Shown here: piece by piece, positions 1-64,000 of the stretch
How positions within the stretch are numbered: the first letter of the stretch is position 1
How the letters are laid out: each line of letters begins with the position of its first letter
From: an uncultured Acidimicrobiales bacterium
Lineage (GTDB): Bacteria; Actinomycetota; Acidimicrobiia; Acidimicrobiales; SZUA-35
Assembly: GCA_963723995.1 (NCBI GenBank)
Contig: CAVRSZ010000008.1
Coordinates: 462,555 to 526,554, forward strand
DNA length: 64,000 nt
Direction: 5' to 3'
Program-made: the position numbers and the translations under genes
Notes under the pieces: generated by a model
Seen by the model: the letters and a program-made list of their open reading frames with translations, nothing else
Told to the model about the DNA's origin: nothing
Databases searched by the model: none

Positions 1-147
1 TCGGTCCCATCGAGAGCACGCCAGGCGTTGACGGCCGCCAAACCGGCGGCGACGAGATACGCCACGACCGTGAGCCATCCGACGAAGGTAGGGTCGCCGA
101 TGCCGAAGTCGAAATTGACCTCACGGATTGTGTCGATCAGGTTCATG
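1..147 (-). CDS. N-terminal part of a membrane protein; the gene continues beyond the window start
   Basis: ATG at 147 on the minus strand. Translation MNLIDTIREVNFDFGIGDPTFVGWLTVVAYLVAAGLAAVNAW has a hydrophobic helix and G/C-rich third positions. It is absent from the ORF track because it has no stop in the window. Confidence 0.4.
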
Positions 148-420
148 GGAACCAGTACAGGTTGCACGAGGATCGCACGCGAGCCAACGCCGAAACGGGG
201 ATTAGCCGGCCTCTTGTTGTAACTTGAGGTGGTTCCGGGGTCTTGGCCAGACTCTGGGCCGGGGTTCCTCTCACGCTGGGGTTTGGAGCGGCAGACTCCG
301 ACTGCCACCGGCGCTGCCATCACAGATGGCACGCGAGCGAACAGGCCGTCACGGGACAACACGGCGATAGCTCAAACCAGCCAAATTCAGCGGTTCTTGA
401 TGCTCCCTGGACAAACGTCC

Positions 421-467
421 CTGGGCTTTTGATCCATTGGTCCTGGGTTCGATTCCCAGCGGGGGTA
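421..467 (+). other. tRNA 3'-end-like fragment (T-arm plus acceptor strand) without a complete cloverleaf
   Basis: CTGGG-TTCGATT-CCCAG T-arm at 443-459, followed by CGGGGGT-A. No matching 5' acceptor strand or D-arm could be folded upstream. Confidence 0.4.
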
Positions 468-613
468 CGAGCACGGACGGCAGAGCGGGTCCAACTGGCG
501 TTGGCTGAAACGTCCCTGGCTGCCAGCTCCGTGTTCGAGTTCTGCCCCACTCGGTGTACGTATGAGCTGCGGAGCAGCTTCTGGCCACGGCTGACAGCGA
601 CGATTGAGACCAC

Positions 614-885
614 GAAGCGTGCGCCGGCTGCCCGAGTCCCATCCCCGACCGCTGGTCGCCAGTCCGCTTGTCGTGGCCGAGGCCGGCTGGCTGATTCGCC
701 GCCAGCTGGATGCCCGGGGCGGAGTCCATGTTGTATGAACCGATTGCAGGCGGCGACATCGCCGTCGGACATCTGACTGCGGCCGATTGGCAACGAGTGG
801 CGGAGTTGACCATCAACAACGCCGTCCTTCGCTTGGATGCTGCTGCCGACGCATCCATAGTGGTGTTGGCGGAACGGTTCTCGGC
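614..885 (+). pseudogene. degraded PIN-domain (VapC-like) toxin remnant, frameshifted and 3'-truncated
   Basis: Two frames join to give ...HPRPLVASPLVVAEAGWLIRRQLDAR / MLYEPIAGGDIAVGHLTAADWQRVAELTINNAVLRLDAAADASIVVLAERF. This is the typical central and C-terminal PIN pattern (..vvaE..yl... / DAs.vaLAER). No intact N-terminus or C-terminus is present. Confidence 0.35.
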
Positions 886-1305
886 CAAGCACTGGCCTGG
901 GGCCTACAAGGCGAACCGCGCCGCAAGCCCGATCATCCCAAGGCCGGGTAGCCATATTGACCTCCCCGGTAGAGCGATGACGACCCACACCAGTAAGAGG
1001 AAAGGATCAGCGCTGCAGTGTTCGGAAACCGCCGCGCCCCATTTCTGATCGCCCGAAACTCTGAGCCCAGATCGAAAGCCGTCGCCCCATTGGCAAGTCC
1101 TCCAACTGCCTACCCCCCCTAGGTTGCGATGAGCAACCGCGAGAGTCGAAATCTTGCAGGGACGCAACTGGCGCCGGACGACGCGCTGATAGCCCGACTG
1201 ATACCCATCACGTTCTAGCCGGTGCCAACGCTGCTTGGCGCCTAGGGGCAGATTCACCGCTGGATCAGGGCTTTGCGGCTCCCGCCGGCCACATAGTCCG
1301 GGCTA

Positions 1306-1356
1306 GGAAAGCGTGTGAAGGGAGACCTTCCGTGGGTTCGAATCCCACCTCCTCCG
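1306..1356 (+). other. partial tRNA-Ser(GGA) 3' half (att-like remnant), copy 1
   Basis: GGAAA-GCGTG (anticodon-loop end plus 3' anticodon stem), a long variable arm GAAGG-GAGA-CCTTC, T-arm GTGGG-TTCGAAT-CCCAC and acceptor CTCCTCC-G. The 5' half is absent. Confidence 0.6.
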
Positions 1357-1751
1357 CGCCGGTCGTCCGGAGGACGACCTAACCGAGTTGCTCGCTTCGC
1401 TCACAACGTCGCTGGCTGTCCGCCAGTTGTCGGGGTTCGGACTTTGTGGCATGAGGTTTGCGCCGGTCGTCCGGAGGACGACCTAACCGAGTTGCTCGCT
1501 TCGCTCACAACGTCGCTGGCTGTCCGCCAGTTGTCGGGGTTCGGACTTTGTGGCACGAGGTTTGCGCCGGTCGTCCGGAGGACGACCTAACCGAGTTGCT
1601 CGCTTCGCTCACAACGTCGCTGGCTGTACGCCAGTTGTCGGGGTTCGGACTTTGTGGCACGAGGTTTGCGCCGGTCGTCCGGAGGACGACCTAACCGAGT
1701 TGCTCGCTTCGCTCACAACGTCGCTGGCTGTACGCCAGTTGTCGGGGTTCG
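1357..1751. repeat. tandem repeat, 104-bp unit, about 3.8 copies
   Basis: Unit starts at 1357, 1461, 1565 and 1669 (exact 104-bp spacing), with only 1-2 substitutions per copy. Each unit holds a perfect hairpin GGTCGTCC-GGA-GGACGACC and a second hairpin CTGGC-TGT(C/A)C-GCCAG. Confidence 0.95.
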
Positions 1752-1818
1752 AACCCCTTCTTCTCCGCTGCGAGACGTGGCAATGTATCTCGTTCGAACC
1801 CAGCTGTCTGATTGGAGT

Positions 1819-2220
1819 TCAGAAGGCTTGGATCTGCACCTGGGGATGATCAGCTGATAGCTCGGTCAGATCCTCTGGGTCTCCAGTCAGGATGAGTGCG
1901 TCTCCCAGGCGGATCGCGATGGCGACAAGAAGGGCATCGATCGTCGAGGTCGATCCAACAGCTCCGAGCAGTGCGCCAGCCAATCGCCCATCGTGTTCGA
2001 TCACCGGCACTACTTCGCCAACGGCCTTGACGATCCGGTTGACAGGAGCGTCAGTGGCCTTGCCGCGAACTGTTTCAGCGAGCACCACTGAAGGAATGCA
2101 CGCGTCGACTCCGGCCTCCCATGCGGCTGTCAACACGGCACGGGGCCTGGCGTCATTGCGGGACAGCGCGATGATCGCCCCACTATCGAGGATGAGTCGA
2201 CTCGGCGCTAGTTTCGCCAA
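1819..2220 (-). CDS. vapC: PIN-domain ribonuclease toxin VapC
   Basis: 133 aa. It has the LILDSGAII N-terminal acidic motif and the ...DALLVAIAIRLGDALILTGDPEDL C-terminal PIN pattern. It overlaps the upstream antitoxin gene by 13 nt. Confidence 0.8.
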   Translation of the reverse strand: MAKLAPSRLILDSGAIIALSRNDARPRAVLTAAWEAGVDACIPSVVLAETVRGKATDAPVNRIVKAVGEVVPVIEHDGRLAGALLGAVGSTSTIDALLVAIAIRLGDALILTGDPEDLTELSADHPQVQIQAF

Positions 2221-2426
2221 AGTTCTCGGGCGGCATCGAGGAGCTCGGCAGGGACGGGGCCAGCTTCAGCATCCATTGAGTCGAGCAGGTCCCGCAGGCG
2301 ATCGTGCTGGAGCTGGCGGCGAAGCGCAGTCGACACATAGGATGAAAGCTCGCGCTTACCAACGCGACTTCGTGCTTCTTCGAGCGCCTTCTCGTCCAGG
2401 CTCAGTGACACTTTGGCTACGGTCAT
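2208..2426 (-). CDS. vapB: ribbon-helix-helix type antitoxin VapB
   Basis: 72 aa; MTVAKVSLSLDEKALEEARS... has an RHH-like N-terminus. It lies immediately upstream of, and overlapping, the PIN gene. Confidence 0.7.
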   Translation of the reverse strand: MTVAKVSLSLDEKALEEARSRVGKRELSSYVSTALRRQLQHDRLRDLLDSMDAEAGPVPAELLDAARELWRN

Positions 2427-2433
2427 ATCTTTA

Positions 2434-2450
2434 TCCTACTTTGAGTAGGA
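2434..2450. promoter_or_regulatory. palindromic operator candidate of vapBC-1
   Basis: TCCTACT-TTG-AGTAGGA, perfect 7-bp arms, 8 nt upstream of the vapB start. A near-identical palindrome precedes the second vapBC operon. Confidence 0.6.
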
Positions 2451-2665
2451 ATAGCTGGCAAGTGAAGCGTGCCTCAGTGGGGACATGGGACGATCAGACG
2501 ACGCCGAACGAGGCGACCACGACGGAGTCTGCCAAATCCTCGAACGAGTCCGGCAGTGGATGGACGCCCTCCCATACCCTGATAATCCCGGCAACCCACT
2601 CCAAGACAGCCTCAGATCCTCCAAATTGAGCGCTTCACAGCACTGACTGCGCAACAGATCCAGAC

Positions 2666-2715
2666 TTGGAAAGCGTGTGAAAGGAGACCTTCCGTGGGTT
2701 CGAATCCCACCTCCT
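2666..2715 (+). other. partial tRNA-Ser(GGA) 3' half (att-like remnant), copy 2
   Basis: TTGGAAA-GCGTG-T-GAAAGGAGACCTTC-C-GTGGGTTCGAATCCCAC-CTCCT. It is nearly identical to 1306-1356, with one substitution in the variable arm and a divergent acceptor end. No 5' half is present. Confidence 0.6.
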
Positions 2716-2963
2716 TAGCGTCGTATGGTGGTTCGGGACATGTGCAACGCATGGTTCGCGCCATCTGCAAGGGTGACGGGCATGCTCGGGAGGCATGTCG
2801 ATGGCAGCTGCTCCCAAGCCGATTGGCAGACCGATGCTGACGCAACCGTGTTCCGCCCAGGCAGTGCGGGCTTCGGCTCCGAACGACGACCTCGTCTCTG
2901 ATCGAGTTCCCGGTCTTGCCAGCAGTCAACATCTGTATATATATGAGGGTGATGTGATACATA

Positions 2964-3314
2964 CTGAGGTGGTGGACCAAGCGACTCGTTGACATCGATG
3001 ATGCCCTCTTGGAGCGGGCACGAACTGCCTGTGATGAACGATCCATCAAAGCGACGGTTGAGGCTGGCTTGAAGGCGCTCGCCGACAGGGCTGCTGGAGT
3101 CGACCACATCCGAGTTCTGAGACAACTACGACCGGATCGCAGCCGTAACCGGCCGGCCGACCACCTGGGTGGCCGACCGCGGCTCCCTGCCACATTGAAC
3201 CACCAGGAACGTTCCTCGCCTGTTGTCGGCGCTATGACTCCGAACGCCGTGGCACCAGGTCTCCAAATCCGGGAGAGAATGCGATTCCGCCGCCGGCCGG
3301 CTAGATGTTGCTGA
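2964..3314 (+). pseudogene. orphan VapB-family antitoxin-like gene (KRLVDIDDALLERA type); start and end uncertain, no cognate toxin
   Basis: Translation ..TKRLVDIDDALLERARTACDERSIKATVEAGLKALADRAAG..IRVLRQL matches the common DIDDxLLxxA antitoxin pattern. There is no canonical start codon, the C-terminal half is Arg/Pro-rich read-through, and an AT-rich promoter-like stretch lies at 2925-2965. Confidence 0.4.
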
Positions 3315-3714
3315 TTTGTATGTTTGGGTACGCTGCAGCCAGCTGTTCAAGATCCGCAACGTCGGAAGTCAAGATCACGCCTCCTCCGGTTTCGACGGCC
3401 GCTGCCACCGCATGAGCGTCGGCCAGAAGGTCAGATCCGGCGCCGGCTGCGACCAGCACTCCGCCTACGAGACGAGCGAAGGCGCGGTCGGTGTCACGCA
3501 AGACCACGCCTGTCTCTCGGCCCAACATCGCATCGACGATCTGACTTCGGTTTCTGCCTCTGTACAACTCCGCCAAGGTCACGCAGGTCACCACGACGTC
3601 GCGCCCAAGCCGTTCGGCCGCCGTCAGAGCGGCGCGGACATGGTTGAAGCCCGTGGAGTTTGGATCGCCAAGTGCCGAGACGGCTTCGGCGTCGAGTACG
3701 AGTCGAGGGCTCAA
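3301..3714 (-). CDS. vapC: PIN-domain ribonuclease toxin VapC (paralog 2)
   Basis: 137 aa; LVLDAEAVSAL... and ...DAHAVAAAVETGGGVILTSDVADL. It has a 4-nt overlap with the upstream antitoxin gene. Confidence 0.8.
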   Translation of the reverse strand: MSPRLVLDAEAVSALGDPNSTGFNHVRAALTAAERLGRDVVVTCVTLAELYRGRNRSQIVDAMLGRETGVVLRDTDRAFARLVGGVLVAAGAGSDLLADAHAVAAAVETGGGVILTSDVADLEQLAAAYPNIQISNI

Positions 3715-3938
3715 CGTAGGAGTTCGGAGTACTGTTCGATGAGTTGTTCATCGACAGGGCCGTGCAGCTCATCCAACTTCGCCAGCATTTCGCCCAGCGC
3801 TCGCTGTCGACGCCGCCGTACAAGTTCGTTGCGTATGGCTTCGTTGACCTGGGCGGACACCGCTTCCTCGCTGGCTTCCAGTTCGTCCACCAGGTCGGCG
3901 TCAAGCGAGACAGAAACCTTGCGTTTCGTCGTGGTCAC
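3711..3938 (-). CDS. vapB: RHH-type antitoxin VapB (paralog 2)
   Basis: 75 aa; MTTTKRKVSVSLDADLVDELE..., the same architecture as 2208-2426. Confidence 0.7.
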   Translation of the reverse strand: MTTTKRKVSVSLDADLVDELEASEEAVSAQVNEAIRNELVRRRRQRALGEMLAKLDELHGPVDEQLIEQYSELLR

Positions 3939-3945
3939 ACCGCTA

Positions 3946-3961
3946 TCCTACTTGGGTAGGA
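3946..3961. promoter_or_regulatory. palindromic operator candidate of vapBC-2
   Basis: TCCTAC-TTGG-GTAGGA, 8 nt upstream of the vapB-2 start. It has the same half-site as 2434-2450. Confidence 0.55.
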
Positions 3962-3990
3962 GTGAACGGTCAACAGGGGTTCGTACGTAG

Positions 3991-5157
3991 TCAACTGCTA
4001 CGAACCAGACGGATCGGTGAGTACCAGGTCGGGTCGCATCGGTCACCGATCCAGCCGGTGCGGTAACGAATCAAGGCCGTCAACGGAACGTGATGCCTTC
4101 GGGGAGGTGGACGGTCGGCGTCCTGGCCGTAGTCCTCATCGAGCCAGCGGGTGGTCTTCTCGGTGGCGTAGTTGAACCACAGATTGGCCCCGTCGACGGC
4201 CTCGATGATGGTCTCGATGCACATGTTGTCGGGGTGGTCGAAGTAGCTGCCGTTGGTCGAGATGAGGAAGTTGGTGCAATCGAGCCGGTCGAGAAGAGCC
4301 GTGCTGAGATTCCCGATGCTGCCGTGGTGGGCCAGCTTGAGAGCTTGGATCTTCAGCCGCTTCCCCGGCCCCGGGTAGTGGTTGAGTGACGTCACCAGCA
4401 CGTCATGGTGGGCATCACCGGCCAACAGAACCTTGCGGCGACCCACCTCGAGAACAAAGGCGATACTCGACCCGTTGGCCAGCGATCGATCGGGTGTGTC
4501 ATCGGTCCGCTCCTCGCCGTCACCGAGCAGATCGAGTTTTTCGTCAAATGGCCGCAGTCGCTTGTCCTTGGCCAACCGTTTGAGCGCCTCGTCGACATCG
4601 CCGGTGGTGTAGCCTTCGTCGGCGATCACGGAACTCCAGTTCTCCAGCAAGGCGACCAGTTTCACCTTGTTGGGGGACAGCACCCGCACCTTGGCCCCAC
4701 TGGGCAACGTGACCGGCTTGTCGGGCCGGGCCAGGATCGGGCCGCCGTCGAACGCCCGGTTCCAGGGGAGCCCCTTCTTGGTGATCAACGCCTGGAGGTA
4801 CTCGCCCTGTTTGGCTCCGAGGGCATCGGCCCCCATCACCTGATTCATCTGCTCGGTGCCGTTGAACCACACGTCGTTGAATTCGATGCCCAATGAGGGC
4901 AGATCCTCCTGCAGCAGTCGGATGACCCCGTCGATATGGTCGGCGTCGATGTGGGTGATGACCAGCGCCTCGAAGACCCGATCGTCGGCCGGCAGCTGCA
5001 ACAGGCGACGCATCAGGTTGTCGTAGGTGTAGAAGGGACCACCGTCGATCAGCATCCGGGCCGGGGCGTGGCCTTTCTTTCCGTAACGCACCAAAATTCC
5101 ATCGCCGTGTCCGGCCGGCAGCATCTCGATGGTTATGAAATCCTTGGGCGTCACCAT
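3991..5157 (-). CDS. metallo-beta-lactamase-fold hydrolase, third gene of the patatin-CHAT-MBL cassette
   Basis: Motifs ITHIDADHIDG, LLAGDAHHD and LAHHGS. The ATG at 5157 follows the upstream stop by 8 nt (or overlaps the alternative-frame stop). The last ~35 codons have poor GC3, and an alternative frame ends at ~4080, so the 3' end is uncertain. Confidence 0.75.
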   Translation of the reverse strand: MVTPKDFITIEMLPAGHGDGILVRYGKKGHAPARMLIDGGPFYTYDNLMRRLLQLPADDRVFEALVITHIDADHIDGVIRLLQEDLPSLGIEFNDVWFNGTEQMNQVMGADALGAKQGEYLQALITKKGLPWNRAFDGGPILARPDKPVTLPSGAKVRVLSPNKVKLVALLENWSSVIADEGYTTGDVDEALKRLAKDKRLRPFDEKLDLLGDGEERTDDTPDRSLANGSSIAFVLEVGRRKVLLAGDAHHDVLVTSLNHYPGPGKRLKIQALKLAHHGSIGNLSTALLDRLDCTNFLISTNGSYFDHPDNMCIETIIEAVDGANLWFNYATEKTTRWLDEDYGQDADRPPPRRHHVPLTALIRYRTGWIGDRCDPTWYSPIRLVRSS

Positions 5158-5164
5158 GGAGTGC

Positions 5165-7886
5165 TCAGTGCTCCAGTGCGTAGGTTCCATCGGAATAGGT
5201 CGTAACCAGAAGGCCGGTCACCCAGCCCTCGGCCATGGAGGTTCGCCGGGCCGCCAAGACCGCTTCGCCCACCGTCTTCGGGCCATCGGGACTGGCCAGC
5301 AACGCCGCTATCTGTCCGGCAATCGGTGCGGCGAACCGACCCAGGGTCGCCCCCACCGTGCCGATGACCACCGATGCTCCATGAGCGATGAAGGCGTCGA
5401 CGAACGAGTTGAGCTCGGTCTGGTTCGAAGCCGTGCTGCAGCCAAGGACCACCAGGATCGGGCCCGGTGGATCGGTGGCGAACGGTTGACGGACGAACGG
5501 GGTTCTGACGTTTCGTCGGCTGAGAAGGTCGGCCTGGCCGAGTTCGAGGTCGGTTCCTTCGGTATGTGTCAACAGGATGAGCACCTGGGGTGGTGCCTCG
5601 CTGTTGCCGACTCCTGCTCTCCAGTCGTTCCATTGCCGGACCGCCGGCGCCAGGTGCGGAACGACCGCCGAGATCCGCTCGTTCATGACCGAACGTCGGT
5701 TTGCGCCGGCCGAGCTTCGCCTTGTCAACCCGGTCGGACACGCCGATCAGCAACCGGTCGAGGCCACCGATTCCCTCGTCGGGATCGTGGACCCTATTGT
5801 GGATGACCGCAGGAAAGCCGTCGTCGTCTCGTTGCTGGTTGATCCGTTCGATTTCTTTGCGGATGCCCCAGAACCCGGCGGGACAGACCGGTACCTGATC
5901 GGGCACGATTCTGGTGGGATCGTACGGTTGGCACACACCGCAGTTCCCGGTGGCGAGAGCCTGATCGAAGTCGTCACACCAGGCAGCCTTGCCGGCGGGG
6001 GCATCTCGATCGTAGACGAGTTCGATCATGAGGCGGCTGTCCACTCGATCGAACAACGCCAGATGGACCGACGGGGCATTGATGATGGCCTGAAATCGTT
6101 CGCTGTCGTCGAGGGCCATCGATCCGATCAACGCCTGGAAGGCGTCGAATCCGGATCCGGCGATGTCGGTGAAGGTCCTGGCCCCTTTCGACGACTTCAA
6201 CCATGTGGCGCTGGCGGCATCGGATTGGGCCGCCACCAGTTTGGCCAGGGCCTGGGCGAAGTGATCGGCCAGACCGACGATCTCCATCGTTCCGAGTTCC
6301 CGGCGGAACAGGTGATTGACGCCGGCATCCTGTTCGAGGATCATCACCCGATCATCGGCTGTGATCCCCTGATCGATCAGCTTCGCCAGATCGACCAGTT
6401 CGGGTCCGACCACGAAGCGGATATCAACGGCGTCGGTTCGCCGAGGCCTTCCACCGTTGGGGGTGACGGCACCCTTGATGACGCCGCTCTGGATCACCCG
6501 ACCACCGATCACCAGCGCAACATTGAGGGTGAGCTCCTTGATCCGCTGGGGCACGTCGATGTCGAAACCGGCGGTCTCCGACAACTGGCTGGCCCCCACC
6601 TTCACCGTCCGGTTCATCATGGGTATGTCGTCGGCCCAGAGCAGGATGTCGGCCTCGGTAACGTTGACGAGATGCTCTCGATCGATGAGGGCCGGGTCTC
6701 CGGCCGGCGTCTCCGCACGCAGAAACCCGGTGGACCCGTCGCCGATCCAGATGTGGACCGTATGGCGCCTGCCGGCGGCAAAGGCGTGTTTCACCGCCTC
6801 CGGCTCGTCACGGAAGATGGCGGCCTGCAGCATGCGTCGAGCGTCCGGCTCAGGCAACAAGTCGATGCCGAGCTCGTTGTTGAGTCGCATGTTGCGAACG
6901 ATGTGGGCGCCGTAGGACTCCCGGTCGAATCGCTCCGAGGGGACCTCGGGAGCGAGGATGTCGGGAATGGCGTCAGTGTCGCGGACCGGCGGTCGTGGGC
7001 CGCGGGTAGGTCGGGCGGCAGACCTCAGGTGTCGCTCGTAGGACCCCCGCATCTGATCGATGACGTTGCCCAAGGGGGCCTCAAAGGCCGCAGTTCCACC
7101 GATGACAATCCCAGTGCCGGTCGATTTGCCCATGGCGACGTCGATCGGGTTCTTGTGGCTCAATTCCTCGACGAGACGTTCGAACCATCGGGCCAAGGGC
7201 CGGCCGCCGGCGACGTGGGGGAGCAAGAGAGCCGCCGCTCCGGCCCATTCCGCCAATTGGCCGGCCCGCTGGACGAAGTCGTCATCGAGCTTGTCACCGA
7301 CCAGGACCAGAGCGTTGACACGGAGTCCGCGGCTGTGCAGCAAGGCCTCGGCGTCGGCCACCGAGGCCAGGAACACGACGTCGAGAACAGTTCCGAGGTC
7401 AATCGAGTCAAGTGGGAGGAATTCGACCAGATCATCCATCCAGCTTCGATGATCTTCGGTCACGAGGTAGCGGACGAGGTCGGCCCCGACGGTGTCGGAC
7501 ACCCACGAAACCTGAAGGGGCCAACGCCACTTGGACTCGTCGGCCAGGTCCCGGTCGACCAGCATGATCGATCCGATGGACGACGCGCCACGCAACCGGC
7601 GGGCCAACTCGACGGTCTTGCGCGACGGCGCATCGTCCTCCACCATCACCCGATGGGTGGCCCAGGAGAAGCGTTCGATGTGCTTGCGCCACGCCCGTCG
7701 ATATCTCTCCGGGTTGCGTGTGACCGCAGTCGTATCGATCGATGTCACGTCGAGGGTTGACCAGCCGGGCTCACCGGTATGGCTGATGGCGCTCATCTCG
7801 TCCGGCCCCCACGAGTGTGACGAGGCCAGCGAGGCTCCGGCCAAAGCCTCGCCGTCAGGTAGTTCTTCGAACGTGGTCGTGGTCAT
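5165..7886 (-). CDS. large (~900 aa) protein with a C-terminal CHAT-type caspase-like protease domain and an uncharacterised N-terminal ~600 aa; frame disrupted near 5687-5725
   Basis: The 911-aa ORF is protein-like down to ...LLIGVSDRVDKAKLGRRKPTF and then turns Arg/Gly-rich junk. The 187-aa ORF in another frame continues with NERISAVVPHL...VLILLTHTEG...ILVVLGCSTA...AHGASVVIGT, the His/Cys dyad pattern of CHAT domains. Confidence 0.65.
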
Positions 7887-9118
7887 CAGGTGGTCCAGAA
7901 CTTCCAGAACGGCTTCTTGTCGGTCTCGGGCGCCGGGCCTGACAGCGGATGATCGGGGAAGGGCAGGCTCGGTGCCGGACCCATCGCCTCCTTGACCACG
8001 TAGCGCTCGAGGGCGGCGTCACACAGGCAGTAGCTGAAGTTGACCAACTGCTTCCTCCTGGCCTCGTCGATCGGGGCCAGGCGGGTCGAGATCGACTTGA
8101 GATAGTCGGTCCAGCTGTCGTGGACGGGAAGGGAACCGGCCTCGTACTCCGAGTGCACTGTGGAGATTCCCCAGAAGGCACCGTTCAGCGCGCCTCGTTG
8201 GTAGGCGCTGATCAATTCGGACCGTCGCAGTGACCGGACCTGATTGTCGGTGACCTTCCATGCTCGAATCATGTGTTGCAGCCAGTTGGTGGCCACATCC
8301 TCTTCGAAGTGGAACGGGCCGCCACCGTCGCTCACCAACTGGGTGGCGAATCGCTCGATGGGCTGCAGACCAAGATTGTCGTACACCCCTCCGTCGCTCA
8401 GCTGAAGCCGACGGGCGAACCGGGTCTTGTGCAGAACCGGTTCCTTGTCCCCTGCGAACAGCTGGCTGAGGTCGCTGTCGTCGTCGAGATCCATTGTCAT
8501 CGGCGACAGCACCGGTGGGAAGGCGGCCGACGCCGCCACCACCGATGACAGTTTGAAATCCGGATTGTGGCGAACCCCGATCCGGTAGTCGGCCGCATAG
8601 TCCCTGGAGAACCGAACCACCGCACCCGATCCGAGATTGGTGGCACAGAACACGAAGCGGGGTGAACTCGGAAGGTCCCGAAGGGTGGCCCCGTCAAACC
8701 ACTCGTCGTAGGTCTTCAGCACCGTGCCGGCAATCGAACGGCGGGGCGTGAGCAGACCGCCGACGATCCCCTTGGCATCGAGGAGGGTGTCGGCTCGTCG
8801 CATCAACGGCCGGGCGAGCAATCGGTCGAACCTGTCGGTGTCGACCGGGCCGGCCATCAGCTCGTCCCAAACCAGGGCCAGGTGAGCACTGGCGATGGAG
8901 CCACCGGACACGCTGGAGATCCGGGCCACCTTCTGCAGCGCCCCCACCTCATACAACCGCCTCAGCGCCCCGAGGTGGAACAGCATGGCCCGGTAGCCGC
9001 CGCCGGAGAGGGCCAAGCCGGCGGCGGACTCCTTGTCTGCCTCACCATCAGCCAGCCGGGGCACGACCTCCGGCAGGGATTTCCCGAACAGATCGACAAA
9101 AGACGGCGTGGATGGCAA
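7886..9118 (-). CDS. patatin-like phospholipase
   Basis: 410 aa; LSGGGYRA oxyanion motif, SSVSGGS nucleophile elbow and SDGGVYDNLG catalytic Asp motif. Its stop shares one base with the start of the next gene (TGATG). Confidence 0.8.
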   Translation of the reverse strand: MPSTPSFVDLFGKSLPEVVPRLADGEADKESAAGLALSGGGYRAMLFHLGALRRLYEVGALQKVARISSVSGGSIASAHLALVWDELMAGPVDTDRFDRLLARPLMRRADTLLDAKGIVGGLLTPRRSIAGTVLKTYDEWFDGATLRDLPSSPRFVFCATNLGSGAVVRFSRDYAADYRIGVRHNPDFKLSSVVAASAAFPPVLSPMTMDLDDDSDLSQLFAGDKEPVLHKTRFARRLQLSDGGVYDNLGLQPIERFATQLVSDGGGPFHFEEDVATNWLQHMIRAWKVTDNQVRSLRRSELISAYQRGALNGAFWGISTVHSEYEAGSLPVHDSWTDYLKSISTRLAPIDEARRKQLVNFSYCLCDAALERYVVKEAMGPAPSLPFPDHPLSGPAPETDKKPFWKFWTT

Positions 9119-9365
9119 TTGCCCTCCCCAGTATGTGGCGAATGGTACCGGGGCGCTTCATGCCGCCCGCTGACCGCCCGGTCCCGGTGGGTCGACAGTA
9201 CTACACGCAGCGGGGCCGTGTCATGGGCCGGAACGAGCGCGACGCGGCCCGACCATGTGTTCACGTCTCGGTCGTGTGATCAACGTCAGGTCCGCCGGCC
9301 GGGGGCCCGCCAAAGGCCGCCGCCCGCCCTTGACCACGGGCCGTCCGCCATGGGTACCATGCTGC

Positions 9366-9707
9366 ATGGCGCTGATCGAAGTCCGCGACTACCACTACGA
9401 CCCCGATCGCATGGACGCCTACCGCCTGTGGGCTGCCGAAGCCGGACAATGGCTTCGCACGCGCTGGGACGTATCCGGTTTCTGGTTGGACTCCGGTGAG
9501 GAGGGGCAGCTGTTCGGCGCCGACCCTCAGCCGTCGCCCCACGGTCCCGCCAACGTGACATGGACCATCAAGTGGCGTGATCGACAGGAGTGGGATGCGG
9601 CGTGGGACGCGTTGTGGAATGACGACGAGTGGAAGGTGCTCTGGGAGCGTCATCCCGGCTTCGAGGGCTACGGCCAGCTCTCGGTTCGTTTCCTCGATGA
9701 GGTCTGA
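9366..9707 (+). CDS. NIPSNAP-like small alpha/beta-barrel protein
   Basis: MALIEVRDYHYDPDRMDAYRLWAAEA...WRDRQEWDAAWDALWNDDEW; the internal ATG at 9366 was chosen within the 150-aa ORF. Confidence 0.45.
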   Translation: MALIEVRDYHYDPDRMDAYRLWAAEAGQWLRTRWDVSGFWLDSGEEGQLFGADPQPSPHGPANVTWTIKWRDRQEWDAAWDALWNDDEWKVLWERHPGFEGYGQLSVRFLDEV

Positions 9708-9743
9708 TCGCCCTCGTATTCCGTCGAGGGGGGCTGAGTTCGT

Positions 9744-10841
9744 GTGAGCCCCGCCGCACGCCGATCACGACGTGCGGTTCGGGATACCGCCGGTGGCGCG
9801 CCGGTACCGGGCCGCGCCTTCGGGCCCATGATCATCGCCGTCGCTGCGCTGGCGGTCTTCACCGCCCTGTTCGTGGGGATCGGACTTGGTGGCTGGGGTC
9901 CGCCCGCGGACTACGAGCCCGCCATCGGCCAGGCTTCCCGCTGGTGCGAGCGTGTCTCCGCCGGTTTCCTCCGGGAGCCGGTCAACACGCTGGGCAACCT
10001 CGGCTTCGTGGTCGCCGGTCTGACGATGTTCGGGGTACTCGTTCGGGACACGCAGCGGCAACGGCCAACGGTGAACGCCTTCATCGGCAACTCCTCGGTG
10101 GCCGTACTCTATGCCGGGGCCACGGTGTTTCTCGGTCCGGGCTCCATGGTGATGCACGGGACGCATACGTTCTTCGGGGCCTGGATCGACAATGTGTCGA
10201 TGGTCGCCTACATCATCATTCCCGTGTTGTGGAACCTGACCCGGCTCGGAGGCTGGTCGCGCCGCACCTTCTTCACCACCTACGCCTCGGTGCTCGTGCT
10301 GTACTCGGCCGGGTACTGGTTCATCGCCCCCGACCTCGGCATCGGATTCGAGTTGTTCGAGGTCTCGATCCCGCTCTGGATCATCTCCGAAGTGGTGTAC
10401 CGGTGGTGGTCGCCGGTAACCCGGCTGCTCTCCGGGTTCGTGGGGTTCGTGGTCGCCGCCACCTTCGGAATCTTCCCGGCCGAGATGATCGACCACGCGG
10501 GGGACTACTGGTGGGTGTTCCTGTTCTGGCTCCCGGCTGCGCTGGCCCGTGCCCCGGCAACAGAACGGCGGCGCTACACGCCATGGTTCTGGGTTGGGAT
10601 CGCTTCGTTCCTGCTGGCCTACGCCATCTGGTTGACCGGCAGCCCCGGGCATGAGTTGTGCGACCCGGACTCGTTGATCCAGGCCCACGCCATCTGGCAT
10701 CTGCTCTCGGCGCTTGCGACGTGGAGCCTTTTCCTGTTCCTGCGTACCGAGCACCCGATGAATCCTGACGAACTCAAGGCTCCGTGCAGCGAAGGATCAA
10801 CGCTTGTTCGGAGTCGATCCGATCGGGGCTGGAACCGATGA
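9744..10841 (+). CDS. ceramidase-family integral membrane protein
   Basis: Multi-pass hydrophobic profile. The WCE..(x)..EPVNTLGNL motif resembles the N-terminal WCE/NT.SN signature of alkaline ceramidases, and conserved His residues occur (MHGTH, AIWH). The start is uncertain (ATG near 9828 is possible). Confidence 0.5.
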   Translation: MSPAARRSRRAVRDTAGGAPVPGRAFGPMIIAVAALAVFTALFVGIGLGGWGPPADYEPAIGQASRWCERVSAGFLREPVNTLGNLGFVVAGLTMFGVLVRDTQRQRPTVNAFIGNSSVAVLYAGATVFLGPGSMVMHGTHTFFGAWIDNVSMVAYIIIPVLWNLTRLGGWSRRTFFTTYASVLVLYSAGYWFIAPDLGIGFELFEVSIPLWIISEVVYRWWSPVTRLLSGFVGFVVAATFGIFPAEMIDHAGDYWWVFLFWLPAALARAPATERRRYTPWFWVGIASFLLAYAIWLTGSPGHELCDPDSLIQAHAIWHLLSALATWSLFLFLRTEHPMNPDELKAPCSEGSTLVRSRSDRGWNR

Positions 10842-11027
10842 CGTCGCCGAGGATGCGTTTTGATCGAGTCCGCCGGAAATCGCTCAAGTATCGGAGCGGG
10901 GCGGTCGATAGCAGAGTCGTACAGGCAAGACGAGGCATAGATCCATCCGGGTGAAACGTGGTCGCCTGCCCGGGCGGGGAGCCAGTGGCGAAACCGGCGT
11001 GTTGCACCAACCAACACGGAGCCTGCA

Positions 11028-11231
11028 ATGAAGAAGCATTCACTCACCCGACGCATCAGCGGCGCCATTCTCGCCGCATCCCTCTCCCTCGCCGGGCTGG
11101 CCGTCGCGGGCGGCATCGATCTGCACGACGAGCCGGATCAGGTCGAGGAAGTCGCCGGCGCCACCTGGAGCCGCCCGATGATCATCGGCGGAAAAGGCGG
11201 GGCGGAGACCCAAGGTGCCACCTGGTCGTGA
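11028..11231 (+). CDS. small secreted peptide (67 aa) with a signal peptide and two GATWS motifs
   Basis: MKKHSLTRRISGAILAASLSLAGLAVAGG signal-like N-terminus, GGAG-like RBS 8 nt upstream, and the repeat ..VAGATWS..QGATWS at the C-terminus. Confidence 0.5.
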   Translation: MKKHSLTRRISGAILAASLSLAGLAVAGGIDLHDEPDQVEEVAGATWSRPMIIGGKGGAETQGATWS

Positions 11232-11268
11232 CCCGTGCTTCGGCACGAGGTCGGTGCGGGAGGCGAAG

Positions 11269-12600
11269 CTAGAGTTCGGCCGGCGCCGTCTCCACCGACG
11301 TCGACCTTCCAGTGCCGTCGATGGCCGGATCTCCGGCGGCTCGGCGGGCCGGCACCGTCACCGCGATCATGAGCAGACCGAAACCGAGGAAACCCAGGGC
11401 AACCGGGGTCACCGTGTTCGAGACGACCTGATCCACGACACCGGCAAGCACGGCGCCAAGCACGGTTGGCACGGCACCGATGAAGGCCGAAGCCATGCCG
11501 GCCACTTGGCCGACCTGTTCCATAGCCAGCGAGTTGAGCAGCGCGGTGTTGCACACCAGGGTGGCCACCAGCAGCGAGGTCATGACGAAGAAGACGGGGA
11601 ACGGTGGTCGACCGTTCAGCCACAACGTCACGGCCACGTAGCCGACGGCCAGTGCCAGGAACGTCGCCTGGAGGACGTTCAGGGTCCGGCGCGACCCGAT
11701 GCGTCTCACCGCTCGGGAGCTGGTCACCGACGCCACCCCCATGCCGGCGGCGGTCAAACCGAACCAGAACGGGAACTGGGCTTCCCGGTCGTAGACCTCG
11801 GCGTACAGCAGCTGGCTCGACCCCAGGTAGGGGAGGAAGGCGGCGAAGGCGAAGGTGATGGCGGCCGTGGCCCATGCCGTCGACCGGGTGCGGGCGATGG
11901 CCCGGGCCCCGTCCACCACGGTGCCGAATCGCAACGCCCTGCGGCCCTCGAGCGGCAGGGTCTCCCGAAGCCGAAGCGACCACAAGCCGACACTCAGGCC
12001 GAAAAGGGCCGAGAACACGAATGGATAGCGCCATGATCCCAGCTCCAGGACCAGGCGACCGATGGTGGGGGCCACGGCCGGTACCATCAGGAACACACCC
12101 ATGACCACCGACATGACCCGGGCCATCTCGTCGCCCTGGTAGCGGTCGCGGACCACGGCGATGGACACCACCCGGGGCCCGGCCGCCCCCAGGCCCCACA
12201 GGAAGCGGAAGCCGAACATCACCGGCAGCGACGGGGCCAGGATGGTCCCGGCGGCGGCGACCAGGTAGAGCGCAAGACCGGCAAACAGCACCGGCTTGCG
12301 CCCGACGGCGTCGCTGATGGGGCCCCAGGCGATCTGGCCCAGGCCGAGCCCGAACATGTAGAACGTGACCAGCAGCGACACATCGGTGGCGTCGGCGGCC
12401 AGATCGAAGGCATCACGGATGAGCCCGAACGCCGGCAGCATCACGTCGATGGCGATGGCGTTCAGGGCCGACAGGGCGGCCATGAGGACAATGAACTCAC
12501 GGTCGCCGACGCGATAGGACGATGTGGTCGACGACGCGTCCATTGACTGCACGCTAACCCGTGCCGCGACCGAACCCTGCACCCGGGTGTCGCACGACAC
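11269..12600 (-). CDS. MFS transporter (12-TMS drug/H+ antiporter type)
   Basis: 443 aa; hydrophobic repeats and a GPISDAVGRKP loop motif typical of MFS. The start is uncertain (ATG at 12543 is possible). Confidence 0.75.
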   Translation of the reverse strand: MSCDTRVQGSVAARVSVQSMDASSTTSSYRVGDREFIVLMAALSALNAIAIDVMLPAFGLIRDAFDLAADATDVSLLVTFYMFGLGLGQIAWGPISDAVGRKPVLFAGLALYLVAAAGTILAPSLPVMFGFRFLWGLGAAGPRVVSIAVVRDRYQGDEMARVMSVVMGVFLMVPAVAPTIGRLVLELGSWRYPFVFSALFGLSVGLWSLRLRETLPLEGRRALRFGTVVDGARAIARTRSTAWATAAITFAFAAFLPYLGSSQLLYAEVYDREAQFPFWFGLTAAGMGVASVTSSRAVRRIGSRRTLNVLQATFLALAVGYVAVTLWLNGRPPFPVFFVMTSLLVATLVCNTALLNSLAMEQVGQVAGMASAFIGAVPTVLGAVLAGVVDQVVSNTVTPVALGFLGFGLLMIAVTVPARRAAGDPAIDGTGRSTSVETAPAEL

Positions 12601-12617
12601 CGAGCGTCAGGATGACG

Positions 12618-12938
12618 TCACTCCTGCACGGTCGCTCCGGTCAGCCGACCCCGGTTCATCGTGCCGGAGAGTGTCACGGCGGTGTTCGACCACCGGACCG
12701 GTCCCAGCTGTTCCAGCTCGGCACCGGAAAGATCGAGACCATCGACGATGAGAAAGGCGCCACCGGGTTGTGGCGGGTACGACTCGGCCAGCGCCTCGGC
12801 CAGCACCACGATCCCGCTGTCCTCGACCAGGAATCCGCCGACGGTCACGTCGGTCCCGTCGGGCCGATCGGCGGCCTCGCCCGGGCTCATCACACCCCCA
12901 TCGTTGCCAACCGGAGCCGCCGGCGGGCCATCGGTCAT
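12618..12938 (-). CDS. hypothetical small acidic protein, translationally coupled to the upstream serine protease
   Basis: Its ATG overlaps the protease stop as ATGA (12935-12938). 106 aa, with good GC3 and no recognisable motif. Confidence 0.5.
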   Translation of the reverse strand: MTDGPPAAPVGNDGGVMSPGEAADRPDGTDVTVGGFLVEDSGIVVLAEALAESYPPQPGGAFLIVDGLDLSGAELEQLGPVRWSNTAVTLSGTMNRGRLTGATVQE

Positions 12939-13906
12939 TGATGGGCGTTCTTCCACGCCTGCAGGTTGTTGAACACCGCACCGTTGATCCTGGTGGCGGC
13001 GTTGAACGGTCGAACACCCACACCGTAGGCGTGAATGCCGACGGCGTAGCGGCTTCCGTCCCTTATGCGGTACACGGCACTGCCGCTCTGGCCGCCGGCG
13101 GTGTCGATGTCATAGAACATCTGCCGTCCGCTGACCGAGTTGATTCGGCGGGCCATGTACCACTGCTGGGCCCCCTGACCGAGATCACCGGGATACCCGA
13201 CCAGGTTCCCGACCACCGATCGAAGGGTGGAGTCGCCGTAGTTGGCGAAACCCAGCCAGCCGGTTCGACTGCCGAGATCGTCGCCCTCGTCCAGCACGAT
13301 CACGCCGTAGTCGTATTCGGCGTCGGGGTTGTCGGGCGGGCTCTCGGTCCAACCCCGAACACTGAAGAACCGGGCGCTGGTGGCCTGGCCGAACGGGAGT
13401 GCACTCTCGTTCCGACCGGGCATGACGACGATGCTTCGGGCCCATCCTCGGCGGGCCTCCACCGGTCCGTGGAAGAACAGGTTGTGTCCCGCCGTGGCCA
13501 GGACCCGAGGGCTGATGAAGAACGCAGTGCCGATCCATCGGCTCCCGTCTCGAGCGGTCACCAGGAGGGAGGCGTGGGCCCGCCACGGGTACCGGTCGGT
13601 CCCGGTGATGCGTGTGCGATTGTCGTCGCCGATGACGGACTCGGCGGTGATCAAACCGACGGCCTCGGCATAGGAGGCCTCGACCGCACTTCGCAGTCCG
13701 TCGGTGGCCGGGGCGACGGGAGCCGCCCCCATCTCGGCCGCCGCCCCGGCGCCGGTTCGAAGGGCGAATCCTTCCGCCGCCTGTTCCAGGCCGTCGTCAC
13801 CGGGGGCATCGGTCTCGCCTCCGGTGCCGACCGAGTCGGACTCTTCGACCTCGTCGCTCTCGGGATCGTGGTTGGAGACCGGTTCGTCCGGATTGTCGAT
13901 GGTCAT
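12935..13906 (-). CDS. trypsin-fold (S1, V8/Glu-specific-like) serine protease without an obvious signal peptide
   Basis: TAFFISPRVLATAGHN (His), DYGVIVL (Asp) and GGQSGSAV (Ser), with an acidic low-complexity N-terminus. The start ATG at 13906 was chosen because the rest of the 707-aa ORF is junk. Confidence 0.75.
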   Translation of the reverse strand: MTIDNPDEPVSNHDPESDEVEESDSVGTGGETDAPGDDGLEQAAEGFALRTGAGAAAEMGAAPVAPATDGLRSAVEASYAEAVGLITAESVIGDDNRTRITGTDRYPWRAHASLLVTARDGSRWIGTAFFISPRVLATAGHNLFFHGPVEARRGWARSIVVMPGRNESALPFGQATSARFFSVRGWTESPPDNPDAEYDYGVIVLDEGDDLGSRTGWLGFANYGDSTLRSVVGNLVGYPGDLGQGAQQWYMARRINSVSGRQMFYDIDTAGGQSGSAVYRIRDGSRYAVGIHAYGVGVRPFNAATRINGAVFNNLQAWKNAHQ

Positions 13907-14007
13907 GATGCCTCCTGAGTGCTGCCGCACACTGATACTAGGCCGATTCGACCGATGGATCGGGACTGTCGGGGGCGGTGCTGGCGCAGACCGGGTTGTG
14001 GGCGGTG

Positions 14008-15525
14008 TCAGCCAACCTCGCCCTCGATGATGCGACCGGTCAAGAAGAACGCAACCATCACGGCCGCCACCAGGGCTATGGCCGCGCCGATGAACGTCTC
14101 GGCCAGGGCCGAGGTGGAGATGTCGACGGTGGCGGCGGCCACTGCATCGCCATAGCCGGGGTCGGTGATGGGGGGAAGCTCGACCTCCGTGCGCAGGGCA
14201 TCGTAACGGCGGATACCCCAGGCTGTCAGGGCGGCCAGACCAAGGCTGAATCCGATCAGCCGGGCCACGATGACGAGACCGGCGGCGGTGCCTCGCTCGT
14301 TCTCGCCGGCGGTGTCGATCACGGCGGTGCCGGTGGGAGCGAGGGCCAGTCCGATCCCGGTGCCGACCAGCCCGAGCTGCAGCGCCATTGGGATGGCCGT
14401 GGTTCGGGGCGACCAGTCCAGCCCCATGATGGCCAGACCGACCGATGCGATGATGAGCCCCAGCATCACCGGCCGGCGGTAGCCGAGCTTGCCACTGGCC
14501 ACACCACCGGCATAGGAGGCGATCGCCATGGTCACGGTGAGGGCGGTCAGCAGCCAGCCGGACCGTACCGCGCTGCGGGCGATGCCGCCCTCCACGATGT
14601 TGACGAACAGCGGGACGTTGATGAGGGCGATCACCAGCCCGACACTCATGAGGCAGTTGACGGCGAGTGCCGGGCCGATCGAACGACGAGCCGTCATCAT
14701 GGTGGTCAACATCGGCTCGGCCGCCCGCCGCTCGTTCCACACCAGGACCGAGAAGGCAACGGCGGCCACCAGATACAGCCAGGGCCCGGAGAGGAAGCTG
14801 TCGGGGGAGTCGGTCAACTCCTCCAGCCCGGTGACCGTCTGTATCCTGGCCTCGCTCAGCAGGGCCACATTGAGCGAAATCAAACCGATCGTCAACAGGC
14901 CGGCGCCCCACCAGTCGACCTGTCGCTCCCGACGCTGCCCCGTGCTCAGGAGCCGCCAGCCCACGACGATTCCAGCCAGTGCCAGCGGGATGTTCAGATG
15001 GAACTGCCACTGCCACGACAGGTAACGGACCAGGGCCGCCCCGTACAGCGGTCCCCATACCCAGCCGATGGTCTCCACCGCTCCCAGGATGCCGATGGCC
15101 CGGACCCGTCTGGGACCGCGATAGAGGTCGCCGGCCACGGCAAAGGCGACGGGGACAAGGGCTCCCCCGCCCACCGCGGTCAAGGCCCGGCCCACGAGGA
15201 GGGTGGACAGGGTGTCGGCTCGGGGCACCACCACCGACCCGACGGCGAACACGGCGAGGGCTCCGACGAAGACGGCTCGACGTCCCACGATGTCACTGAT
15301 CCGACCGGCCAGGGGCATCACCGCGATGTAGGCGATGAGGTACACGTTGACGATCCAGGCGGCGTCACCGAGATCATCGGGAATGGCGAGCTCGAAGTCG
15401 TTGATCATGGGGCGGAGCATGGTGGCCACCACCATCAGGTCGTCGGCCGCCACGAAGACACCGAAGGCCACGATGGCCAGCACCGCCCATGGAGCCGGCT
15501 CTCTATCCGGATCAGCGTCCGCCAT
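14008..15525 (-). CDS. MFS transporter, 14-TMS DHA2 type (P55-like partner of LprG)
   Basis: Hydrophobic 505 aa with a GRISDIVGRR motif. Its start overlaps the LprG stop (TGATG). Confidence 0.75.
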   Translation of the reverse strand: MADADPDREPAPWAVLAIVAFGVFVAADDLMVVATMLRPMINDFELAIPDDLGDAAWIVNVYLIAYIAVMPLAGRISDIVGRRAVFVGALAVFAVGSVVVPRADTLSTLLVGRALTAVGGGALVPVAFAVAGDLYRGPRRVRAIGILGAVETIGWVWGPLYGAALVRYLSWQWQFHLNIPLALAGIVVGWRLLSTGQRRERQVDWWGAGLLTIGLISLNVALLSEARIQTVTGLEELTDSPDSFLSGPWLYLVAAVAFSVLVWNERRAAEPMLTTMMTARRSIGPALAVNCLMSVGLVIALINVPLFVNIVEGGIARSAVRSGWLLTALTVTMAIASYAGGVASGKLGYRRPVMLGLIIASVGLAIMGLDWSPRTTAIPMALQLGLVGTGIGLALAPTGTAVIDTAGENERGTAAGLVIVARLIGFSLGLAALTAWGIRRYDALRTEVELPPITDPGYGDAVAAATVDISTSALAETFIGAAIALVAAVMVAFFLTGRIIEGEVG

Positions 15526-16274
15526 CAGCCTTCCGTCGTCAGCTCCGGCGGGGCGATGGTCACCTCGACGTCGTAGTCGGTGATGGTCATTCGCCAGTTG
15601 CTGACCGTGTCGTCCAGGGCCAGGGCGAACCGGACTTCCACGATGCGCCTGGTCTCGGCGTCGATCCACAGATCGATGTCGGTGGCCTGGGATACCAACC
15701 CACCGGTCAACACCTCGACCCGTTCGGCGCTGACGGGGGCCCGGACCTGGTACCGATCCCCGAGATCAGGGTCGTCGGACTGGGCCGGGTCTTCGACCAA
15801 CTCCGCCGTGCCCGCTGCTTCGGTCAGGAGGGTGGTGAACCCCGTTTCGGCGGCGAAAAGGTCGGCCGGGTCGAAGGTGAAACTCTCCGGCGCCACCGTC
15901 CATTCACCGGTCAGCGGGTTGGTGAACCACAGCTCACCATCGATGGCGATGGCTCCAACCTCGGTGGCGAAGCCCAGTGCGTCGACGGTGAGCAGCGCTT
16001 CGGACGAAGCCGGTGCTGCGAATCGGCCGTCGGCTGACTGAAAGGCCAACTGCTCGTCGTCGTCGATGAACACCGTTCCGTCCTTCTGCTCGATGGTGAA
16101 CGATGCCGATCCGACGGTGGCCATGGCTTCCGCCGCCTCACCGAGTACCTGCTCCGCCGTCAGCGGGGCGGCCTCATCCTCCCCCGGATCCGACGAGCTG
16201 CATCCGGCGACGAACATTGCCATGATGCAGGCGGCGCACACCATGTAGAAGGAGGAGTGGCGATGAGAACCCAT
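15525..16274 (-). CDS. lprG: LppX/LprAFG-family lipoprotein (LprG-like)
   Basis: Lipobox MFVAGC after a signal peptide. The body (GSASFTIEQ..., ...YQVRAPVSAERV...) is typical of LprG-like lipid-binding lipoproteins, and synteny with the MFS gene matches the mycobacterial lprG-Rv1410c operon. Confidence 0.65.
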   Translation of the reverse strand: MGSHRHSSFYMVCAACIMAMFVAGCSSSDPGEDEAAPLTAEQVLGEAAEAMATVGSASFTIEQKDGTVFIDDDEQLAFQSADGRFAAPASSEALLTVDALGFATEVGAIAIDGELWFTNPLTGEWTVAPESFTFDPADLFAAETGFTTLLTEAAGTAELVEDPAQSDDPDLGDRYQVRAPVSAERVEVLTGGLVSQATDIDLWIDAETRRIVEVRFALALDDTVSNWRMTITDYDVEVTIAPPELTTEG

Positions 16275-16362
16275 CCCGTGAAGCGTAGGCCAACCGGCAA
16301 CCAAACCCCGTTCGAACCCGCCCCGTCATGAAGACCGTTCGGACGTCGGTCCCGGCCGAGTC

Positions 16363-17478
16363 CTACTCGGTCAGCTCGGCGGCGATTGACGCCGTCGTGG
16401 TGGTCGACGGGAAGTGAGAGCCGACCTCGGCGACCTGGTCGGCCACGTCGAGCACCATCTTCACGTTGCGCCGGGCGATCACCGACGCGTAGGCCGCGGG
16501 CGCATCGGCCAACCGGGCTCGACCATCGATCACGAAGGTCGGATCGAGCGCGCCGCCGACCACCATTCGTTGCAGCCGGGCCCGGGTCGTGATCGGGTTG
16601 CCGATAACAAACGAGAGGTTGAGTTCGTGGGAGAAGCTCTGCGATACGGGCAACGACCAGTCGGGGGCGGCCGGGACACCAACGGAAACCACCCGACCAC
16701 CGCGCCGCACCAGGGCCACGGCGGCATCCAGGGTGGAGACCAGGCCGACGGCTTCGATAACCACGTCGGCCCCGTCACCCTCGGTGATGGCGGCGACGGC
16801 CACCGGGGCGTCGTCGGGTTCGGCCACGAGTGCTCCCTGGGATAGAGCCACGGCCCGCCGGGTGGGGTCGGGCTCGACGACCACGACCGACGCAGCCCCC
16901 ACGGCCAAGGCACAATGGGCGGACAGCAGGCCGACGGCGCCACCCCCGATGACCGCCACAACCTCACCGGCCTGGAACCGGGCCCGCTCGAGCGCCGACC
17001 AGGCGGTTGCCAGGTTGTCGCTCAGGAGAAGGCCTGCCTCGGGCGGACATGACGGGTCGAGCGGGGCGATGCTGGTGTCGGCATGAGGGACGAGCACGTA
17101 CTCGGCCTGGGCTCCCTGAACCGCCGGTCCGAACAGCTGCCCGGTACCGAAGAACCGTCGCTCGGCGCAGTGCCAATGAAGCCCTCGTTCGCACCATCGA
17201 CACCGCCCGCAGGCGGTGAAGTCCGAGGAGAAGACCCGGTCGCCGACGGCGAACGACGCCACGCCGGGACCCAGATCGACCACCCGGCCGACGAATTCGT
17301 GGCCCAGGACCGTTCCCGGTTGGGCACCACCGTGGTTGCCGCCGAGTACGTGGAGATCGGTCCCGCAGATTCCGGCCCACTCGACCTGGACGACGGCGGC
17401 GCCGGGACCGGGCCGCCCCGGTTCGGCCACGTCGATCACCTCCGGCTGTCCGTCAGCGCCGACCGCCACCGCTTTCAT
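16363..17478 (-). CDS. zinc-dependent medium-chain alcohol dehydrogenase
   Basis: MKAVAV...GICGTDLHV...GHEFVGRV...CGRCRWC structural-zinc motif, and GGGAVGL Rossmann motif. Confidence 0.8.
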   Translation of the reverse strand: MKAVAVGADGQPEVIDVAEPGRPGPGAAVVQVEWAGICGTDLHVLGGNHGGAQPGTVLGHEFVGRVVDLGPGVASFAVGDRVFSSDFTACGRCRWCERGLHWHCAERRFFGTGQLFGPAVQGAQAEYVLVPHADTSIAPLDPSCPPEAGLLLSDNLATAWSALERARFQAGEVVAVIGGGAVGLLSAHCALAVGAASVVVVEPDPTRRAVALSQGALVAEPDDAPVAVAAITEGDGADVVIEAVGLVSTLDAAVALVRRGGRVVSVGVPAAPDWSLPVSQSFSHELNLSFVIGNPITTRARLQRMVVGGALDPTFVIDGRARLADAPAAYASVIARRNVKMVLDVADQVAEVGSHFPSTTTTASIAAELTE

Positions 17479-17485
17479 GGACCGG

Positions 17486-18757
17486 TCAACTTTCCGCGAC
17501 GGCGGCGATTCTGGCCGCGATCCGTTCGCCAGCCGTCCGCAGTGCCCGCAGTTCGTCGGGACGAAGTTCGAGGATGACGATCTCGGCCAGGCCGTCGGGC
17601 CCCAAGCGCACCGGCAGACCAACCCGGGCGTCGACAAGCCCGTAGGTCCCGTTGGACCGTACGCAAGCCGTCAGTACCTCCCCGCTGTTACGAACCATGG
17701 CCCGGATCATCGAAGCCGCCGATTCGGCGGGGGAGAAGTAGGCGCTGCCGGTCTTGAGCAGGCCCACCACCTCGGCTCCCGAATCCCGGGTCCGCTCCAC
17801 GATGGCCGAGAGCGTGTCCGAGTCGATGACCTCTTCCACAGGGCGGCCGGCGACCGTTGCCTGGCTCAGCGGGATCACCATCTCCGGCCCGTGGCTGCCC
17901 ATGGCCAGGGCACGAACCTGATCGGGGGCGGCCACACCGGTCAAGCCCACCAGCGAGCAGAACCGGGCGGTGTCCAGCACCCCGGCCATGCCGATGACCC
18001 GGTCATCGGGAAAGCCGGTGGCTGTGGTCATGACGTGGGTCATCTCCTCGAGTGGGTTGGTGACGACCACCACCACGGAGTCGGGCGCGTACGTGGCGAG
18101 AGAGGCTCCAACGCCGCGGATCACCGCCGCGTTGACGTCGGTCAGATCGGTTCGCGTCATCCCCGGTTGCCGTGGTCGGCCGGCCGTGACCACGACGTAG
18201 CGGCAGTCGCTGAGCGTCGACGGGTCCTCGCCGCCGGTGATCCGGGTGTCGAATCGGCACAGTCCGGAGCCGTGCCACATATCGAGGGCGAGACCGGCGG
18301 CCAGGCCGGGCCTAACGTCGACCATCGCCACGTGCCGGAAGAGGTTGCTCTCGGCTAGTCGTAAAGCGGTCATGGCCCCGACGTGGCCGGCCCCGACCAC
18401 CCCGACCTTCAGCCGATCGGACGGCTGAACCGAATCGGCCCGGGGTGGTGAGGACCGGATGACGTCACGCCCCCGCTCGACGCCGGCGGCCAGGGGGGTA
18501 CCCCGCCGGTACATCGCCCCCGATGGAGACAGCGCCACAGTTGGTGAGGCAACCGGACCGGCCCGATCATTCAGGTCCACTACCGGCACCGAGGTCGACC
18601 CGTGGCCACCCGAGCCGCTTGTCGACTGATCGACGTAGCGGATTTCCACACCGAGTTTGTTGGCCAGATCGCGGGCCAACGGAGTCAGGCGGACACCCGG
18701 CCCGACGAGCAGGAAACCGTCGGTTTCCCGAACCTGGTCGGCGGTGATGAAGCTCAT
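17486..18757 (-). CDS. LDH-like malate dehydrogenase with a ~115-aa N-terminal extension
   Basis: The core has VGVVGAGHVG, GRPRQPGMTRTDL (Arg at the specificity position indicates malate) and MGSHGPEM. The N-terminal MSFITADQVRE..GVRLTPLARDLANKLGVEI is followed by a Ser/Gly linker. The ATGA start overlaps the BMC-T stop. Confidence 0.75.
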   Translation of the reverse strand: MSFITADQVRETDGFLLVGPGVRLTPLARDLANKLGVEIRYVDQSTSGSGGHGSTSVPVVDLNDRAGPVASPTVALSPSGAMYRRGTPLAAGVERGRDVIRSSPPRADSVQPSDRLKVGVVGAGHVGAMTALRLAESNLFRHVAMVDVRPGLAAGLALDMWHGSGLCRFDTRITGGEDPSTLSDCRYVVVTAGRPRQPGMTRTDLTDVNAAVIRGVGASLATYAPDSVVVVVTNPLEEMTHVMTTATGFPDDRVIGMAGVLDTARFCSLVGLTGVAAPDQVRALAMGSHGPEMVIPLSQATVAGRPVEEVIDSDTLSAIVERTRDSGAEVVGLLKTGSAYFSPAESAASMIRAMVRNSGEVLTACVRSNGTYGLVDARVGLPVRLGPDGLAEIVILELRPDELRALRTAGERIAARIAAVAES

Positions 18758-19371
18758 TCCCGACCCTCCAACTGATTGAGGGTTGCGACCGCGGCCGAAG
18801 CGGCGGCCTGCACATCGCTTTCGGTTCCACTGATGAACAGGCGGCCGAATCGCCCGACGGCCCGCACCTCGATCAGACGGATGTCGGCCGCCTTCTCCGC
18901 TTCGTTGGCAGCCAACGCGACGTAGGCGGCAGGCGCCACCTCCAGGATGTAGAGACTCGAGCCTGGTATCAACAGGTTGCCTTTGCGCCACTTGTTGATG
19001 AGCTGGGCCTGGTACGGATCGACATTGGTGATGAACTGCGATCCGGCGACCTGCGGCTTCACCCGGTCAGCTTCGGTCAGGCCCAGGTGTTCCAGCACCG
19101 CTGCTCCAGCGGCCAGAACCTCGGCCTGGCCACGGGCGTGGATCTCGAGCAGCCCGAATTCCCGCTCCACGATCTGCAAAGCAGGGCGGACGTCGGCCGC
19201 CTTGAGCGCGATGTCAGAGCAGCGGAAGATTTCGTTGCCGGGAGCGGCCTCGATGAACAACTCTGCCATCCCGGCCACCGGCACGTCACCCTGACACGTG
19301 GCAGCCACATGGGCCGCAGCTTGGGGCTGCATGCGGTCCACAAAGGCATAGGTGCGAAGTTGGAAGTCCAT
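18754..19371 (-). CDS. tandem BMC-domain shell protein (BMC-T type)
   Basis: 205 aa; LRTYAFVDRMQPQ... is a permuted-BMC style N-terminus. Two BMC-like halves are present (..DIALKAADV.., ..ANEAEKAADIRLIEV..). Its start shares a base with the EutJ stop. Confidence 0.7.
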   Translation of the reverse strand: MDFQLRTYAFVDRMQPQAAAHVAATCQGDVPVAGMAELFIEAAPGNEIFRCSDIALKAADVRPALQIVEREFGLLEIHARGQAEVLAAGAAVLEHLGLTEADRVKPQVAGSQFITNVDPYQAQLINKWRKGNLLIPGSSLYILEVAPAAYVALAANEAEKAADIRLIEVRAVGRFGRLFISGTESDVQAAASAAVATLNQLEGRE

Positions 19372-20156
19372 CAGCGTTCTCCAGTGGCGTGTCCGGGGCT
19401 CTGCTGTCCAGGCGACCGTCGGTCCAGACTCTGGGCGATCCCGAACGGCGTGATCAGATGGGCGTTCGGATAGGAGAGGGTCCGCCATCCAAGTCGATCG
19501 GCCACAATCCGATCGGCGCCGCCCAGCAACAGTGCACCACCGGCCAGGTGCACGGGACCAGGATTTGTACCACCACACTGGGAACGAATCGACTCGGCGA
19601 TCCGCTCGATCCCCGGGGTCAAGATGGCCACGTACGATTCGCCTTCGGTGCGCTTGGCCCGCTCCGCATCCTCGATCGACATGCCAAGGGCCCCGGCCAG
19701 AATCAGATCGAGGTAATGGCCGCCCCCGGCCCGATCGGTCAGCGACGTCAACTCACCGTTCCGGTAGACCCCCACTCCGGTCGACCCCCCACCAACGTCG
19801 ACGACGGCCCCGTCGATCACGCCAAGGACGACCTGGGCGGCCGAGATCTCGTCGGTCACACCGCGACAGTCGATACCGGCCTGCTCCACCACATAACGAC
19901 ACGCCCGTCGGTCGGCCACCGGAACTCCCGGCGGGGCTGCCGTGGCGGCATCGGTGACCTCAACGCCCAACGCGACCTCAGCCTCGTTGACCAGCGCTTG
20001 AGCGGTTGCCGCGGCAGCGGCGAAATCGACAACGACCCCGTCGCGCACAGCCTGAACCGATCGAGCGTCCCACCACACCGGTTCACCGACGGCATCGACG
20101 GCGCACAGGACGATGGACGCCGTCCCGAGGTCGAGGCCGAATCGCAGGTCGCCCAT
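19371..20156 (-). CDS. eutJ: EutJ-like actin/Hsp70-fold ATPase
   Basis: FGLDLGTASIV..., VVDVGGGSTGV..., LAGGALLLGG, the classic ASKHA phosphate and adenosine motifs, at ~260 aa as for EutJ. Confidence 0.8.
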   Translation of the reverse strand: MGDLRFGLDLGTASIVLCAVDAVGEPVWWDARSVQAVRDGVVVDFAAAAATAQALVNEAEVALGVEVTDAATAAPPGVPVADRRACRYVVEQAGIDCRGVTDEISAAQVVLGVIDGAVVDVGGGSTGVGVYRNGELTSLTDRAGGGHYLDLILAGALGMSIEDAERAKRTEGESYVAILTPGIERIAESIRSQCGGTNPGPVHLAGGALLLGGADRIVADRLGWRTLSYPNAHLITPFGIAQSLDRRSPGQQSPGHATGER

Positions 20157-20254
20157 CCAGGTATCCGGTGGGCAACGGTGACGATCACCGGCCCGTGACA
20201 GGAAGGCGTCGACGTCGCCCGTCCGCAGGGCGCAGGGTTCGCAGTCGAGGTTGA

Positions 20255-21679
20255 TCACATCCCCATCCCCGGCTTGTAGAGGTCCCGCCAGGGCCGGTTG
20301 GCGTGGGCCACCCGTTTGATGTTGATGAGGTGCAGAGGGGTAACGTTGTCGGACACAATCGAACCACTCCATGTTCCGGTCCCCAGCATGAACGACGCGT
20401 CCGTCCCGGCCGTGTACCCCATACCACCGAACAGGCTCGGCGTGTTGATCACGATGCGGGAGGCGGGCAGTCCGGCGACCTGGGCCACGACCTGGGGATC
20501 GGCGGCGTGAAGGCCGACCGTGTGGCCCTCACCGCCGAAGCGCAGCACCTCCAGGCACTTGGCCACTCCGGCGCCCACGTCGGGCGTGCGATAGAACGAC
20601 AGGACAGGCCCCAGAATCTCGGCTGAGAGCGGCTCATGGGGGCCGACGTCGGTCAACTCGGCGGCCAGCACTCTTGTGTCGGTGGGCACGGTGACTCCGA
20701 TGCGGCGGGCCAACTCGACCGCGCTTTGACCGACGTGGTCGGGATGGTTGGCTCCGGAATCGGTGAACAACAGCCTGGCCAGGCGTTCCTGGGCCGGGCC
20801 GTCGAGGAAGAACGTGCCGTGATCGGCGAAGGCGGTGATGGCGGTCCTGGCGATGGGTTCGTCGAGCACCACAGACTGTTCGGCGACACACGCCGTGCCG
20901 TTGTCGAAGGCCTTGGATGTCACGACCATCAACGCCGCCTCGGCGACGTCGGCCACAGACCGGTGTATGTATACCGGAACATTGCCGGCACCGACTGCCA
21001 GTGTCGGCTTTCCCGACGAGTAGGCGGCCCGAACCATGCCGGCTCCCCCGGTGGCCATGACCAGAGCCGTATGCCGGTGGGCCATGAGCTCACTGGTCGC
21101 GGTGAGGGTCACCCGGGACAGGCAGCTGACGAGACCCTCCGGCGCACCCGCTCGTTCGGCGGCATCGGCCATCACCTCGACCGTTCTGACGCAGCAGCGT
21201 GCGGCACGGGGGTGGGGGGCGCAGACGATGGCATTGCCGGATTTCACTGCAGCCAGGCACTTGAAAATCGTGGTCGACGTAGGATTGGTGACCGGGATGA
21301 TGCCGGCGATGACGCCCATTGGTGCACCGACTGCGGTGACCCGGCGGGCTTCGTCGACCCAGAGCACGCCCAGCGTCCGCATGGATTCCATCGACCTGGC
21401 CACCACCGTGGAGTTGTAGAGGTTCTTCAGGATCTTGTCCTCGTACACGCCGTAGCCGGTTTCCTCGGCGGCGAGCTTCGCCAGCTCATCCGCAGCATCG
21501 GACGCGGCTGCCGCCATGGCCGCGACCAGGTGGTCGGCGGTTTCCTGGGAGACACCTTGGAACTGATCGAAGGCCCGGTGGGCTCGGCCGACCAGCGTGC
21601 GTGCCTCGGCGATGGAGTCGAGTTCGATGTCCTCGTAGCGCGAGACGTGATGCTGCGTGACTCGCTGGGTGTTCGTCAT
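20255..21679 (-). CDS. CoA-acylating aldehyde dehydrogenase (EutE/PduP type)
   Basis: 474 aa; IIPVTNPTST, FDNGTACVAEQS (catalytic Cys) and GGEGHT motifs. Confidence 0.85.
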   Translation of the reverse strand: MTNTQRVTQHHVSRYEDIELDSIAEARTLVGRAHRAFDQFQGVSQETADHLVAAMAAAASDAADELAKLAAEETGYGVYEDKILKNLYNSTVVARSMESMRTLGVLWVDEARRVTAVGAPMGVIAGIIPVTNPTSTTIFKCLAAVKSGNAIVCAPHPRAARCCVRTVEVMADAAERAGAPEGLVSCLSRVTLTATSELMAHRHTALVMATGGAGMVRAAYSSGKPTLAVGAGNVPVYIHRSVADVAEAALMVVTSKAFDNGTACVAEQSVVLDEPIARTAITAFADHGTFFLDGPAQERLARLLFTDSGANHPDHVGQSAVELARRIGVTVPTDTRVLAAELTDVGPHEPLSAEILGPVLSFYRTPDVGAGVAKCLEVLRFGGEGHTVGLHAADPQVVAQVAGLPASRIVINTPSLFGGMGYTAGTDASFMLGTGTWSGSIVSDNVTPLHLINIKRVAHANRPWRDLYKPGMGM

Positions 21680-21761
21680 CCCCGTCCTTCCTCGGTTGAA
21701 CTCCGCTGGCCGCCTTGGGCCGAGCGAGCTCGTCGGCTACCAGTAGAACCGCCGGCGCCAA

Positions 21762-22058
21762 TCAATCCCGACCCAGGACGACGCTTTCGACCTCGTCATG
21801 GGGCCTCGGTATGACGTGGACCGACACGATCTCGCCGACTTTGCCGGCCGCCGCAGTGCCGGCATCGGTGGCCGCCTTCACCGCTCCGACATCACCGCGC
21901 ACCATGACGGTTACGAGTCCGCCACCGATCTGCTCGCGTCCGATGAGGTGGACGTTGGCCGCCTTGACCATGGCGTCGGCGGCCTCGATGGCCGCCACCA
22001 ATCCACGGGTTTCGATGAGGCCGAGCGCACCTCTGTTGCCATCCGGCGTTGCTGCCAT
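21762..22058 (-). CDS. BMC-H hexameric shell protein
   Basis: [26 protein letters not shown]...[17 protein letters not shown]...HVIPRPH canonical BMC domain; the ATG at 22058 was chosen within the 169-aa ORF. Confidence 0.9.
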
Positions 22059-22122
22059 GGTCTTGCGTCTCCTTGTTCGTTGAGCGGTTGTCTGGTTCTG
22101 ATCGCTCGCCGCCTTGTCGACG

Positions 22123-22438
22123 TCACTCCTTGAAGTACGTGACGTGGCCGTCGAACGTGACCGAATCGACGATCCCGACGACGGCGGCATCGGTCGGTAC
22201 GCCGATGCCACCGGTATCGATCCGGGCTGCGCTCCCCCTGGTGACCACGACGATCTCGTCGGCCCCGGCACCGGCCAGGTCGACGGCGATGTAGCAGTCG
22301 CCGGACGCGCTCGTCGCTCGACCCGTCGGTCTCGAGACGAGTCGGATGCAGGTCTTCAACCAGGAGGAGCTTGTGGCTGGACAGCTTGTCGGCCTTGATC
22401 GAACTGACCACATTGCCTCGAACTCGTGCCAGCTTCAT
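22123..22438 (-). CDS. BMC-P (EutN/CcmL-type) pentameric vertex protein; frame disrupted near 22299-22321
   Basis: The N-terminus [28 protein letters not shown] is in one frame and the C-terminus [25 protein letters not shown]...VVGIVDSV is in another. The span is 316 nt, not a multiple of 3. Confidence 0.75.
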
Positions 22439-22506
22439 CCGAACCCCCGGTCCTGCGTTTCACCCAAACGTAAGACAGGCGTTCAGGGGATTCACTATCT
22501 CACCGA

Positions 22507-22531
22507 GACAACAAACCGATGATTTGTTGTC
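22507..22531. promoter_or_regulatory. perfect 9-bp inverted repeat in the divergent BMC promoter region (operator candidate)
   Basis: GACAACAAA-CCGATGA-TTTGTTGTC, centred in the 182-bp intergenic region between the two divergent BMC operons. Confidence 0.5.
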
Positions 22532-22620
22532 CCCCACGGCGCTGGATCACCTTGGCCGATCGTTCTTATCGTTGGTCAACGGATCTCACCGATTGAACCA
22601 GAAGCGATTAGGGGGCTCAT

Positions 22621-23652
22621 GTGATTCAGGACGTGGATGCTGAATTCCATCCGGCGGAGGACGATCCTACCTGGGCCGAGACGAACTACTTCGGCTTCTT
22701 CAACGCCGAACACCATCTCAACGTCGGGGTGTATGCCCTGTTTCGGCCCAATCTCGGCATCGTCGGTTCGACGGTCTGTATCAACAGCGGTCGCTGTGTG
22801 ACGCCGTGGGAGTCCGATTTCTCCGATCTACGCTCATCGCTGCCTATTCCGGAGCCACGCAGCCTCCTCGACTATCGCCTGCTGAACAGCTTGCATGTGC
22901 GGTGTACCGATCCAAATCAGACCTGGCTCATCCACTACGACGACGGCGAGGGAACGGCTATCGACGTCACCTGGGACGCACTGATGCCGGCGTTCGACAT
23001 TCACGATCCGGGAATGGATCCCATGTGTGCCAAGGCGACCGAGGCCACGGATGCCGGCAAGTTCGCGTGGGGCACCGCCTACAACGGGCACTTCGACCAG
23101 ACCGGCCGAGTTCGGGGAACCGTGTCGGTTCGTGGGACGTCGCACGCCATCGATTGTGTCTCGACCATGGATCACTCCTGGGGCCCCCGCCCCGAACGGG
23201 GCAAACCCAATATGAGCTGGCTCCACGCCCACTTCTCCGAGGATCTTTCGATGCACGCCATCTTCGGGTTCGACCCGATGCGCAATGGCACCGAACTGTG
23301 GCTGGCCCACGGCTACGTACTCGACAGGGGAACGGTGCACGGGCTCAAGGCGGGAACCGGCACGGTGGAGCGTCACCAGGAGCGCTATCCCGAGTCGGTC
23401 GAGTTGCGCGTCACCGACTCGAGCGATCGAGACTTCACCCTGAAAGGTCAGGCACTTACCACGTTTCCCTGGCAATGCTGGCCCAACATGGTGGCCTTCA
23501 ACTCGCTGGCGGAATGGACCATCGACGGGCCGGACGGAGCAGATCGGGCCGGTACCGGTCACGGCGAGATCATGGACTTCTTCGAGGTCCCGCAGTTGAC
23601 CCTTCTCAACAGCAATCCCGGGACCGCCCGGCCTTCACGGCCCCGGGGGTAG
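22621..23652 (+). CDS. hypothetical protein (343 aa), first gene of the plus-strand BMC-associated operon
   Basis: GTG start preceded by AGGGGG, with good GC3. It is Trp/His-rich and looks beta-rich (..WAETNYFGFF.., ..DHSWGPRP..). No family was recognised with confidence. Confidence 0.6.
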   Translation: MIQDVDAEFHPAEDDPTWAETNYFGFFNAEHHLNVGVYALFRPNLGIVGSTVCINSGRCVTPWESDFSDLRSSLPIPEPRSLLDYRLLNSLHVRCTDPNQTWLIHYDDGEGTAIDVTWDALMPAFDIHDPGMDPMCAKATEATDAGKFAWGTAYNGHFDQTGRVRGTVSVRGTSHAIDCVSTMDHSWGPRPERGKPNMSWLHAHFSEDLSMHAIFGFDPMRNGTELWLAHGYVLDRGTVHGLKAGTGTVERHQERYPESVELRVTDSSDRDFTLKGQALTTFPWQCWPNMVAFNSLAEWTIDGPDGADRAGTGHGEIMDFFEVPQLTLLNSNPGTARPSRPRG

Positions 23653-23654
23653 CG

Positions 23655-24662
23655 ATGCCCAGAGGCGCCATCCTGTTCGACTTCGACGGAACCCTGGTCG
23701 ACACCCGCCAGGCATCGTGGGAGTTGTTCGCCGAGACCAACGAACTGTTCGGGCTCGGGGTGGACAGCCGCGATGCCTTCTTCCGGATCTTCCGGAACAA
23801 CTTCCACGAGTCGTTCGAGGCGCTGAGCTCGGATGCCGATCACATTCGACAGGCCAAGCAGCACTTCATGACGGCGCTGACCGAGCGGTACCGGCCCAGC
23901 CTCATCCCTGGCATCGTCGACGTCATCCGGGCACTCACGCCGAGCTACACCCTGGCCGTGGTGTCGTCCAACGCCATGCCGGTCATCCGCCGGGTACTGG
24001 AGGGCGCCGGGCTGGCCACCTGCTTCTCCCACGTCTTCTCCGGTGATGTGGAGCCGAGCAAAAGTGCCGTGATCAAGCGCTTCATGGCCGATCAGAGCTA
24101 CGCCTCGCTCCGCCACTGCGCACCCAGCTACGTCGACACGCCCAGGCCCCGTCTGGTGGATGACGCCGTTTTCATCGTCACCGACACCGTTGGCGACGTC
24201 GAAGAGGCGCGACGGGTCGGCATTCGAGCCGTCGGGGTGTGCTGGGGCATGCACGACGAGGCGAGCCTCCGGGCGGCCGGAGCCGAGACGGTCATGGTCT
24301 GGCCCCAGGAGCTCGAGGCCTTCTTCGTCGGGGCACAGGACGAGGTCCCCGATACGTGCCGCCTCGGACCCACCCCGGCCTCGCCGGCCGACGCCGAATC
24401 GGACTCCGGCGCCGATGACAGCTGCACCACCGGCGTCTGCCGATGCCACACGGCCGGTGGCCAGGGCGAGTCGTCCCCCCGGCGGGCCGAGGTCCGATCA
24501 GCGGTTCGTCTACGGGCCCGCCTGGCCGCACCGATGGCCACGCCGCTGACGCCGCCGGTCGAGGTTCCGGTTCGCCTTGGGCCGGGCACCGAAGTGGGCC
24601 ATAACCGTCCAGCCATTGACCCCGAGCTGCTGGAGGCCCTTCGCCTCACCGCGGTTCCGTGA
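23655..24662 (+). CDS. HAD-superfamily phosphatase with a ~110-aa C-terminal tail
   Basis: ILFDFDGTLVDT (DxDGT), VVSSN and TDTVGDVEEA motifs. The tail is low-complexity and ends in the amphipathic IDPELLEALRL. Confidence 0.75.
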   Translation: MPRGAILFDFDGTLVDTRQASWELFAETNELFGLGVDSRDAFFRIFRNNFHESFEALSSDADHIRQAKQHFMTALTERYRPSLIPGIVDVIRALTPSYTLAVVSSNAMPVIRRVLEGAGLATCFSHVFSGDVEPSKSAVIKRFMADQSYASLRHCAPSYVDTPRPRLVDDAVFIVTDTVGDVEEARRVGIRAVGVCWGMHDEASLRAAGAETVMVWPQELEAFFVGAQDEVPDTCRLGPTPASPADAESDSGADDSCTTGVCRCHTAGGQGESSPRRAEVRSAVRLRARLAAPMATPLTPPVEVPVRLGPGTEVGHNRPAIDPELLEALRLTAVP

Positions 24663-24758
24663 CCGGGCAAGGCACACGAGCAAGCCGCCGTCGGAGCCAA
24701 CGAATTCACCAACCAACAGACAAACCAGGGACTCAGCGCCACAGAAGGGGATTCATCC

Positions 24759-25175
24759 ATGACATTCATAGCCGAAGGTTTCAACAGCTTCGAGACGGAC
24801 AAGGTGCCGGAAGGAACGATCGTCTTCCTACCCGACCCGAAGTCGGTCATCGACTTGATCAATTCGGGCGAACTCGACAAGCACATCGTGCTGGCCCAGG
24901 GAGGGACGACCACGTTTCTCTCGCCAGTGCTCAGCATGGGCTGCATCGGGGTGATCACCCTCTCCGGAGCACCCGAGTCGCACCTCGGCATTCTCTCCCG
25001 GGAGTTCCAGATTCCGTGCGTGATGACGGCATACCTGACCGAGAGCGACTCCCGCTACGAAACCGGCGGCGACAACGCCGCCCACTTCGACGCCATGATC
25101 TCAACCCTCAACGGCAAGCGGGCGCGACTCCATTGCAGCGACAGCGAAATCGGCCGAATCGAACTGATCGATTAG
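24759..25175 (+). CDS. stand-alone PEP-utilising-enzyme mobile (swivelling phosphohistidine) domain protein
   Basis: 138 aa; ...GVITLSGAPESHLGILSREFQIPCV matches the GG.TSH.AI.ARE.GIP pattern around the phosphocarrier His. Confidence 0.7.
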   Translation: MTFIAEGFNSFETDKVPEGTIVFLPDPKSVIDLINSGELDKHIVLAQGGTTTFLSPVLSMGCIGVITLSGAPESHLGILSREFQIPCVMTAYLTESDSRYETGGDNAAHFDAMISTLNGKRARLHCSDSEIGRIELID

Positions 25176-25192
25176 AAGGGGCAAACAGAATC

Positions 25193-26602
25193 ATGGCAAA
25201 TTACACCAAGCGATACGAGGAAAACGACGAAGGGCTCCGCTTCCAGGACCTCCAGTACGTCGGAAACTTCAAGGACCTTCCGCCGGTGCCGGACGGTATT
25301 CTCGGCGACCGGATGATGCGGCAACGAGCCAAGTCCAAGGTACTGGAAAGGGTCTCACACGAAGATGTGCTCAAGGACCAGTTCACCATTGACGAGCTGA
25401 ACGATCTCAACAACTACCTGGCGTGGAACATCTGGGACGTGCTGGTCATGCGTGCCACCGAGGGCGAGTCGGGCATGATCCCCCGCCAGCAGTACGAGAT
25501 TCTCGCCTTCATGAACGAGTTCTATCGTTGGCCGGAGATTTTTCAGATGGCGACCGACGAAGTGGGAGCCCAGGGCATCATCGACATCGGCGCCAGCGCC
25601 CGCCGGGAGATTGGGACCAAGGTCAACTGTGTGCACGATTGGTGCATCGGTGCCGTCGGTTTCGGCATGGGCCGCTGCGGTCTCTTGGCGCTCGAAGTCA
25701 TCGAGCCCGACGACTACATCGCCGAGAGCAACACCATCCTCAAGTTCATGCAGCGGGTGCTGTGGGGCAAGCGCCAGGACGGTTACATCCTCAACTCGCA
25801 GGACCGGTACCGCTGCCAGATCCACGAGGACGACTTCCTCCAGCCGCTCATCGACCAGATGGAGCACTTCGAAAAGGGCAGCCCCGCCCACGACGAGTTC
25901 ATGCGGTTCAACGCCACCGCCGAACTACTGTCGTTCCTCGATCACTACGACTGCCGCCTCGGTCTCGGTGACACCGGACCCTATCCGCTGCCCAACGGCA
26001 ACATCCTCATTGTCCGGGACCTGTTCACCAACGAGGAGGTCTACCACTGGAGCGACGTCTGCGACCACGAGAACGTGCCCCACTGTTACAGCTTGCTGCT
26101 GGAAATCGACGCCGAGGCCATGGGGCTTGACGAGATCCGGGTGAATGACATCTCGACCACGTTCACCCGGCCCAAGAACTACATCCCGTTCGTGCGGTCC
26201 GGAGCCGTCTTCGTTCGGGAGAAGTGGAACACCCCGATGTCGGAGGTGTACCAGGTGCCGATCAGCGACCTGGGTGACCATCTCACCCGGGTCCAGAACG
26301 CGACCTTCAAGCTCTACTCCAAGACGTCGAAGATGAGTCGGCGCCAGCTCATCACCAACGGCCTGTACGTGTACTACATCGACATGATTCTGCCCCACCT
26401 CCGATTGGCCGGCGTCTATGAGAAGGCCTGCCAGGATCTGAATTTCTGGGAGATCGACCGGCGGGTGTCCAATTACTACTACGAAATCGACAAGCGTGGA
26501 TTCGCCCAGGAGACCGTGCCGATGAAGATCTTCTCCGGCGCGGGCTACCTGCCGTTCTCGGACGGGGCCCGCCTCACCCGGTCGAAGTATTTCCATACAT
26601 GA
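25193..26602 (+). CDS. hypothetical protein (469 aa), no recognisable family, lower GC than its neighbours
   Basis: The ATG at 25193 has a spacer to the previous gene. The sequence is non-repetitive and rich in Tyr, Trp, Cys and His, and its stop overlaps the next start (ATGA). Confidence 0.65.
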   Translation: MANYTKRYEENDEGLRFQDLQYVGNFKDLPPVPDGILGDRMMRQRAKSKVLERVSHEDVLKDQFTIDELNDLNNYLAWNIWDVLVMRATEGESGMIPRQQYEILAFMNEFYRWPEIFQMATDEVGAQGIIDIGASARREIGTKVNCVHDWCIGAVGFGMGRCGLLALEVIEPDDYIAESNTILKFMQRVLWGKRQDGYILNSQDRYRCQIHEDDFLQPLIDQMEHFEKGSPAHDEFMRFNATAELLSFLDHYDCRLGLGDTGPYPLPNGNILIVRDLFTNEEVYHWSDVCDHENVPHCYSLLLEIDAEAMGLDEIRVNDISTTFTRPKNYIPFVRSGAVFVREKWNTPMSEVYQVPISDLGDHLTRVQNATFKLYSKTSKMSRRQLITNGLYVYYIDMILPHLRLAGVYEKACQDLNFWEIDRRVSNYYYEIDKRGFAQETVPMKIFSGAGYLPFSDGARLTRSKYFHT

Positions 26603-27168
26603 TCGACGACACCGAATTCGCCGTTCTCAACGCCCTTCACCTCAAACGGATGGCGACGGTGGCCGATGTGGCGGCGATCACCGGGTTGTCGACAACCACT
26701 GCCGAGTCGGTGGTCGACCGAGCCTCCTTCGATGGTCTGGTCGCCCCGACTCCGGCAGGGGTCATGCTCATGCCGGAGGGCACCGAGGCGGTGCTGGCCT
26801 ACTACAACGAGCGGTACGGCGAGCATCGTGGCGATCCCGCCCTGGAGAGGTGGTACGAGCGGTTCGAGGAACTGAACACCGGGTTCATCGCCGAGATCTC
26901 GGAGTGGCAGAAGTCGGGTCACGACGCGAACGTGTTGGAACGAGCGATTCGATTCGTCGAGCGGCTCACCCGCATGATCGAGGACCTGGTGCCGGACATC
27001 CACCGGTATCAACGGTACGTGGAGCGATTCAACCAGTCGATCGAGCTGGTCGACGCCGGTGAGACGGACTACGTCACCAAGCCGACAAAGGACTCACTGC
27101 ACAACATCTGGTTCGAGTTCCATGAGGACATTCTCTCCGTGCTCGGGAGGCCGAGGGACACGACCTGA
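26599..27168 (+). CDS. hypothetical protein (189 aa) with a possible N-terminal winged-helix domain
   Basis: FAVLNALHLKRMATVADVAAITGLSTTTAESVVDRASFDGLV resembles a MarR-like wHTH; the remainder is helical. Confidence 0.5.
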   Translation: MIDDTEFAVLNALHLKRMATVADVAAITGLSTTTAESVVDRASFDGLVAPTPAGVMLMPEGTEAVLAYYNERYGEHRGDPALERWYERFEELNTGFIAEISEWQKSGHDANVLERAIRFVERLTRMIEDLVPDIHRYQRYVERFNQSIELVDAGETDYVTKPTKDSLHNIWFEFHEDILSVLGRPRDTT

Positions 27169-27177
27169 CGGAGAATC

Positions 27178-29661
27178 ATGACATCGTCCAGAGCACCTAC
27201 CGTCTTTCAAATCGATGAGGTCGACGGCACGGACAGCGCTCGGTTCGGGGGCAAGGGTGCCGGGCTGGCCCGTATGACCGCCGCCGCGCTCTCCGTACCC
27301 CCTGCCTTCGTGATCAGCACCGACGGCTTTCGCCGGTGGAGCGAAGGCGATGGCGGGATTCCGGCATCGCTTGATGCCGAGATCCGCGGGGCGATGGCCG
27401 AACTGGAGCGTCGATCGGGGCGAACCTTCGCCGACTCCGGTGGTCTGCCACTGCTGGTCTCGGTTCGCTCCGGGGCTGAAATCAGCATGCCCGGGATGAT
27501 GGACACCGTCTTGAACGTCGGCATCACCGGCGCCAGCGCCCACGCCCTGGCCGACGCCACCGGCCGACCGGCGTTTGCCTGTGACACCCTCATCCGCTTC
27601 TGGCATATGTACACCGAAATCGTGCTCGGTGACGAGCTGCCGGTGTCGACTCTGGCGGAAGCGGCAGCGGTCCAAGCTCGGTGCAATCCGACCGTCAACG
27701 CCTTTGTCGCACTCGAAGCTGCGCTCGTGGCCCAACTCACCGAGCGGGGTCACGACATCCAGGGCGGGGCCGTCGACCGCCTGATGGCGACCGTGCTGGC
27801 GGTGTTCGAGTCATGGAACAACCGTCGGGCTCGCACCTACCGGCGCCACCACGGTATCCCCGATGACCTTGGGACTGCCGTCGTCGTCCAGGCCATGGTC
27901 TATGGCAACCTCAATGACAGGTCCGGGTCGGGCGTGGCCTTCTCCCGAGATCCCAACACCGGCGCAGCTGCGGTGTACGGCGAGTACCTCACCGGTCGAC
28001 AGGGCGAGGACATCGTCTCCGGGTCGGAGACCCCTGTTCCCCTCGACGATCCCCGGGGACTGGGCGAGGAGCTGCGATCGGAGCTGCTCGACGTGGCTCG
28101 AACGTTGGAGCAGATGTACCGTGACGCCGTCGATATCGAGTTCACCGTCGAAGACGGTCGCCTGTACCTGCTCCAGGTTCGGCCCGCCAAACGGACCGCC
28201 GAGGCCGCAGTCCAGATCGCCCTCAGTGTCATCGAGGAAGGCACCGTCGAACCGGTAGAGGGGCTTCGACTCGTTCAAACCGAGCAGCTGGTCAACGCCC
28301 TACGCCCCGTCTTCGCTCCCGATGCGGTTGCCACCGCCACGCTGCTGGCCGACGGTGTCGCCTCCTCGCCCGGCAGCGCGGTCGGCGAGGCTGTGCTCGA
28401 TGCAGATCGAGTGGTGGCCAGAAGCAGCGACGGGGTGGCGGTCATCCTGCTCCGTCCCATCACCAGCCCGCTCGACATTCAGGGCATGTTGGCCGCCGAG
28501 GCCATTGTCACCGCCCGAGGAGGCGCGCTGAGTCACGCTGCGGTGGTGTCCAGGGCGCTCGACAAGCCTTGCGTGGTCGGTTGTAGTGCCATCACGGTCA
28601 ACCCTGAGCAGGGCTGGTTTGAGATTGGCGGCAGGCGCTATGAGGAAGGCACCGTTATCTCGGTCGACGGCTGGGCCGGCCATGTCTACGAGGGCGCGTT
28701 GCCCCATCAGGCCTCGCGGGGCGAGACGGAGTCGGTTGCCCGCCTGCTGTCGATCGCCGACCAGGTTTCAGGCTGTGACTACTGGTTCGCCTCCTGGCCG
28801 CCAAGCGGTGACACGCCGCTTCCACCGGCGACGGGAGTCGGACCCCTGCCGCTGACCGATCTCGTCATCAATGTCGGCCTCCTTGATGAGCTCGTGGCCG
28901 AGATCGACCGTTTCACCGACGACTCACAGCAGATCGAAGCCCGAGAACGGCTGCGCGATATCGCTGCGCAGGCCACCGCCCAAGTCCTGGAATCGGCCGT
29001 CGGCATGGACGTCCACATCCGGCTCCCCCACCTCGGGTCCCCCCGCGCCCAACGGCTCATCAGTGACTGGACCGGAATGGCCCCCCAGCTGCTGTTGCCC
29101 ATGGGAATGCCGGCGCTTCAGCAGGCCCTTGTTTCCGGCATCGCGTCGGCCGCCGACGAACACCCGCCGAGTTCGCTGTGCGTGCTCATCGCCGGCGTCA
29201 CGGCACCCGGGGAACTGGCCGCCTTCGCCGAACTCGCACGCGGGGTCAGGGACGATCTCGCCGTCGGGGCGGTCGTCGGCAGTCTTGCCGGACTGGAGTC
29301 GGTGATCGACATGACCAGAGCAGGGCATCCGGTGTGGCTCGACATGATCGAACTGATCCGCTCATTCCACGGTTTCCCGAGCGCTCTCACGCTGGCCGGC
29401 GATGTGCTCGGGGCCTACGTCGAAGCCGAGATGTTGAAGTCCAACCCCCTGACGGTGCTGCCGCCGTCGCTGAGTCGAGGATTGGCCGATGCGCTCGTCG
29501 AAGAGCCGGCCGCTCGTGGTATCGGCCTAATCCAGGCGACCAGGCTTTCACCGGACATCGTGATCGAGCTGCGCTCGGCCGGCCTCGCGGTCCTCTCCCT
29601 GGATCCGGAGAGAGCCGGTGCTGTGCGACTCCTGTTGGGCCAGGCGGGCGGCGATGGGTGA
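27178..29661 (+). CDS. pyruvate phosphate dikinase-like enzyme: intact ATP-grasp N-domain and phosphohistidine domain, divergent C-terminal domain
   Basis: [54 protein letters not shown] and [25 protein letters not shown]-terminal residues ~505-827 lack the RTEHMF-type and C-terminal Cys motifs I expect in PPDK. Confidence 0.75.
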
Positions 29662-29947
29662 ATCGATCGGTACCGCGCTCGGTCTGGTCGAGACCAGAGG
29701 CATGGCCGCAGCCATCGAAGCGGCCGATGCCATGGTCAAGTCGGCGAACGTCAGGCTCGTCACCAAACAGCGCCCCGGCGGTGGCATCATCACCATCATC
29801 GTCCGTGGAGACGTGGGGGCGGTGCAGGCGGCGGTGGATGCAGGCGTTGCCGCTGCATCATCGGTCGGGCAGGTCCTGGCCGCCAAAGTCATTCCTCGCC
29901 CGGCTGATGAGATCGACGGCATTCTGCGGCGCCCCCCGGTTCGGTAG
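29654..29947 (+). CDS. BMC-H hexameric shell protein (second copy)
   Basis: [26 protein letters not shown]...[17 protein letters not shown]...VIPRP. Its ATG overlaps the end of the PPDK-like gene by 8 nt. Confidence 0.9.
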
Positions 29948-30045
29948 AGAGGATTTTTCTCCGCCCACGATCGGCCACTACGCTTCGTTGTTGGCGTCGA
30001 CCCGCGGCCGGGTCGGGCCTCGGCGGCAACAGGAGGCGTAGGCCG

Positions 30046-32343
30046 GTGACGTCAGGTCGAGCCCGCCAGCGGAATCGGACGGGTGTTGATGCCATTCCAG
30101 GTGCGGATGTTTCGCCGGTGAATCGATCGCAACCGGCGGATGTCGCCTCGCTGATCGCCGAGCTGGATTGGTCGTCCGACACGGGCCAGCGGGCGGCCAA
30201 GCGGATTGCCGAGCTGGTTGCGATGGTCGCCGGCGTGGCCGCCGCCGTTGTAGCCCTCGACGGTGACCGCTGGCGATTGGTGGCGCAGGATGGACTGCCG
30301 CGGCCCGCCACCTGGACCAACGGCAGCGATCTGTCCGAAATGAAGGACCTGTGCACTGTCGAGGCGGTCGAGGCCGCTCTGCCCCTGCGGGCCGACACGA
30401 TTGCCGGGATCAACGAGATCGCCATCGGCGGCGTTTCCGCGATTCTGATGGCCCCGGACCTCGGCCCGGACGGCGTCGTGATTGTCGGTGACCCGGGCCC
30501 TCACCGTCCGTTCATCGAGCTTGTGAATTCGGCGGTGGCGAGCATACGGCTACGGAGGGAACTGAACGCGCGGTTGGCCGGTCTTTCCGAGGAACAGATC
30601 GAGATCACCCGGCTGCTGGCCATTCGTGACGTCGATCAGCTCTTGCTGTCGACGGTCAACACAGCCAACCGGTTGATCGACGGTGACATGGCCGGCGTGA
30701 TGCTCGTTGATCGAGACGATCTTGTGATGGAGTGCTGTGTCGGTAATCGTAGTCGGCGCACCGAGCAGCTGCGCTTCTCCAAGGGCCAAGGCGTCGCCGG
30801 CTTGGTGATGGAACGGGGTGAACCATGTAAGGTCGACGACTATTTGCAGAGCCGTGTTATCACCCACCACTTTGATTCGCTGGCCCGGATCGAGGAAACG
30901 AAATCGGCGTTGGCCGCACCGTTGGTGGTGGAGGCCAAGACCATCGGTGTCCTCGAAGTCTGGCGGCGGCGGCCTTCGGTGTTCAGTGAGGCCAACGTTC
31001 GCCAGCTGGTGACGCTGGCCAACCTGGCCGCGATCGCCATCGACAATGCCAGGCTGCACGCCCTCAAGGCGGACAGTCTCGAGCGCCTGGCCCTGACAAC
31101 GGAGTCGCTCAGCCGCCAGCTCAGCACGATCGAGCAGGCCCGCTCCACCCAGACGACGCTGAGTCAATTGCTGCTCCAGGGCGAGGGAGTCGGCTCGATA
31201 TGCCGGGCCATTGCCTCCAAGCTCGACGCCGAGGTGGCACTGCTGTCATCCGAGCTCCAGGTGATGAGCAGGTGGCCTCAAGACCTGGATGTCGACGACG
31301 TCGTGGCCCGGCTCCGCGCCCTCCCCGGTGTTGATCGCCCCGGCGCCGAGCAGCTGAGCGTGCAGTTGGAGCCTGGCCGGTGGCTGGCCGCCCAGGCGGT
31401 CCGGGCGGGTTCCGATCATCTCGGCTGGTTCTGTGTGGTGCTTGCCGACGAGCCCCAGATCGGCGAAGACCTGGTGATCGGCGAGGCCGTCACGGTGACC
31501 GCCCTGTGCCAAATCATGGAGCGGACGGCCGAGGCGGCCCGGTCCGGTGAGCGGGAGTCCCTGGTCTGGAACCTTATCGAGGGGCCGATTGCTCAGCGTC
31601 GTGCCGCCGTCGATCGAGCCCGTTGGCTTCGCGTCGACCTCAGCCGGCGACGTCGACTTGTTCGAGGTGAGATCGTACCCAGCTATCCGTCGCGTCGGGT
31701 GACCTGGGACGAAGCCGAGTACGAGCGGGCGCGTCAGCGGGTACTGGCAAAGGTTCGGAGCGCGGCCATGACGCTCGGTGTGGGCGAACTGGTGGCCATC
31801 CGGGGCAATGACCTGGCTCTCATTGTGCCCGATCGTGATCTGCCGACCCTGCGTGACATGGTGGCGCAACTCGATGAGGCGGCCGCCAGTGTGCTGTCGG
31901 GCCACAGCGTGGCCTGGGGTGTCAGCAACCCCTGCAGCAACCTACTTGAACTCGACAGGGCCAACGACGAGGCGATCTCCGCTGTCCGGGCCGCTGTTCG
32001 GCTCGGTTTGGACCATACTGCGATGTATCAGGATCTCGGCGTCGTCCGACTCATCGTGTCGGACGACGATGGCGATCTTCGCCAGTTTCTCCACGACATC
32101 ATCGGTCCCCTGCTCGAGCACGACGCGGAACGCAACAGTGAACTCGTCGACACCCTTCGGGCCTACTTCGTCACCGACTACTCCCACCAGCACGCGGCAA
32201 ACCTGCTCCACATCCACCACAAGACGTTCGGATACCGGCTGGCCAAGATCGAGTCACTCACCGGCCTTGACATGCGCAGCCACGACGGCCGCATGCGGGC
32301 CGACCTCGCCCTCAAGCTGCACGACGTTGCCAACGGTCCGTAG
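30046..32343 (+). CDS. GAF-domain / PucR-family transcriptional regulator
   Basis: 765 aa. It has a GAF-like block (..GVAGLVMERGEPCKVDDY..LAAPLVVEAKTIGVLEVWR..) and a C-terminal PucR HTH (LVDTLRAYF....AANLLHIHHKTFGYRLAKIESLTG). Confidence 0.75.
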   Translation: MTSGRARQRNRTGVDAIPGADVSPVNRSQPADVASLIAELDWSSDTGQRAAKRIAELVAMVAGVAAAVVALDGDRWRLVAQDGLPRPATWTNGSDLSEMKDLCTVEAVEAALPLRADTIAGINEIAIGGVSAILMAPDLGPDGVVIVGDPGPHRPFIELVNSAVASIRLRRELNARLAGLSEEQIEITRLLAIRDVDQLLLSTVNTANRLIDGDMAGVMLVDRDDLVMECCVGNRSRRTEQLRFSKGQGVAGLVMERGEPCKVDDYLQSRVITHHFDSLARIEETKSALAAPLVVEAKTIGVLEVWRRRPSVFSEANVRQLVTLANLAAIAIDNARLHALKADSLERLALTTESLSRQLSTIEQARSTQTTLSQLLLQGEGVGSICRAIASKLDAEVALLSSELQVMSRWPQDLDVDDVVARLRALPGVDRPGAEQLSVQLEPGRWLAAQAVRAGSDHLGWFCVVLADEPQIGEDLVIGEAVTVTALCQIMERTAEAARSGERESLVWNLIEGPIAQRRAAVDRARWLRVDLSRRRRLVRGEIVPSYPSRRVTWDEAEYERARQRVLAKVRSAAMTLGVGELVAIRGNDLALIVPDRDLPTLRDMVAQLDEAAASVLSGHSVAWGVSNPCSNLLELDRANDEAISAVRAAVRLGLDHTAMYQDLGVVRLIVSDDDGDLRQFLHDIIGPLLEHDAERNSELVDTLRAYFVTDYSHQHAANLLHIHHKTFGYRLAKIESLTGLDMRSHDGRMRADLALKLHDVANGP

Positions 32344-32372
32344 CGGCGTCGAGGAGATGTCATCGCCGAGCC

Positions 32373-34979
32373 TCAGTCGGCCAGCTCGACGGTGGTCACG
32401 GCCACCACGTCGGCCACGCTGTTGGCGACGACGATGTCGTAGCGGCCCGGGTCGATGGTCCAGCCCGGCTCGGTCCGGCGCTGCCGGCCCTGGAGCTGGG
32501 GCAGGGTGGCGGCGGTGTGGGCCTGAAGGTCCGGCCAATCCGGCTGCGCCGGGTCCCAGTAGGCGAAGGATCGATCATCCAACGTCAACCCCACCGTGGT
32601 CGTCTCCCCCGGTTCCAGGGTGACCTTGGCGAAGGCCTTCAGCTCCCTGTCCGGTCGAGTCAGGCGGGACTGGTGGGGGCGCACATAGCACTGCACCACA
32701 TGACTACCGGGACGGTCGCCGGTGTTGGTCACCGGCACCCGGATCTCCACGCCGATGCCGTTGCCGTCGCCGGCACCGAGGACCGCCGTCTCGGCATTCA
32801 ACTCCGGTTCGCCGATGTCGAACGTGGCATACGACAGGCCGTGGCCGAAGGGGAACAGAGTGGGCAGCCTCCGGCTCTCGTACCACCGGTAGCCCATGAA
32901 GATGCCCTCGGCATACGGCACCTGATCGTTGTCGCCGGGGAAGTTGCCATAGCTCGGCGTGTGCTCGACACACAGCGGCAAGGTGGTCGGCAGCCGCCCA
33001 CCGGGGTCGGCCAGACCGATCAACACATCGACCAGGGCGTCGGCCATCTCCTGGCCTCCGAGCCAGCTGATCACGATGGCGGGGGCGGTCGAGGCCCACG
33101 GCATCAGCACCGGGGAACCGGCGTTGACCACCACCACGGTGCGGGGATTGGCCTCGACCACGGCGGTGACCAGTGCATCCTGGATCCCGGGTAAACCCAG
33201 CGAGGTCCGGTCCTCGCCCTCGGTCTCCCAGTCGTCGTTGGTGCCGACCACCACCAGCGCCACATCGGCGGCCCGGGCCGCGGCCACCGCCTCGGCCAAG
33301 GGGTCGTCCGGTTGGGGGGCCTGGACGCGGAGGTCGAGCCCGGTGAAAACCGCACCCTCCACCGTCACCGTCTCCACCACGATCTCGTGCTCGGTCCCGG
33401 CGTCCAGCTCCAGCTCGGCCGGCATGGGGACGGAACCGAACCCGAAGAAGGCGGAACCGGTCGGCGGTGACTCGGTGACGCCGTCGACCACCAGCTCACC
33501 GTCGATGAACAAGCGCGTCGGGGTGATCTGGACCACCTCGAACCGGTGGGTTCCTGACCGTGACGGGGTGTAGAGGGCACGGGCCCGAACCGAATAGGCG
33601 CTGAGCCGGGCTCCGGCATAGGGTTCATCCCCCGAGATCAATCGGCTGGTGTCGCGGGTGGAGGTGCCGGCGGGCTCACCCGACCATGACATGTTGTCGA
33701 AGATCTCGAGCAGGAAGCCCTGATCGCCGTGGGCGGTTCGAATCTCGCCGCCCTCCAGCAACGGGGGCTGCTTGTCGATGAAACAGCCCGGCGAATAGCC
33801 GATGTCGACCGAATCCCCGAGCCGGTTCCGCAACGCGGCCAGCGGACTGGTGCGATGGAACGGCCGCAGGTTGGCCGAGCCACCGCCCATGATCTGGGCC
33901 CGGGCGGCGTTGGGGCCGATCACGGCGATCGAGCCGAGTCCATCGACGTCGAGGGGAAGCAGCGGCCCGGCCACCGCCGGCTCGTCTTCTCCGGGTCTAT
34001 TTGCAGCGGGTTCGTTTTTCAGGAGGACCATGGCCTCGGCCGCAGCCCGACGGGCCAGCCTCCGGTGCTCGGGAAGGTCGATGGACTGCTCGGTCCGGGG
34101 CTCGTCGTCGAGGGCTCCGATTCGTTCGAACGTCGACAACATGCGACCGGCCAGCACATCCAGCGTCGCCTCCGGCACCCGGCCGTCCCGAACCGCCTGT
34201 CCCAGCACCGAGCCGTAGATGCGGTCGCCGACCGGCATCTCGATGTCGAGCCCGGCCGCCGCCGAGTTGACGGTGTCGGCGGCGGCAAACCAGTCGGTGG
34301 TGACGAACCCTTCGAACCCCCATTCCTGCCGGAGCACATCGGTCAGCAGCCACGGCTGCTCGGTGCAGTAGGCGCCGTTCAGTCGGTTGTAGGAGGCCAT
34401 GATGCCCAGTGCTCCACCCTGGGTCACGGCGAGTTCGAACGGCACCAGATACAGCTCCCGCAGGGCCCTATCGTCGATCATGGAGTTGCTGGTCCAGCGG
34501 TCGGTCTCGGTTTCGTTACCCACGAAGTGTTTGACCGTGGTGATGACCCCCTGCGACTGCACCCCCCGGCAGTAGGCGGCGGCCAGCATCCCCGACAGCA
34601 ACGGGTCCTCGGAGAAGCATTCGAAGTTGCGACCGGCCAGCGGCGATCGGTGGAGGTTGACGGTCGGGGCCAGCAGCACGCGGGCCGACTTGGTCCGGGT
34701 TTCCCGCCCCAGCAACACTCCCAGCTCCTCCACCAGGTCGGGGTTCCACGTGGCTCCGAGGGCCGAACCACAGGGGATGCAGGTGGCCTTCGACTCGCCC
34801 GAGCCCAGCAGTGACGAGCCCCGGGCCCCGTTCGGTCCGTCGGTGCTTGCCCAGTCCTGGATGCCCAGGCGCGCCACTCCGGCCATGGTGAACAGGCCCG
34901 ATCCGGCGGTCATGGTCGCCTTCTCCTCCAGGGTCAGGGTGGGAAGGAGTTCGGCGGTGCGGGGGCCGAGTTCGGTCAT
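32373..34979 (-). CDS. glycoside hydrolase family 3 beta-glucosidase with an inserted PA14-like domain
   Basis: 868 aa; KHFVGNETE, GFVTTDW (nucleophile Asp) and a C-terminal fibronectin-like domain. Confidence 0.8.
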   Translation of the reverse strand: MTELGPRTAELLPTLTLEEKATMTAGSGLFTMAGVARLGIQDWASTDGPNGARGSSLLGSGESKATCIPCGSALGATWNPDLVEELGVLLGRETRTKSARVLLAPTVNLHRSPLAGRNFECFSEDPLLSGMLAAAYCRGVQSQGVITTVKHFVGNETETDRWTSNSMIDDRALRELYLVPFELAVTQGGALGIMASYNRLNGAYCTEQPWLLTDVLRQEWGFEGFVTTDWFAAADTVNSAAAGLDIEMPVGDRIYGSVLGQAVRDGRVPEATLDVLAGRMLSTFERIGALDDEPRTEQSIDLPEHRRLARRAAAEAMVLLKNEPAANRPGEDEPAVAGPLLPLDVDGLGSIAVIGPNAARAQIMGGGSANLRPFHRTSPLAALRNRLGDSVDIGYSPGCFIDKQPPLLEGGEIRTAHGDQGFLLEIFDNMSWSGEPAGTSTRDTSRLISGDEPYAGARLSAYSVRARALYTPSRSGTHRFEVVQITPTRLFIDGELVVDGVTESPPTGSAFFGFGSVPMPAELELDAGTEHEIVVETVTVEGAVFTGLDLRVQAPQPDDPLAEAVAAARAADVALVVVGTNDDWETEGEDRTSLGLPGIQDALVTAVVEANPRTVVVVNAGSPVLMPWASTAPAIVISWLGGQEMADALVDVLIGLADPGGRLPTTLPLCVEHTPSYGNFPGDNDQVPYAEGIFMGYRWYESRRLPTLFPFGHGLSYATFDIGEPELNAETAVLGAGDGNGIGVEIRVPVTNTGDRPGSHVVQCYVRPHQSRLTRPDRELKAFAKVTLEPGETTTVGLTLDDRSFAYWDPAQPDWPDLQAHTAATLPQLQGRQRRTEPGWTIDPGRYDIVVANSVADVVAVTTVELAD

Positions 34980-35467
34980 TGTCGGTGCTCCTTGAACTGC
35001 CGTGGCACCGGGTCGAGGGCCACGGTGCGGAACCCGGTGTTGCCGGTGCTGGAATCGGGCTGTTGTGGCCCCGGCCCGCTAGCCGGTACCGGAAACGTCG
35101 CCCTCACGGAGGCTATCGCCCGTCATGACGTCCCGCCGGTTAGGGCCACCTGGTTGTGGTCTACGCCACTCACCCCTTTCATCCAACCGCTTCTGCCGGG
35201 CGGCCACCCTACTTTGGTCGACGTCGCAGGGGTGGCGTCGAGGAAACCGGAAATGGGCCCCATTCGCGCCGGCGGTCCGGTGAACGTCTATCTTTGCCGG
35301 CTAGAGGAAGAAGCGGCACCTCTCTTTCTTATCCCACTCAGACAGGTGAGGTGCCCTCGGTGAGACTGCTCCGAGACCCCGGGTTCGGCCCCACAAGGCA
35401 GAACCCCGATCATGTCCACGCCGATCGTGTCAACCGTCGGTCCAGTTATGAACTGACAAGCGCAGGG

Positions 35468-36310
35468 GTGCGAGTCCTCCAGTTCCGGGCCGTAGCCGCC
35501 TTGATCACCGTCAGCACCGTCTTGCAGCTGCTGTTTCATTGGTTCGGCAACGTGCCGGGACTCCGTTTCGTGTCCTGGTTCTTCTTCGTCGACAGTGAGC
35601 AGACGATTCCTGCCTTCTATTCGACATTGACACTGCTCTGCTGCGCCGCCCTTGTCGCAGTCGTCGGATGGATCATCAAGCCTGTCAATGACGTCTGGGG
35701 ATGGAGGGCTTTGTCGGTAGCGTTCGCTCTGGCCGGGCTGGACGAGAACGCGGCAATCCACGAGAAGGCCATCGAACCGATCCGCAACGGTCTCGCCATC
35801 GACAGCGGTCCGCTGTACTACGCCTGGGTCATCCCCGGCGCCTTGGCGGTGATCCTGCTCGCTGCCGGGTTCTCGGGCTTTCTCCTGCGGTTGCCCGGCG
35901 ACACGCGAACCCGGTATCTCATCGCCGGAGCCCTCTTCGTCGTCGGAGCCATCGGATTCGAGGCGCTTGCTGCCAGCTATGTCTCGGGCGGTATCGAAGT
36001 CGTGGCGCCCGACGTCGATCCTGACGCCGCCCGCTCCGGGCTCCTCTACATGCTTCTCGCCACGATCGAGGAGGCGCTGGAGATGGTGGGGGCGGCCATG
36101 TTCCTGACCGCCACGGTGGCGCATATGGAGAACCACCTCGGCCGCCGGCTGTCGTTCCGCGTGTTGGCGATCACGCAGCCGGCACCAAATCGGCGGGCGC
36201 CTTTGTTCGAACCGGCCGACGTCTCGGGGAACGGCGGTACGAGGCCGGAGCTCGAGTGGTTGTCAGGCCGCGTCCGCAGCGGCAGCGCCGTCGACGGATA
36301 CCGGGTTTGA
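35468..36310 (+). CDS. integral membrane protein, unknown function
   Basis: 6-7 hydrophobic segments. The GTG start at 35468 was chosen because the upstream part of the ORF is not protein-like. Confidence 0.5.
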   Translation: MRVLQFRAVAALITVSTVLQLLFHWFGNVPGLRFVSWFFFVDSEQTIPAFYSTLTLLCCAALVAVVGWIIKPVNDVWGWRALSVAFALAGLDENAAIHEKAIEPIRNGLAIDSGPLYYAWVIPGALAVILLAAGFSGFLLRLPGDTRTRYLIAGALFVVGAIGFEALAASYVSGGIEVVAPDVDPDAARSGLLYMLLATIEEALEMVGAAMFLTATVAHMENHLGRRLSFRVLAITQPAPNRRAPLFEPADVSGNGGTRPELEWLSGRVRSGSAVDGYRV

Positions 36311-36466
36311 ACAATCGCAGAATCTCCTTCTGATCCACGGCTTTGATCCACGGCGGCGAGGTTCACTAGGGTGGGACAACCATCGCCAAGGGGGGCAGCG
36401 ATGGTGGCCGAGCCCGTACCGTCAGTCCGGTTCGGTCGTGACCATCGAATCGAAGGGGGCCGAATC

Positions 36467-38005
36467 ATGGCCAAAGTACGAATCGTTCTGATGACCCTGC
36501 TCGCCGTGCTGGCCATGGTGACCTCGGCGGTGGCTCCGGCCGCGGCTGCCCCGTCGGGCGATGATCCGGCCGAGCTTTGCACCGAGCTACTCCGGGGAAG
36601 AAGTGGCCGGGTCGGCGAGGTCGAGGTGGTCGCCGCCTCCCCCGACCTACCCGAGTACTGCCGGGTGGTCGGCACCCTGTCCACGGCCATCAACTACGAG
36701 GTTCGTCTGCCCACCACCACATGGAACGGCAAGTTCTACATGACCGGCTGCGGCGGGTTCTGCGGCGACGTGAACGCCGACGCCTGCAACGCCGCCCTGG
36801 CCCGAGGATACGCCATCGCCGCCACCGACGGCGGCCACAGCGGTAGTGCCCTTGACGGCTCATGGGGTCTCGACAACCGCCAGGCCGAGATCGACTGGGC
36901 GTCAAGGGCCGTGCACCTCGTGGCCGGCAACACCAAGCGGCTGATCCGCTCTTACTACGGCGAGGCCCCTGCCTACTCCTACTTCTCCGGTTGTTCCGGC
37001 GGTGGTCGGGAGGCCCTCATGTCGGCCCAAACCCACCCCAACGACTTCGACGGCATCATCGCCGGCGCCCCGGCCAACTACCAGGCTTATCTGGCCGGTG
37101 TGTCCCAGACCTGGATCGAGCAGGCCCAGTTCGACGACGCCGGGAACCGTATCTTCGGCACGGACAAGCTCGGCCTCATCGGCGCCGCTGTCTACGACGC
37201 CTGTGACGGCATCGACGGCCTGGTCGACGGCCAGATCGACGACCCCCGCAACTGCGATGTGGGTGCGGTTTTGGCCTCGCTGGCCTGCGACCCGGGAGCC
37301 GACGGGCCGGACTGCCTCACCGCCGAGGAAGCCGGGGCCGTGGCCAAGATCTACGACAGTCCCCGCAACAGCGCCGGTGACGTCCTGTACCCGGGTGGCT
37401 TGCCTGCGGGGTCGGAGGAGCTGTGGTTCTTCATCAGTGTCGGCTTCGGCGACAACCTGTCCATCGGCGGCAGCTTCGCCCAGGAGTACCACCGCTACCT
37501 GGCCTACACCAGGGACCCGGGTGAAAAGTTCTCGCTGTTCGACTTCGACTTCGACACCGACGTCAAGAAGCTCAACCCCATGGCCAGGATCTACAACGCC
37601 ACCAGTCCCAACCTCGGTGGGTTCAAGGCCAACGGTGGCAAGCTTCTGCTGTACCACGGCTATGCCGACCAGCTCATCACCCCCTACGGCACCATCGCCT
37701 ACTTCGAGAGTGTGGTGGACAAGATGGGTGGGCCCGAGGCCACGGCCGAGTTCGCCCGCCTGTTCCTGCTACCGGGCATGGGCCATTGCGGTGGTGGTCC
37801 GGGACCGAATGTGGTCGACTACCTGACGGCCATGGAGAACTGGGTGGAGAACGGGGTGGCGCCCAATGAGCTGATCGCCTCCCGATTCGCCGCCGATGGC
37901 ACCGTTGACCGGACCCGGCCCGTCTATCCCTACCCGCTCGTGGCCCGCTACGACGGTTCGGGCAGTATCGACGACGATGCCAATTTCAGCCCCGTCACCC
38001 CGTAG
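36467..38005 (+). CDS. tannase / feruloyl esterase family secreted hydrolase
   Basis: Signal peptide MAKVRIVLMTLLAVLAMVTSAVAPAAAA, plus FSGCSGGGREAL (GCSxGG nucleophile motif) and LPGMGHCGGG. Confidence 0.8.
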   Translation: MAKVRIVLMTLLAVLAMVTSAVAPAAAAPSGDDPAELCTELLRGRSGRVGEVEVVAASPDLPEYCRVVGTLSTAINYEVRLPTTTWNGKFYMTGCGGFCGDVNADACNAALARGYAIAATDGGHSGSALDGSWGLDNRQAEIDWASRAVHLVAGNTKRLIRSYYGEAPAYSYFSGCSGGGREALMSAQTHPNDFDGIIAGAPANYQAYLAGVSQTWIEQAQFDDAGNRIFGTDKLGLIGAAVYDACDGIDGLVDGQIDDPRNCDVGAVLASLACDPGADGPDCLTAEEAGAVAKIYDSPRNSAGDVLYPGGLPAGSEELWFFISVGFGDNLSIGGSFAQEYHRYLAYTRDPGEKFSLFDFDFDTDVKKLNPMARIYNATSPNLGGFKANGGKLLLYHGYADQLITPYGTIAYFESVVDKMGGPEATAEFARLFLLPGMGHCGGGPGPNVVDYLTAMENWVENGVAPNELIASRFAADGTVDRTRPVYPYPLVARYDGSGSIDDDANFSPVTP

Positions 38006-38142
38006 GCGACGGATGCCACAGACGATCCGGCACCGAGCGCCACCGACGCTCACTGACCTGTCCCCGTCCCATAGTCGAGTTGAAATGGAGGCATTTTGGA
38101 CGCCGACAGCGACAGCGTAATCAGTGTCCTACACTGACGGTC

Positions 38143-38310
38143 ATGGCGGAAACCAAACCCGACTCCGGAGACATCGTCGTCTTCATCGAACGGTCACAAC
38201 TCTCGCCGGCCCAACGGGCTGCGTTCGAGCAGATGCACGCCGAGATGGAAGCGGACCGAGCGGCCGAAAACGAAACCGAACAAGCGGGCCGGACCCTGAC
38301 AGCCAGCTGA
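38143..38310 (+). CDS. small hypothetical protein (55 aa), possible antitoxin-like partner
   Basis: MAETKPDSGDIVVFIERSQLSPAQRAAFEQMH...; it is preceded by the 7-bp-arm palindrome TCAGTGT-CCT-ACACTGA (38121-38137). Confidence 0.4.
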   Translation: MAETKPDSGDIVVFIERSQLSPAQRAAFEQMHAEMEADRAAENETEQAGRTLTAS

Positions 38311-38314
38311 GTTC

Positions 38315-38614
38315 ATGAGTCGACCGGTGCGGGTAGACCCGAGTTTCTACTCGCACCTCCACCTGGCACTGAGCGACTTCGACGATTCGGTGGAGGCCGA
38401 GGTCGAATTCGTCGGCCGACACCTCACCACCGTTGAAGAAGCGTTCGCCAGTCAATGGGACACCTTGCCGCGATCAGCCGGCGACACCACGGTTCGGTGG
38501 GTTGACGGCGCATTGACCACCATCCCTGCACTGTTCTCGGTCCAGGGGCGGCTGGCCGGCGACGGGGTGATCGAGCTGTGCAACATCCGCATTGTGGTAG
38601 ACCCCGGCAGCTGA
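38315..38614 (+). CDS. small hypothetical protein (99 aa), possible toxin-like partner
   Basis: It starts 4 nt after the previous stop. The C-terminal ..ALFSVQGRLAGDGVIELCNIRI is reminiscent of RelE/ParE-fold endings, but this is not diagnostic. Confidence 0.4.
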   Translation: MSRPVRVDPSFYSHLHLALSDFDDSVEAEVEFVGRHLTTVEEAFASQWDTLPRSAGDTTVRWVDGALTTIPALFSVQGRLAGDGVIELCNIRIVVDPGS

Positions 38615-38664
38615 GTCACGCCGGCGGCCGCCTGGACTTCGCTCTCACCCTGCCTCGCCGTCGA

Positions 38665-39615
38665 TTAATCCAGTTCCAGCGCGGCAGCCAGGCGACGGTA
38701 GCCGGCGAGTTCATCGTCGGGGCCTTCGCCCACGACCTGCACGCAGACGTGGTCGGCCCCGGCGTCAAGGTGGGCCTGGATCCGGCGTGCGGCGTCGGAC
38801 TCGTCGCCCACGGCCAGGGCGGCGTCGATGAGTCGGTCACTGATCCCGCCGGTGAAGTCCGACTCGTCGAACCCGAGCCGCAGGAAATGGCGCTGGTAGT
38901 TGGGCCAGGCCAGGTAACGGGCCAGATTCGACCGGGCCAGTTCACGAGCGGCATCGCCCGAGCCCAACAGCACGCCCTGTTCCACCGCCAACAGCTTGTT
39001 CGGCCCCAGGGCGACCCGGGCCGTGGCCGTGTGTTCCGGCGGGGCCAGGAAGGGATGGGCCCCGTCGCTCAGTTCGGCTGCGGTGGCCAGCATGCGGGGT
39101 CCGAGGGCGGCGATCACAACCGGCGGTTGCCACACCGGGCCGTGGCCGTCGAAGCCGGCTGCGGCCATGTGCCGCAGGTATCCTTCCATGACGCTCACCG
39201 GCGCCCGATACTCGTGGCCCCGGGCTTCGGCCGTTCTGCGGTGGCTGATGCCGACGCCGAGCAGGAAGCGCTCGGGATGGGCGTCGCCGATGGTGCGGCC
39301 CGAGTTCATCATGGCCGCTGCATCACGGGCCCAGATGTTGGCGATGCCGGTGGCCACGGTGATGGACCGGGTGGCCCCCAGCAGTACGGCCGAGAAGGTG
39401 AGCACGTCCTTGCCGAACGGCGATTCCGGGATCCACACCGAGCGGTAGCCCAGCTCCTCCAACTCGGTCACCGTCTCGACGGCCTGGCCCGTCGGCCGGT
39501 GCTGCAGCCGCCCGCTCCAGGCCCCGATCCGGCCCAGCGGGGGCCGGCTCGTTCCCGTCAGCGGGTTCGGGGTTTCGTCGGGGCTCTGAGTCCCGGTGTC
39601 GGCGGTGTCAGCCAC
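38665..39615 (-). CDS. luciferase-like monooxygenase (LLM) family, probably an F420-dependent oxidoreductase
   Basis: ...ELGYRSVWIPES...LGVGISH...AALGPRMLATAAELSDGAHP... pattern; the GTG start at 39615 overlaps the upstream stop. Confidence 0.7.
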   Translation of the reverse strand: MADTADTGTQSPDETPNPLTGTSRPPLGRIGAWSGRLQHRPTGQAVETVTELEELGYRSVWIPESPFGKDVLTFSAVLLGATRSITVATGIANIWARDAAAMMNSGRTIGDAHPERFLLGVGISHRRTAEARGHEYRAPVSVMEGYLRHMAAAGFDGHGPVWQPPVVIAALGPRMLATAAELSDGAHPFLAPPEHTATARVALGPNKLLAVEQGVLLGSGDAARELARSNLARYLAWPNYQRHFLRLGFDESDFTGGISDRLIDAALAVGDESDAARRIQAHLDAGADHVCVQVVGEGPDDELAGYRRLAAALELD

Positions 39616-41005
39616 CGGTGATCGCCTTCCCCGCCAGATAGCCGAGGCCGAGGGCCGACAGCAGCCCGTTGCCCGACAGATAGCCGGTGGCCCCGTGACC
39701 GGAGATCCCGGCCGCTGCACCGCCGGCGGCGTAAAGGCCGGCAATGGGCTTGCTGTCCCGAAGCACGTTGGCGTGGCCGTCGACGGTGAGACCGCCCTGG
39801 GTATGGAACAGGGCCCCGGTCACCTTCACCGCGGCGTAGGGGGCGTTTAGTGCGCGGGGCCACGTGGTGCGGCCCAACGGGTCGGTGCCGGTGCCGGCCA
39901 CGTACTCTGCGGTCAGCGACAGGGTTCGGGCCACGGCCGACTCCTCGCACCCGATCAGGGCGGCCAGACCGGCGGCGTCGTCGGCCCAGCGAATCCCGTC
40001 GGCCTCGATCAACTGCTGATAGTCGGCGAACGGCAGGGCGGCCTCGTGCACCGCCCGGTCGTAGATGATCCAGGCCACGGCCTCGGGTTGGGCGATCACT
40101 TGGACCGCGAACTCGGAGTAGCCGGTGGTCTCGTTACCGAACCGTTCCCCGTTGACGTTGACCAGGAAGGCGCCGTTCATCATGGTGGTCCAGGTCACCA
40201 GCACCCCGTGCGGGGTGGCCACCGAACCGTGTCCCTGGTAGGCGTCGAGGAAGGCGGTGTCGGCCCCCAACTTCTCGCCGATTCGAATGGCGTCACCCAG
40301 GCTGTGGTCGCCGCCGAAGTAGAGACCGTCGACCACCTCCGGTATGTAGCGGGCCACCATCTCGGTGTTGGCCCCGAACCCGTTGGTGGCCAGCACCACG
40401 GCACCGGCCGCGATCTCCTGGGTGGTCCCGTCGGGCGACTCGGCGGTCACCAGCCACCCGTGGCCGGAGTCGAGTTCGACCGGGACCAGGTCGGTCACCC
40501 GCCACGGCATGACCATGGTGATGCCGGGACGCTTGTCGGCCGCCTCCAGCAGGTGGCGGTGCAGGGTCCGTCCGGCCCGGTCGTGCACACAGAGATGACG
40601 TTTGCGGGAGTGGCCGGGGAAGGTCACGTCGGCCGCCAATTCCAGCGGTATCTCGCAGTCGTCGGCCAGGAAGTCGGCCAGTTCCACACCGACGTCGACC
40701 AGGGCCCGCGCCACCACCGGGTCGGCCTGGTTCTTGGTCTTGGTCATGATGTCGTCGTAGAGCACCTCGGTGGTGTCGTCGTCGATGCCGAGATCGTGCT
40801 GCCAGCGGCTGCCGGCCACTGGAATCATCGAGGTGCTCATCGAGGTATTCGATCCCTGGCGGAACGTGGAACTGGCCTCCAATAGGGCAACCGTGGCGCC
40901 CCCGTCGGCGGCTCGGATGGCGGCGGCCAAACCGGCCGCTCCCGCTCCGGCCACCACTACGTCTGTGTCCTTCTCCCGGCGAGTCATGTCCAGACGGTAG
41001 TCCAC
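39608..41005 (-). CDS. FAD-dependent oxidoreductase (fumarate reductase / KstD-like flavoprotein)
   Basis: DVVVAGAGAAGLAAA dinucleotide-binding motif, and C-terminal GLYAAGGAAAGISGHGATGYLSGNGL. Confidence 0.75.
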   Translation of the reverse strand: MDYRLDMTRREKDTDVVVAGAGAAGLAAAIRAADGGATVALLEASSTFRQGSNTSMSTSMIPVAGSRWQHDLGIDDDTTEVLYDDIMTKTKNQADPVVARALVDVGVELADFLADDCEIPLELAADVTFPGHSRKRHLCVHDRAGRTLHRHLLEAADKRPGITMVMPWRVTDLVPVELDSGHGWLVTAESPDGTTQEIAAGAVVLATNGFGANTEMVARYIPEVVDGLYFGGDHSLGDAIRIGEKLGADTAFLDAYQGHGSVATPHGVLVTWTTMMNGAFLVNVNGERFGNETTGYSEFAVQVIAQPEAVAWIIYDRAVHEAALPFADYQQLIEADGIRWADDAAGLAALIGCEESAVARTLSLTAEYVAGTGTDPLGRTTWPRALNAPYAAVKVTGALFHTQGGLTVDGHANVLRDSKPIAGLYAAGGAAAGISGHGATGYLSGNGLLSALGLGYLAGKAITGG

Positions 41006-41061
41006 GGTTCGAGGCCATCGTCAATGCGACAGCGGCCAGGGTCCTCAGTTACTGTCGCCTC

Positions 41062-41853
41062 ATGACCAGGATTCTCGTGCTGGCACCGTTCCCCCTGGAC
41101 GAGGACCAGCTTGCGCTGCGGCGAAACCAGTTGGACGCCGCGCCGCTGCCCGATGGGGTGGTGGTGGACTTCAAACCGACCAGGGCGGCGCCGGCCAACT
41201 ATGTGTCCTACCACGACTATGTCCTGGCCGACCTGTCGCTGTTCGAGTCGGGGATGCAGGCTCAGGCCGACGGCTATGATGCCGTCTGCATCGACACGGT
41301 CAGCGACTCCGGGGTCAACGCCCTACGGTCGATGCTCGACATCCCCGTGGTCGGCCCCGGTCGGAGCCAGTACGTTATCGCCGCCATGCTGGGCCGCCGC
41401 TTCGGCATCGTCACCATGTGGAAGCAGTGGTTTCCGCTCTATGAGAAGATCCTGGCCGAGATCGGGCTGGCCGATCGCTGCGCCGGCATTCGCTCCATCG
41501 ACGTCACTCCCGACAACCGCACTCTGATGGCGGGCAAGGATCACGCCCTGCCCCTGCTGCTGGAGGCGGCCCGGGCCCTGGTCGACACCGACGGGGCCGA
41601 CGTGATCTGCCTCGGCTCCACCACCATGCACGAGGCCCACGCCTTTCTCCGGGACAACCTGGAGGTGCCGGTCATCAACCCCGGACCGCTGTCGTACTTC
41701 ATCGCCGAAGCCCTGGCCGACCTCGGCCTGGCCCATAGCCCGACTGCCTACCCGCCACCCCAGGTGCCGAAACCCGAGATGATCCATGCCATGCTCGAGG
41801 CGGCGGCTGCAGCTGAGAGCGCCGACCGTGGCAACGACGAAGGAGCGCAATGA
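41062..41853 (+). CDS. Asp/Glu/hydantoin racemase family protein (paralog 1)
   Basis: MTRILVLAPF..., AVCIDTVSDSG and VICLGSTTMH, the two Cys-containing motifs. Confidence 0.7.
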   Translation: MTRILVLAPFPLDEDQLALRRNQLDAAPLPDGVVVDFKPTRAAPANYVSYHDYVLADLSLFESGMQAQADGYDAVCIDTVSDSGVNALRSMLDIPVVGPGRSQYVIAAMLGRRFGIVTMWKQWFPLYEKILAEIGLADRCAGIRSIDVTPDNRTLMAGKDHALPLLLEAARALVDTDGADVICLGSTTMHEAHAFLRDNLEVPVINPGPLSYFIAEALADLGLAHSPTAYPPPQVPKPEMIHAMLEAAAAAESADRGNDEGAQ

Positions 41854-42614
41854 CCAGGATCCTCGTGCTCGTTCCCTTCGCCCTCGACGACGAGCAGATC
41901 GCCAACCGTTCGGCCCAGACACGGGAGATCACCCTCGGTCCCGACGTCGGCTTCCACTACAAAGCGGTGACGGCCGGGCCCACCAGTTTCACCAGCCCCC
42001 ACGACTGGTTGCTGCTCGACATCGGTCTGTTCGAGGCCGGCTCGAGCGCCGAGGCCGACGGGTTCGACGCCGTGGTCATCGACACCGTCTCCGACTCAGG
42101 GGCCGACGCCCTGCGCTCGGTCTTGGACATCCCGGTGCTGGCCCCCGGTCGAGCCTCGCTGCTGTTCTCCCTCACCCTGGGCCGCCGGTTCGGTGTGCTG
42201 GCTCAATGGCAGCCCGCTCTGGCCCGCTACGAGAAGGTGCTGGACGAGTGGGGTCTGCGATCCCGGTGCGCCGGGGTCGACCATTTCGACACCCCACCCG
42301 ACTTCGCCAACCTGCTGACCGGCAAGGAGGACGCGGTGCTGCCCAAGATGGAGGCGGCGTGCCGGCGTCTCGTTGATCGGGGCGCCGATGTCATCTGCCT
42401 CGGTTCGACCACCATGCACCAAGCCCATGGCCATCTGTCGTCGGTGCTGGACGTGCCGGTGGTGAACCCGGGGCCGCTGTCGTACAAGTTGATCCAGATG
42501 ATGATGGCGCTGGGCCTGAGCCAGAGCCGCAGGGCCTATCCCCGACCCCAGGTGCCGAAGACCGACATGATCCATGCCATGCTGGCTGGCGCCGGGGAGG
42601 TGCAGGATGATTGA
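41850..42614 (+). CDS. Asp/Glu/hydantoin racemase family protein (paralog 2)
   Basis: MTRILVLVPF..., AVVIDTVSDSG and VICLGSTTMH. It has an ATGA overlap with paralog 1. Confidence 0.7.
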   Translation: MTRILVLVPFALDDEQIANRSAQTREITLGPDVGFHYKAVTAGPTSFTSPHDWLLLDIGLFEAGSSAEADGFDAVVIDTVSDSGADALRSVLDIPVLAPGRASLLFSLTLGRRFGVLAQWQPALARYEKVLDEWGLRSRCAGVDHFDTPPDFANLLTGKEDAVLPKMEAACRRLVDRGADVICLGSTTMHQAHGHLSSVLDVPVVNPGPLSYKLIQMMMALGLSQSRRAYPRPQVPKTDMIHAMLAGAGEVQDD

Positions 42615-43035
42615 CCAAACCGACCCGGTTGAGCAGGTGACGACCTTTCTCCGACTGATGGAGGCCCGGGATCTGGACGCCGCCGGCCGCTACCTGGCCG
42701 ACGGCGTCACCATCACCTTCCCCGGTGGTCGGACCTTCACCAACCTGGCCGACCAGGTGGCGTCGTCGGCCGGCCGGTTCCGGGGTGTGACCAAGACCTT
42801 CGACCAGTTCGATGTGGTGGAGCGAGCCGCCGGAGGCCAAGGCGGGGCGGGCATGGAGCATGTGGTCTACGTGTTCGGCACCCTGGCCGGGACCGCCCTC
42901 GACGGCACCGCCTTCGATGACGTGCGCTACATCGATCGGTTCGTGATCCGCAACGGCCTCATCGCCGAGCAGCGGGTGTGGAACGACCTGGCCGAATCCG
43001 GCGTGCTGTCAACAGCCGGCCGTGCGACAGAGTAG
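42607..43035 (+). CDS. SnoaL/NTF2-like small protein
   Basis: 142 aa; VEQVTTFLRLMEARDLDAAGRYLADGVTITFPGG...IAEQRVWND; its start overlaps the previous gene. Confidence 0.6.
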   Translation: MIDQTDPVEQVTTFLRLMEARDLDAAGRYLADGVTITFPGGRTFTNLADQVASSAGRFRGVTKTFDQFDVVERAAGGQGGAGMEHVVYVFGTLAGTALDGTAFDDVRYIDRFVIRNGLIAEQRVWNDLAESGVLSTAGRATE

Positions 43036-43055
43036 CGGGTTCGGAGAATCAGCCC

Positions 43056-43946
43056 TCACTCACGTCCCCCGGACTCCAGATCCCGGAATGCCTCATCCAT
43101 GCGCCGGGTCATCCACGGCCACGGCTTGGGCTCGACGTTCCGGACGATCTTGCGCACGAACCCCTCGGTGTTGTCGATCTTCGGCCGGACCGCCGGTGTC
43201 ACGTCCTTGTTGTGAGCCACGAACGAGGAGTAGACGTACTCCCGGAGGTCCGACGGGAGACCTTCGAAGGAGCGCATGGGCAGGTTGACCCAGTTCACCA
43301 TCAACCCCGTCTCGACCCGCTCGCCCTTCTTCGGGATGAGAAAGCTGACGCAGAGCTGGTCGAGCATCGCCCGTACCGACTCCTCGAACTCTGCGTCCAC
43401 GGCATGCTGCTTCATCCGGTCGTACAGCCGCTCCACACTTGGCGCCAGCACGCAGCCGCTCAAGTCGAGACTCTCCGAATGTTGGTAGGCATCGATGATT
43501 GGCTGACCGGCGAAGTAGGTGTCCTGGATGAAGAACTCACCGAACGAGACGCACCCACGGAGCGGCAGGCCGACGTCGAACATCTGCCGAAGCAGGACGG
43601 CGCACACCTCGACGAACCCCACGAGCCTCGGTGCCCAGTCGAAGATGTCCCGATCGATCTTCAGCGGCAGGCTCACCAGGATGCTGTCGGAGAACAGGAG
43701 CCAGTCCATCTCGTCGCGCACCAGGGCCTGGAAGTAGCGTGAGAACTCGGGCCATGATGCGAGGTCGTCGGCTCGCTCCAGGCCCTGGTCGACCAGCACC
43801 CCGGCGACGACGTTGTCCGGCACCTCCGAGAGCACGTCCACCACGATCTGAGCGGTGCTGGAAACGTCGTTGGCAAGCAGCATCTGCTGGTACCCGAGGA
43901 TGTCGAAGAAGCCGACCAAGCCAGTCTTCGCTTCTACATCGACCAT
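43056..43946 (-). CDS. stand-alone class III nucleotidyl-cyclase-like (GGDEF/cyclase fold) protein
   Basis: Ordered motifs LVGFFDILGYQQM (metal Asp), WLLFSDSILVSLP (second Asp) and LPLRGCVSFGEFF...FAGQPIIDAYQHSES mirror the fvFtDIvGF / GDa..a.F / RiGih.G....G..VN.A.R layout of class III cyclases. Confidence 0.55.
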   Translation of the reverse strand: MVDVEAKTGLVGFFDILGYQQMLLANDVSSTAQIVVDVLSEVPDNVVAGVLVDQGLERADDLASWPEFSRYFQALVRDEMDWLLFSDSILVSLPLKIDRDIFDWAPRLVGFVEVCAVLLRQMFDVGLPLRGCVSFGEFFIQDTYFAGQPIIDAYQHSESLDLSGCVLAPSVERLYDRMKQHAVDAEFEESVRAMLDQLCVSFLIPKKGERVETGLMVNWVNLPMRSFEGLPSDLREYVYSSFVAHNKDVTPAVRPKIDNTEGFVRKIVRNVEPKPWPWMTRRMDEAFRDLESGGRE

Positions 43947-44069
43947 GGCGCCCTCCCGTCTCGACAGGCTCGATCATACGGCCCTCGGCACTCCCGAAGC
44001 ACCATCGACCGCCCTGCACGTGTGCGGGCGGTTGGTCTACGCAGACAGGCGTGTCCGAGCCTCTGGTTA

Positions 44070-44170
44070 TTACGACACCGTTCGTGACCCGGGACAGCCT
44101 CATCCTCGATCAACGGGTCTGGAACGACCTGGTCGCGTCCGGGGGCTTTGTCCCCAGCGTCGGCCGGCAC
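44070..44170 (+). pseudogene. 3' remnant of a second SnoaL-like paralog
   Basis: PFVTRDSLILDQRVWNDLVASGG aligns with RFVIRNGLIAEQRVWNDLAESGV at 42946-43015, about three quarters nucleotide identity by eye. No upstream part of the gene is present. Confidence 0.5.
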
Positions 44171-44875
44171 GGGAACCACGCTGTTGATGCTGGCGTCGCC
44201 CGGGAAACCGGCCGGTTCGCTCATGATGTCTGGTAGTACCACTGCGGTCTCGGTGGTGTCGGTTTTGCCCGGGTCGATGGTCTGGGCGATGCCGATGGTC
44301 GGGATCCGGAGCTCCTCGATGGTGCCGCCGATGGCGACCCGGCTGAGGTCGGGATCCCCCCGCCACTGGTTCCGGCCCACGGTCCGTTACCGACTTCGCC
44401 CTAACACTCCGACACGAACAGGATGTCGTCGCCGAAGCCCGGGGTGGGGCTGGCCGGCGGGATCGAGTTGCCATCCTCGATCGAGAAGCACGCCACGATC
44501 GGGTCGGGCCTCCATCAGCAGCTCGTAGCCGCATTCCGGTCCGACGGGGTGCCGCTGGCCGGGTCGCTACAACCGTTGTGACGCCCTTGCGCCCAATTGG
44601 TGAAGACTCCAGTTCATCGCGTGGTTTGTTGTTCCATCCTCCCGGGAGCCGGCGGCTGCGATGCCGTCGACCGGTGGAATCGTCGGCCGGGGGATGGGCC
44701 CACTACCGTCGCATTCATGCGACTGGGAATCATACGGGGCCGAAGCAGCTGGACAGGGCCCGGCTTCACCGAGCCCCAAGACCCACGACGCCATGAGGCC
44801 ACGCCTGACCCGGACATGACCATCCTCACCGCACACCGTCGGGCATGACCGTGCCAGCCGACCAAGAAAGGCATC

Positions 44876-45502
44876 ATGAAGACATTCCTCCGCTCGGCCG
44901 CCAGCACCAATGCGGTCGTACTCGGTTTCATCCACCTGGCGGCCGCCGTGCCTGGCTTCGGCCGGGCCGCAGGACGACGGCCCTCGTTGCCGGACGCTCT
45001 CACGGCGGCACCGACCACTGTGGCTTGGACGGTCACGGTTACCGAACCGCTCCCCGATTGCCCGAGCGTCGAGGCAGCCTGGGAGAGACTCGCAAGTCAG
45101 ACGAAATGGGGTGAGTGGAGGTCCGAGAGCAAGATGAGGGGTGACGACGTCCATGTCACGGTTGTGCCCCCGGCCACGGAGCCCCTCGAGAGCGGCGACG
45201 GGTACGTGGTCACGATCGGAAGGTTCATGAAGATCCACTGCCACGTGCTCGAGTCGTCGTCTCCGGGCACCGCCACCGGCGAAGGCGGCGAGAGGGTCTT
45301 CGACGCCACCGGGATCGCTCTCGGTGGCCTGGTCAAGGCCCGCTTTCGGTTCACGGTCTTCCAGGGCGAAGCAGGCGTGGTCATGGCCAGGGCACAGGAG
45401 AAGATCATGTCGCTGTCCTTGCTCGCCCCATCCAAGGAGACCCTCGAGAACGAGCATCGGCACACCTTCAGAGATCTGAACGACAGCTTCCCCAAGGGAT
45501 GA
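44876..45502 (+). CDS. SRPBCC/START-like protein with an N-terminal signal-like segment
   Basis: 208 aa; W..L....KWGEW.. pattern and a beta-rich body. This is a weak motif-level call. Confidence 0.4.
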   Translation: MKTFLRSAASTNAVVLGFIHLAAAVPGFGRAAGRRPSLPDALTAAPTTVAWTVTVTEPLPDCPSVEAAWERLASQTKWGEWRSESKMRGDDVHVTVVPPATEPLESGDGYVVTIGRFMKIHCHVLESSSPGTATGEGGERVFDATGIALGGLVKARFRFTVFQGEAGVVMARAQEKIMSLSLLAPSKETLENEHRHTFRDLNDSFPKG

Positions 45503-45588
45503 AGCCGGATGAGGCCCGGCATGCGCCACCGGGCGATCGTGACGAGATCCTCCGAACACCTTTTGGGGAAGGTTGTGAGTCCGAACCG

Positions 45589-46698
45589 TCAGCCCAGCCC
45601 ATCGTCGAGCCGTGTCCGGGCCCAGGCGATGTAGTGGTCGTAGGCGTCATCGGAAGCGGTCCAGAATGAGGTCCCCAGCTCCTCGGCGATTCGTTGTCCC
45701 GACACCGGAGCCCGCCGCAGTCGGGGATCGGCGTCGAAGCCGATGGTGGCCAGGGCCGGTTCGTTGACCAGGGCATGATCGATGGCAGGCTCGGACTCGG
45801 TTCCCGGCTCGGTGGCATACGCGTCGGCCAGGCGTTCCAGGAACCGGCGGGCGGTGGTGGTGGTCTCGGGGCAGATGTTGTAGCAGTCGTGGCTCAGTTC
45901 GGATTTGAGGGCCAGCGCCAACAGTGCCCGGGCGGCGTCGGGCGCGTACACCCAGTTGCGGGGCCGATCGGCCACCAGGCGGATCGGGTCGCCGTCCCGG
46001 GCGGCCCGAACCATCTGCAGCATGGGGCTCATGAAATCCCGGACCCCGGTCGGGTACTCCCACGGTCCGAACACCGCCGACAATCGGGCCACCACCACAT
46101 CGAGATTGTGCAGTTCACCGTGGCGGCGGGCCAGTTGCTCGGCCGCCAGCTTGGTGATGCCGTAGTAGGTGGTGGGTGCCACCGGCGTGGTCTCGTCCAA
46201 GGGATCGGAGCCGAAGGTGGCCGGTCCGTAGACGGCCCCGCTCGACACCTGGACCAGTCGGGCGACGCCGGTGGCGGTGCAGGCGTCGAGCACCGATTGG
46301 GTTCCCCCGATGTTGACGTCGATCACCGTCCGGCCCTCGGCCCGTTCCCGTTCCGGCCCGGCTGTCACCGCTGCGGTATGGATGACCACATCGGGCCGAC
46401 GGCGAGCGACCGCCTCGGCCACGGCGTCGGGGTTCCGAACATCGATGATCTCCACCGTTGGGGACGGGCCCAGGTCGGCCAAGACGGCCCGGAACTTCTC
46501 CGGCACCGGCCGGTCGGCCAGCCCCACCACCTGGTGAGCAAGGGGGGCCAGCGCTTCGAGCAGATTGAGCCCGATGAACCCGGAGGCCCCGGTGATCAGC
46601 ACCGTGTCCGGCCGGGCCGGCTCCGATTCGGGGCTCCCGGGTTCAGAACCCTGGGGCTGAGAATTCGCAGATTCGGAGCTCACGGACTCAGAGTTCAC
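45589..46698 (-). CDS. NAD-dependent epimerase/dehydratase (extended SDR)
   Basis: VLITGASGFIGLNL Rossmann motif and YGITKLAAE catalytic YxxxK, with a low-complexity Ser/Glu N-terminus. The GTG start overlaps the upstream stop. Confidence 0.75.
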   Translation of the reverse strand: MNSESVSSESANSQPQGSEPGSPESEPARPDTVLITGASGFIGLNLLEALAPLAHQVVGLADRPVPEKFRAVLADLGPSPTVEIIDVRNPDAVAEAVARRRPDVVIHTAAVTAGPERERAEGRTVIDVNIGGTQSVLDACTATGVARLVQVSSGAVYGPATFGSDPLDETTPVAPTTYYGITKLAAEQLARRHGELHNLDVVVARLSAVFGPWEYPTGVRDFMSPMLQMVRAARDGDPIRLVADRPRNWVYAPDAARALLALALKSELSHDCYNICPETTTTARRFLERLADAYATEPGTESEPAIDHALVNEPALATIGFDADPRLRRAPVSGQRIAEELGTSFWTASDDAYDHYIAWARTRLDDGLG

Positions 46699-48757
46699 GG
46701 GCGATCCGATGGCCCTCGTAGACCGCCTCCAGAGCGGTCCGGGGAGCCAGGCTGTCCCCGATGACGGTGACGGCCGGGGCCCCACTAACGGCGGCGAGAC
46801 CGAGGAATACCGGCCTTTCGGCCACGGCAGCGGCCAGATCGCTCACCGCCATCGGGTTGCCGGCGGCGATGACGGCGTCGACCTCGAGCGACTCGACGTT
46901 GCCCGTCGACAGATCCTCGACCGTGAACACCCGATCGACGAAGGACCGGGCCGAACGCAGCGGACGGATACCGACCCGGGCTTCCCTCAACCGGGCGGTC
47001 AGCGCGGTCTTGGAATACACGGTGATCTTCCAGCCGTAACCGGCCACCGGCGTCAGGTAGGTGACCGACACCCCGAGGTCGGCCAGATACTCGACCACGC
47101 TCATCGTCGACCAGTCACCGACCAGGTCGTAGACGGCCACCCGCCGGCCCGGCGACCACGGTCGGCCGAGGGCCTCGGCCAGGGTCAGGCCAACACCACC
47201 GTCGGGGAAGGCCACCGGCTGTGGTCGAGCCCCGGTGGCCACCACCAGGTGATCGGGGGGGCCGTCGAATCGACCACCCGGTATGACGTCGGACAGGAGA
47301 TGCTCGGTGTCGACGGTGGTGTTGAGCCACACGTCCACCCCGTGCCGGTCACACGCCGCGATCTGCTGATCGACCAGGGCCAGGAAGTCGTGGCGTTTGG
47401 GCATGTGCTCCAGTAGCCGCAGTATCCCACCCAGCCGGGGTCCGGCCTCCATCAGGTCGACCCGGTGGCCTCGGGCCGCCGCCACCCATGCCGCCTCCAG
47501 CCCGGCCGGGCCCCCGCCCACCACCAGCACACGTTTCGAGGCGGCCGCCGGGTCGTCGGCCGGGTTGGGGGTCCACGTTCGTTCCCGGCCGACCGTGGGG
47601 TTGACCACACAGGTGATGGGCAGACCCTTTTCCAGGAAGCCGGCGCATCCCTGATTGCAGCCGATGCAGGTCCTCGTCTCGTGAGCTCGTCGGGATCGGG
47701 CTTTGGCCACCAGATCGGGATCGGCAACGTGGGCCCTGGCCATGCCCACCATGTCGACCTCGCCGCCGGCGAGCAATTCCTCGGCCTCGGCCACGGTGCG
47801 GAACTTGCACACGGCCATGACCGGCATGGAGTGGCCGCCGGCTCGAAGACTGCGGGCGATGGCCGGGGCCAGGTGACGGAACATGTCAGCCGGGAACGTC
47901 ATGTCGGCCATCTGGGTCGAGAGGGCGTAGCTGCCGTGGTAGGCCGAGTGGGACACGTTGACGAAGTCGAGATCGACCCGGTCGGCCAGAGCGGGAACGA
48001 TGCGCTCCATGTCGTCCAGGGTCAGACCCCGGTGGGCGTACTCGTCGGCGCTGACCCGCATCCCCAGGCAGACGTCGGGGCCGACCGCGTCGCGCACCGC
48101 GGTCAGAACCTCCACTGCGAACCGCATCCGGTTGGCCTCGCTGCCGCCGTAGCGGTCGGTTCGGGTGTTGGTGGCCGGAGACAGGAACTGCTGCAGTAGG
48201 TGGCCATGACCGACGTGGACCTCCAGCCCGTCAAAGCCGGCGGCCAACACATGCTGGGCGCTGGTGACATGGCCGGCCACCACCTCGGCGACATCGCCCT
48301 CGCTCATGGCATGGGGCGCAGCCGCCGCGGCGTCCCATGCGATTGGTGAGGGGCCCCACGGTGGCAGCCGGAGGGCGTCGCCGTCGATCTGGCGCCCGAG
48401 ATGGATGATCTGTCCGAAGATCCGGGCCCGATGGCGGTGCACCGCTTTGGCGATCCGGGTCAATGGCTCGACGCACCGGGGGTCGTAGGCGGCCAGCCCC
48501 TGGGGTTTGCCGAGGCTGGTGGCGTGGACCCGCAGCGATTCCATGATGATCAGCCCCGCCCCACCCCGGGCCCGGGCCTCGTGGTAGGCGGTGTGGCGAT
48601 CGGTGGGCAGGTTGTCGAGCCCGAAATTGGTGGTGTGGGCGGGCACGAAGATGCGGTTCCTCACGGTCACCGGGCCCAGCCCGATAGGCGTGAAGGCGAT
48701 CGACGTGCTTTCGCCCGAGGAATGACCCGTCGAATCACCCACAGAGTTGACCGTCAT
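46688..48757 (-). CDS. Old-Yellow-Enzyme family NADH:flavin oxidoreductase with Fe-S and FAD/NAD(P) domains (2,4-dienoyl-CoA-reductase-like)
   Basis: N-terminal TIM-barrel motifs (VPAHTTNF, HVGHGHLLQQFLSP), a CIGCNQGCAG cluster motif and VLVVGGGPAGLEAA. Confidence 0.8.
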   Translation of the reverse strand: MTVNSVGDSTGHSSGESTSIAFTPIGLGPVTVRNRIFVPAHTTNFGLDNLPTDRHTAYHEARARGGAGLIIMESLRVHATSLGKPQGLAAYDPRCVEPLTRIAKAVHRHRARIFGQIIHLGRQIDGDALRLPPWGPSPIAWDAAAAAPHAMSEGDVAEVVAGHVTSAQHVLAAGFDGLEVHVGHGHLLQQFLSPATNTRTDRYGGSEANRMRFAVEVLTAVRDAVGPDVCLGMRVSADEYAHRGLTLDDMERIVPALADRVDLDFVNVSHSAYHGSYALSTQMADMTFPADMFRHLAPAIARSLRAGGHSMPVMAVCKFRTVAEAEELLAGGEVDMVGMARAHVADPDLVAKARSRRAHETRTCIGCNQGCAGFLEKGLPITCVVNPTVGRERTWTPNPADDPAAASKRVLVVGGGPAGLEAAWVAAARGHRVDLMEAGPRLGGILRLLEHMPKRHDFLALVDQQIAACDRHGVDVWLNTTVDTEHLLSDVIPGGRFDGPPDHLVVATGARPQPVAFPDGGVGLTLAEALGRPWSPGRRVAVYDLVGDWSTMSVVEYLADLGVSVTYLTPVAGYGWKITVYSKTALTARLREARVGIRPLRSARSFVDRVFTVEDLSTGNVESLEVDAVIAAGNPMAVSDLAAAVAERPVFLGLAAVSGAPAVTVIGDSLAPRTALEAVYEGHRIAREL

Positions 48758-48776
48758 GGCCGACGAGTCTACGGTA

Positions 48777-48863
48777 TTGTCCACATTACGGACAAGAATC
48801 CGCACTGTGGACAGATGTGGACAAACAGTGTGGATAGACAGTGCGGATAGACAGTGCGGACAC
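48777..48863. promoter_or_regulatory. operator-like repeat array in the OYE / IclR divergent intergenic region
   Basis: Three tandem 13-bp repeats ACAGTG(T/C)GGA(T/C)A(G/C) at 48825-48863 and the inverted copy TCCGCACTGT at 48799-48808. A second inverted pair is TTGTCCACAT (48777-48786) / ATGTGGACAA. Confidence 0.6.
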
Positions 48864-48927
48864 GCACCAGGGGCCAACGCGCTGGTATCCGGTGAGGTGT
48901 CTCGACCACGAGGGGAGTTGACAAGGC

Positions 48928-49764
48928 TTGAGCAGGGCCACCGTGACCGACGACGGTCTGGTGCAGTCGGTGACCCGCGCCTTCGACCTGCTCTTCGCCA
49001 TTGCCGAGACCGATCATCCGCCGTCGGCCAGGACGCTGGCCGCCGGACTCGGACTTCCCCGCTCCACTGTGCACCGCATTCTCAACACGTTGGAGGCCTC
49101 GGGCGTCGTCAGCCGTGTCGGCCCCAGCCGGGGCTATGCCGTCACCCCCAAGTTGGTGTTGGCGGCCACCATCAACACCCAGGGGGCGTCGCTGGGGTCC
49201 ATTGCCGATCCCTATCTCCACCGGCTGGTGGCCATGAGCGAGGAGACGGCCAGCATCCACGTCCGCACCGGCGATCATCGAACCTGCGTGGCCGAGATCC
49301 AGGGTCTGCGGGGCATCCGCTGGGTCCGGGGGCCGGGCTGGAGTGCCCCGATGTGGTCGGGCGCGGTGGGCAGGGTGCTGATGGCCGGGATGACCGAGGC
49401 CGAAGTGGACGACTTGCTCGACCGGGCCGAGCTTCAGCCGCTGGCCCGCAATTCGGTGGTGAACGCCACCGACACGCGGCGTCAGGTGGCCCGGGATCGG
49501 AAGCGGGGCTGGAGCGCCAGCGAGAGCGAAACCATCGACGGGGCGGCGGCCGTTGCCGTACCCTTGGTCGATGCCGACGGCGCCACCATCGCCGCCCTCA
49601 GCCTGTATGCCCCCTCGGATCGGCTTGGCCACATGCTGTCGCTGGTCGACGAGGTGAAGATCGTGGCCCAGGAGTTGGGCCGACACTGGATCGCCATTTC
49701 GACCATTCAGACCGGGTTTGCCAGCTCGGCCTCGATGGCCAACGGCCCTCCACCGGCCAACTAG
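48928..49764 (+). CDS. IclR-family transcriptional regulator
   Basis: N-terminal wHTH (LVQSVTRAFDLLFAIAE...ARTLAAGLGLPRSTVHRILNTLE) and a C-terminal IclR effector domain pattern. Confidence 0.8.
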   Translation: MSRATVTDDGLVQSVTRAFDLLFAIAETDHPPSARTLAAGLGLPRSTVHRILNTLEASGVVSRVGPSRGYAVTPKLVLAATINTQGASLGSIADPYLHRLVAMSEETASIHVRTGDHRTCVAEIQGLRGIRWVRGPGWSAPMWSGAVGRVLMAGMTEAEVDDLLDRAELQPLARNSVVNATDTRRQVARDRKRGWSASESETIDGAAAVAVPLVDADGATIAALSLYAPSDRLGHMLSLVDEVKIVAQELGRHWIAISTIQTGFASSASMANGPPPAN

Positions 49765-49901
49765 ATGCGGCCGGACGGCGCCCGTGGCCCGGGGTTTCGG
49801 TGTTCGCCCGAAACCTCCCCGAAACGTGAGACGAGCAGAATGATCCAATCATCTACCAAAACCAGGTGGCGAACCTCGCCACGAACAAAGGAAAGAGACA
49901 C

Positions 49902-50930
49902 ATGAAACTTGGGAGAGTGAAATCAGGGAACGTGGTTCTCTGGCGACTGTTGGCCTTGCTGGCTGCCTTTGCATTGGTCGTAGCCGCCTGCGGCGACGAT
50001 GACGAAGCGGCCGACGAATCCACCGAGGACACCGCGGCCGAGACCGATGCCGGTGCCGAGGAGGAGGCGACCGACGATACCACCGCCGACGAGTCCGAGG
50101 ACATGGCCGAGTCGGACGCCGAGTCGGACACGGAAGCCGATGCCGGCGCCGACGGTGCCCCGGTCGAAGTGCCGGGCCTGGTCGAGGAGGGCAAGCTGAT
50201 CGTGGTGACCACCGGGAACTTCCCGCCGTTCACCGCCATCAACCCCGACACCGGTGAGAACGAGGGCTACACCATCGACATCGCCAAGGAGATCGCGGCC
50301 CGGACCGGGCTGGAACTCGAATTGCCCACCGTTGACTTCGTGGCCGAGCTCGAAGGCCTGTCCCAGGGCCTGTACGACATCGCCGACTCCGGTATCTGGC
50401 CCACCGCCGAGCGCCAGGAGAGCTTCGCCTTCTCCCGGCCCATGACGTCCACCGGTATCATCGCCCAGGTCAGGGCCGAGGACGCCGATTCGGCCGGCCT
50501 CGAGGATCTGACCGGGCTCACCGCCGGTGGCATCCAGGGCAGCTCCCAGGAGGCCTACATCCTGGAGAACGAGGAAGCACTGGGCTACGAAAGCTACTCC
50601 GGGTTCGCCGGTGCCGGTGAGGCGTTGACCGCCCTCAAGCAGGGTCGGGTCGACGCGCTCAGCCAGGACTCGCTGGTGGCCGCCTTTGTCGCCTCCACCG
50701 ATCCCGAGCTGGCCATCGCCGGCCCCACCGTGGCCGCCCACCCCCTGTCGCTGGCCTTCCAGCTGGAGATGGAGGACAAGCGTGACGCCATCGACGTTGT
50801 GTTGAACGAGATGATCGCAGACGGAACCCTGGCCGAGATCCAGAAGACCTGGTTCGGTCAGTGCATCCCGGTTCCCGAAGACAACAACGCCGTCGAGCCG
50901 TACACCGAGCTTCCGGCCGGTGACTGCTGA
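49902..50930 (+). CDS. polar amino-acid ABC transporter substrate-binding lipoprotein
   Basis: Lipobox LVVAAC, an acidic linker, then family-3 SBP motifs (GKLIVVTTGNFPPF..., ..GIQGSSQE..). Confidence 0.75.
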   Translation: MKLGRVKSGNVVLWRLLALLAAFALVVAACGDDDEAADESTEDTAAETDAGAEEEATDDTTADESEDMAESDAESDTEADAGADGAPVEVPGLVEEGKLIVVTTGNFPPFTAINPDTGENEGYTIDIAKEIAARTGLELELPTVDFVAELEGLSQGLYDIADSGIWPTAERQESFAFSRPMTSTGIIAQVRAEDADSAGLEDLTGLTAGGIQGSSQEAYILENEEALGYESYSGFAGAGEALTALKQGRVDALSQDSLVAAFVASTDPELAIAGPTVAAHPLSLAFQLEMEDKRDAIDVVLNEMIADGTLAEIQKTWFGQCIPVPEDNNAVEPYTELPAGDC

Positions 50931-51027
50931 TCCCATCGGAACCTCGCGTCGTACCCGGCGGGCGTCTGCGGACGTCCGCCGGGCCGGGGCGAGCCGGGTC
51001 GCCTAGGGCGGCGGGAGTGCTGTATTC

Positions 51028-51675
51028 ATGAACTGGGACATCGTCTGGAGGTCACGGGCCATCTTCTGGGAGGCGCTGTGGGTCTCGATCCAACTGTTCG
51101 TCATCTCCCTGGTGCTGGCCACCATCATCGGGCTGGTTTTCGCCCTCATGCGGATGTCTCGATTCCGGGCCCTGCGGTGGCTCTCGGCCGCCTACGTGTG
51201 GGTGTTCCGTGGAATGCCGGCCCTTGTCATCCTGTTCTTCGCCTTCTTCTGGCTCGGCAACAGCCTGGGGTGGAGTCCGTTCCAGTCGGCCATCCTGGGG
51301 TTGGCCGCCTCGTCCGGCGCCTACAAGGCCGAGATCATCCGGGCCGGGCTGCTGTCGGTCGATCCCGGGCAATACGAGGCGTCGGAGGCCCTCGGTTTCA
51401 GCCGAGCCCACTACATGCGGCGGATTGTGATCCCCCAGGGCATCCGGGTCATGATCCCCAACTACGTCAGCAACTCCACGCTGTTGTTCAAGTCGACGTC
51501 GCTGGCCGCCGTCATCGGGTTGACCGAGTTGACCGGCCGTTCCCGCCAGCTGGCCAACTCCACCTTCCAGCCCATCGAGATCCTCACCGCCGCCGGGGTC
51601 ATCTATCTGGCGGTGACCTCGCTCATGACCCTGTCCCAGGGCTGGATCGAGCGCCGCTTCGCGGTCAAGGTGTAG
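51028..51675 (+). CDS. amino-acid ABC transporter permease (His/Glu/Gln/Arg/opine family)
   Basis: GAYKAEIIRAGLLSVDPGQYEASEALGFS, an EAA-loop motif. Confidence 0.8.
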   Translation: MNWDIVWRSRAIFWEALWVSIQLFVISLVLATIIGLVFALMRMSRFRALRWLSAAYVWVFRGMPALVILFFAFFWLGNSLGWSPFQSAILGLAASSGAYKAEIIRAGLLSVDPGQYEASEALGFSRAHYMRRIVIPQGIRVMIPNYVSNSTLLFKSTSLAAVIGLTELTGRSRQLANSTFQPIEILTAAGVIYLAVTSLMTLSQGWIERRFAVKV

Positions 51676-51682
51676 GCCGACC

Positions 51683-52339
51683 ATGGATTTCGCCTACATC
51701 GCCGACATTCTGCCCGACATCCTGGAGGGACTGGGGACCACAGTCTCCCTGTTCCTGTGGTCGATCGTTTTCTCCACCATCCTCGGCCTGATGCTGGCGC
51801 TGTTTCGGCTGTCGCCGGTGACGCCGTTCCGATGGTTCGCCGGGTTCTACGCCTGGCTGCTGCGGGGCGTACCCCTGCTGCTGATCATGTTCTACGTGTT
51901 CTTCGCCTTCCCCGAGCTGGGGGAGAGTCTGCTGCTCTCGCCGTACTGGGCTGCGGTGGTCTCGCTGTCGCTGTGGACGGCCAGCTATCAGGCCGAATCG
52001 ATCCGGTCCGGGATACTGTCCGTCGACCACGGCCAGTTCGAGGCGGCCGAAGCCCTGGGCATGAGCCGGGCCCACAGCATGCGCCGGATCGTATTGCCCC
52101 AAAGCGTGCGCATCATCGTGCCGCCGTTCATCGGCAACGCCATCAACACGATGAAGCAGACCTCACTGGCCACCGTCATCACCGTGCCCGAGATGACCCT
52201 GCTCACCCAGCGCATCATCAGCCGGGATTTCAAGGCGCTCGAACCACTGCTGGCCCTGGCCCTCATCTACCTTGCCCTGACCACGCTGCTCGTCTTCGCC
52301 CAGCAGGGGCTGGAGCGGGCATTCCGACTGAAGGTCTGA
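51683..52339 (+). CDS. amino-acid ABC transporter permease (second subunit)
   Basis: ASYQAESIRSGILSVDHGQFEAAEALGMS, an EAA-loop motif. Confidence 0.8.
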   Translation: MDFAYIADILPDILEGLGTTVSLFLWSIVFSTILGLMLALFRLSPVTPFRWFAGFYAWLLRGVPLLLIMFYVFFAFPELGESLLLSPYWAAVVSLSLWTASYQAESIRSGILSVDHGQFEAAEALGMSRAHSMRRIVLPQSVRIIVPPFIGNAINTMKQTSLATVITVPEMTLLTQRIISRDFKALEPLLALALIYLALTTLLVFAQQGLERAFRLKV

Positions 52340-52342
52340 TCT

Positions 52343-53302
52343 ATGGCTGCACTGGTGAACGTCAAAGGATTGCGCAAGTCGTTCGGGGATCTGGAGATCC
52401 TCAACGGCATCGACCTGGATGTCGAGGCCGGGGAGGTGGTGTCGATCATCGGGCCGTCGGGCTCGGGCAAGACCACCATCCTGCGTTGCATCAACCTGCT
52501 GGAGCGCCCTGACGGTGGCCGCATCGAAGTCGACGGGCAGGTGCTGTGCGACGACGGCCCCGGCGGCCGGATCAAATTCGCCTCCAAAGGGGAGATCCGC
52601 AAGATCCGGGAGGAGGTGGGCATGGTGTTCCAGCGCTTCAACCTTTTCCCCCACATGACGGCCCTCGAGAATGTGATCGAGGCCCCGATTGCGGTCAAGG
52701 GAATGGACAAGGCGGCGGCCAAGACCCGAGCCCTCGAGCTGCTGGACTCGGTGGGGTTGTCGCATCGGGCCGACCACTATCCGCTGCAGATGTCGGGTGG
52801 TCAGCAACAGCGGGTGGCCATCGCCCGGGCCCTGGCCATGGACCCCCGGGTCATGCTGTTCGACGAGGTGACCTCGGCCGTCGACCCCGAGCTGGCGGGC
52901 GAGATCCTGCTGGTCATGAAACACCTGGCCGAGCAGGGCATGACCATGATCGTGGTGACCCACGAAATGGGCTTCGCCGCCGACGTGTCCGATCGAGTGT
53001 TGTTCATCGACCATGGTCGAGTGGTGGAGCAGGGCGCAGCCCGACAGGTGCTGGGAGCCCCCCGGGAGGAACGAACCCGGGCCTTCCTCAAGGCCGTGCT
53101 GGAACGGGCCCCGATGGCGTCGGAGGGTGAGGACGATGACCTGGTCGATGACAGGGTGGCCGACGAGGCCACCTGGGCCGCCGATCCGGCCATGGGGTCC
53201 GATTCGTCATCGGAAGCCCTGACCATCGCCCGGCTGGAATCGGAGGTTGCCGAGCTGCGCCGGCGCCTGGGCGAAGCCGAAGGCGCCGGATCAGGGGGAT
53301 GA
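52343..53302 (+). CDS. amino-acid ABC transporter ATP-binding protein with a ~70-aa acidic/coiled C-terminal tail
   Basis: Walker [10 protein letters not shown], signature [15 protein letters not shown] and Walker [12 protein letters not shown]. Confidence 0.85.
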
Positions 53303-54618
53303 CCATGACGACCACGCCCGGTCCCCGGACCATTACCCAGAAGATCATCGCCCGTGCCGCCGGTCGAGATCACGTGATGCCCGACGAGGTGTTGTGGGTC
53401 GACGTCGACCTGGCCATGATGCACGACTCCAGTGGGCCCCGACGGATCTGGCCGGCCATGAACGAACTCGGGGTCGGGGTGTGGGACGCCGACCGCATCG
53501 TTGTGGTCTGCGACCACTACGTGCCGGCCAACACCGTGGCGGCGGCCGAGATCCTGCAGACCACGCGGGATTTCGCCTCGACCTTCGGTATCGAGAAGTT
53601 CCACGAGGCCCAGGGCATTGCCCACACCTTGATGGTGGAGAAGGGCTACGCCCGACCCGGCATGCTCTATGCCGGCTCGGACTCCCACACCTGCACCGCC
53701 GGGGTCATGGGCTGTTTGGCCCTGGGCGTGGGCTCCACCGACATTCTCGGGGTGGTCACCACCGGTCGGACCTGGCTCCGGGTCCCCCACACCATCAAGG
53801 TCGAGGTGAACGGCCGGCTCCGACCCGGGGTCACGGCCAAGGACCTGATCCTGACCATCATCGGTGATCAGGGCATGGACGGCGCTCTCTATCAGGTGCT
53901 GGAGTTCACCGGACCGGGCATCGAGGCCATGAGCATCCAGGAACGCAGCGTGCTCACCAACATGTGCGCCGAGATCGGGGCCAAAACCGGGGTCGTACCG
54001 TCTGATGCCGTCACCGTCGAACATCTGGCCTCACTCGGGGTTGACGCCACCGAGGGCCCGTTCAGCGACCCCGATGCCGAGTACTCGCAGGTCTGGCGGT
54101 ATGACGCCTCGACCATCGAGCCGGTTGTGGCCCGCCCCAACCGCCACGACGATGTGGTCGCCATCGCCGGGTTGGGCGAACCCACCGTGGGCCGGGCCTA
54201 CATCGGGTCGTGCACCGGGGCCAAGTACGAGGATCTGGCCATGGCGGCCCGGGTCCTGCACGGGCGGCAGGTTGCCGACGGGGTGCTGTTGCAGGTCGCG
54301 CCCGCATCCCGGGCCGCACTGCAGCAGGCGATGGCCGACGGCACGGCCCAGACCCTGATGGAGGCCGGGGCCCACATCCTGTCCACCGGCTGTGGCGCCT
54401 GCCCCGGCATCGGGGCCGGCATCCTGGCCGCCGGCGAGGTGGCCATCTCCACCACCAACCGCAACTTCCGAGGCCGAATGGGCAGCCCCGAGTCCAGCCT
54501 GTACCTCGCCTCGCCCTATGCCGTGGCCGCCGCCGCCGTGGCCGGCCGCATCGTCGATCCCCGGGGCTATCTCGACGAACCGGCGTTGGTGTCGGCCGGT
54601 GGGGGAGGAGACCGATGA
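53299..54618 (+). CDS. aconitase-family dehydratase large subunit (LeuC / homoaconitase / dimethylmaleate-hydratase-like)
   Basis: [17 protein letters not shown] and STGCGACPG, the Fe-S cluster Cys motifs. Confidence 0.8.
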
Positions 54619-55241
54619 CCGGATCGGCATCATCGGACCGGCTGGAGGTCCTGTCGGTCACCGGAGCGGGCGCCGGCGGCGGTGGGCCGATCGAGGGCAC
54701 GGCCTGGGTGTTCGGCGACAACATCGACACCGACGTGATCGTGCCCGGCAAGTATCTGGTTCACGACCTGCCCGAGATTGCCAAGCACGTGATGGACGGC
54801 ATTCGCCCCGGGTTCGCCCAGGAGATCTCGCCCGGCGACATCGTGGTCGGAGGTCGCAACTTCGGCAACGGCTCCAGCCGGGAGATGGCGCCCCGGGGGT
54901 TGCAGGCGGCCGGAGTTGGAGCCGTGGTGGCCCGCAGCTTCGCCCGCATCTTCTTCCGCAACTGCATCAATGTCGGGCTGGCCCCGGTCGAGTGTGGCGA
55001 CGCCGACCGCATCGAGGAAGGCCAGCGGCTCTCGATCGACCTGGCCGCCGGGAGGATCACCGTGATCGACACCGGAGAGGTGCTGGACGCGGTGGCTCTG
55101 CCCGAGGAGATCGGTTCCATCCTGGCCGTGGGTGGTATGGAGAACTATCTGGCCGCCACCCTCAAGCCGGGCGGGGGGAAATCGGGTGAGGGGAATGCCG
55201 CCACGATGAAGGCGGCCACGACGAAACGGAGCGGGACATGA
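54615..55241 (+). CDS. aconitase-family dehydratase small subunit (LeuD-like)
   Basis: VFGDNIDTDVIVPGKYL..., GGRNFGNGSSREMAP..., with an ATGA overlap to the large subunit. Confidence 0.8.
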   Translation: MTGSASSDRLEVLSVTGAGAGGGGPIEGTAWVFGDNIDTDVIVPGKYLVHDLPEIAKHVMDGIRPGFAQEISPGDIVVGGRNFGNGSSREMAPRGLQAAGVGAVVARSFARIFFRNCINVGLAPVECGDADRIEEGQRLSIDLAAGRITVIDTGEVLDAVALPEEIGSILAVGGMENYLAATLKPGGGKSGEGNAATMKAATTKRSGT

Positions 55242-56153
55242 CCACCCCGGCCGCCCGACTGCGCCGACTGCTCGACGAGTCGCCCCCGATCGTCGCCCCC
55301 GGTGCCTTCAACGCCCTCTTCGCCCGACTCATCGAGGATCAGGGCTTCCCCGCCGTCTATCTCAGCGGCGCCGGGGTGGCCAACTCGTTGCTCGGTCGGC
55401 CCGATCTCGGCATCGTGACCCAGAGCGAGATGGTGGCGGTCGCGGAGTACGTGTGCGACGCCGTCGACGTACCCGTGATCTGCGACGGCGACACCGGCTA
55501 CGGCGGCGTGCACAACGTGGCCCGCACCATCGGCCTCTACGAGCGGGCCGGGGTGGCCGCCATCCAGCTCGAGGACCAGGCCTTCCCCAAGAAGTGCGGC
55601 CACTTCGAGGGAAAGACGGTGGTCGGTCCGGAGGAGATGGTCCAGCGAATCGTCGCCGCCAGGGACGCCCGCTCCGGTGACGACGGCATCCTGATCATCG
55701 CCCGAACCGACGCCCGGGCCCCGCTCGGTCTCGACGAGGCCATGGATCGGGCTCACCGCTACGCCGAGGCCGGAGCCGACATCCTCTTCGTCGAGGCCCC
55801 GCAGACCACCGACGAGCTGGCCCGTGTCGGCACCGAGCTGGCCGGCCGCCGGCTCATGGCCAACATGGTGGAGTTCGGCAAGACCCCGCTGCTGCCGGCC
55901 GATCGACTGGGGGAGCTGGGTTTCCATCTGCGTGATCTACCCCGGGGCCCTCACCCGGGCGCTGGTCCCGGTTGCCCGCCAGGTGCTGGACGATCTCGGC
56001 CGGGAGGGCTCGACCCTGTCCTGGTTGGAGCGCATGGCCACCTTCCAGGAGGTCAACGACGTGGTCGGCCTGCCCGAGGCCAATCAATGGGAGGCCGACG
56101 TGGCCCGCCGGGCCGCCGACGGTCCACCGACAACACAGGGAGCCGAGCGATGA
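55238..56153 (+). CDS. isocitrate lyase / PEP mutase family lyase (PrpB / dimethylmalate-lyase-like); frame disrupted near 55920-55935
   Basis: VAPGAFNALFARL, ICDGDTGYGG and IQLEDQAFPKKCGHF... are in one frame. The C-terminus VIYPGALTRALVPVARQVLDDL... is in the next frame. The span is 916 nt, not a multiple of 3. Confidence 0.75.
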
Positions 56154-56566
56154 ACAACACGTCAGGGGTGGGTGAACCCGGGGTCAAGGCCATCCTGGGC
56201 TACGACATCGCCGAGGGGGTGTCGGTGGATGAGTACGAGCGGTGGCTGGCCGACGTGCACTTCCCCGATCTGCTGGCCAATCCCCACCTCGACCGCCTGG
56301 TGGCCAACGATGTGGTCCGACCCATCACCGCCACCAGTGCCGGTACCGCTACCGGCGCTGAAGGGGGCGCACCGACCACGTTCTACCGCATCGTGGAACT
56401 GCACTTCGCCGACCACGACGCCTACCGGCGCTACCTCGACTGGTTCGAGGCCAACCCCATCGACCCATCGCGGGGACCGGCCGGTCGCACCGAGTTCCGG
56501 TTCTACGTGTTGACCGACTCGACGGTCATCGACCGTGACCACCCCTACCAACGGCCGGTCGGCTGA
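56150..56566 (+). CDS. small hypothetical protein (138 aa), possibly EthD-like alpha+beta barrel
   Basis: Its ATG overlaps the lyase stop (ATGA). VSVDEYERWLADVHFPDLL...YRIVELHFADHDAYRRYLDW is suggestive only. Confidence 0.4.
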   Translation: MNNTSGVGEPGVKAILGYDIAEGVSVDEYERWLADVHFPDLLANPHLDRLVANDVVRPITATSAGTATGAEGGAPTTFYRIVELHFADHDAYRRYLDWFEANPIDPSRGPAGRTEFRFYVLTDSTVIDRDHPYQRPVG

Positions 56567-56595
56567 CCGGCATCCCGACCCAGCCAAGGAGTGAC

Positions 56596-57270
56596 ATGGA
56601 GTCCTCGGATCTCACCCCCCGCCAGTACTACGAGCACATCAGGGCGAACCCCAATCGAGTCCGCTTCGGGTTCGGGGCCAAGGCGGCGCTGGTCAACATC
56701 GATCTGCAGAACGCCTACACGAAGGTCGGCGAGTTCCCCACCGCCTACGAGACCGACCCCCATCAGCTCGACTATGTGAACCAGCTGGTGGCCGCCACCC
56801 GGGCCCGTGGCTGGCCCGTGGTCTGGACCTACGTGGCCTACATGGAGTCGGGCGAGGACTGCGGGATATGGGGGACCAGGACCGACACCGAGAACTCGCT
56901 GCAGAACATCAAGCGGGGTTCCCGCCGGGCCGAGCTCGACGACCGGCTCGACGTCGACCGGGTTCGAGACGTCATCTACGAAAAGAAGATGCCGTCGCCG
57001 TTCTTCGAAACCCCGCTGCAGAGCCTGCTGGTGTGGCATCAGGTCGACACCGTGATCATGACCGGCGGTTCCACCTCGGGTTGTGTCCGGGCCGGAGTGG
57101 TCGACTCGCTGTCCCGGGGCTACCGGACCATCATCCCCGAGGAGTGCGTGGCCGACAAGCACGAAATTCCCCACTTCGCCAACCTGTGCGACATCTCCCT
57201 CAAGTACGGCGATGTGGTGCCCTTCGCCGAGGTGCTGGACTACCTGCGGACAGGAGGTGACGGTGAGTAG
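56596..57270 (+). CDS. isochorismatase-family cysteine hydrolase (amidase type)
   Basis: AALVNIDLQNAY (Asp), ...KKMPSPFF (Lys) and IMTGGSTSGCVRA (Cys), the catalytic triad pattern. Confidence 0.75.
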   Translation: MESSDLTPRQYYEHIRANPNRVRFGFGAKAALVNIDLQNAYTKVGEFPTAYETDPHQLDYVNQLVAATRARGWPVVWTYVAYMESGEDCGIWGTRTDTENSLQNIKRGSRRAELDDRLDVDRVRDVIYEKKMPSPFFETPLQSLLVWHQVDTVIMTGGSTSGCVRAGVVDSLSRGYRTIIPEECVADKHEIPHFANLCDISLKYGDVVPFAEVLDYLRTGGDGE

Positions 57271-58292
57271 CCCGAGCGAGACTCCGACCAGCGCACCATC
57301 CACCGGCACCGGGCCGACCGTTCCCATGCGGGAACCGTTCTCCGAGCCGTCCGACCCCTGCCTCTACGAGTACTGGCCGTGGGCAGGCCGACCGAAGCTG
57401 ACCTGGCCCGACGGGGCCCGGGTGGCGTTCTGGGTGGCCCCCAACATCGAGTTCTACGAACTCCATCCCCAGCCCAACCCCACCCGCAAGGCCTGGCCCC
57501 GACCCGAGCCCGATGTGTTGAACTACTCGCTGCGGGACTACGGCAACCGCGTCGGCACCATGCGCATGATGGAGGCGATGGACCGTCACGGGGTGCGGGG
57601 CAGCGTGTCGCTCAATGTGGCCGTCTGCCAGCACCACCCGGAGCTGATCGAGGCGTGCCTGGAGCGGGACTGGGAGATCTTCTCCCACGGCATCTACAAC
57701 ACCCACTACTCCTACGGCATGACCGAGGCCCAGGAGCGGGCCGTGATCGAGGACTCGCTGGAGACGGTGGAGCGGGCCACACGGGCAACGAATCGCCGGC
57801 TACCTGGCCCCGGCCCTGACCCACACCGAGCGGACCATGGACCTGCTGGCCGAATACGGCATCCTCTACACCTGCGATCTGTTCTGCGACGACCAGCCCC
57901 AGCCGGTCAACGTGCGCTCCGGTCGGCTCATCTCCATCCCCTACTCGCTGGAGATGAACGACATCATCGTCTACAACGTCAATCAGCAGTCACCACGGCG
58001 CTACGCCGAGATGCTGAAGGCCAACTTCGATCAGCTCTACGCCGATGGGGCCGAGAACGGCACGGTGATGTGCATCCCGCTCCATCCCTACGCCGTCAGC
58101 CGGCCCCACCGCATCGACGCCTTCGAGGAGGCCATCGAGTACATCACCGGCCACGACGACGTCTGGGTCACCACCGGGCGGGAGATCGCCGAGTACTACT
58201 TCGAGCACCACTACGACACGGCGCTGGCCGCCATCGTCGACCACCAGGCCTCTGTTCGGGCCAGGGGTGCCGAGGGCGGGGAGGTGGCATGA
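57263..58292 (+). CDS. polysaccharide-deacetylase/PuuE-like amidohydrolase (paralog 1); frame disrupted near 57775-57795
   Basis: The N-terminal part ...RVAFWVAPNIEFYE...RDYGNRVG...GHGIYNTH is in one frame. GQRIAGYLAPALTHTERTMDLLAEYGILYTCD...IPLHPY... is in the next frame. The start may be ATG 57326. Confidence 0.65.
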
Positions 58293-59254
58293 TGTTGGAA
58301 CCTCACCCCTCCCTGCCCGATTCCTACATGCAGTTCGCCCACCGGGGCTACGGCATGGACCATCGGTGGTACGAGTGGTCGATGCTGCACCAACGGGAGC
58401 CGGTGCGCTGGCCCGACGGGGCCCGGGTTGCGGTGTGGGTGAACGTGGCCCTCGAGTTCTTCCCCCTCGACCAACCGCTCCAGCCGTTCAAGGCGCCCGG
58501 TGGCATGGTCACCCCCTATCCCGATCTGCGACACTACACCTTACGGGACTACGGCAACCGTGTTGGTGTGTTCCGGGTGTTCCGGCTGCTCGATGACCTG
58601 GGCATGAAACCGTCGGTCAGCTTCAACTCGAAGGTGGCCCAACGGTATCCCCGACTCATGGACGAGGTGGTGTCCCGAGGCTGGGAGGTGGTGGCCAACG
58701 GCGTCGACATGGGCCGCCTCCACCACGGCGGGCTCGACACCGACACCGAAGCCGCCATGATCGACGAGTCGTTGAATGTGCTGCGGTCGATGTCGGATCA
58801 GGCGGTGACCGGCTGGCTCTCTCCGGCCCGATCGGAGTCGGGCAACACCCTGGATCTGCTGGCGGCCCGAGGCGTGGACTATGTGTGCGATTGGTACAAC
58901 GACGACATGCCGTTCCCGTTGACCACGGCCAACGGTGTGCTCCACGCCATGCCCCTGAGTCATGAGCTCGACGATCAGACCGTCCAGCTCCACTACCAGC
59001 AGTCGGAGCACTCGTTCGTCGACCAGGTGTCGGACGCCATGGCCGTCGTCCACCGCGAAAGCTCGACCGACGACGGCCGAATCCTGTCACTGACCATCCA
59101 TCCCTGGATGTCGGGTCAACCCCATCGCATCGGCGCCTTGGGCCGGGCATTGGAGAACCTTTCCTCCTATGACGAGGTGTGGATGGCGTCGGGGGCCGAC
59201 ATCCTGGCCGCCTTCACCAACCCGGCAATCGGACACGAAGCAACAGAACGTTGA
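58289..59254 (+). CDS. polysaccharide-deacetylase/PuuE-like amidohydrolase (paralog 2)
   Basis: RVAVWVNVALEFF..., RDYGNRVG..., ...VTGWLSPARSESGNTLDLLAARGVDYVCDW... and TIHPWMSG. It has an ATGA overlap with paralog 1. Confidence 0.7.
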   Translation: MMLEPHPSLPDSYMQFAHRGYGMDHRWYEWSMLHQREPVRWPDGARVAVWVNVALEFFPLDQPLQPFKAPGGMVTPYPDLRHYTLRDYGNRVGVFRVFRLLDDLGMKPSVSFNSKVAQRYPRLMDEVVSRGWEVVANGVDMGRLHHGGLDTDTEAAMIDESLNVLRSMSDQAVTGWLSPARSESGNTLDLLAARGVDYVCDWYNDDMPFPLTTANGVLHAMPLSHELDDQTVQLHYQQSEHSFVDQVSDAMAVVHRESSTDDGRILSLTIHPWMSGQPHRIGALGRALENLSSYDEVWMASGADILAAFTNPAIGHEATER

Positions 59255-59282
59255 CGACTCTGCTGATGGCGAGGACACGACA

Positions 59283-60335
59283 ATGACAACCGCTCCGACC
59301 ATGATTCCGGAAACGCCGGCTGCCTGGATGGGGTCCGACCTGGCCGCCGCCCCCGAGTGTTGGACCCGGCGCTGGACCGGCGACCAGTTGGGCGAGCTCC
59401 TGACCCTGGCCCGTCGCCACCTCGACGACGATCTGACGACGCTCGACCTGGGCAGCGAGGTGCCCGAGACCCTGCGAACGCTGGCCGCCGACATCCGCTC
59501 CGACCTGATCGACGGTTTGGGTTTCACCCTGCTCAAGGGTTACCCGGTAGGTGAGCTCGATCGTCGGCTCGAGGCCGTGGGATTCATGATCCTGGGCCGC
59601 CTGCTCGGCACTCTCCGGTCGCAGAATGCGGCCGGGCACCTGCTGGGCCACGTCAAGGATGTGGGCGGTGATCTCGGTGATCCCGGTACTCGTATCTATC
59701 AGACCAACGAGCGCCAGAGCTTCCACACCGATTCCGTCGACTGTGTCGGGCTGCTGTGTCGGACCACCGCGGTGTCGGGCGGGCGGTCCCAACTGGCAAG
59801 TGCCGAAACCGCCTACCGGATCATGACGGAGCGTCGCCCCGATCTGGCCCCGGCCATGTTCGAGCCCATCGCCACCGATCGGCGGGGCGAGATCCCCGAG
59901 GGCGCCGATCCCTGGTTCGAGATCCCGGTGTTGTCGTGGTACGAAGGGCGCCTCACCGTGCTCTATCAGCGGACCTATATCGCGTCGGCCTCCCGGTTCC
60001 CCGACGCCCCACGACCCACGGCCCGACAGCTCGAAGCCCTCGACGTGTGGGATGAGATCGTCAACGAACCCGAGGTCCACCTGACCATGGATCTGGAGCC
60101 GGGTGACATCCAGTTCGTGTACAACCACGCCCTGCTCCATGATCGAACCGGCTTTGTGGACCATCCCGATCCGGCGAAGCGTCGGCACCTGCTGCGGCTC
60201 TGGGTGTCGCTACCCGGCGACCGTCCACTGCCCGACGTGTTCGCCCAGCGCTATGGCTCGGTGGTGCCCGGTGATCGGGGTGGCATCGTGCTCAGCGAGA
60301 CCCGGCTGTCGGTCCCCCTCGACGTCGACGCCTGA
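59283..60335 (+). CDS. TauD/TfdA-family Fe(II)/2-oxoglutarate dioxygenase
   Basis: FHTDSVD (HxD), ...NHALLHDRTGF (distal His) and RHLLRLW. Confidence 0.75.
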   Translation: MTTAPTMIPETPAAWMGSDLAAAPECWTRRWTGDQLGELLTLARRHLDDDLTTLDLGSEVPETLRTLAADIRSDLIDGLGFTLLKGYPVGELDRRLEAVGFMILGRLLGTLRSQNAAGHLLGHVKDVGGDLGDPGTRIYQTNERQSFHTDSVDCVGLLCRTTAVSGGRSQLASAETAYRIMTERRPDLAPAMFEPIATDRRGEIPEGADPWFEIPVLSWYEGRLTVLYQRTYIASASRFPDAPRPTARQLEALDVWDEIVNEPEVHLTMDLEPGDIQFVYNHALLHDRTGFVDHPDPAKRRHLLRLWVSLPGDRPLPDVFAQRYGSVVPGDRGGIVLSETRLSVPLDVDA

Positions 60336-60353
60336 CCCCCGTCCCTCCGGAGC

Positions 60354-61424
60354 TTGGCTGCCGCGTGGTCGATGATGCACGATGGTGAGGTGATCGCCGA
60401 CGTGCATCGTCACCAGTTCGCCGCCGGGCAGGGCTATTTGAACACCGCAGCGGTCGGTTTGCCCCCACGGCGGGCCATGACCGTCATCCGCCGCCACCTC
60501 GAGGATTGGGAGGCCGGTCGCTGTGACCCGTACGCCTTCGACGCCGACGTCGCTCGGGCCCGGGTCGCCTTCGCCCATCTGGTTGCCTGCCGATCCGACT
60601 GTGTGGCCATCATCACCGCAGTGTCGGTGGCCAGCGGCTTGGTGGCCTCCTCCCTACCCGACGGAGCCCGGGTGTTGTGCGCCGAGGAGGACTTCACCTC
60701 GGTGCTGTTCCCGTTCCTGGTCGACGAGCGGCTCGAGGTCGTCACGGTGCCGCTGGATCGACTGCTCGACTCGGTCGATCACGGCATCGATCTGGTGGCG
60801 GTGAGTGCGGTGCAATCTGCCGACGGCCGGGTGCTCGACCTCGACGCACTGGCCTCGACCTCCGATGAGCACGGGGTGCGGACCTATGTCGACGTCACCC
60901 AGTCCGCAGGCTGGCTGCCCATCGACGCCGAGCGGTTCGATGTCACCGCCTGCGGTGGCTACAAGTGGTTGTGTGCTCCCCGGGGCACCGGCTTCGTGAC
61001 GGTGGCCGATCGCTGCGACTGGCTGGTGCCCCGTCTGGCCGGCTGGTACGCCGGTGATGATCCGTGGGCCTCGATCTACGGTCCACCGCTGCGGCTGGCC
61101 CACGATGCCCGACGGTTCAACCTGTCCCCGCCCTGGTTCGATATCGCCGCCGCCGCCGAATCGTTGGAGATCCTGGCCGGAATCGGGGTTGGTGAAGTGG
61201 GCTGCTACAGCGTGGACCTGGCCAACCGGTTCCGAGCTCACCTCGACCTGCCCCCCGGCAACAGCGCCATCGTGGCCGTCGACACCGACCGTGGTGACCG
61301 CCTGACCGAGGCCGGCATCGCCGCCTCCAGTCGGGCCGGCAGGGTCCGCCTGTCGTTCTATCTCTACAACAGCGAGGACGACGCCGACCGGGCCGCCGAT
61401 GTTCTGGCCGGGCGATGTGGCTAG
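60354..61424 (+). CDS. class V aminotransferase / cysteine-desulfurase-fold PLP enzyme
   Basis: YLNTAAVGLPP..., ...ACGGYKWLCAPRGTGF (PLP-Lys motif); the start is uncertain. Confidence 0.7.
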   Translation: MAAAWSMMHDGEVIADVHRHQFAAGQGYLNTAAVGLPPRRAMTVIRRHLEDWEAGRCDPYAFDADVARARVAFAHLVACRSDCVAIITAVSVASGLVASSLPDGARVLCAEEDFTSVLFPFLVDERLEVVTVPLDRLLDSVDHGIDLVAVSAVQSADGRVLDLDALASTSDEHGVRTYVDVTQSAGWLPIDAERFDVTACGGYKWLCAPRGTGFVTVADRCDWLVPRLAGWYAGDDPWASIYGPPLRLAHDARRFNLSPPWFDIAAAAESLEILAGIGVGEVGCYSVDLANRFRAHLDLPPGNSAIVAVDTDRGDRLTEAGIAASSRAGRVRLSFYLYNSEDDADRAADVLAGRCG

Positions 61425-61636
61425 AGTGCGGCGGGACGGCGCCCGCCGCTTGAAGTTCGGCCTCCGGCAAACGTTCCTGAGACGTGCCGCACTGTTGAAT
61501 GATCCAAGAACCGAGGAACGCTAGAGTGCGGCGGGACGGCGCCCTGCCACCGGCCGCTGGCGGCTTGCAGTTCGGCCTCCGGCCGAACGTTCCTGAGACT
61601 TGCCGCACTGTTGAATGATCCGAGAACCGAGGAACG
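61421..61636 (+). repeat. tandem duplication (100 nt + 116 nt) of a structured leader element
   Basis: Copies span 61421-61520 and 61521-61636. Each has an 8-bp closing stem AGTGCGGC...GCCGCACT and an internal TTCGGCC-TCC-GGC(C/A)(G/A)AA hairpin. Copy 2 carries a ~16-nt insertion and contains the ATG of the downstream gene. Confidence 0.85.
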
Positions 61637-62670
61637 CCAGGCAACGCCTGCAGCTCCTGACCAGCCGGCAGGTGAACCTGCTGCTGGAGGTGTTTGTCTT
61701 GGCGGCTGCCGCCACCGGCCTGCTGTCGTGGATCGTGCCCCTCGACGCCGCTCGTGCCGTGACCGCGGTTCACGCCGTGGTCGGGCTGACGATGGTTGTA
61801 CTGGCCCCGCTCAAGATCCGGGGGTCGGTGCGGACCGGGTTCAGGCGCCGCCGTACCACCCGTTGGCTGTCGGCCGGCTTCGGCCTGACGGTGGTGGCTA
61901 CCGTGGTGCTGGGCCTGGCCCATGCCACTGGATTGTGGTTCGGGGTGGGCTACTGGAGCGCGTTGTGGACCCACACCCTGGCCGGTGCCGTCGTCCTCCC
62001 GTTGTTGATCTGGCACGTCATCACTCGCCCGGTCCAGCCCTCCACCACCGATCTGACCCGGCGGGCCGTGCTCAGCACCGGAGCGGCCACCGTCGTCTCG
62101 GCGATGATGGTCGGTGCCCAGGAACTCTCGGTGGATGCTCTGGGCCTGGCCGGCGCCGACCGGGTCGGAACCGGATCCCACGATGCCGGATCGTTCGACC
62201 CCGATGCCATGCCGGTGGTCCAGTGGCTCAACGATTCGGTTCCGGTTGACACCGACCCCGAGGGCTGGTCGTTGACCGTGCTCGGCGCACCGGTGGCCAT
62301 CACCGAACTGTGGGCCGCTGCCCGCTCCGTCACGGCCCGCCTCGACTGCACCGGAGGCTGGTTCGCCGTCCAGAACTGGGACGGGGTGCCGCTGTCGTCG
62401 CTGCTGTCGACCTTGCGTCCGGCCGGCGTATCGGGGCGCAGCATCACCGTCACGTCGGCGACCGGCTATCGTCGCCGGTTCCCCCTGTCGGCCGCCGATC
62501 GGCTCCATCTGGTCGTGGGCTATGACGGCCGCCCGCTGCGCTCCGGTCACGGCGGTCCGGTCCGCCTGGCGGTCCCCGGTCAGCGAGGTCCCCAGTGGGT
62601 CAAGTGGGTCGTGCGGGTCGAGGTGTCGTCGGTGCCGGCCTGGGCCCAATCGCCATTGCCGCTGAGCTGA
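61615..62670 (+). CDS. membrane-anchored molybdopterin-dependent oxidoreductase (sulfite-oxidase/YedY fold)
   Basis: It has N-terminal TM helices and then ...ARLDCTGGWFAVQNWDGVPLSSLL (Mo-ligand Cys motif) and GGPVRLAVPGQRGPQWVKWV. Confidence 0.75.
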   Translation: MIREPRNARQRLQLLTSRQVNLLLEVFVLAAAATGLLSWIVPLDAARAVTAVHAVVGLTMVVLAPLKIRGSVRTGFRRRRTTRWLSAGFGLTVVATVVLGLAHATGLWFGVGYWSALWTHTLAGAVVLPLLIWHVITRPVQPSTTDLTRRAVLSTGAATVVSAMMVGAQELSVDALGLAGADRVGTGSHDAGSFDPDAMPVVQWLNDSVPVDTDPEGWSLTVLGAPVAITELWAAARSVTARLDCTGGWFAVQNWDGVPLSSLLSTLRPAGVSGRSITVTSATGYRRRFPLSAADRLHLVVGYDGRPLRSGHGGPVRLAVPGQRGPQWVKWVVRVEVSSVPAWAQSPLPLS

Positions 62671-62683
62671 TCGGCCGGTGGTG

Positions 62684-64000
62684 ATGGTTCGCCTCACCAT
62701 GGCACCCTCGATAGGCCATACTGGTCACCTGTCGCGCAGATGGAGGGGGATCCGATTGGCTGCGACGCCCAGTGCCGATGTCGGCTCGATCATCGCTCTT
62801 GCTGCTCCCACCGCAGCGTCGAGACGTCGTGCCCCCGTTTTCTCATTGCCCGCTCGTCTGGCTCGTCTGGCCGGACTGACCCGACGGGACACGGTCTCCG
62901 ATCTTGCGCTGGCCGCCGGCGGCTTCGCCGCCTACAAGGCTCTCGACGCCCTGACCAGGGGAGCGGCCGAGCTCGACACCGGCAGTGCGGCCGGACCGTC
63001 ACTGCTGGTCGCCGCCATCACCGGCAACCCGCTGCACTGGCTGGTGCTCGCTGTGGTGGCTGGAGTAGCAGCGTGGCGACGACTCGACCTCGTTCTGTCG
63101 CCATGGTCGGCACTGGACCATGGTTCGGTTCTGCGCTGGCTGGCGGGACCACTGATCGTACTGTTGGCGTGGCAGGGGTCGTTGTATCACTACAACTTCC
63201 TCCTCGACCGGGGCCATCTGCTCGATCGGTCGCTGGTCTTGATACTGGCACTGGCGGCGCTGGTTCGCCCGGCGTTTCTTCTTCCATTCGCCCTTCAGAG
63301 CCGGATTGTCGCCGCCCAATTCGCTCTTCCCTCCGGTATTCTCGCCGCCCAGAACATCGACGAACTCCTCATCATCGTGGTGCTGGCCGTGGCCGGTGCC
63401 CACCTGGTTGTCGTGCTCACCGGCCGCAACGACACCGCGGCCGTCATGCTCGTGGTGATCGCCGCCGTCGCAACCCACTTCTTCGTTCCCGGTCGGGGCA
63501 AGCTGGCGTTGGGCTGGTTGATGGAGGAGAACCTGGCCAATCTGGCCTCCAGCGGCCGCAATCTCGGCTGGCTTGGCCAGACCGGCGATTCCCTGTCAAG
63601 GTTCCTGGCCGACCTTGCCGTCACCCTGGGCTGGCCGGCCAGGGCGGCGACCATTGTCCTCGAACTGCTGGCCGCAGTGGCGGCCGCCACGTATCGATGG
63701 TTCCGATGGTGGCTGCCGGCCGCCATTCTGTTTCACATCGTGAACTTCCTGTTCCTCGGATACTGGTTCTTCTCCTGGATCGTTCTCGAGTTGGTGTTGC
63801 TGGTGATTCTGACCCGGCCCGGACTCGGCGACTGGCTCGGTCGCAATCTGACGCCCGGGCGGGCCGTCATGACGATGGCGGCGGTGGTGCTGGCCGGTCC
63901 GGTACTGTTTCACCCACCGGGCCTGGCCTGGCTCGACAGTCCTGTCTCCTACGGCTACCAATTCGAAGGTGTCGGTGTGTCCGGCGCCCGCTATCACGTC
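62684..64000 (+). CDS. polytopic membrane protein, unknown function; the gene continues beyond the window end
   Basis: An open frame from ATG 62684 (or 62699) to the window end. It is very hydrophobic with high GC3 (..LLVAAITGNPLHWLVLAVVAGVAAW.., ..FHIVNFLFLGYWFFSWIVLELVLLVIL..). It is not in the ORF track because no stop lies in the window. Confidence 0.6.
   Translation, partial: MVRLTMAPSIGHTGHLSRRWRGIRLAATPSADVGSIIALAAPTAASRRRAPVFSLPARLARLAGLTRRDTVSDLALAAGGFAAYKALDALTRGAAELDTGSAAGPSLLVAAITGNPLHWLVLAVVAGVAAWRRLDLVLSPWSALDHGSVLRWLAGPLIVLLAWQGSLYHYNFLLDRGHLLDRSLVLILALAALVRPAFLLPFALQSRIVAAQFALPSGILAAQNIDELLIIVVLAVAGAHLVVVLTGRNDTAAVMLVVIAAVATHFFVPGRGKLALGWLMEENLANLASSGRNLGWLGQTGDSLSRFLADLAVTLGWPARAATIVLELLAAVAAATYRWFRWWLPAAILFHIVNFLFLGYWFFSWIVLELVLLVILTRPGLGDWLGRNLTPGRAVMTMAAVVLAGPVLFHPPGLAWLDSPVSYGYQFEGVGVSGARYHV

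Follow-up and report, generated by a model that had tools for sequence, protein, structure and literature searches.

An accessory island in an Acidimicrobiales genome with a candidate route for catabolism of a small nitrogen-containing ring and two frame-broken genes

What might an amino-acid-type importer, a LeuC/LeuD-like hydratase, a lyase and several amidohydrolases degrade together, and is the set still intact in the genome that carries it? The question is raised by fourteen plus-strand genes at 48928–61424 of the window (the whole 64,000-nucleotide stretch of an uncultured Acidimicrobiales bacterium analysed here), which the original prediction described as a co-directional, IclR-controlled catabolic island. 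All fourteen are present, Pfam and NCBIfam matches place them in the claimed families, and ATGA overlaps can be read from the sequence at the ATPase/LeuC, LeuC/LeuD, LeuD/lyase, lyase/small-gene and PDA1/PDA2 junctions, where PDA1 and PDA2 denote two PuuE-like proteins. Two of the genes, those for the lyase and PDA1, are however not intact ORFs, and the proposed boundaries are too narrow, as a syntenic block starting at ~38665 belongs with the island.

Seven upstream genes are to be counted with the island, and in two congeners (G001 and G018) this block abuts it. The outermost, syntenic in both, encodes an F420-dependent LLM-class oxidoreductase (38665..39744, minus strand; Pfam Bac_luciferase; TIGR03620, 289 bits, above the cut-off of 219.8), which probably begins further downstream than its ORF, since the latter overlaps the next gene. 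That gene (39608..41005, minus strand) specifies a soluble FAD_binding_2 flavoprotein of the fumarate-reductase, urocanate-reductase or TcuA type (PF00890, 1.7e-47), with NCBIfam scores of 205 bits for flavocytochrome c, 149 for TcuA and 58 for L-aspartate oxidase; its closest solved relatives are reductases, namely fumarate reductase flavocytochromes and urocanate reductase (6t85), and we propose that it desaturates a substituted succinate or reduces an enoate. Two tandem paralogues of the Asp/Glu/hydantoin-racemase family follow on the plus strand with an ATGA-type overlap (41062..41853, PF01177 1e-29; 41850..42614, PF01177 2.1e-28): the first has allantoin racemase 5lfd (5.7e-14) and hydantoin racemases as its best solved relatives and is 51% identical to a homologue at the end of Rhizobiaceae clusters, and the second shows 87–88% identity in G001 and G018. 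A SnoaL/NTF2-like small protein (42574..43035, plus strand; PF12680 SnoaL_2 1e-6, DUF4440 4.6e-4) is a possible isomerase; flavobacterial clusters have a DUF4440 protein in the corresponding position. The block is completed by an NAD-dependent epimerase/dehydratase-family SDR (45589..46785, minus strand; PF01370 1.1e-49), which in G001 and G018 adjoins the OYE gene, and by that gene itself (46688..48877, minus strand), divergent from the IclR gene and coding for a FadH/OYE-type Fe-S flavoprotein with FMN and FAD/NAD(P) domains (PF00724 3.8e-66 plus Pyr_redox_2). Its NCBIfam scores for mycofactocin-system FadH/OYE (561 bits), BaiCD (320) and bilirubin reductase (235) each fall below cut-off; G001, G018 and metagenome locus L127 all keep the gene next to the island, and two OYE homologues flank a LeuCD-lyase-amidase set on an Armatimonadota contig.

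The island's gene order recurs in three congeners, on one MAG contig (L006) and on 16 marine metagenome contigs. Its core, comprising the amidase, the two PuuE-like proteins, LeuCD and the lyase, reappears in Acidimicrobiia, Alpha- and Betaproteobacteria, Caulobacteraceae and eight genomes of marine Flavobacteriaceae, in the proteobacteria often on plasmids (core-bearing plasmids are found in Burkholderia plantarii, Acidiphilium multivorum, Sphingomonas sp. JE1, Sphingobium, Neorhizobium and Rhizobium rhizoryzae). Such co-conservation across four phyla goes far beyond chance. Proteobacterial clusters also carry homologues of the flavoprotein and racemases, either inside or at the cluster end, and the flavoproteins within the Burkholderia and Acidiphilium clusters share 41–43% identity with the island protein; no flavoprotein or racemase lies within 10 kb of the flavobacterial clusters. 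Within its own relatives the island is patchy, being found in only 3 of the 24 congeners searched and in 2 of 400 other Actinomycetota, and on balance we read the interval from ~38.7 to 60.3 kb as an accessory catabolic island.

The IclR-family regulator (48928..49764, plus strand like all genes described from here on; HTH_IclR and IclR_C) is 68–80% identical in orthologous clusters, and we infer its control of the island from position only. The importer consists of a family 3, polar-amino-acid-type solute-binding protein (49866..50930; PF00497, SBP_bac_3, 3.6e-27) with a ~90-residue acidic linker after the signal/lipobox region and no NCBIfam equivalog match, two permeases (51028..51675 and 51683..52339; both PF00528, BPD_transp_1) and an ATPase (52343..53302; PF00005) with a C-terminal extension of ~65 residues, which scores 343.3 bits on the EhuA model, just below the cut-off of 345.4. 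Cluster transporters in other lineages are organic-anion carriers: AAHS and ACS MFS proteins, BASS, TTT and LivK-type ABC systems. A small protein (56150..56566) without Pfam or NCBIfam match is conserved at the same position in all Acidimicrobiia loci, and EthD/HapK/ABM-type neighbours at 0.90–0.91 in a language-model atlas, a lead only, hint that it possibly adopts an EthD-like dimeric alpha/beta-barrel fold. The TauD-family Fe(II)/2-oxoglutarate dioxygenase (59283..60335; PF02668 1.3e-26; best solved relatives FrbJ 5eqn and 7n7v, ~1e-39) is correctly assigned to its family, although its conservation is limited to the kind of cluster seen in marine Acidimicrobiia, where orthologues with at least 64% identity always lie 3' of PDA2 in sufficiently long marine contigs, with the single exception of L114. 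Membership of the class V-fold PLP enzyme (60354..61424; PF00266, Aminotran_5, 1.2e-14; weak matches to cysteine-desulfurase/EgtE models), which had been counted as an island gene, is doubtful: it comes after TauD here and in the nearest congener (G015) but nowhere else, is replaced by an M14 carboxypeptidase in G001 and G018, and is absent from that place in every metagenome locus examined.

The hydratase-then-lyase logic of the original prediction holds. The large subunit of the LeuC-like Fe-S hydro-lyase (53299..54618; aconitase family 1.5e-93; NF001614, 501 bits) has the isopropylmalate/citramalate isomerase of M. jannaschii as its best solved relative (3.5e-105), and the LeuD/DmdB-family small subunit (54615..55241; TIGR02087, 166 bits, above cut-off) carries the specificity loop GKYLVHD in an alignment of cluster-linked LeuD proteins. 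Downstream lies an ICL/PEP-mutase-family lyase (55238..56153, frame-broken; PEP_mutase 1.8e-43), the intact orthologue of which is closest among solved structures to petal death protein (9.7e-63), dimethylmalate lyase and PrpB. With LeuC, LeuD and PrpB among the top named matches, these could in principle be ordinary leucine-biosynthesis or methylcitrate-cycle genes lying beside unrelated hydrolases by chance. We regard this as extremely improbable and reject it: the large subunit falls below both the LeuC and HacA equivalog cut-offs, the lyase reaches only 252 bits on the PrpB model against a cut-off of 354, a separate canonical LeuC with 36% identity to the island subunit is encoded on contig C3, the cluster is accessory, and its hydrolases and LeuCD-lyase genes are co-conserved over four phyla. 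LeuCD is moreover always partnered either by the ICL-family lyase or by a family III CoA-transferase with an HMG-CoA-lyase-like enzyme, a pair that replaces or accompanies the former in Flavobacteriaceae, Acidiphilium and sphingomonads. The two routes are chemically equivalent, both splitting a 2-substituted malate (a 2-hydroxy-dicarboxylate) between C2 and C3, which identifies the intermediate as a substituted malate.

The hydrolases indicate how nitrogen may be removed upstream of that intermediate. The isochorismatase-family cysteine amidohydrolase (56596..57270; PF00857 1.2e-27), 60–72% identical in Proteobacteria and Flavobacteriaceae, was expected to be of maleamate type, and its nearest solved relatives are indeed N-carbamoylsarcosine amidase (1.8e-32) and the maleamate amidohydrolases 4l07 (1e-30) and 3uao (1e-21), alignment with which shows the catalytic Asp-Lys-Cys triad to be kept. 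Both kinds of enzyme act on H2N-CO-X-Y-COO- half-amides, and we propose that the island protein is a half-amidase. PDA1 (57326..58292, delimited by frame analysis) is a frame-broken PuuE/imidase-like cyclic amidohydrolase of the NodB fold, whose members are de-N-acylases; its intact orthologue matches PuuE 3cl6 (1.7e-31) and 3s6o (8.5e-28). The latter shares 91% identity with the cyclic imidase BpIH (PMC11424739), and fungal and Pseudomonas cyclic imidases share PDA1's fold family (PMC9304392). PDA2 (58289..59254; PuuE domain TIGR03212, 128 bits, below cut-off) is a divergent paralogue: the histidines of the SHG and LHP motifs, invariant in PDA1, vary in PDA2 (N/H/S and H/T/S), and it is probably a non-catalytic or partner subunit. 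The predicted trio of amidohydrolases thus stands as to families, but probably comprises two catalysts and a degenerate partner that keeps neither PDA1 histidine. One Comamonas plasmid carries the amidase-PDA1-PDA2 triad without LeuCD, which suggests that more than one pathway may make use of these three proteins.

In light of these assignments we favour, with moderate confidence, a small anionic nitrogen-containing ring as the substrate, most likely a carboxylated cyclic imide or a close cyclic-amide relative (of substituted succinimide, maleimide or glutarimide type). Its ring would be opened and the product deamidated, desaturated, hydrated and finally split. We infer all of the following steps from family membership and gene context. 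Divergent promoters would be under the IclR-type regulator and uptake would proceed through the polar-amino-acid-type importer. The OYE/FadH-type flavoprotein, TauD, the F420 oxidoreductase and the SDR could provide lineage-specific trimming of related rings to the hydrolysable one; these four roles, like those of the SnoaL and EthD-like proteins, are guesses. The two racemase-like enzymes would interconvert ring stereoisomers, PDA1, probably in complex with PDA2, would open the ring to a half-amide, and the cysteine hydrolase would free the amide nitrogen as ammonia, leaving a substituted succinate or maleate. The fumarate-reductase/TcuA-like flavoprotein could then interconvert saturated and unsaturated diacids, LeuCD would hydrate the cis-unsaturated diacid to the substituted malate, and the lyase would split the latter into two acids, one a 2-oxo acid of pyruvate or glyoxylate type and the other a carboxylic acid.

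The racemases also resemble hydantoin and allantoin racemases, and the amidase is as similar to an N-carbamoyl-amino-acid amidase as to a maleamate amidase, which makes a ring of ureide or hydantoin type a less probable alternative. PDA1 would then be a hydantoinase acting on a 5-substituted hydantoin or dihydropyrimidine-type ureide racemised by the racemases, the isochorismatase-family enzyme would liberate CO2 and ammonia as an N-carbamoyl-amino-acid amidohydrolase, and the resulting acidic branched amino acid would pass to the substituted malate for cleavage. Allantoin and hydantoin racemases are the only solved relatives of the racemases, PuuE allantoinase and N-carbamoylsarcosine amidase are the best matches of PDA1 and the amidase, and Salipiger and a Caulobacteraceae genome carry ATP-dependent hydantoinase A/B genes next to the cluster. 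This route nevertheless appears unlikely: the conserved set holds no aminotransferase, ammonia-lyase or amino-acid oxidase for removal of the alpha-amino group, L-aspartate oxidase is a far more distant match to the flavoprotein than are TcuA and the fumarate/urocanate reductases, and LeuCD and the lyase are left with no obvious substrate once an ordinary amino acid has been released. More improbable still is a lower pathway for a pyridine-ring compound of nicotinate, picolinate or hydroxypyridine type, in which a de-N-acylating PDA protein would deformylate an N-formylmaleamate-type product, a NicF-like amidase would yield maleate for LeuCD as maleate hydratase, and the lyase would split the resulting D-malate-type acid. 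The maleamate amidohydrolase matches agree with it, as does the JGI annotation of many amidase homologues under that name, but NicX/Hpo-type ring-cleaving dioxygenases and nicotinate-type hydroxylases were each seen in 0 of ~20 contexts examined, and the scheme gives the racemases and flavoprotein no role.

For the favoured imide route, the ring-opening and final cleavage steps each depend on a gene with a one-base insertion in this genome, which the original prediction did not report. In the lyase the insertion lies near 55930 (CATCTGCGTG vs. CATCT-CGTG in G015), so that residues 1–229 and the last 74 are read in different frames; in PDA1 a frame change occurs near 57781 (GCCACACGGG vs. GCCAC-CGGG). 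The long ORFs at 55238–56566 and 57083–59254 are read-through artefacts of high-GC DNA. A GC3-phase detector, which gives a conservative lower bound, counted 52 frame switches in 5.8 Mb, or one per 111 kb, against which two breaks within 2 kb are ~20 times the genome-average expectation for a 12.5-kb island. Either the island has been freshly inactivated here or it is mis-assembled at two points. That both insertions are real, and the island a decaying remnant with a non-functional pathway in this strain, is quite conceivable if short of probable: neither insertion falls in a homopolymer, both genes are intact in every other orthologue examined, this genome holds no second copy of either, and the island is patchily distributed across the genus. 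On the other side, the assembly comprises 8 contigs, the true error rate may exceed the detector's bound, and the broken genes otherwise retain 96–98% protein identity to G015 with no further damage. With the lyase and PDA1 frame-broken, the island may do nothing in this particular genome. More broadly, it belongs to a conserved cluster for which the hydratase, lyase and hydrolases had been recognised before, but the flavoprotein desaturase/reductase, two racemases and OYE reductase had been missed, and these additions alter the chemistry predicted for it.

The stretch from 48928 to 61424 carries fourteen co-directional genes on the + strand, and the families originally named for them are borne out by the ORF listing, three-frame translation and Pfam and NCBIfam scans. 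In order, they encode an IclR regulator, a family 3 solute-binding protein (SBP), two permeases, an ABC ATPase, LeuC-like and LeuD/DmdB-like hydro-lyase subunits (together LeuCD), an ICL/PEP-mutase-family lyase, a small protein without a family match, an isochorismatase-family hydrolase (56596-57270, hereafter the amidase), two tandem PuuE-like proteins of the polysaccharide-deacetylase fold (PDA1 and PDA2), a TauD-family dioxygenase and a class V-fold PLP enzyme, with ATGA overlaps at five of the gene junctions. Not one of the enzymes encoded here reached an NCBIfam equivalog cut-off. The importer falls just below the model cut-off for EhuA (343.3 vs. 345.4) and below that for EhuB (35.5 vs. 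190.9); its SBP (49866-50930) has a linker of about 90 residues, rich in Asp, Glu, Thr and Ala, between the signal region and the binding domain, and its ATPase (52343-53302) an acidic, partly coiled C-terminal tail of about 65 residues past the ABC domain. A promoter and terminator scan gave no signal above chance.

While the families were assigned correctly, the gene set is not intact: the lyase and PDA1 are each broken by one extra base, and the long ORFs at 55238-56566 and 57083-59254 are artefactual. Translation of the lyase runs to ...LGELGF in one frame and resumes with ...VIYPGALTRA... in a second, that of PDA1 runs to ...LETVERAT and resumes with ...GQRIAGYLAP... in a second, and relative to the nearest congener, G015 (96–98% protein identity), each break corresponds to a single added base, a G near 55930 and an A near 57781 (CATCTGCGTG vs. 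CATCT-CGTG in the lyase, GCCACACGGG vs. GCCAC-CGGG in PDA1), with a homopolymer at neither insertion site. Both genes are unbroken in G015, in two further island-bearing congeners (G001 and G018) and in a MAG contig (L006), and single-frame in metagenome loci (lyase 11 of 11, PDA1 15 of 15); no second copy of either was found in the source genome, G000. The absence of these single-base insertions from all orthologues, demonstrated here for the first time, rules out programmed frameshifting. A GC3-phase detector, which flags ORFs whose codon phase starts out correct and then shifts on the same strand, returned 52 such ORFs over the whole 5.8-Mb assembly, the lyase and PDA1 among them, or one per 111 kb, a count that is a lower bound. 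The flagged ORFs are unevenly spread across contigs (C1 23, C8 12, C7 7, C3 6, C2 3, C4 1). Break density in the 12.5-kb stretch is some 20 times the genome average and we therefore lean towards real decay, holding actual inactivation of both genes in the source genome to be a serious possibility that stays somewhat short of an even chance. Whatever their origin, the two frame-broken core genes are liable to be mis-called as long fused ORFs. It is also worth recording that the 3' end of PDA2 (59205-59250) differs from G015 by a one-base insertion followed 24 nt on by a one-base deletion, a compensated pair that recodes about eight residues, and that a PDA1 orthologue in a complete genome from the same taxonomic order (L189, G150:C1:4305735-4306673) has one in-frame TGA within the match.

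The original boundaries, 48928-61424, enclose the core of the island but are too narrow, as an upstream flavoprotein, two racemases and an OYE reductase also belong to it. Equivalent clusters on proteobacterial plasmids include a flavoprotein of about 455 aa with a FAD_binding_2 domain, to which the window gene at 39608-41005 is 41–43% identical, and an Asp/Glu-racemase-family gene of plasmid pJE1 matches the tandem pair at 41062-42614. In G001 and G018, moreover, an F420 oxidoreductase, the flavoprotein, both racemases, a SnoaL protein, an SDR, the OYE and the IclR gene are contiguous. The link of flavoprotein, racemases and OYE to the cluster is new to this analysis. Two features of the region stand apart. 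In G000 the SnoaL gene and the SDR are separated by about 2.5 kb (43056-45559) that hold a 296-aa gene and a 330-aa ORF, neither of them with a Pfam match, along with apparent debris; this stretch, which resembles an insertion into the island, is missing from G001 and G018, where the two genes are about 1 kb apart. Just upstream of the F420 oxidoreductase lies a tannase/feruloyl-esterase-family gene (36371-38005; PF07519, 5e-113), syntenic in G018 (81% identity) and not seen in the G001 stretch retrieved, which may or may not be an island member.

The amidase-PDA1-PDA2 triad together with LeuCD recurs in marine Acidimicrobiia, where order is kept from IclR through TauD, in one Caulobacteraceae genome and eight marine Flavobacteriaceae genomes, and on plasmids of Burkholderia plantarii, Acidiphilium multivorum, Sphingomonas sp. 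JE1, Sphingobium sp., Novosphingobium, Neorhizobium and Rhizobium. The expectation that the cluster is co-conserved thus holds for its core across Actinomycetota, Proteobacteria and Bacteroidota, between which the amidase is 60–72% identical; the amidase has at least 8000 matches among database proteins at E <= 1e-30, many of them from marine metagenomes. The gene contexts compared came from genome contigs, plasmid records and metagenome contigs. Within Actinomycetota, the cluster occurs in three of the 24 congeners searched and in two of 400 other genomes sampled across the phylum, both from the same taxonomic order, and this rarity marks it as an accessory module, probably spread horizontally.

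Its variants differ in their companions. Neorhizobium sp. SOG26 and Rhizobium rhizoryzae share the order CMD, then amidase-PDA1-PDA2-LeuC-LeuD-LivK-type ABC-lyase-flavoprotein-racemase; a reading of the Neorhizobium locus as a minimal cluster without a redox enzyme was dropped when the flavoprotein and racemase were found just downstream of the lyase, and three ORFs there considered as a Mo-hydroxylase are chemotaxis genes. On a Comamonas plasmid, the place of LeuCD beside the triad is taken by genes for an acyl-CoA ligase and dehydrogenase together with an alpha/beta hydrolase and an Amidohydro_2 protein, and in Salipiger the triad is accompanied by an amidase and hydantoinase A/B. A further set of companions was noted at loci L097 (pJE1), L102, L105, L106, L010 and L033: on sphingomonad plasmids, the core is joined by a DUF3108 protein and a hypothetical protein, as well as by an alpha/beta hydrolase, a VOC protein of two domains and a ChrR-type cupin. 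In the Caulobacteraceae genome, too, PDA2 is followed by DUF3108 homologues, and the flavobacterial locus encodes a protein with weak similarity to DUF3108. More distant amidase homologues (54–60% identity) in Thioclava, Terrarubrum and Neorhizobium galegae (L098, L101 and L107) have no PDA genes beside them and belong to a different, likewise conserved cluster, unrelated to this one, that encodes an HpaB-like monooxygenase, a leucyl-aminopeptidase-like protein, amidases, RidA, a flavin reductase and an ABC importer.

Known catabolism of cyclic imides proceeds through an imidase (EC 3.5.2.16) and then a half-amidase, as in the Blastobacter sp. A17p-4 pathway, and the imidases include BpIH of Burkholderia phytofirmans, CIH of Pseudomonas putida and HxnM of Aspergillus nidulans. 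The intact PDA1 orthologue matches 3cl6 (1.7e-31) and 3s6o (8.5e-28), the latter 91% identical to BpIH (PMC11424739), and HxnM and the imidase of P. putida have been described as related to PuuE and HpPgdA (PMC9304392). The PuuE equivalog-domain model TIGR03212 gives 128.5 bits on PDA2 (cut-off 424.6). By sequence, PDA1 belongs to the clade that holds PuuE allantoinase and the cyclic imidases. The motif of that clade, in which a conserved Glu and the His residues of SHG and LH replace the Asp-His-His metal triad (PMC11424739), is invariant across seven PDA1 orthologues (E of NIEFYE, H of SHG, H of PLHP). In PDA2 the SHG position is N, H or S and the LH position H, T or S, so that neither His is conserved, a degenerate state that, as read from the alignment, had not been noted before; since PDA2 also always adjoins PDA1 with an overlapping start, we infer that it serves as a partner subunit and not as a hydrolase in its own right. 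Of the three amidohydrolases counted originally, the amidase and PDA1 stand but PDA2 probably does not, leaving two.

In the amidase, the Asp-Lys-Cys triad (D of NIDL, K of EKKMPS, C of TSGCVRA, the last marked in the alignment by the C-to-A mutant 4l08) aligns with 26st, 4l07, 1nba and 3ot4. It was not recovered as RutB, BiuH or PncA, every NCBIfam match being at or below 38 bits where the cut-offs are at least 174, and by these alignments it belongs with hydrolases of H2N-CO-X-Y-COO- compounds such as maleamate and N-carbamoylsarcosine. It shares subfamily and triad with NicF/Ami of aerobic nicotinate and nicotine degradation and with N-carbamoylsarcosine amidase of the creatinine pathway, at about 35–40% identity by eye, but the partner genes differ. 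A lower pathway of pyridine degradation, running through N-formylmaleamate, maleamate and maleate, is made very unlikely by the lack of any conserved ring-cleaving dioxygenase in about 20 contexts. The island does resemble imide catabolism in having a PuuE-clade NodB-fold enzyme followed by an amide hydrolase predicted to free ammonia from the half-amide. It differs in carrying two PuuE-like paralogues, one with degenerate catalytic positions, in its predicted half-amidase, an isochorismatase-family cysteine hydrolase, and in its linkage with racemases and a flavoprotein as well as with LeuCD and a C-C lyase; none of the characterised imidases is a close orthologue.

The upstream racemases have the Asp_Glu_race fold (PF01177 at 1e-29; 5lfd 5.7e-14, 3qvk 1.6e-12), and their solved relatives are allantoin and hydantoin racemases only, with no maleate isomerase among the matches at E <= 0.001 and no NCBIfam model matched. 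These racemases, along with the similarity of the amidase to N-carbamoylsarcosine amidase and of PDA1 to PuuE, could be taken to indicate a hydantoin or ureide ring as the substrate; we consider this unlikely, as neither LeuCD nor the lyase nor the flavoprotein would then have a substrate, and the deaminating enzyme it calls for is missing. The nearest relatives of the flavoprotein itself are soluble fumarate reductases, urocanate reductase and TcuA, with L-aspartate oxidase far more distant. A FAD_binding_2 flavoprotein of about 460 aa adjoining an aconitase-family hydro-lyase recalls tricarballylate utilization, in which TcuA yields cis-aconitate for aconitase, but the TcuA equivalog model NF006130, although among the top matches, gives 149 bits against a cut-off of 369, there is no TcuB partner, and the nearest solved relatives are the soluble fumarate and urocanate reductases. 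By sequence, the flavoprotein would fit a TcuA-like enzyme that interconverts a substituted succinate with its unsaturated counterpart.

That LeuCD and the lyase serve leucine biosynthesis or the methylcitrate cycle is contradicted by model scores that stay below cut-off, by a canonical LeuC elsewhere in the genome and by the accessory distribution of the island. The LeuC models TIGR02083 and TIGR00170 give 399 bits (cut-off 610.65) and 217 bits (cut-off 560), and TIGR02084 gives 158 (cut-off 245.85); the genome's other LeuC-like ORF, of 512 aa on contig C3, is 36% identical to the island protein, whose nearest solved relative is isopropylmalate/citramalate isomerase. The score of LeuD attains the LeuD/DmdB family cut-off, and its specificity loop, with Lys in most cluster-linked proteins and Val-His in the window protein, hints at an acidic side chain on the LeuCD substrate. 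The lyase (55238-56153) falls by fold in the ICL/PEP-mutase superfamily (PF13714 at 1.8e-43) and has the catalytic loop K-(K/R)-C-G-H (FPKKCGHFEGK). Its truncated reading scores 252 bits on the PrpB model TIGR02317 (cut-off 354.4), 105 on PEP mutase and 93 on phosphonopyruvate hydrolase, and neither prpC/prpD nor acnD/prpF was found among the annotated neighbors of the island. Phosphonate metabolism, which the PEP-mutase family, an aconitase-family enzyme and a FrbJ-like dioxygenase had brought to mind, is ruled out because these scores favor PrpB and because the TauD gene is lineage-specific.

A parallel is offered by the nicotinate fermentation of Eubacterium barkeri, where dimethylmaleate hydratase (DmdAB) is paired with 2,3-dimethylmalate lyase (Dml) downstream of nicotinate dehydrogenase, enamidase and a B12 mutase. 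The island shares the succession of a LeuCD-type two-subunit hydratase and an ICL/PEP-mutase-family alkylmalate lyase, the best solved relatives of the lyase being carnation petal death protein (1zlp, 9.7e-63) and Aspergillus niger dimethylmalate lyase (3fa3, 6.9e-55); the intact G015 lyase scores 215 bits against petal death protein and at most 189 against any PrpB. The PrpB score nevertheless lies near that of dimethylmalate lyase, so substrate specificity is unreadable from similarity. Unlike in E. barkeri, the three upstream enzymes are absent beside the cluster in the contexts examined. The original view of a catabolic, N-heterocycle-like island with DmdAB/Dml-like logic is supported. In Flavobacteriaceae and Acidiphilium, a family III CoA-transferase and an HMG-CoA-lyase-subfamily enzyme take the place of the ICL-family lyase, and sphingomonad plasmids carry both. 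By family, this pair, which is absent from the window, can be likened to the succinyl-CoA:(R)-citramalate CoA-transferase and (R)-citramalyl-CoA lyase of Chloroflexus aurantiacus. ICL-family lyases cleave free 2-hydroxy-dicarboxylates between C2 and C3, and a CoA-transferase with an HMG-CoA-lyase-type enzyme performs the same cleavage on a CoA ester, as with citramalyl-CoA; the two routes, being alike, therefore suggest that a substituted malate is the intermediate.

The remaining genes are less uniformly conserved. The TauD protein (PF02668 at 1.3e-26), whose iron triad H-x-D ... H can be read as FHTDSVD and ALLHDR near the C terminus, belongs to the island in its marine Acidimicrobiia form but is not conserved beyond it. 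The class V PLP gene (60354-61424) follows TauD in G000 and G015 only and, contrary to the original prediction, should be dropped from the island, an exclusion new here. A sulfur-containing substrate was considered on account of this gene, a rhodanese at one Croceitalea locus and a sulfurtransferase and MetC in Salipiger, and rejected because none is conserved, the rhodanese being absent in Maribacter (L032). The OYE gene encodes a long FadH-type Fe-S flavoprotein, and the small protein might, as a lead only, be EthD-like; OYE, TauD, the F420 enzyme, SDR, SnoaL and EthD-like proteins are lineage-specific and probably adapt related compounds, their individual roles being guesses. By enzyme type, the set recalls the lower half of the A. 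nidulans hxn pathway (OYE-type ene-reductase, SDR, cyclic imidase, amidase and 2-oxoglutarate dioxygenase; PMC9304392), from which the island differs in its long OYE. The role of the hxn dioxygenase is unassigned, and the fungal product is 2-hydroxyglutarate, with no LeuCD or lyase after it (PMC9304392).

Taken together, the composition is matched by no characterized pathway, and literature searches on the gene combination, imidase/half-amidase pairs, the host plasmids and PDB entry 7n7v yielded nothing of use. Each enzyme type is already known, and we class it as cyclic-imide or -amide catabolism joined to an alkylmalate hydratase-lyase pair. Its likely substrate, judged from the gene families, is a chiral, anionic cyclic imide or amide; the transporters that accompany the cluster in other lineages are organic-anion carriers, so by analogy the ring probably carries a carboxylate. 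The ring would be racemized, opened and deamidated, and the product desaturated, hydrated and cleaved, with LeuCD converting a cis-unsaturated diacid to a substituted malate that the lyase would cut between C2 and C3. A dedicated pathway for monopyrrolic imides from the oxidative destruction of chlorophyll, heme and bilins is a speculative and distinctly improbable extension of this scheme. Candidates would be hematinic acid, its saturated form (from reduced ring D) and perhaps methyl-ethyl- or methyl-vinyl-maleimide: the racemases would epimerize the saturated imide at both of its ring carbons, the nitrogen would be set free by PDA1/PDA2 and the amidase, and the double bond would be re-formed by the flavoprotein, after which LeuCD would hydrate methyl-(carboxyethyl)maleate and the PrpB/petal-death-protein-like lyase would yield pyruvate and glutarate. 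The organic-anion carriers, the Lys or His in the LeuD loop and the marine Flavobacteriaceae, marine Acidimicrobiia and plant-associated Proteobacteria that carry the cluster all fit such a substrate, as does a stretch of B. plantarii p1 (L188/L095) with a succinate-glutarate-type CoA-transferase, an acyl-CoA dehydrogenase and ETF, none of them being decisive. Beyond the lyase, that stretch encodes a porin, ETF beta and alpha, the acyl-CoA dehydrogenase and the CoA-transferase (542 bits on the succinate-glutarate CoA-transferase model, cut-off 750), and is flanked by IS481 and IS6 elements. Such imides do occur in plants and in herbivores (PMC7318184); a literature search for the corresponding bacterial genes found none.

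With the flavoprotein, racemases and OYE as members, the chemistry of the cluster narrows to a ring that is chiral and has a carbon skeleton passing through a substituted succinate/maleate pair. The core resides on catabolic plasmids and in marine bacteria. A name for its substrate would allow thousands of genes to be annotated together and would reveal a further path from ring nitrogen back to ammonia in both sea and soil.
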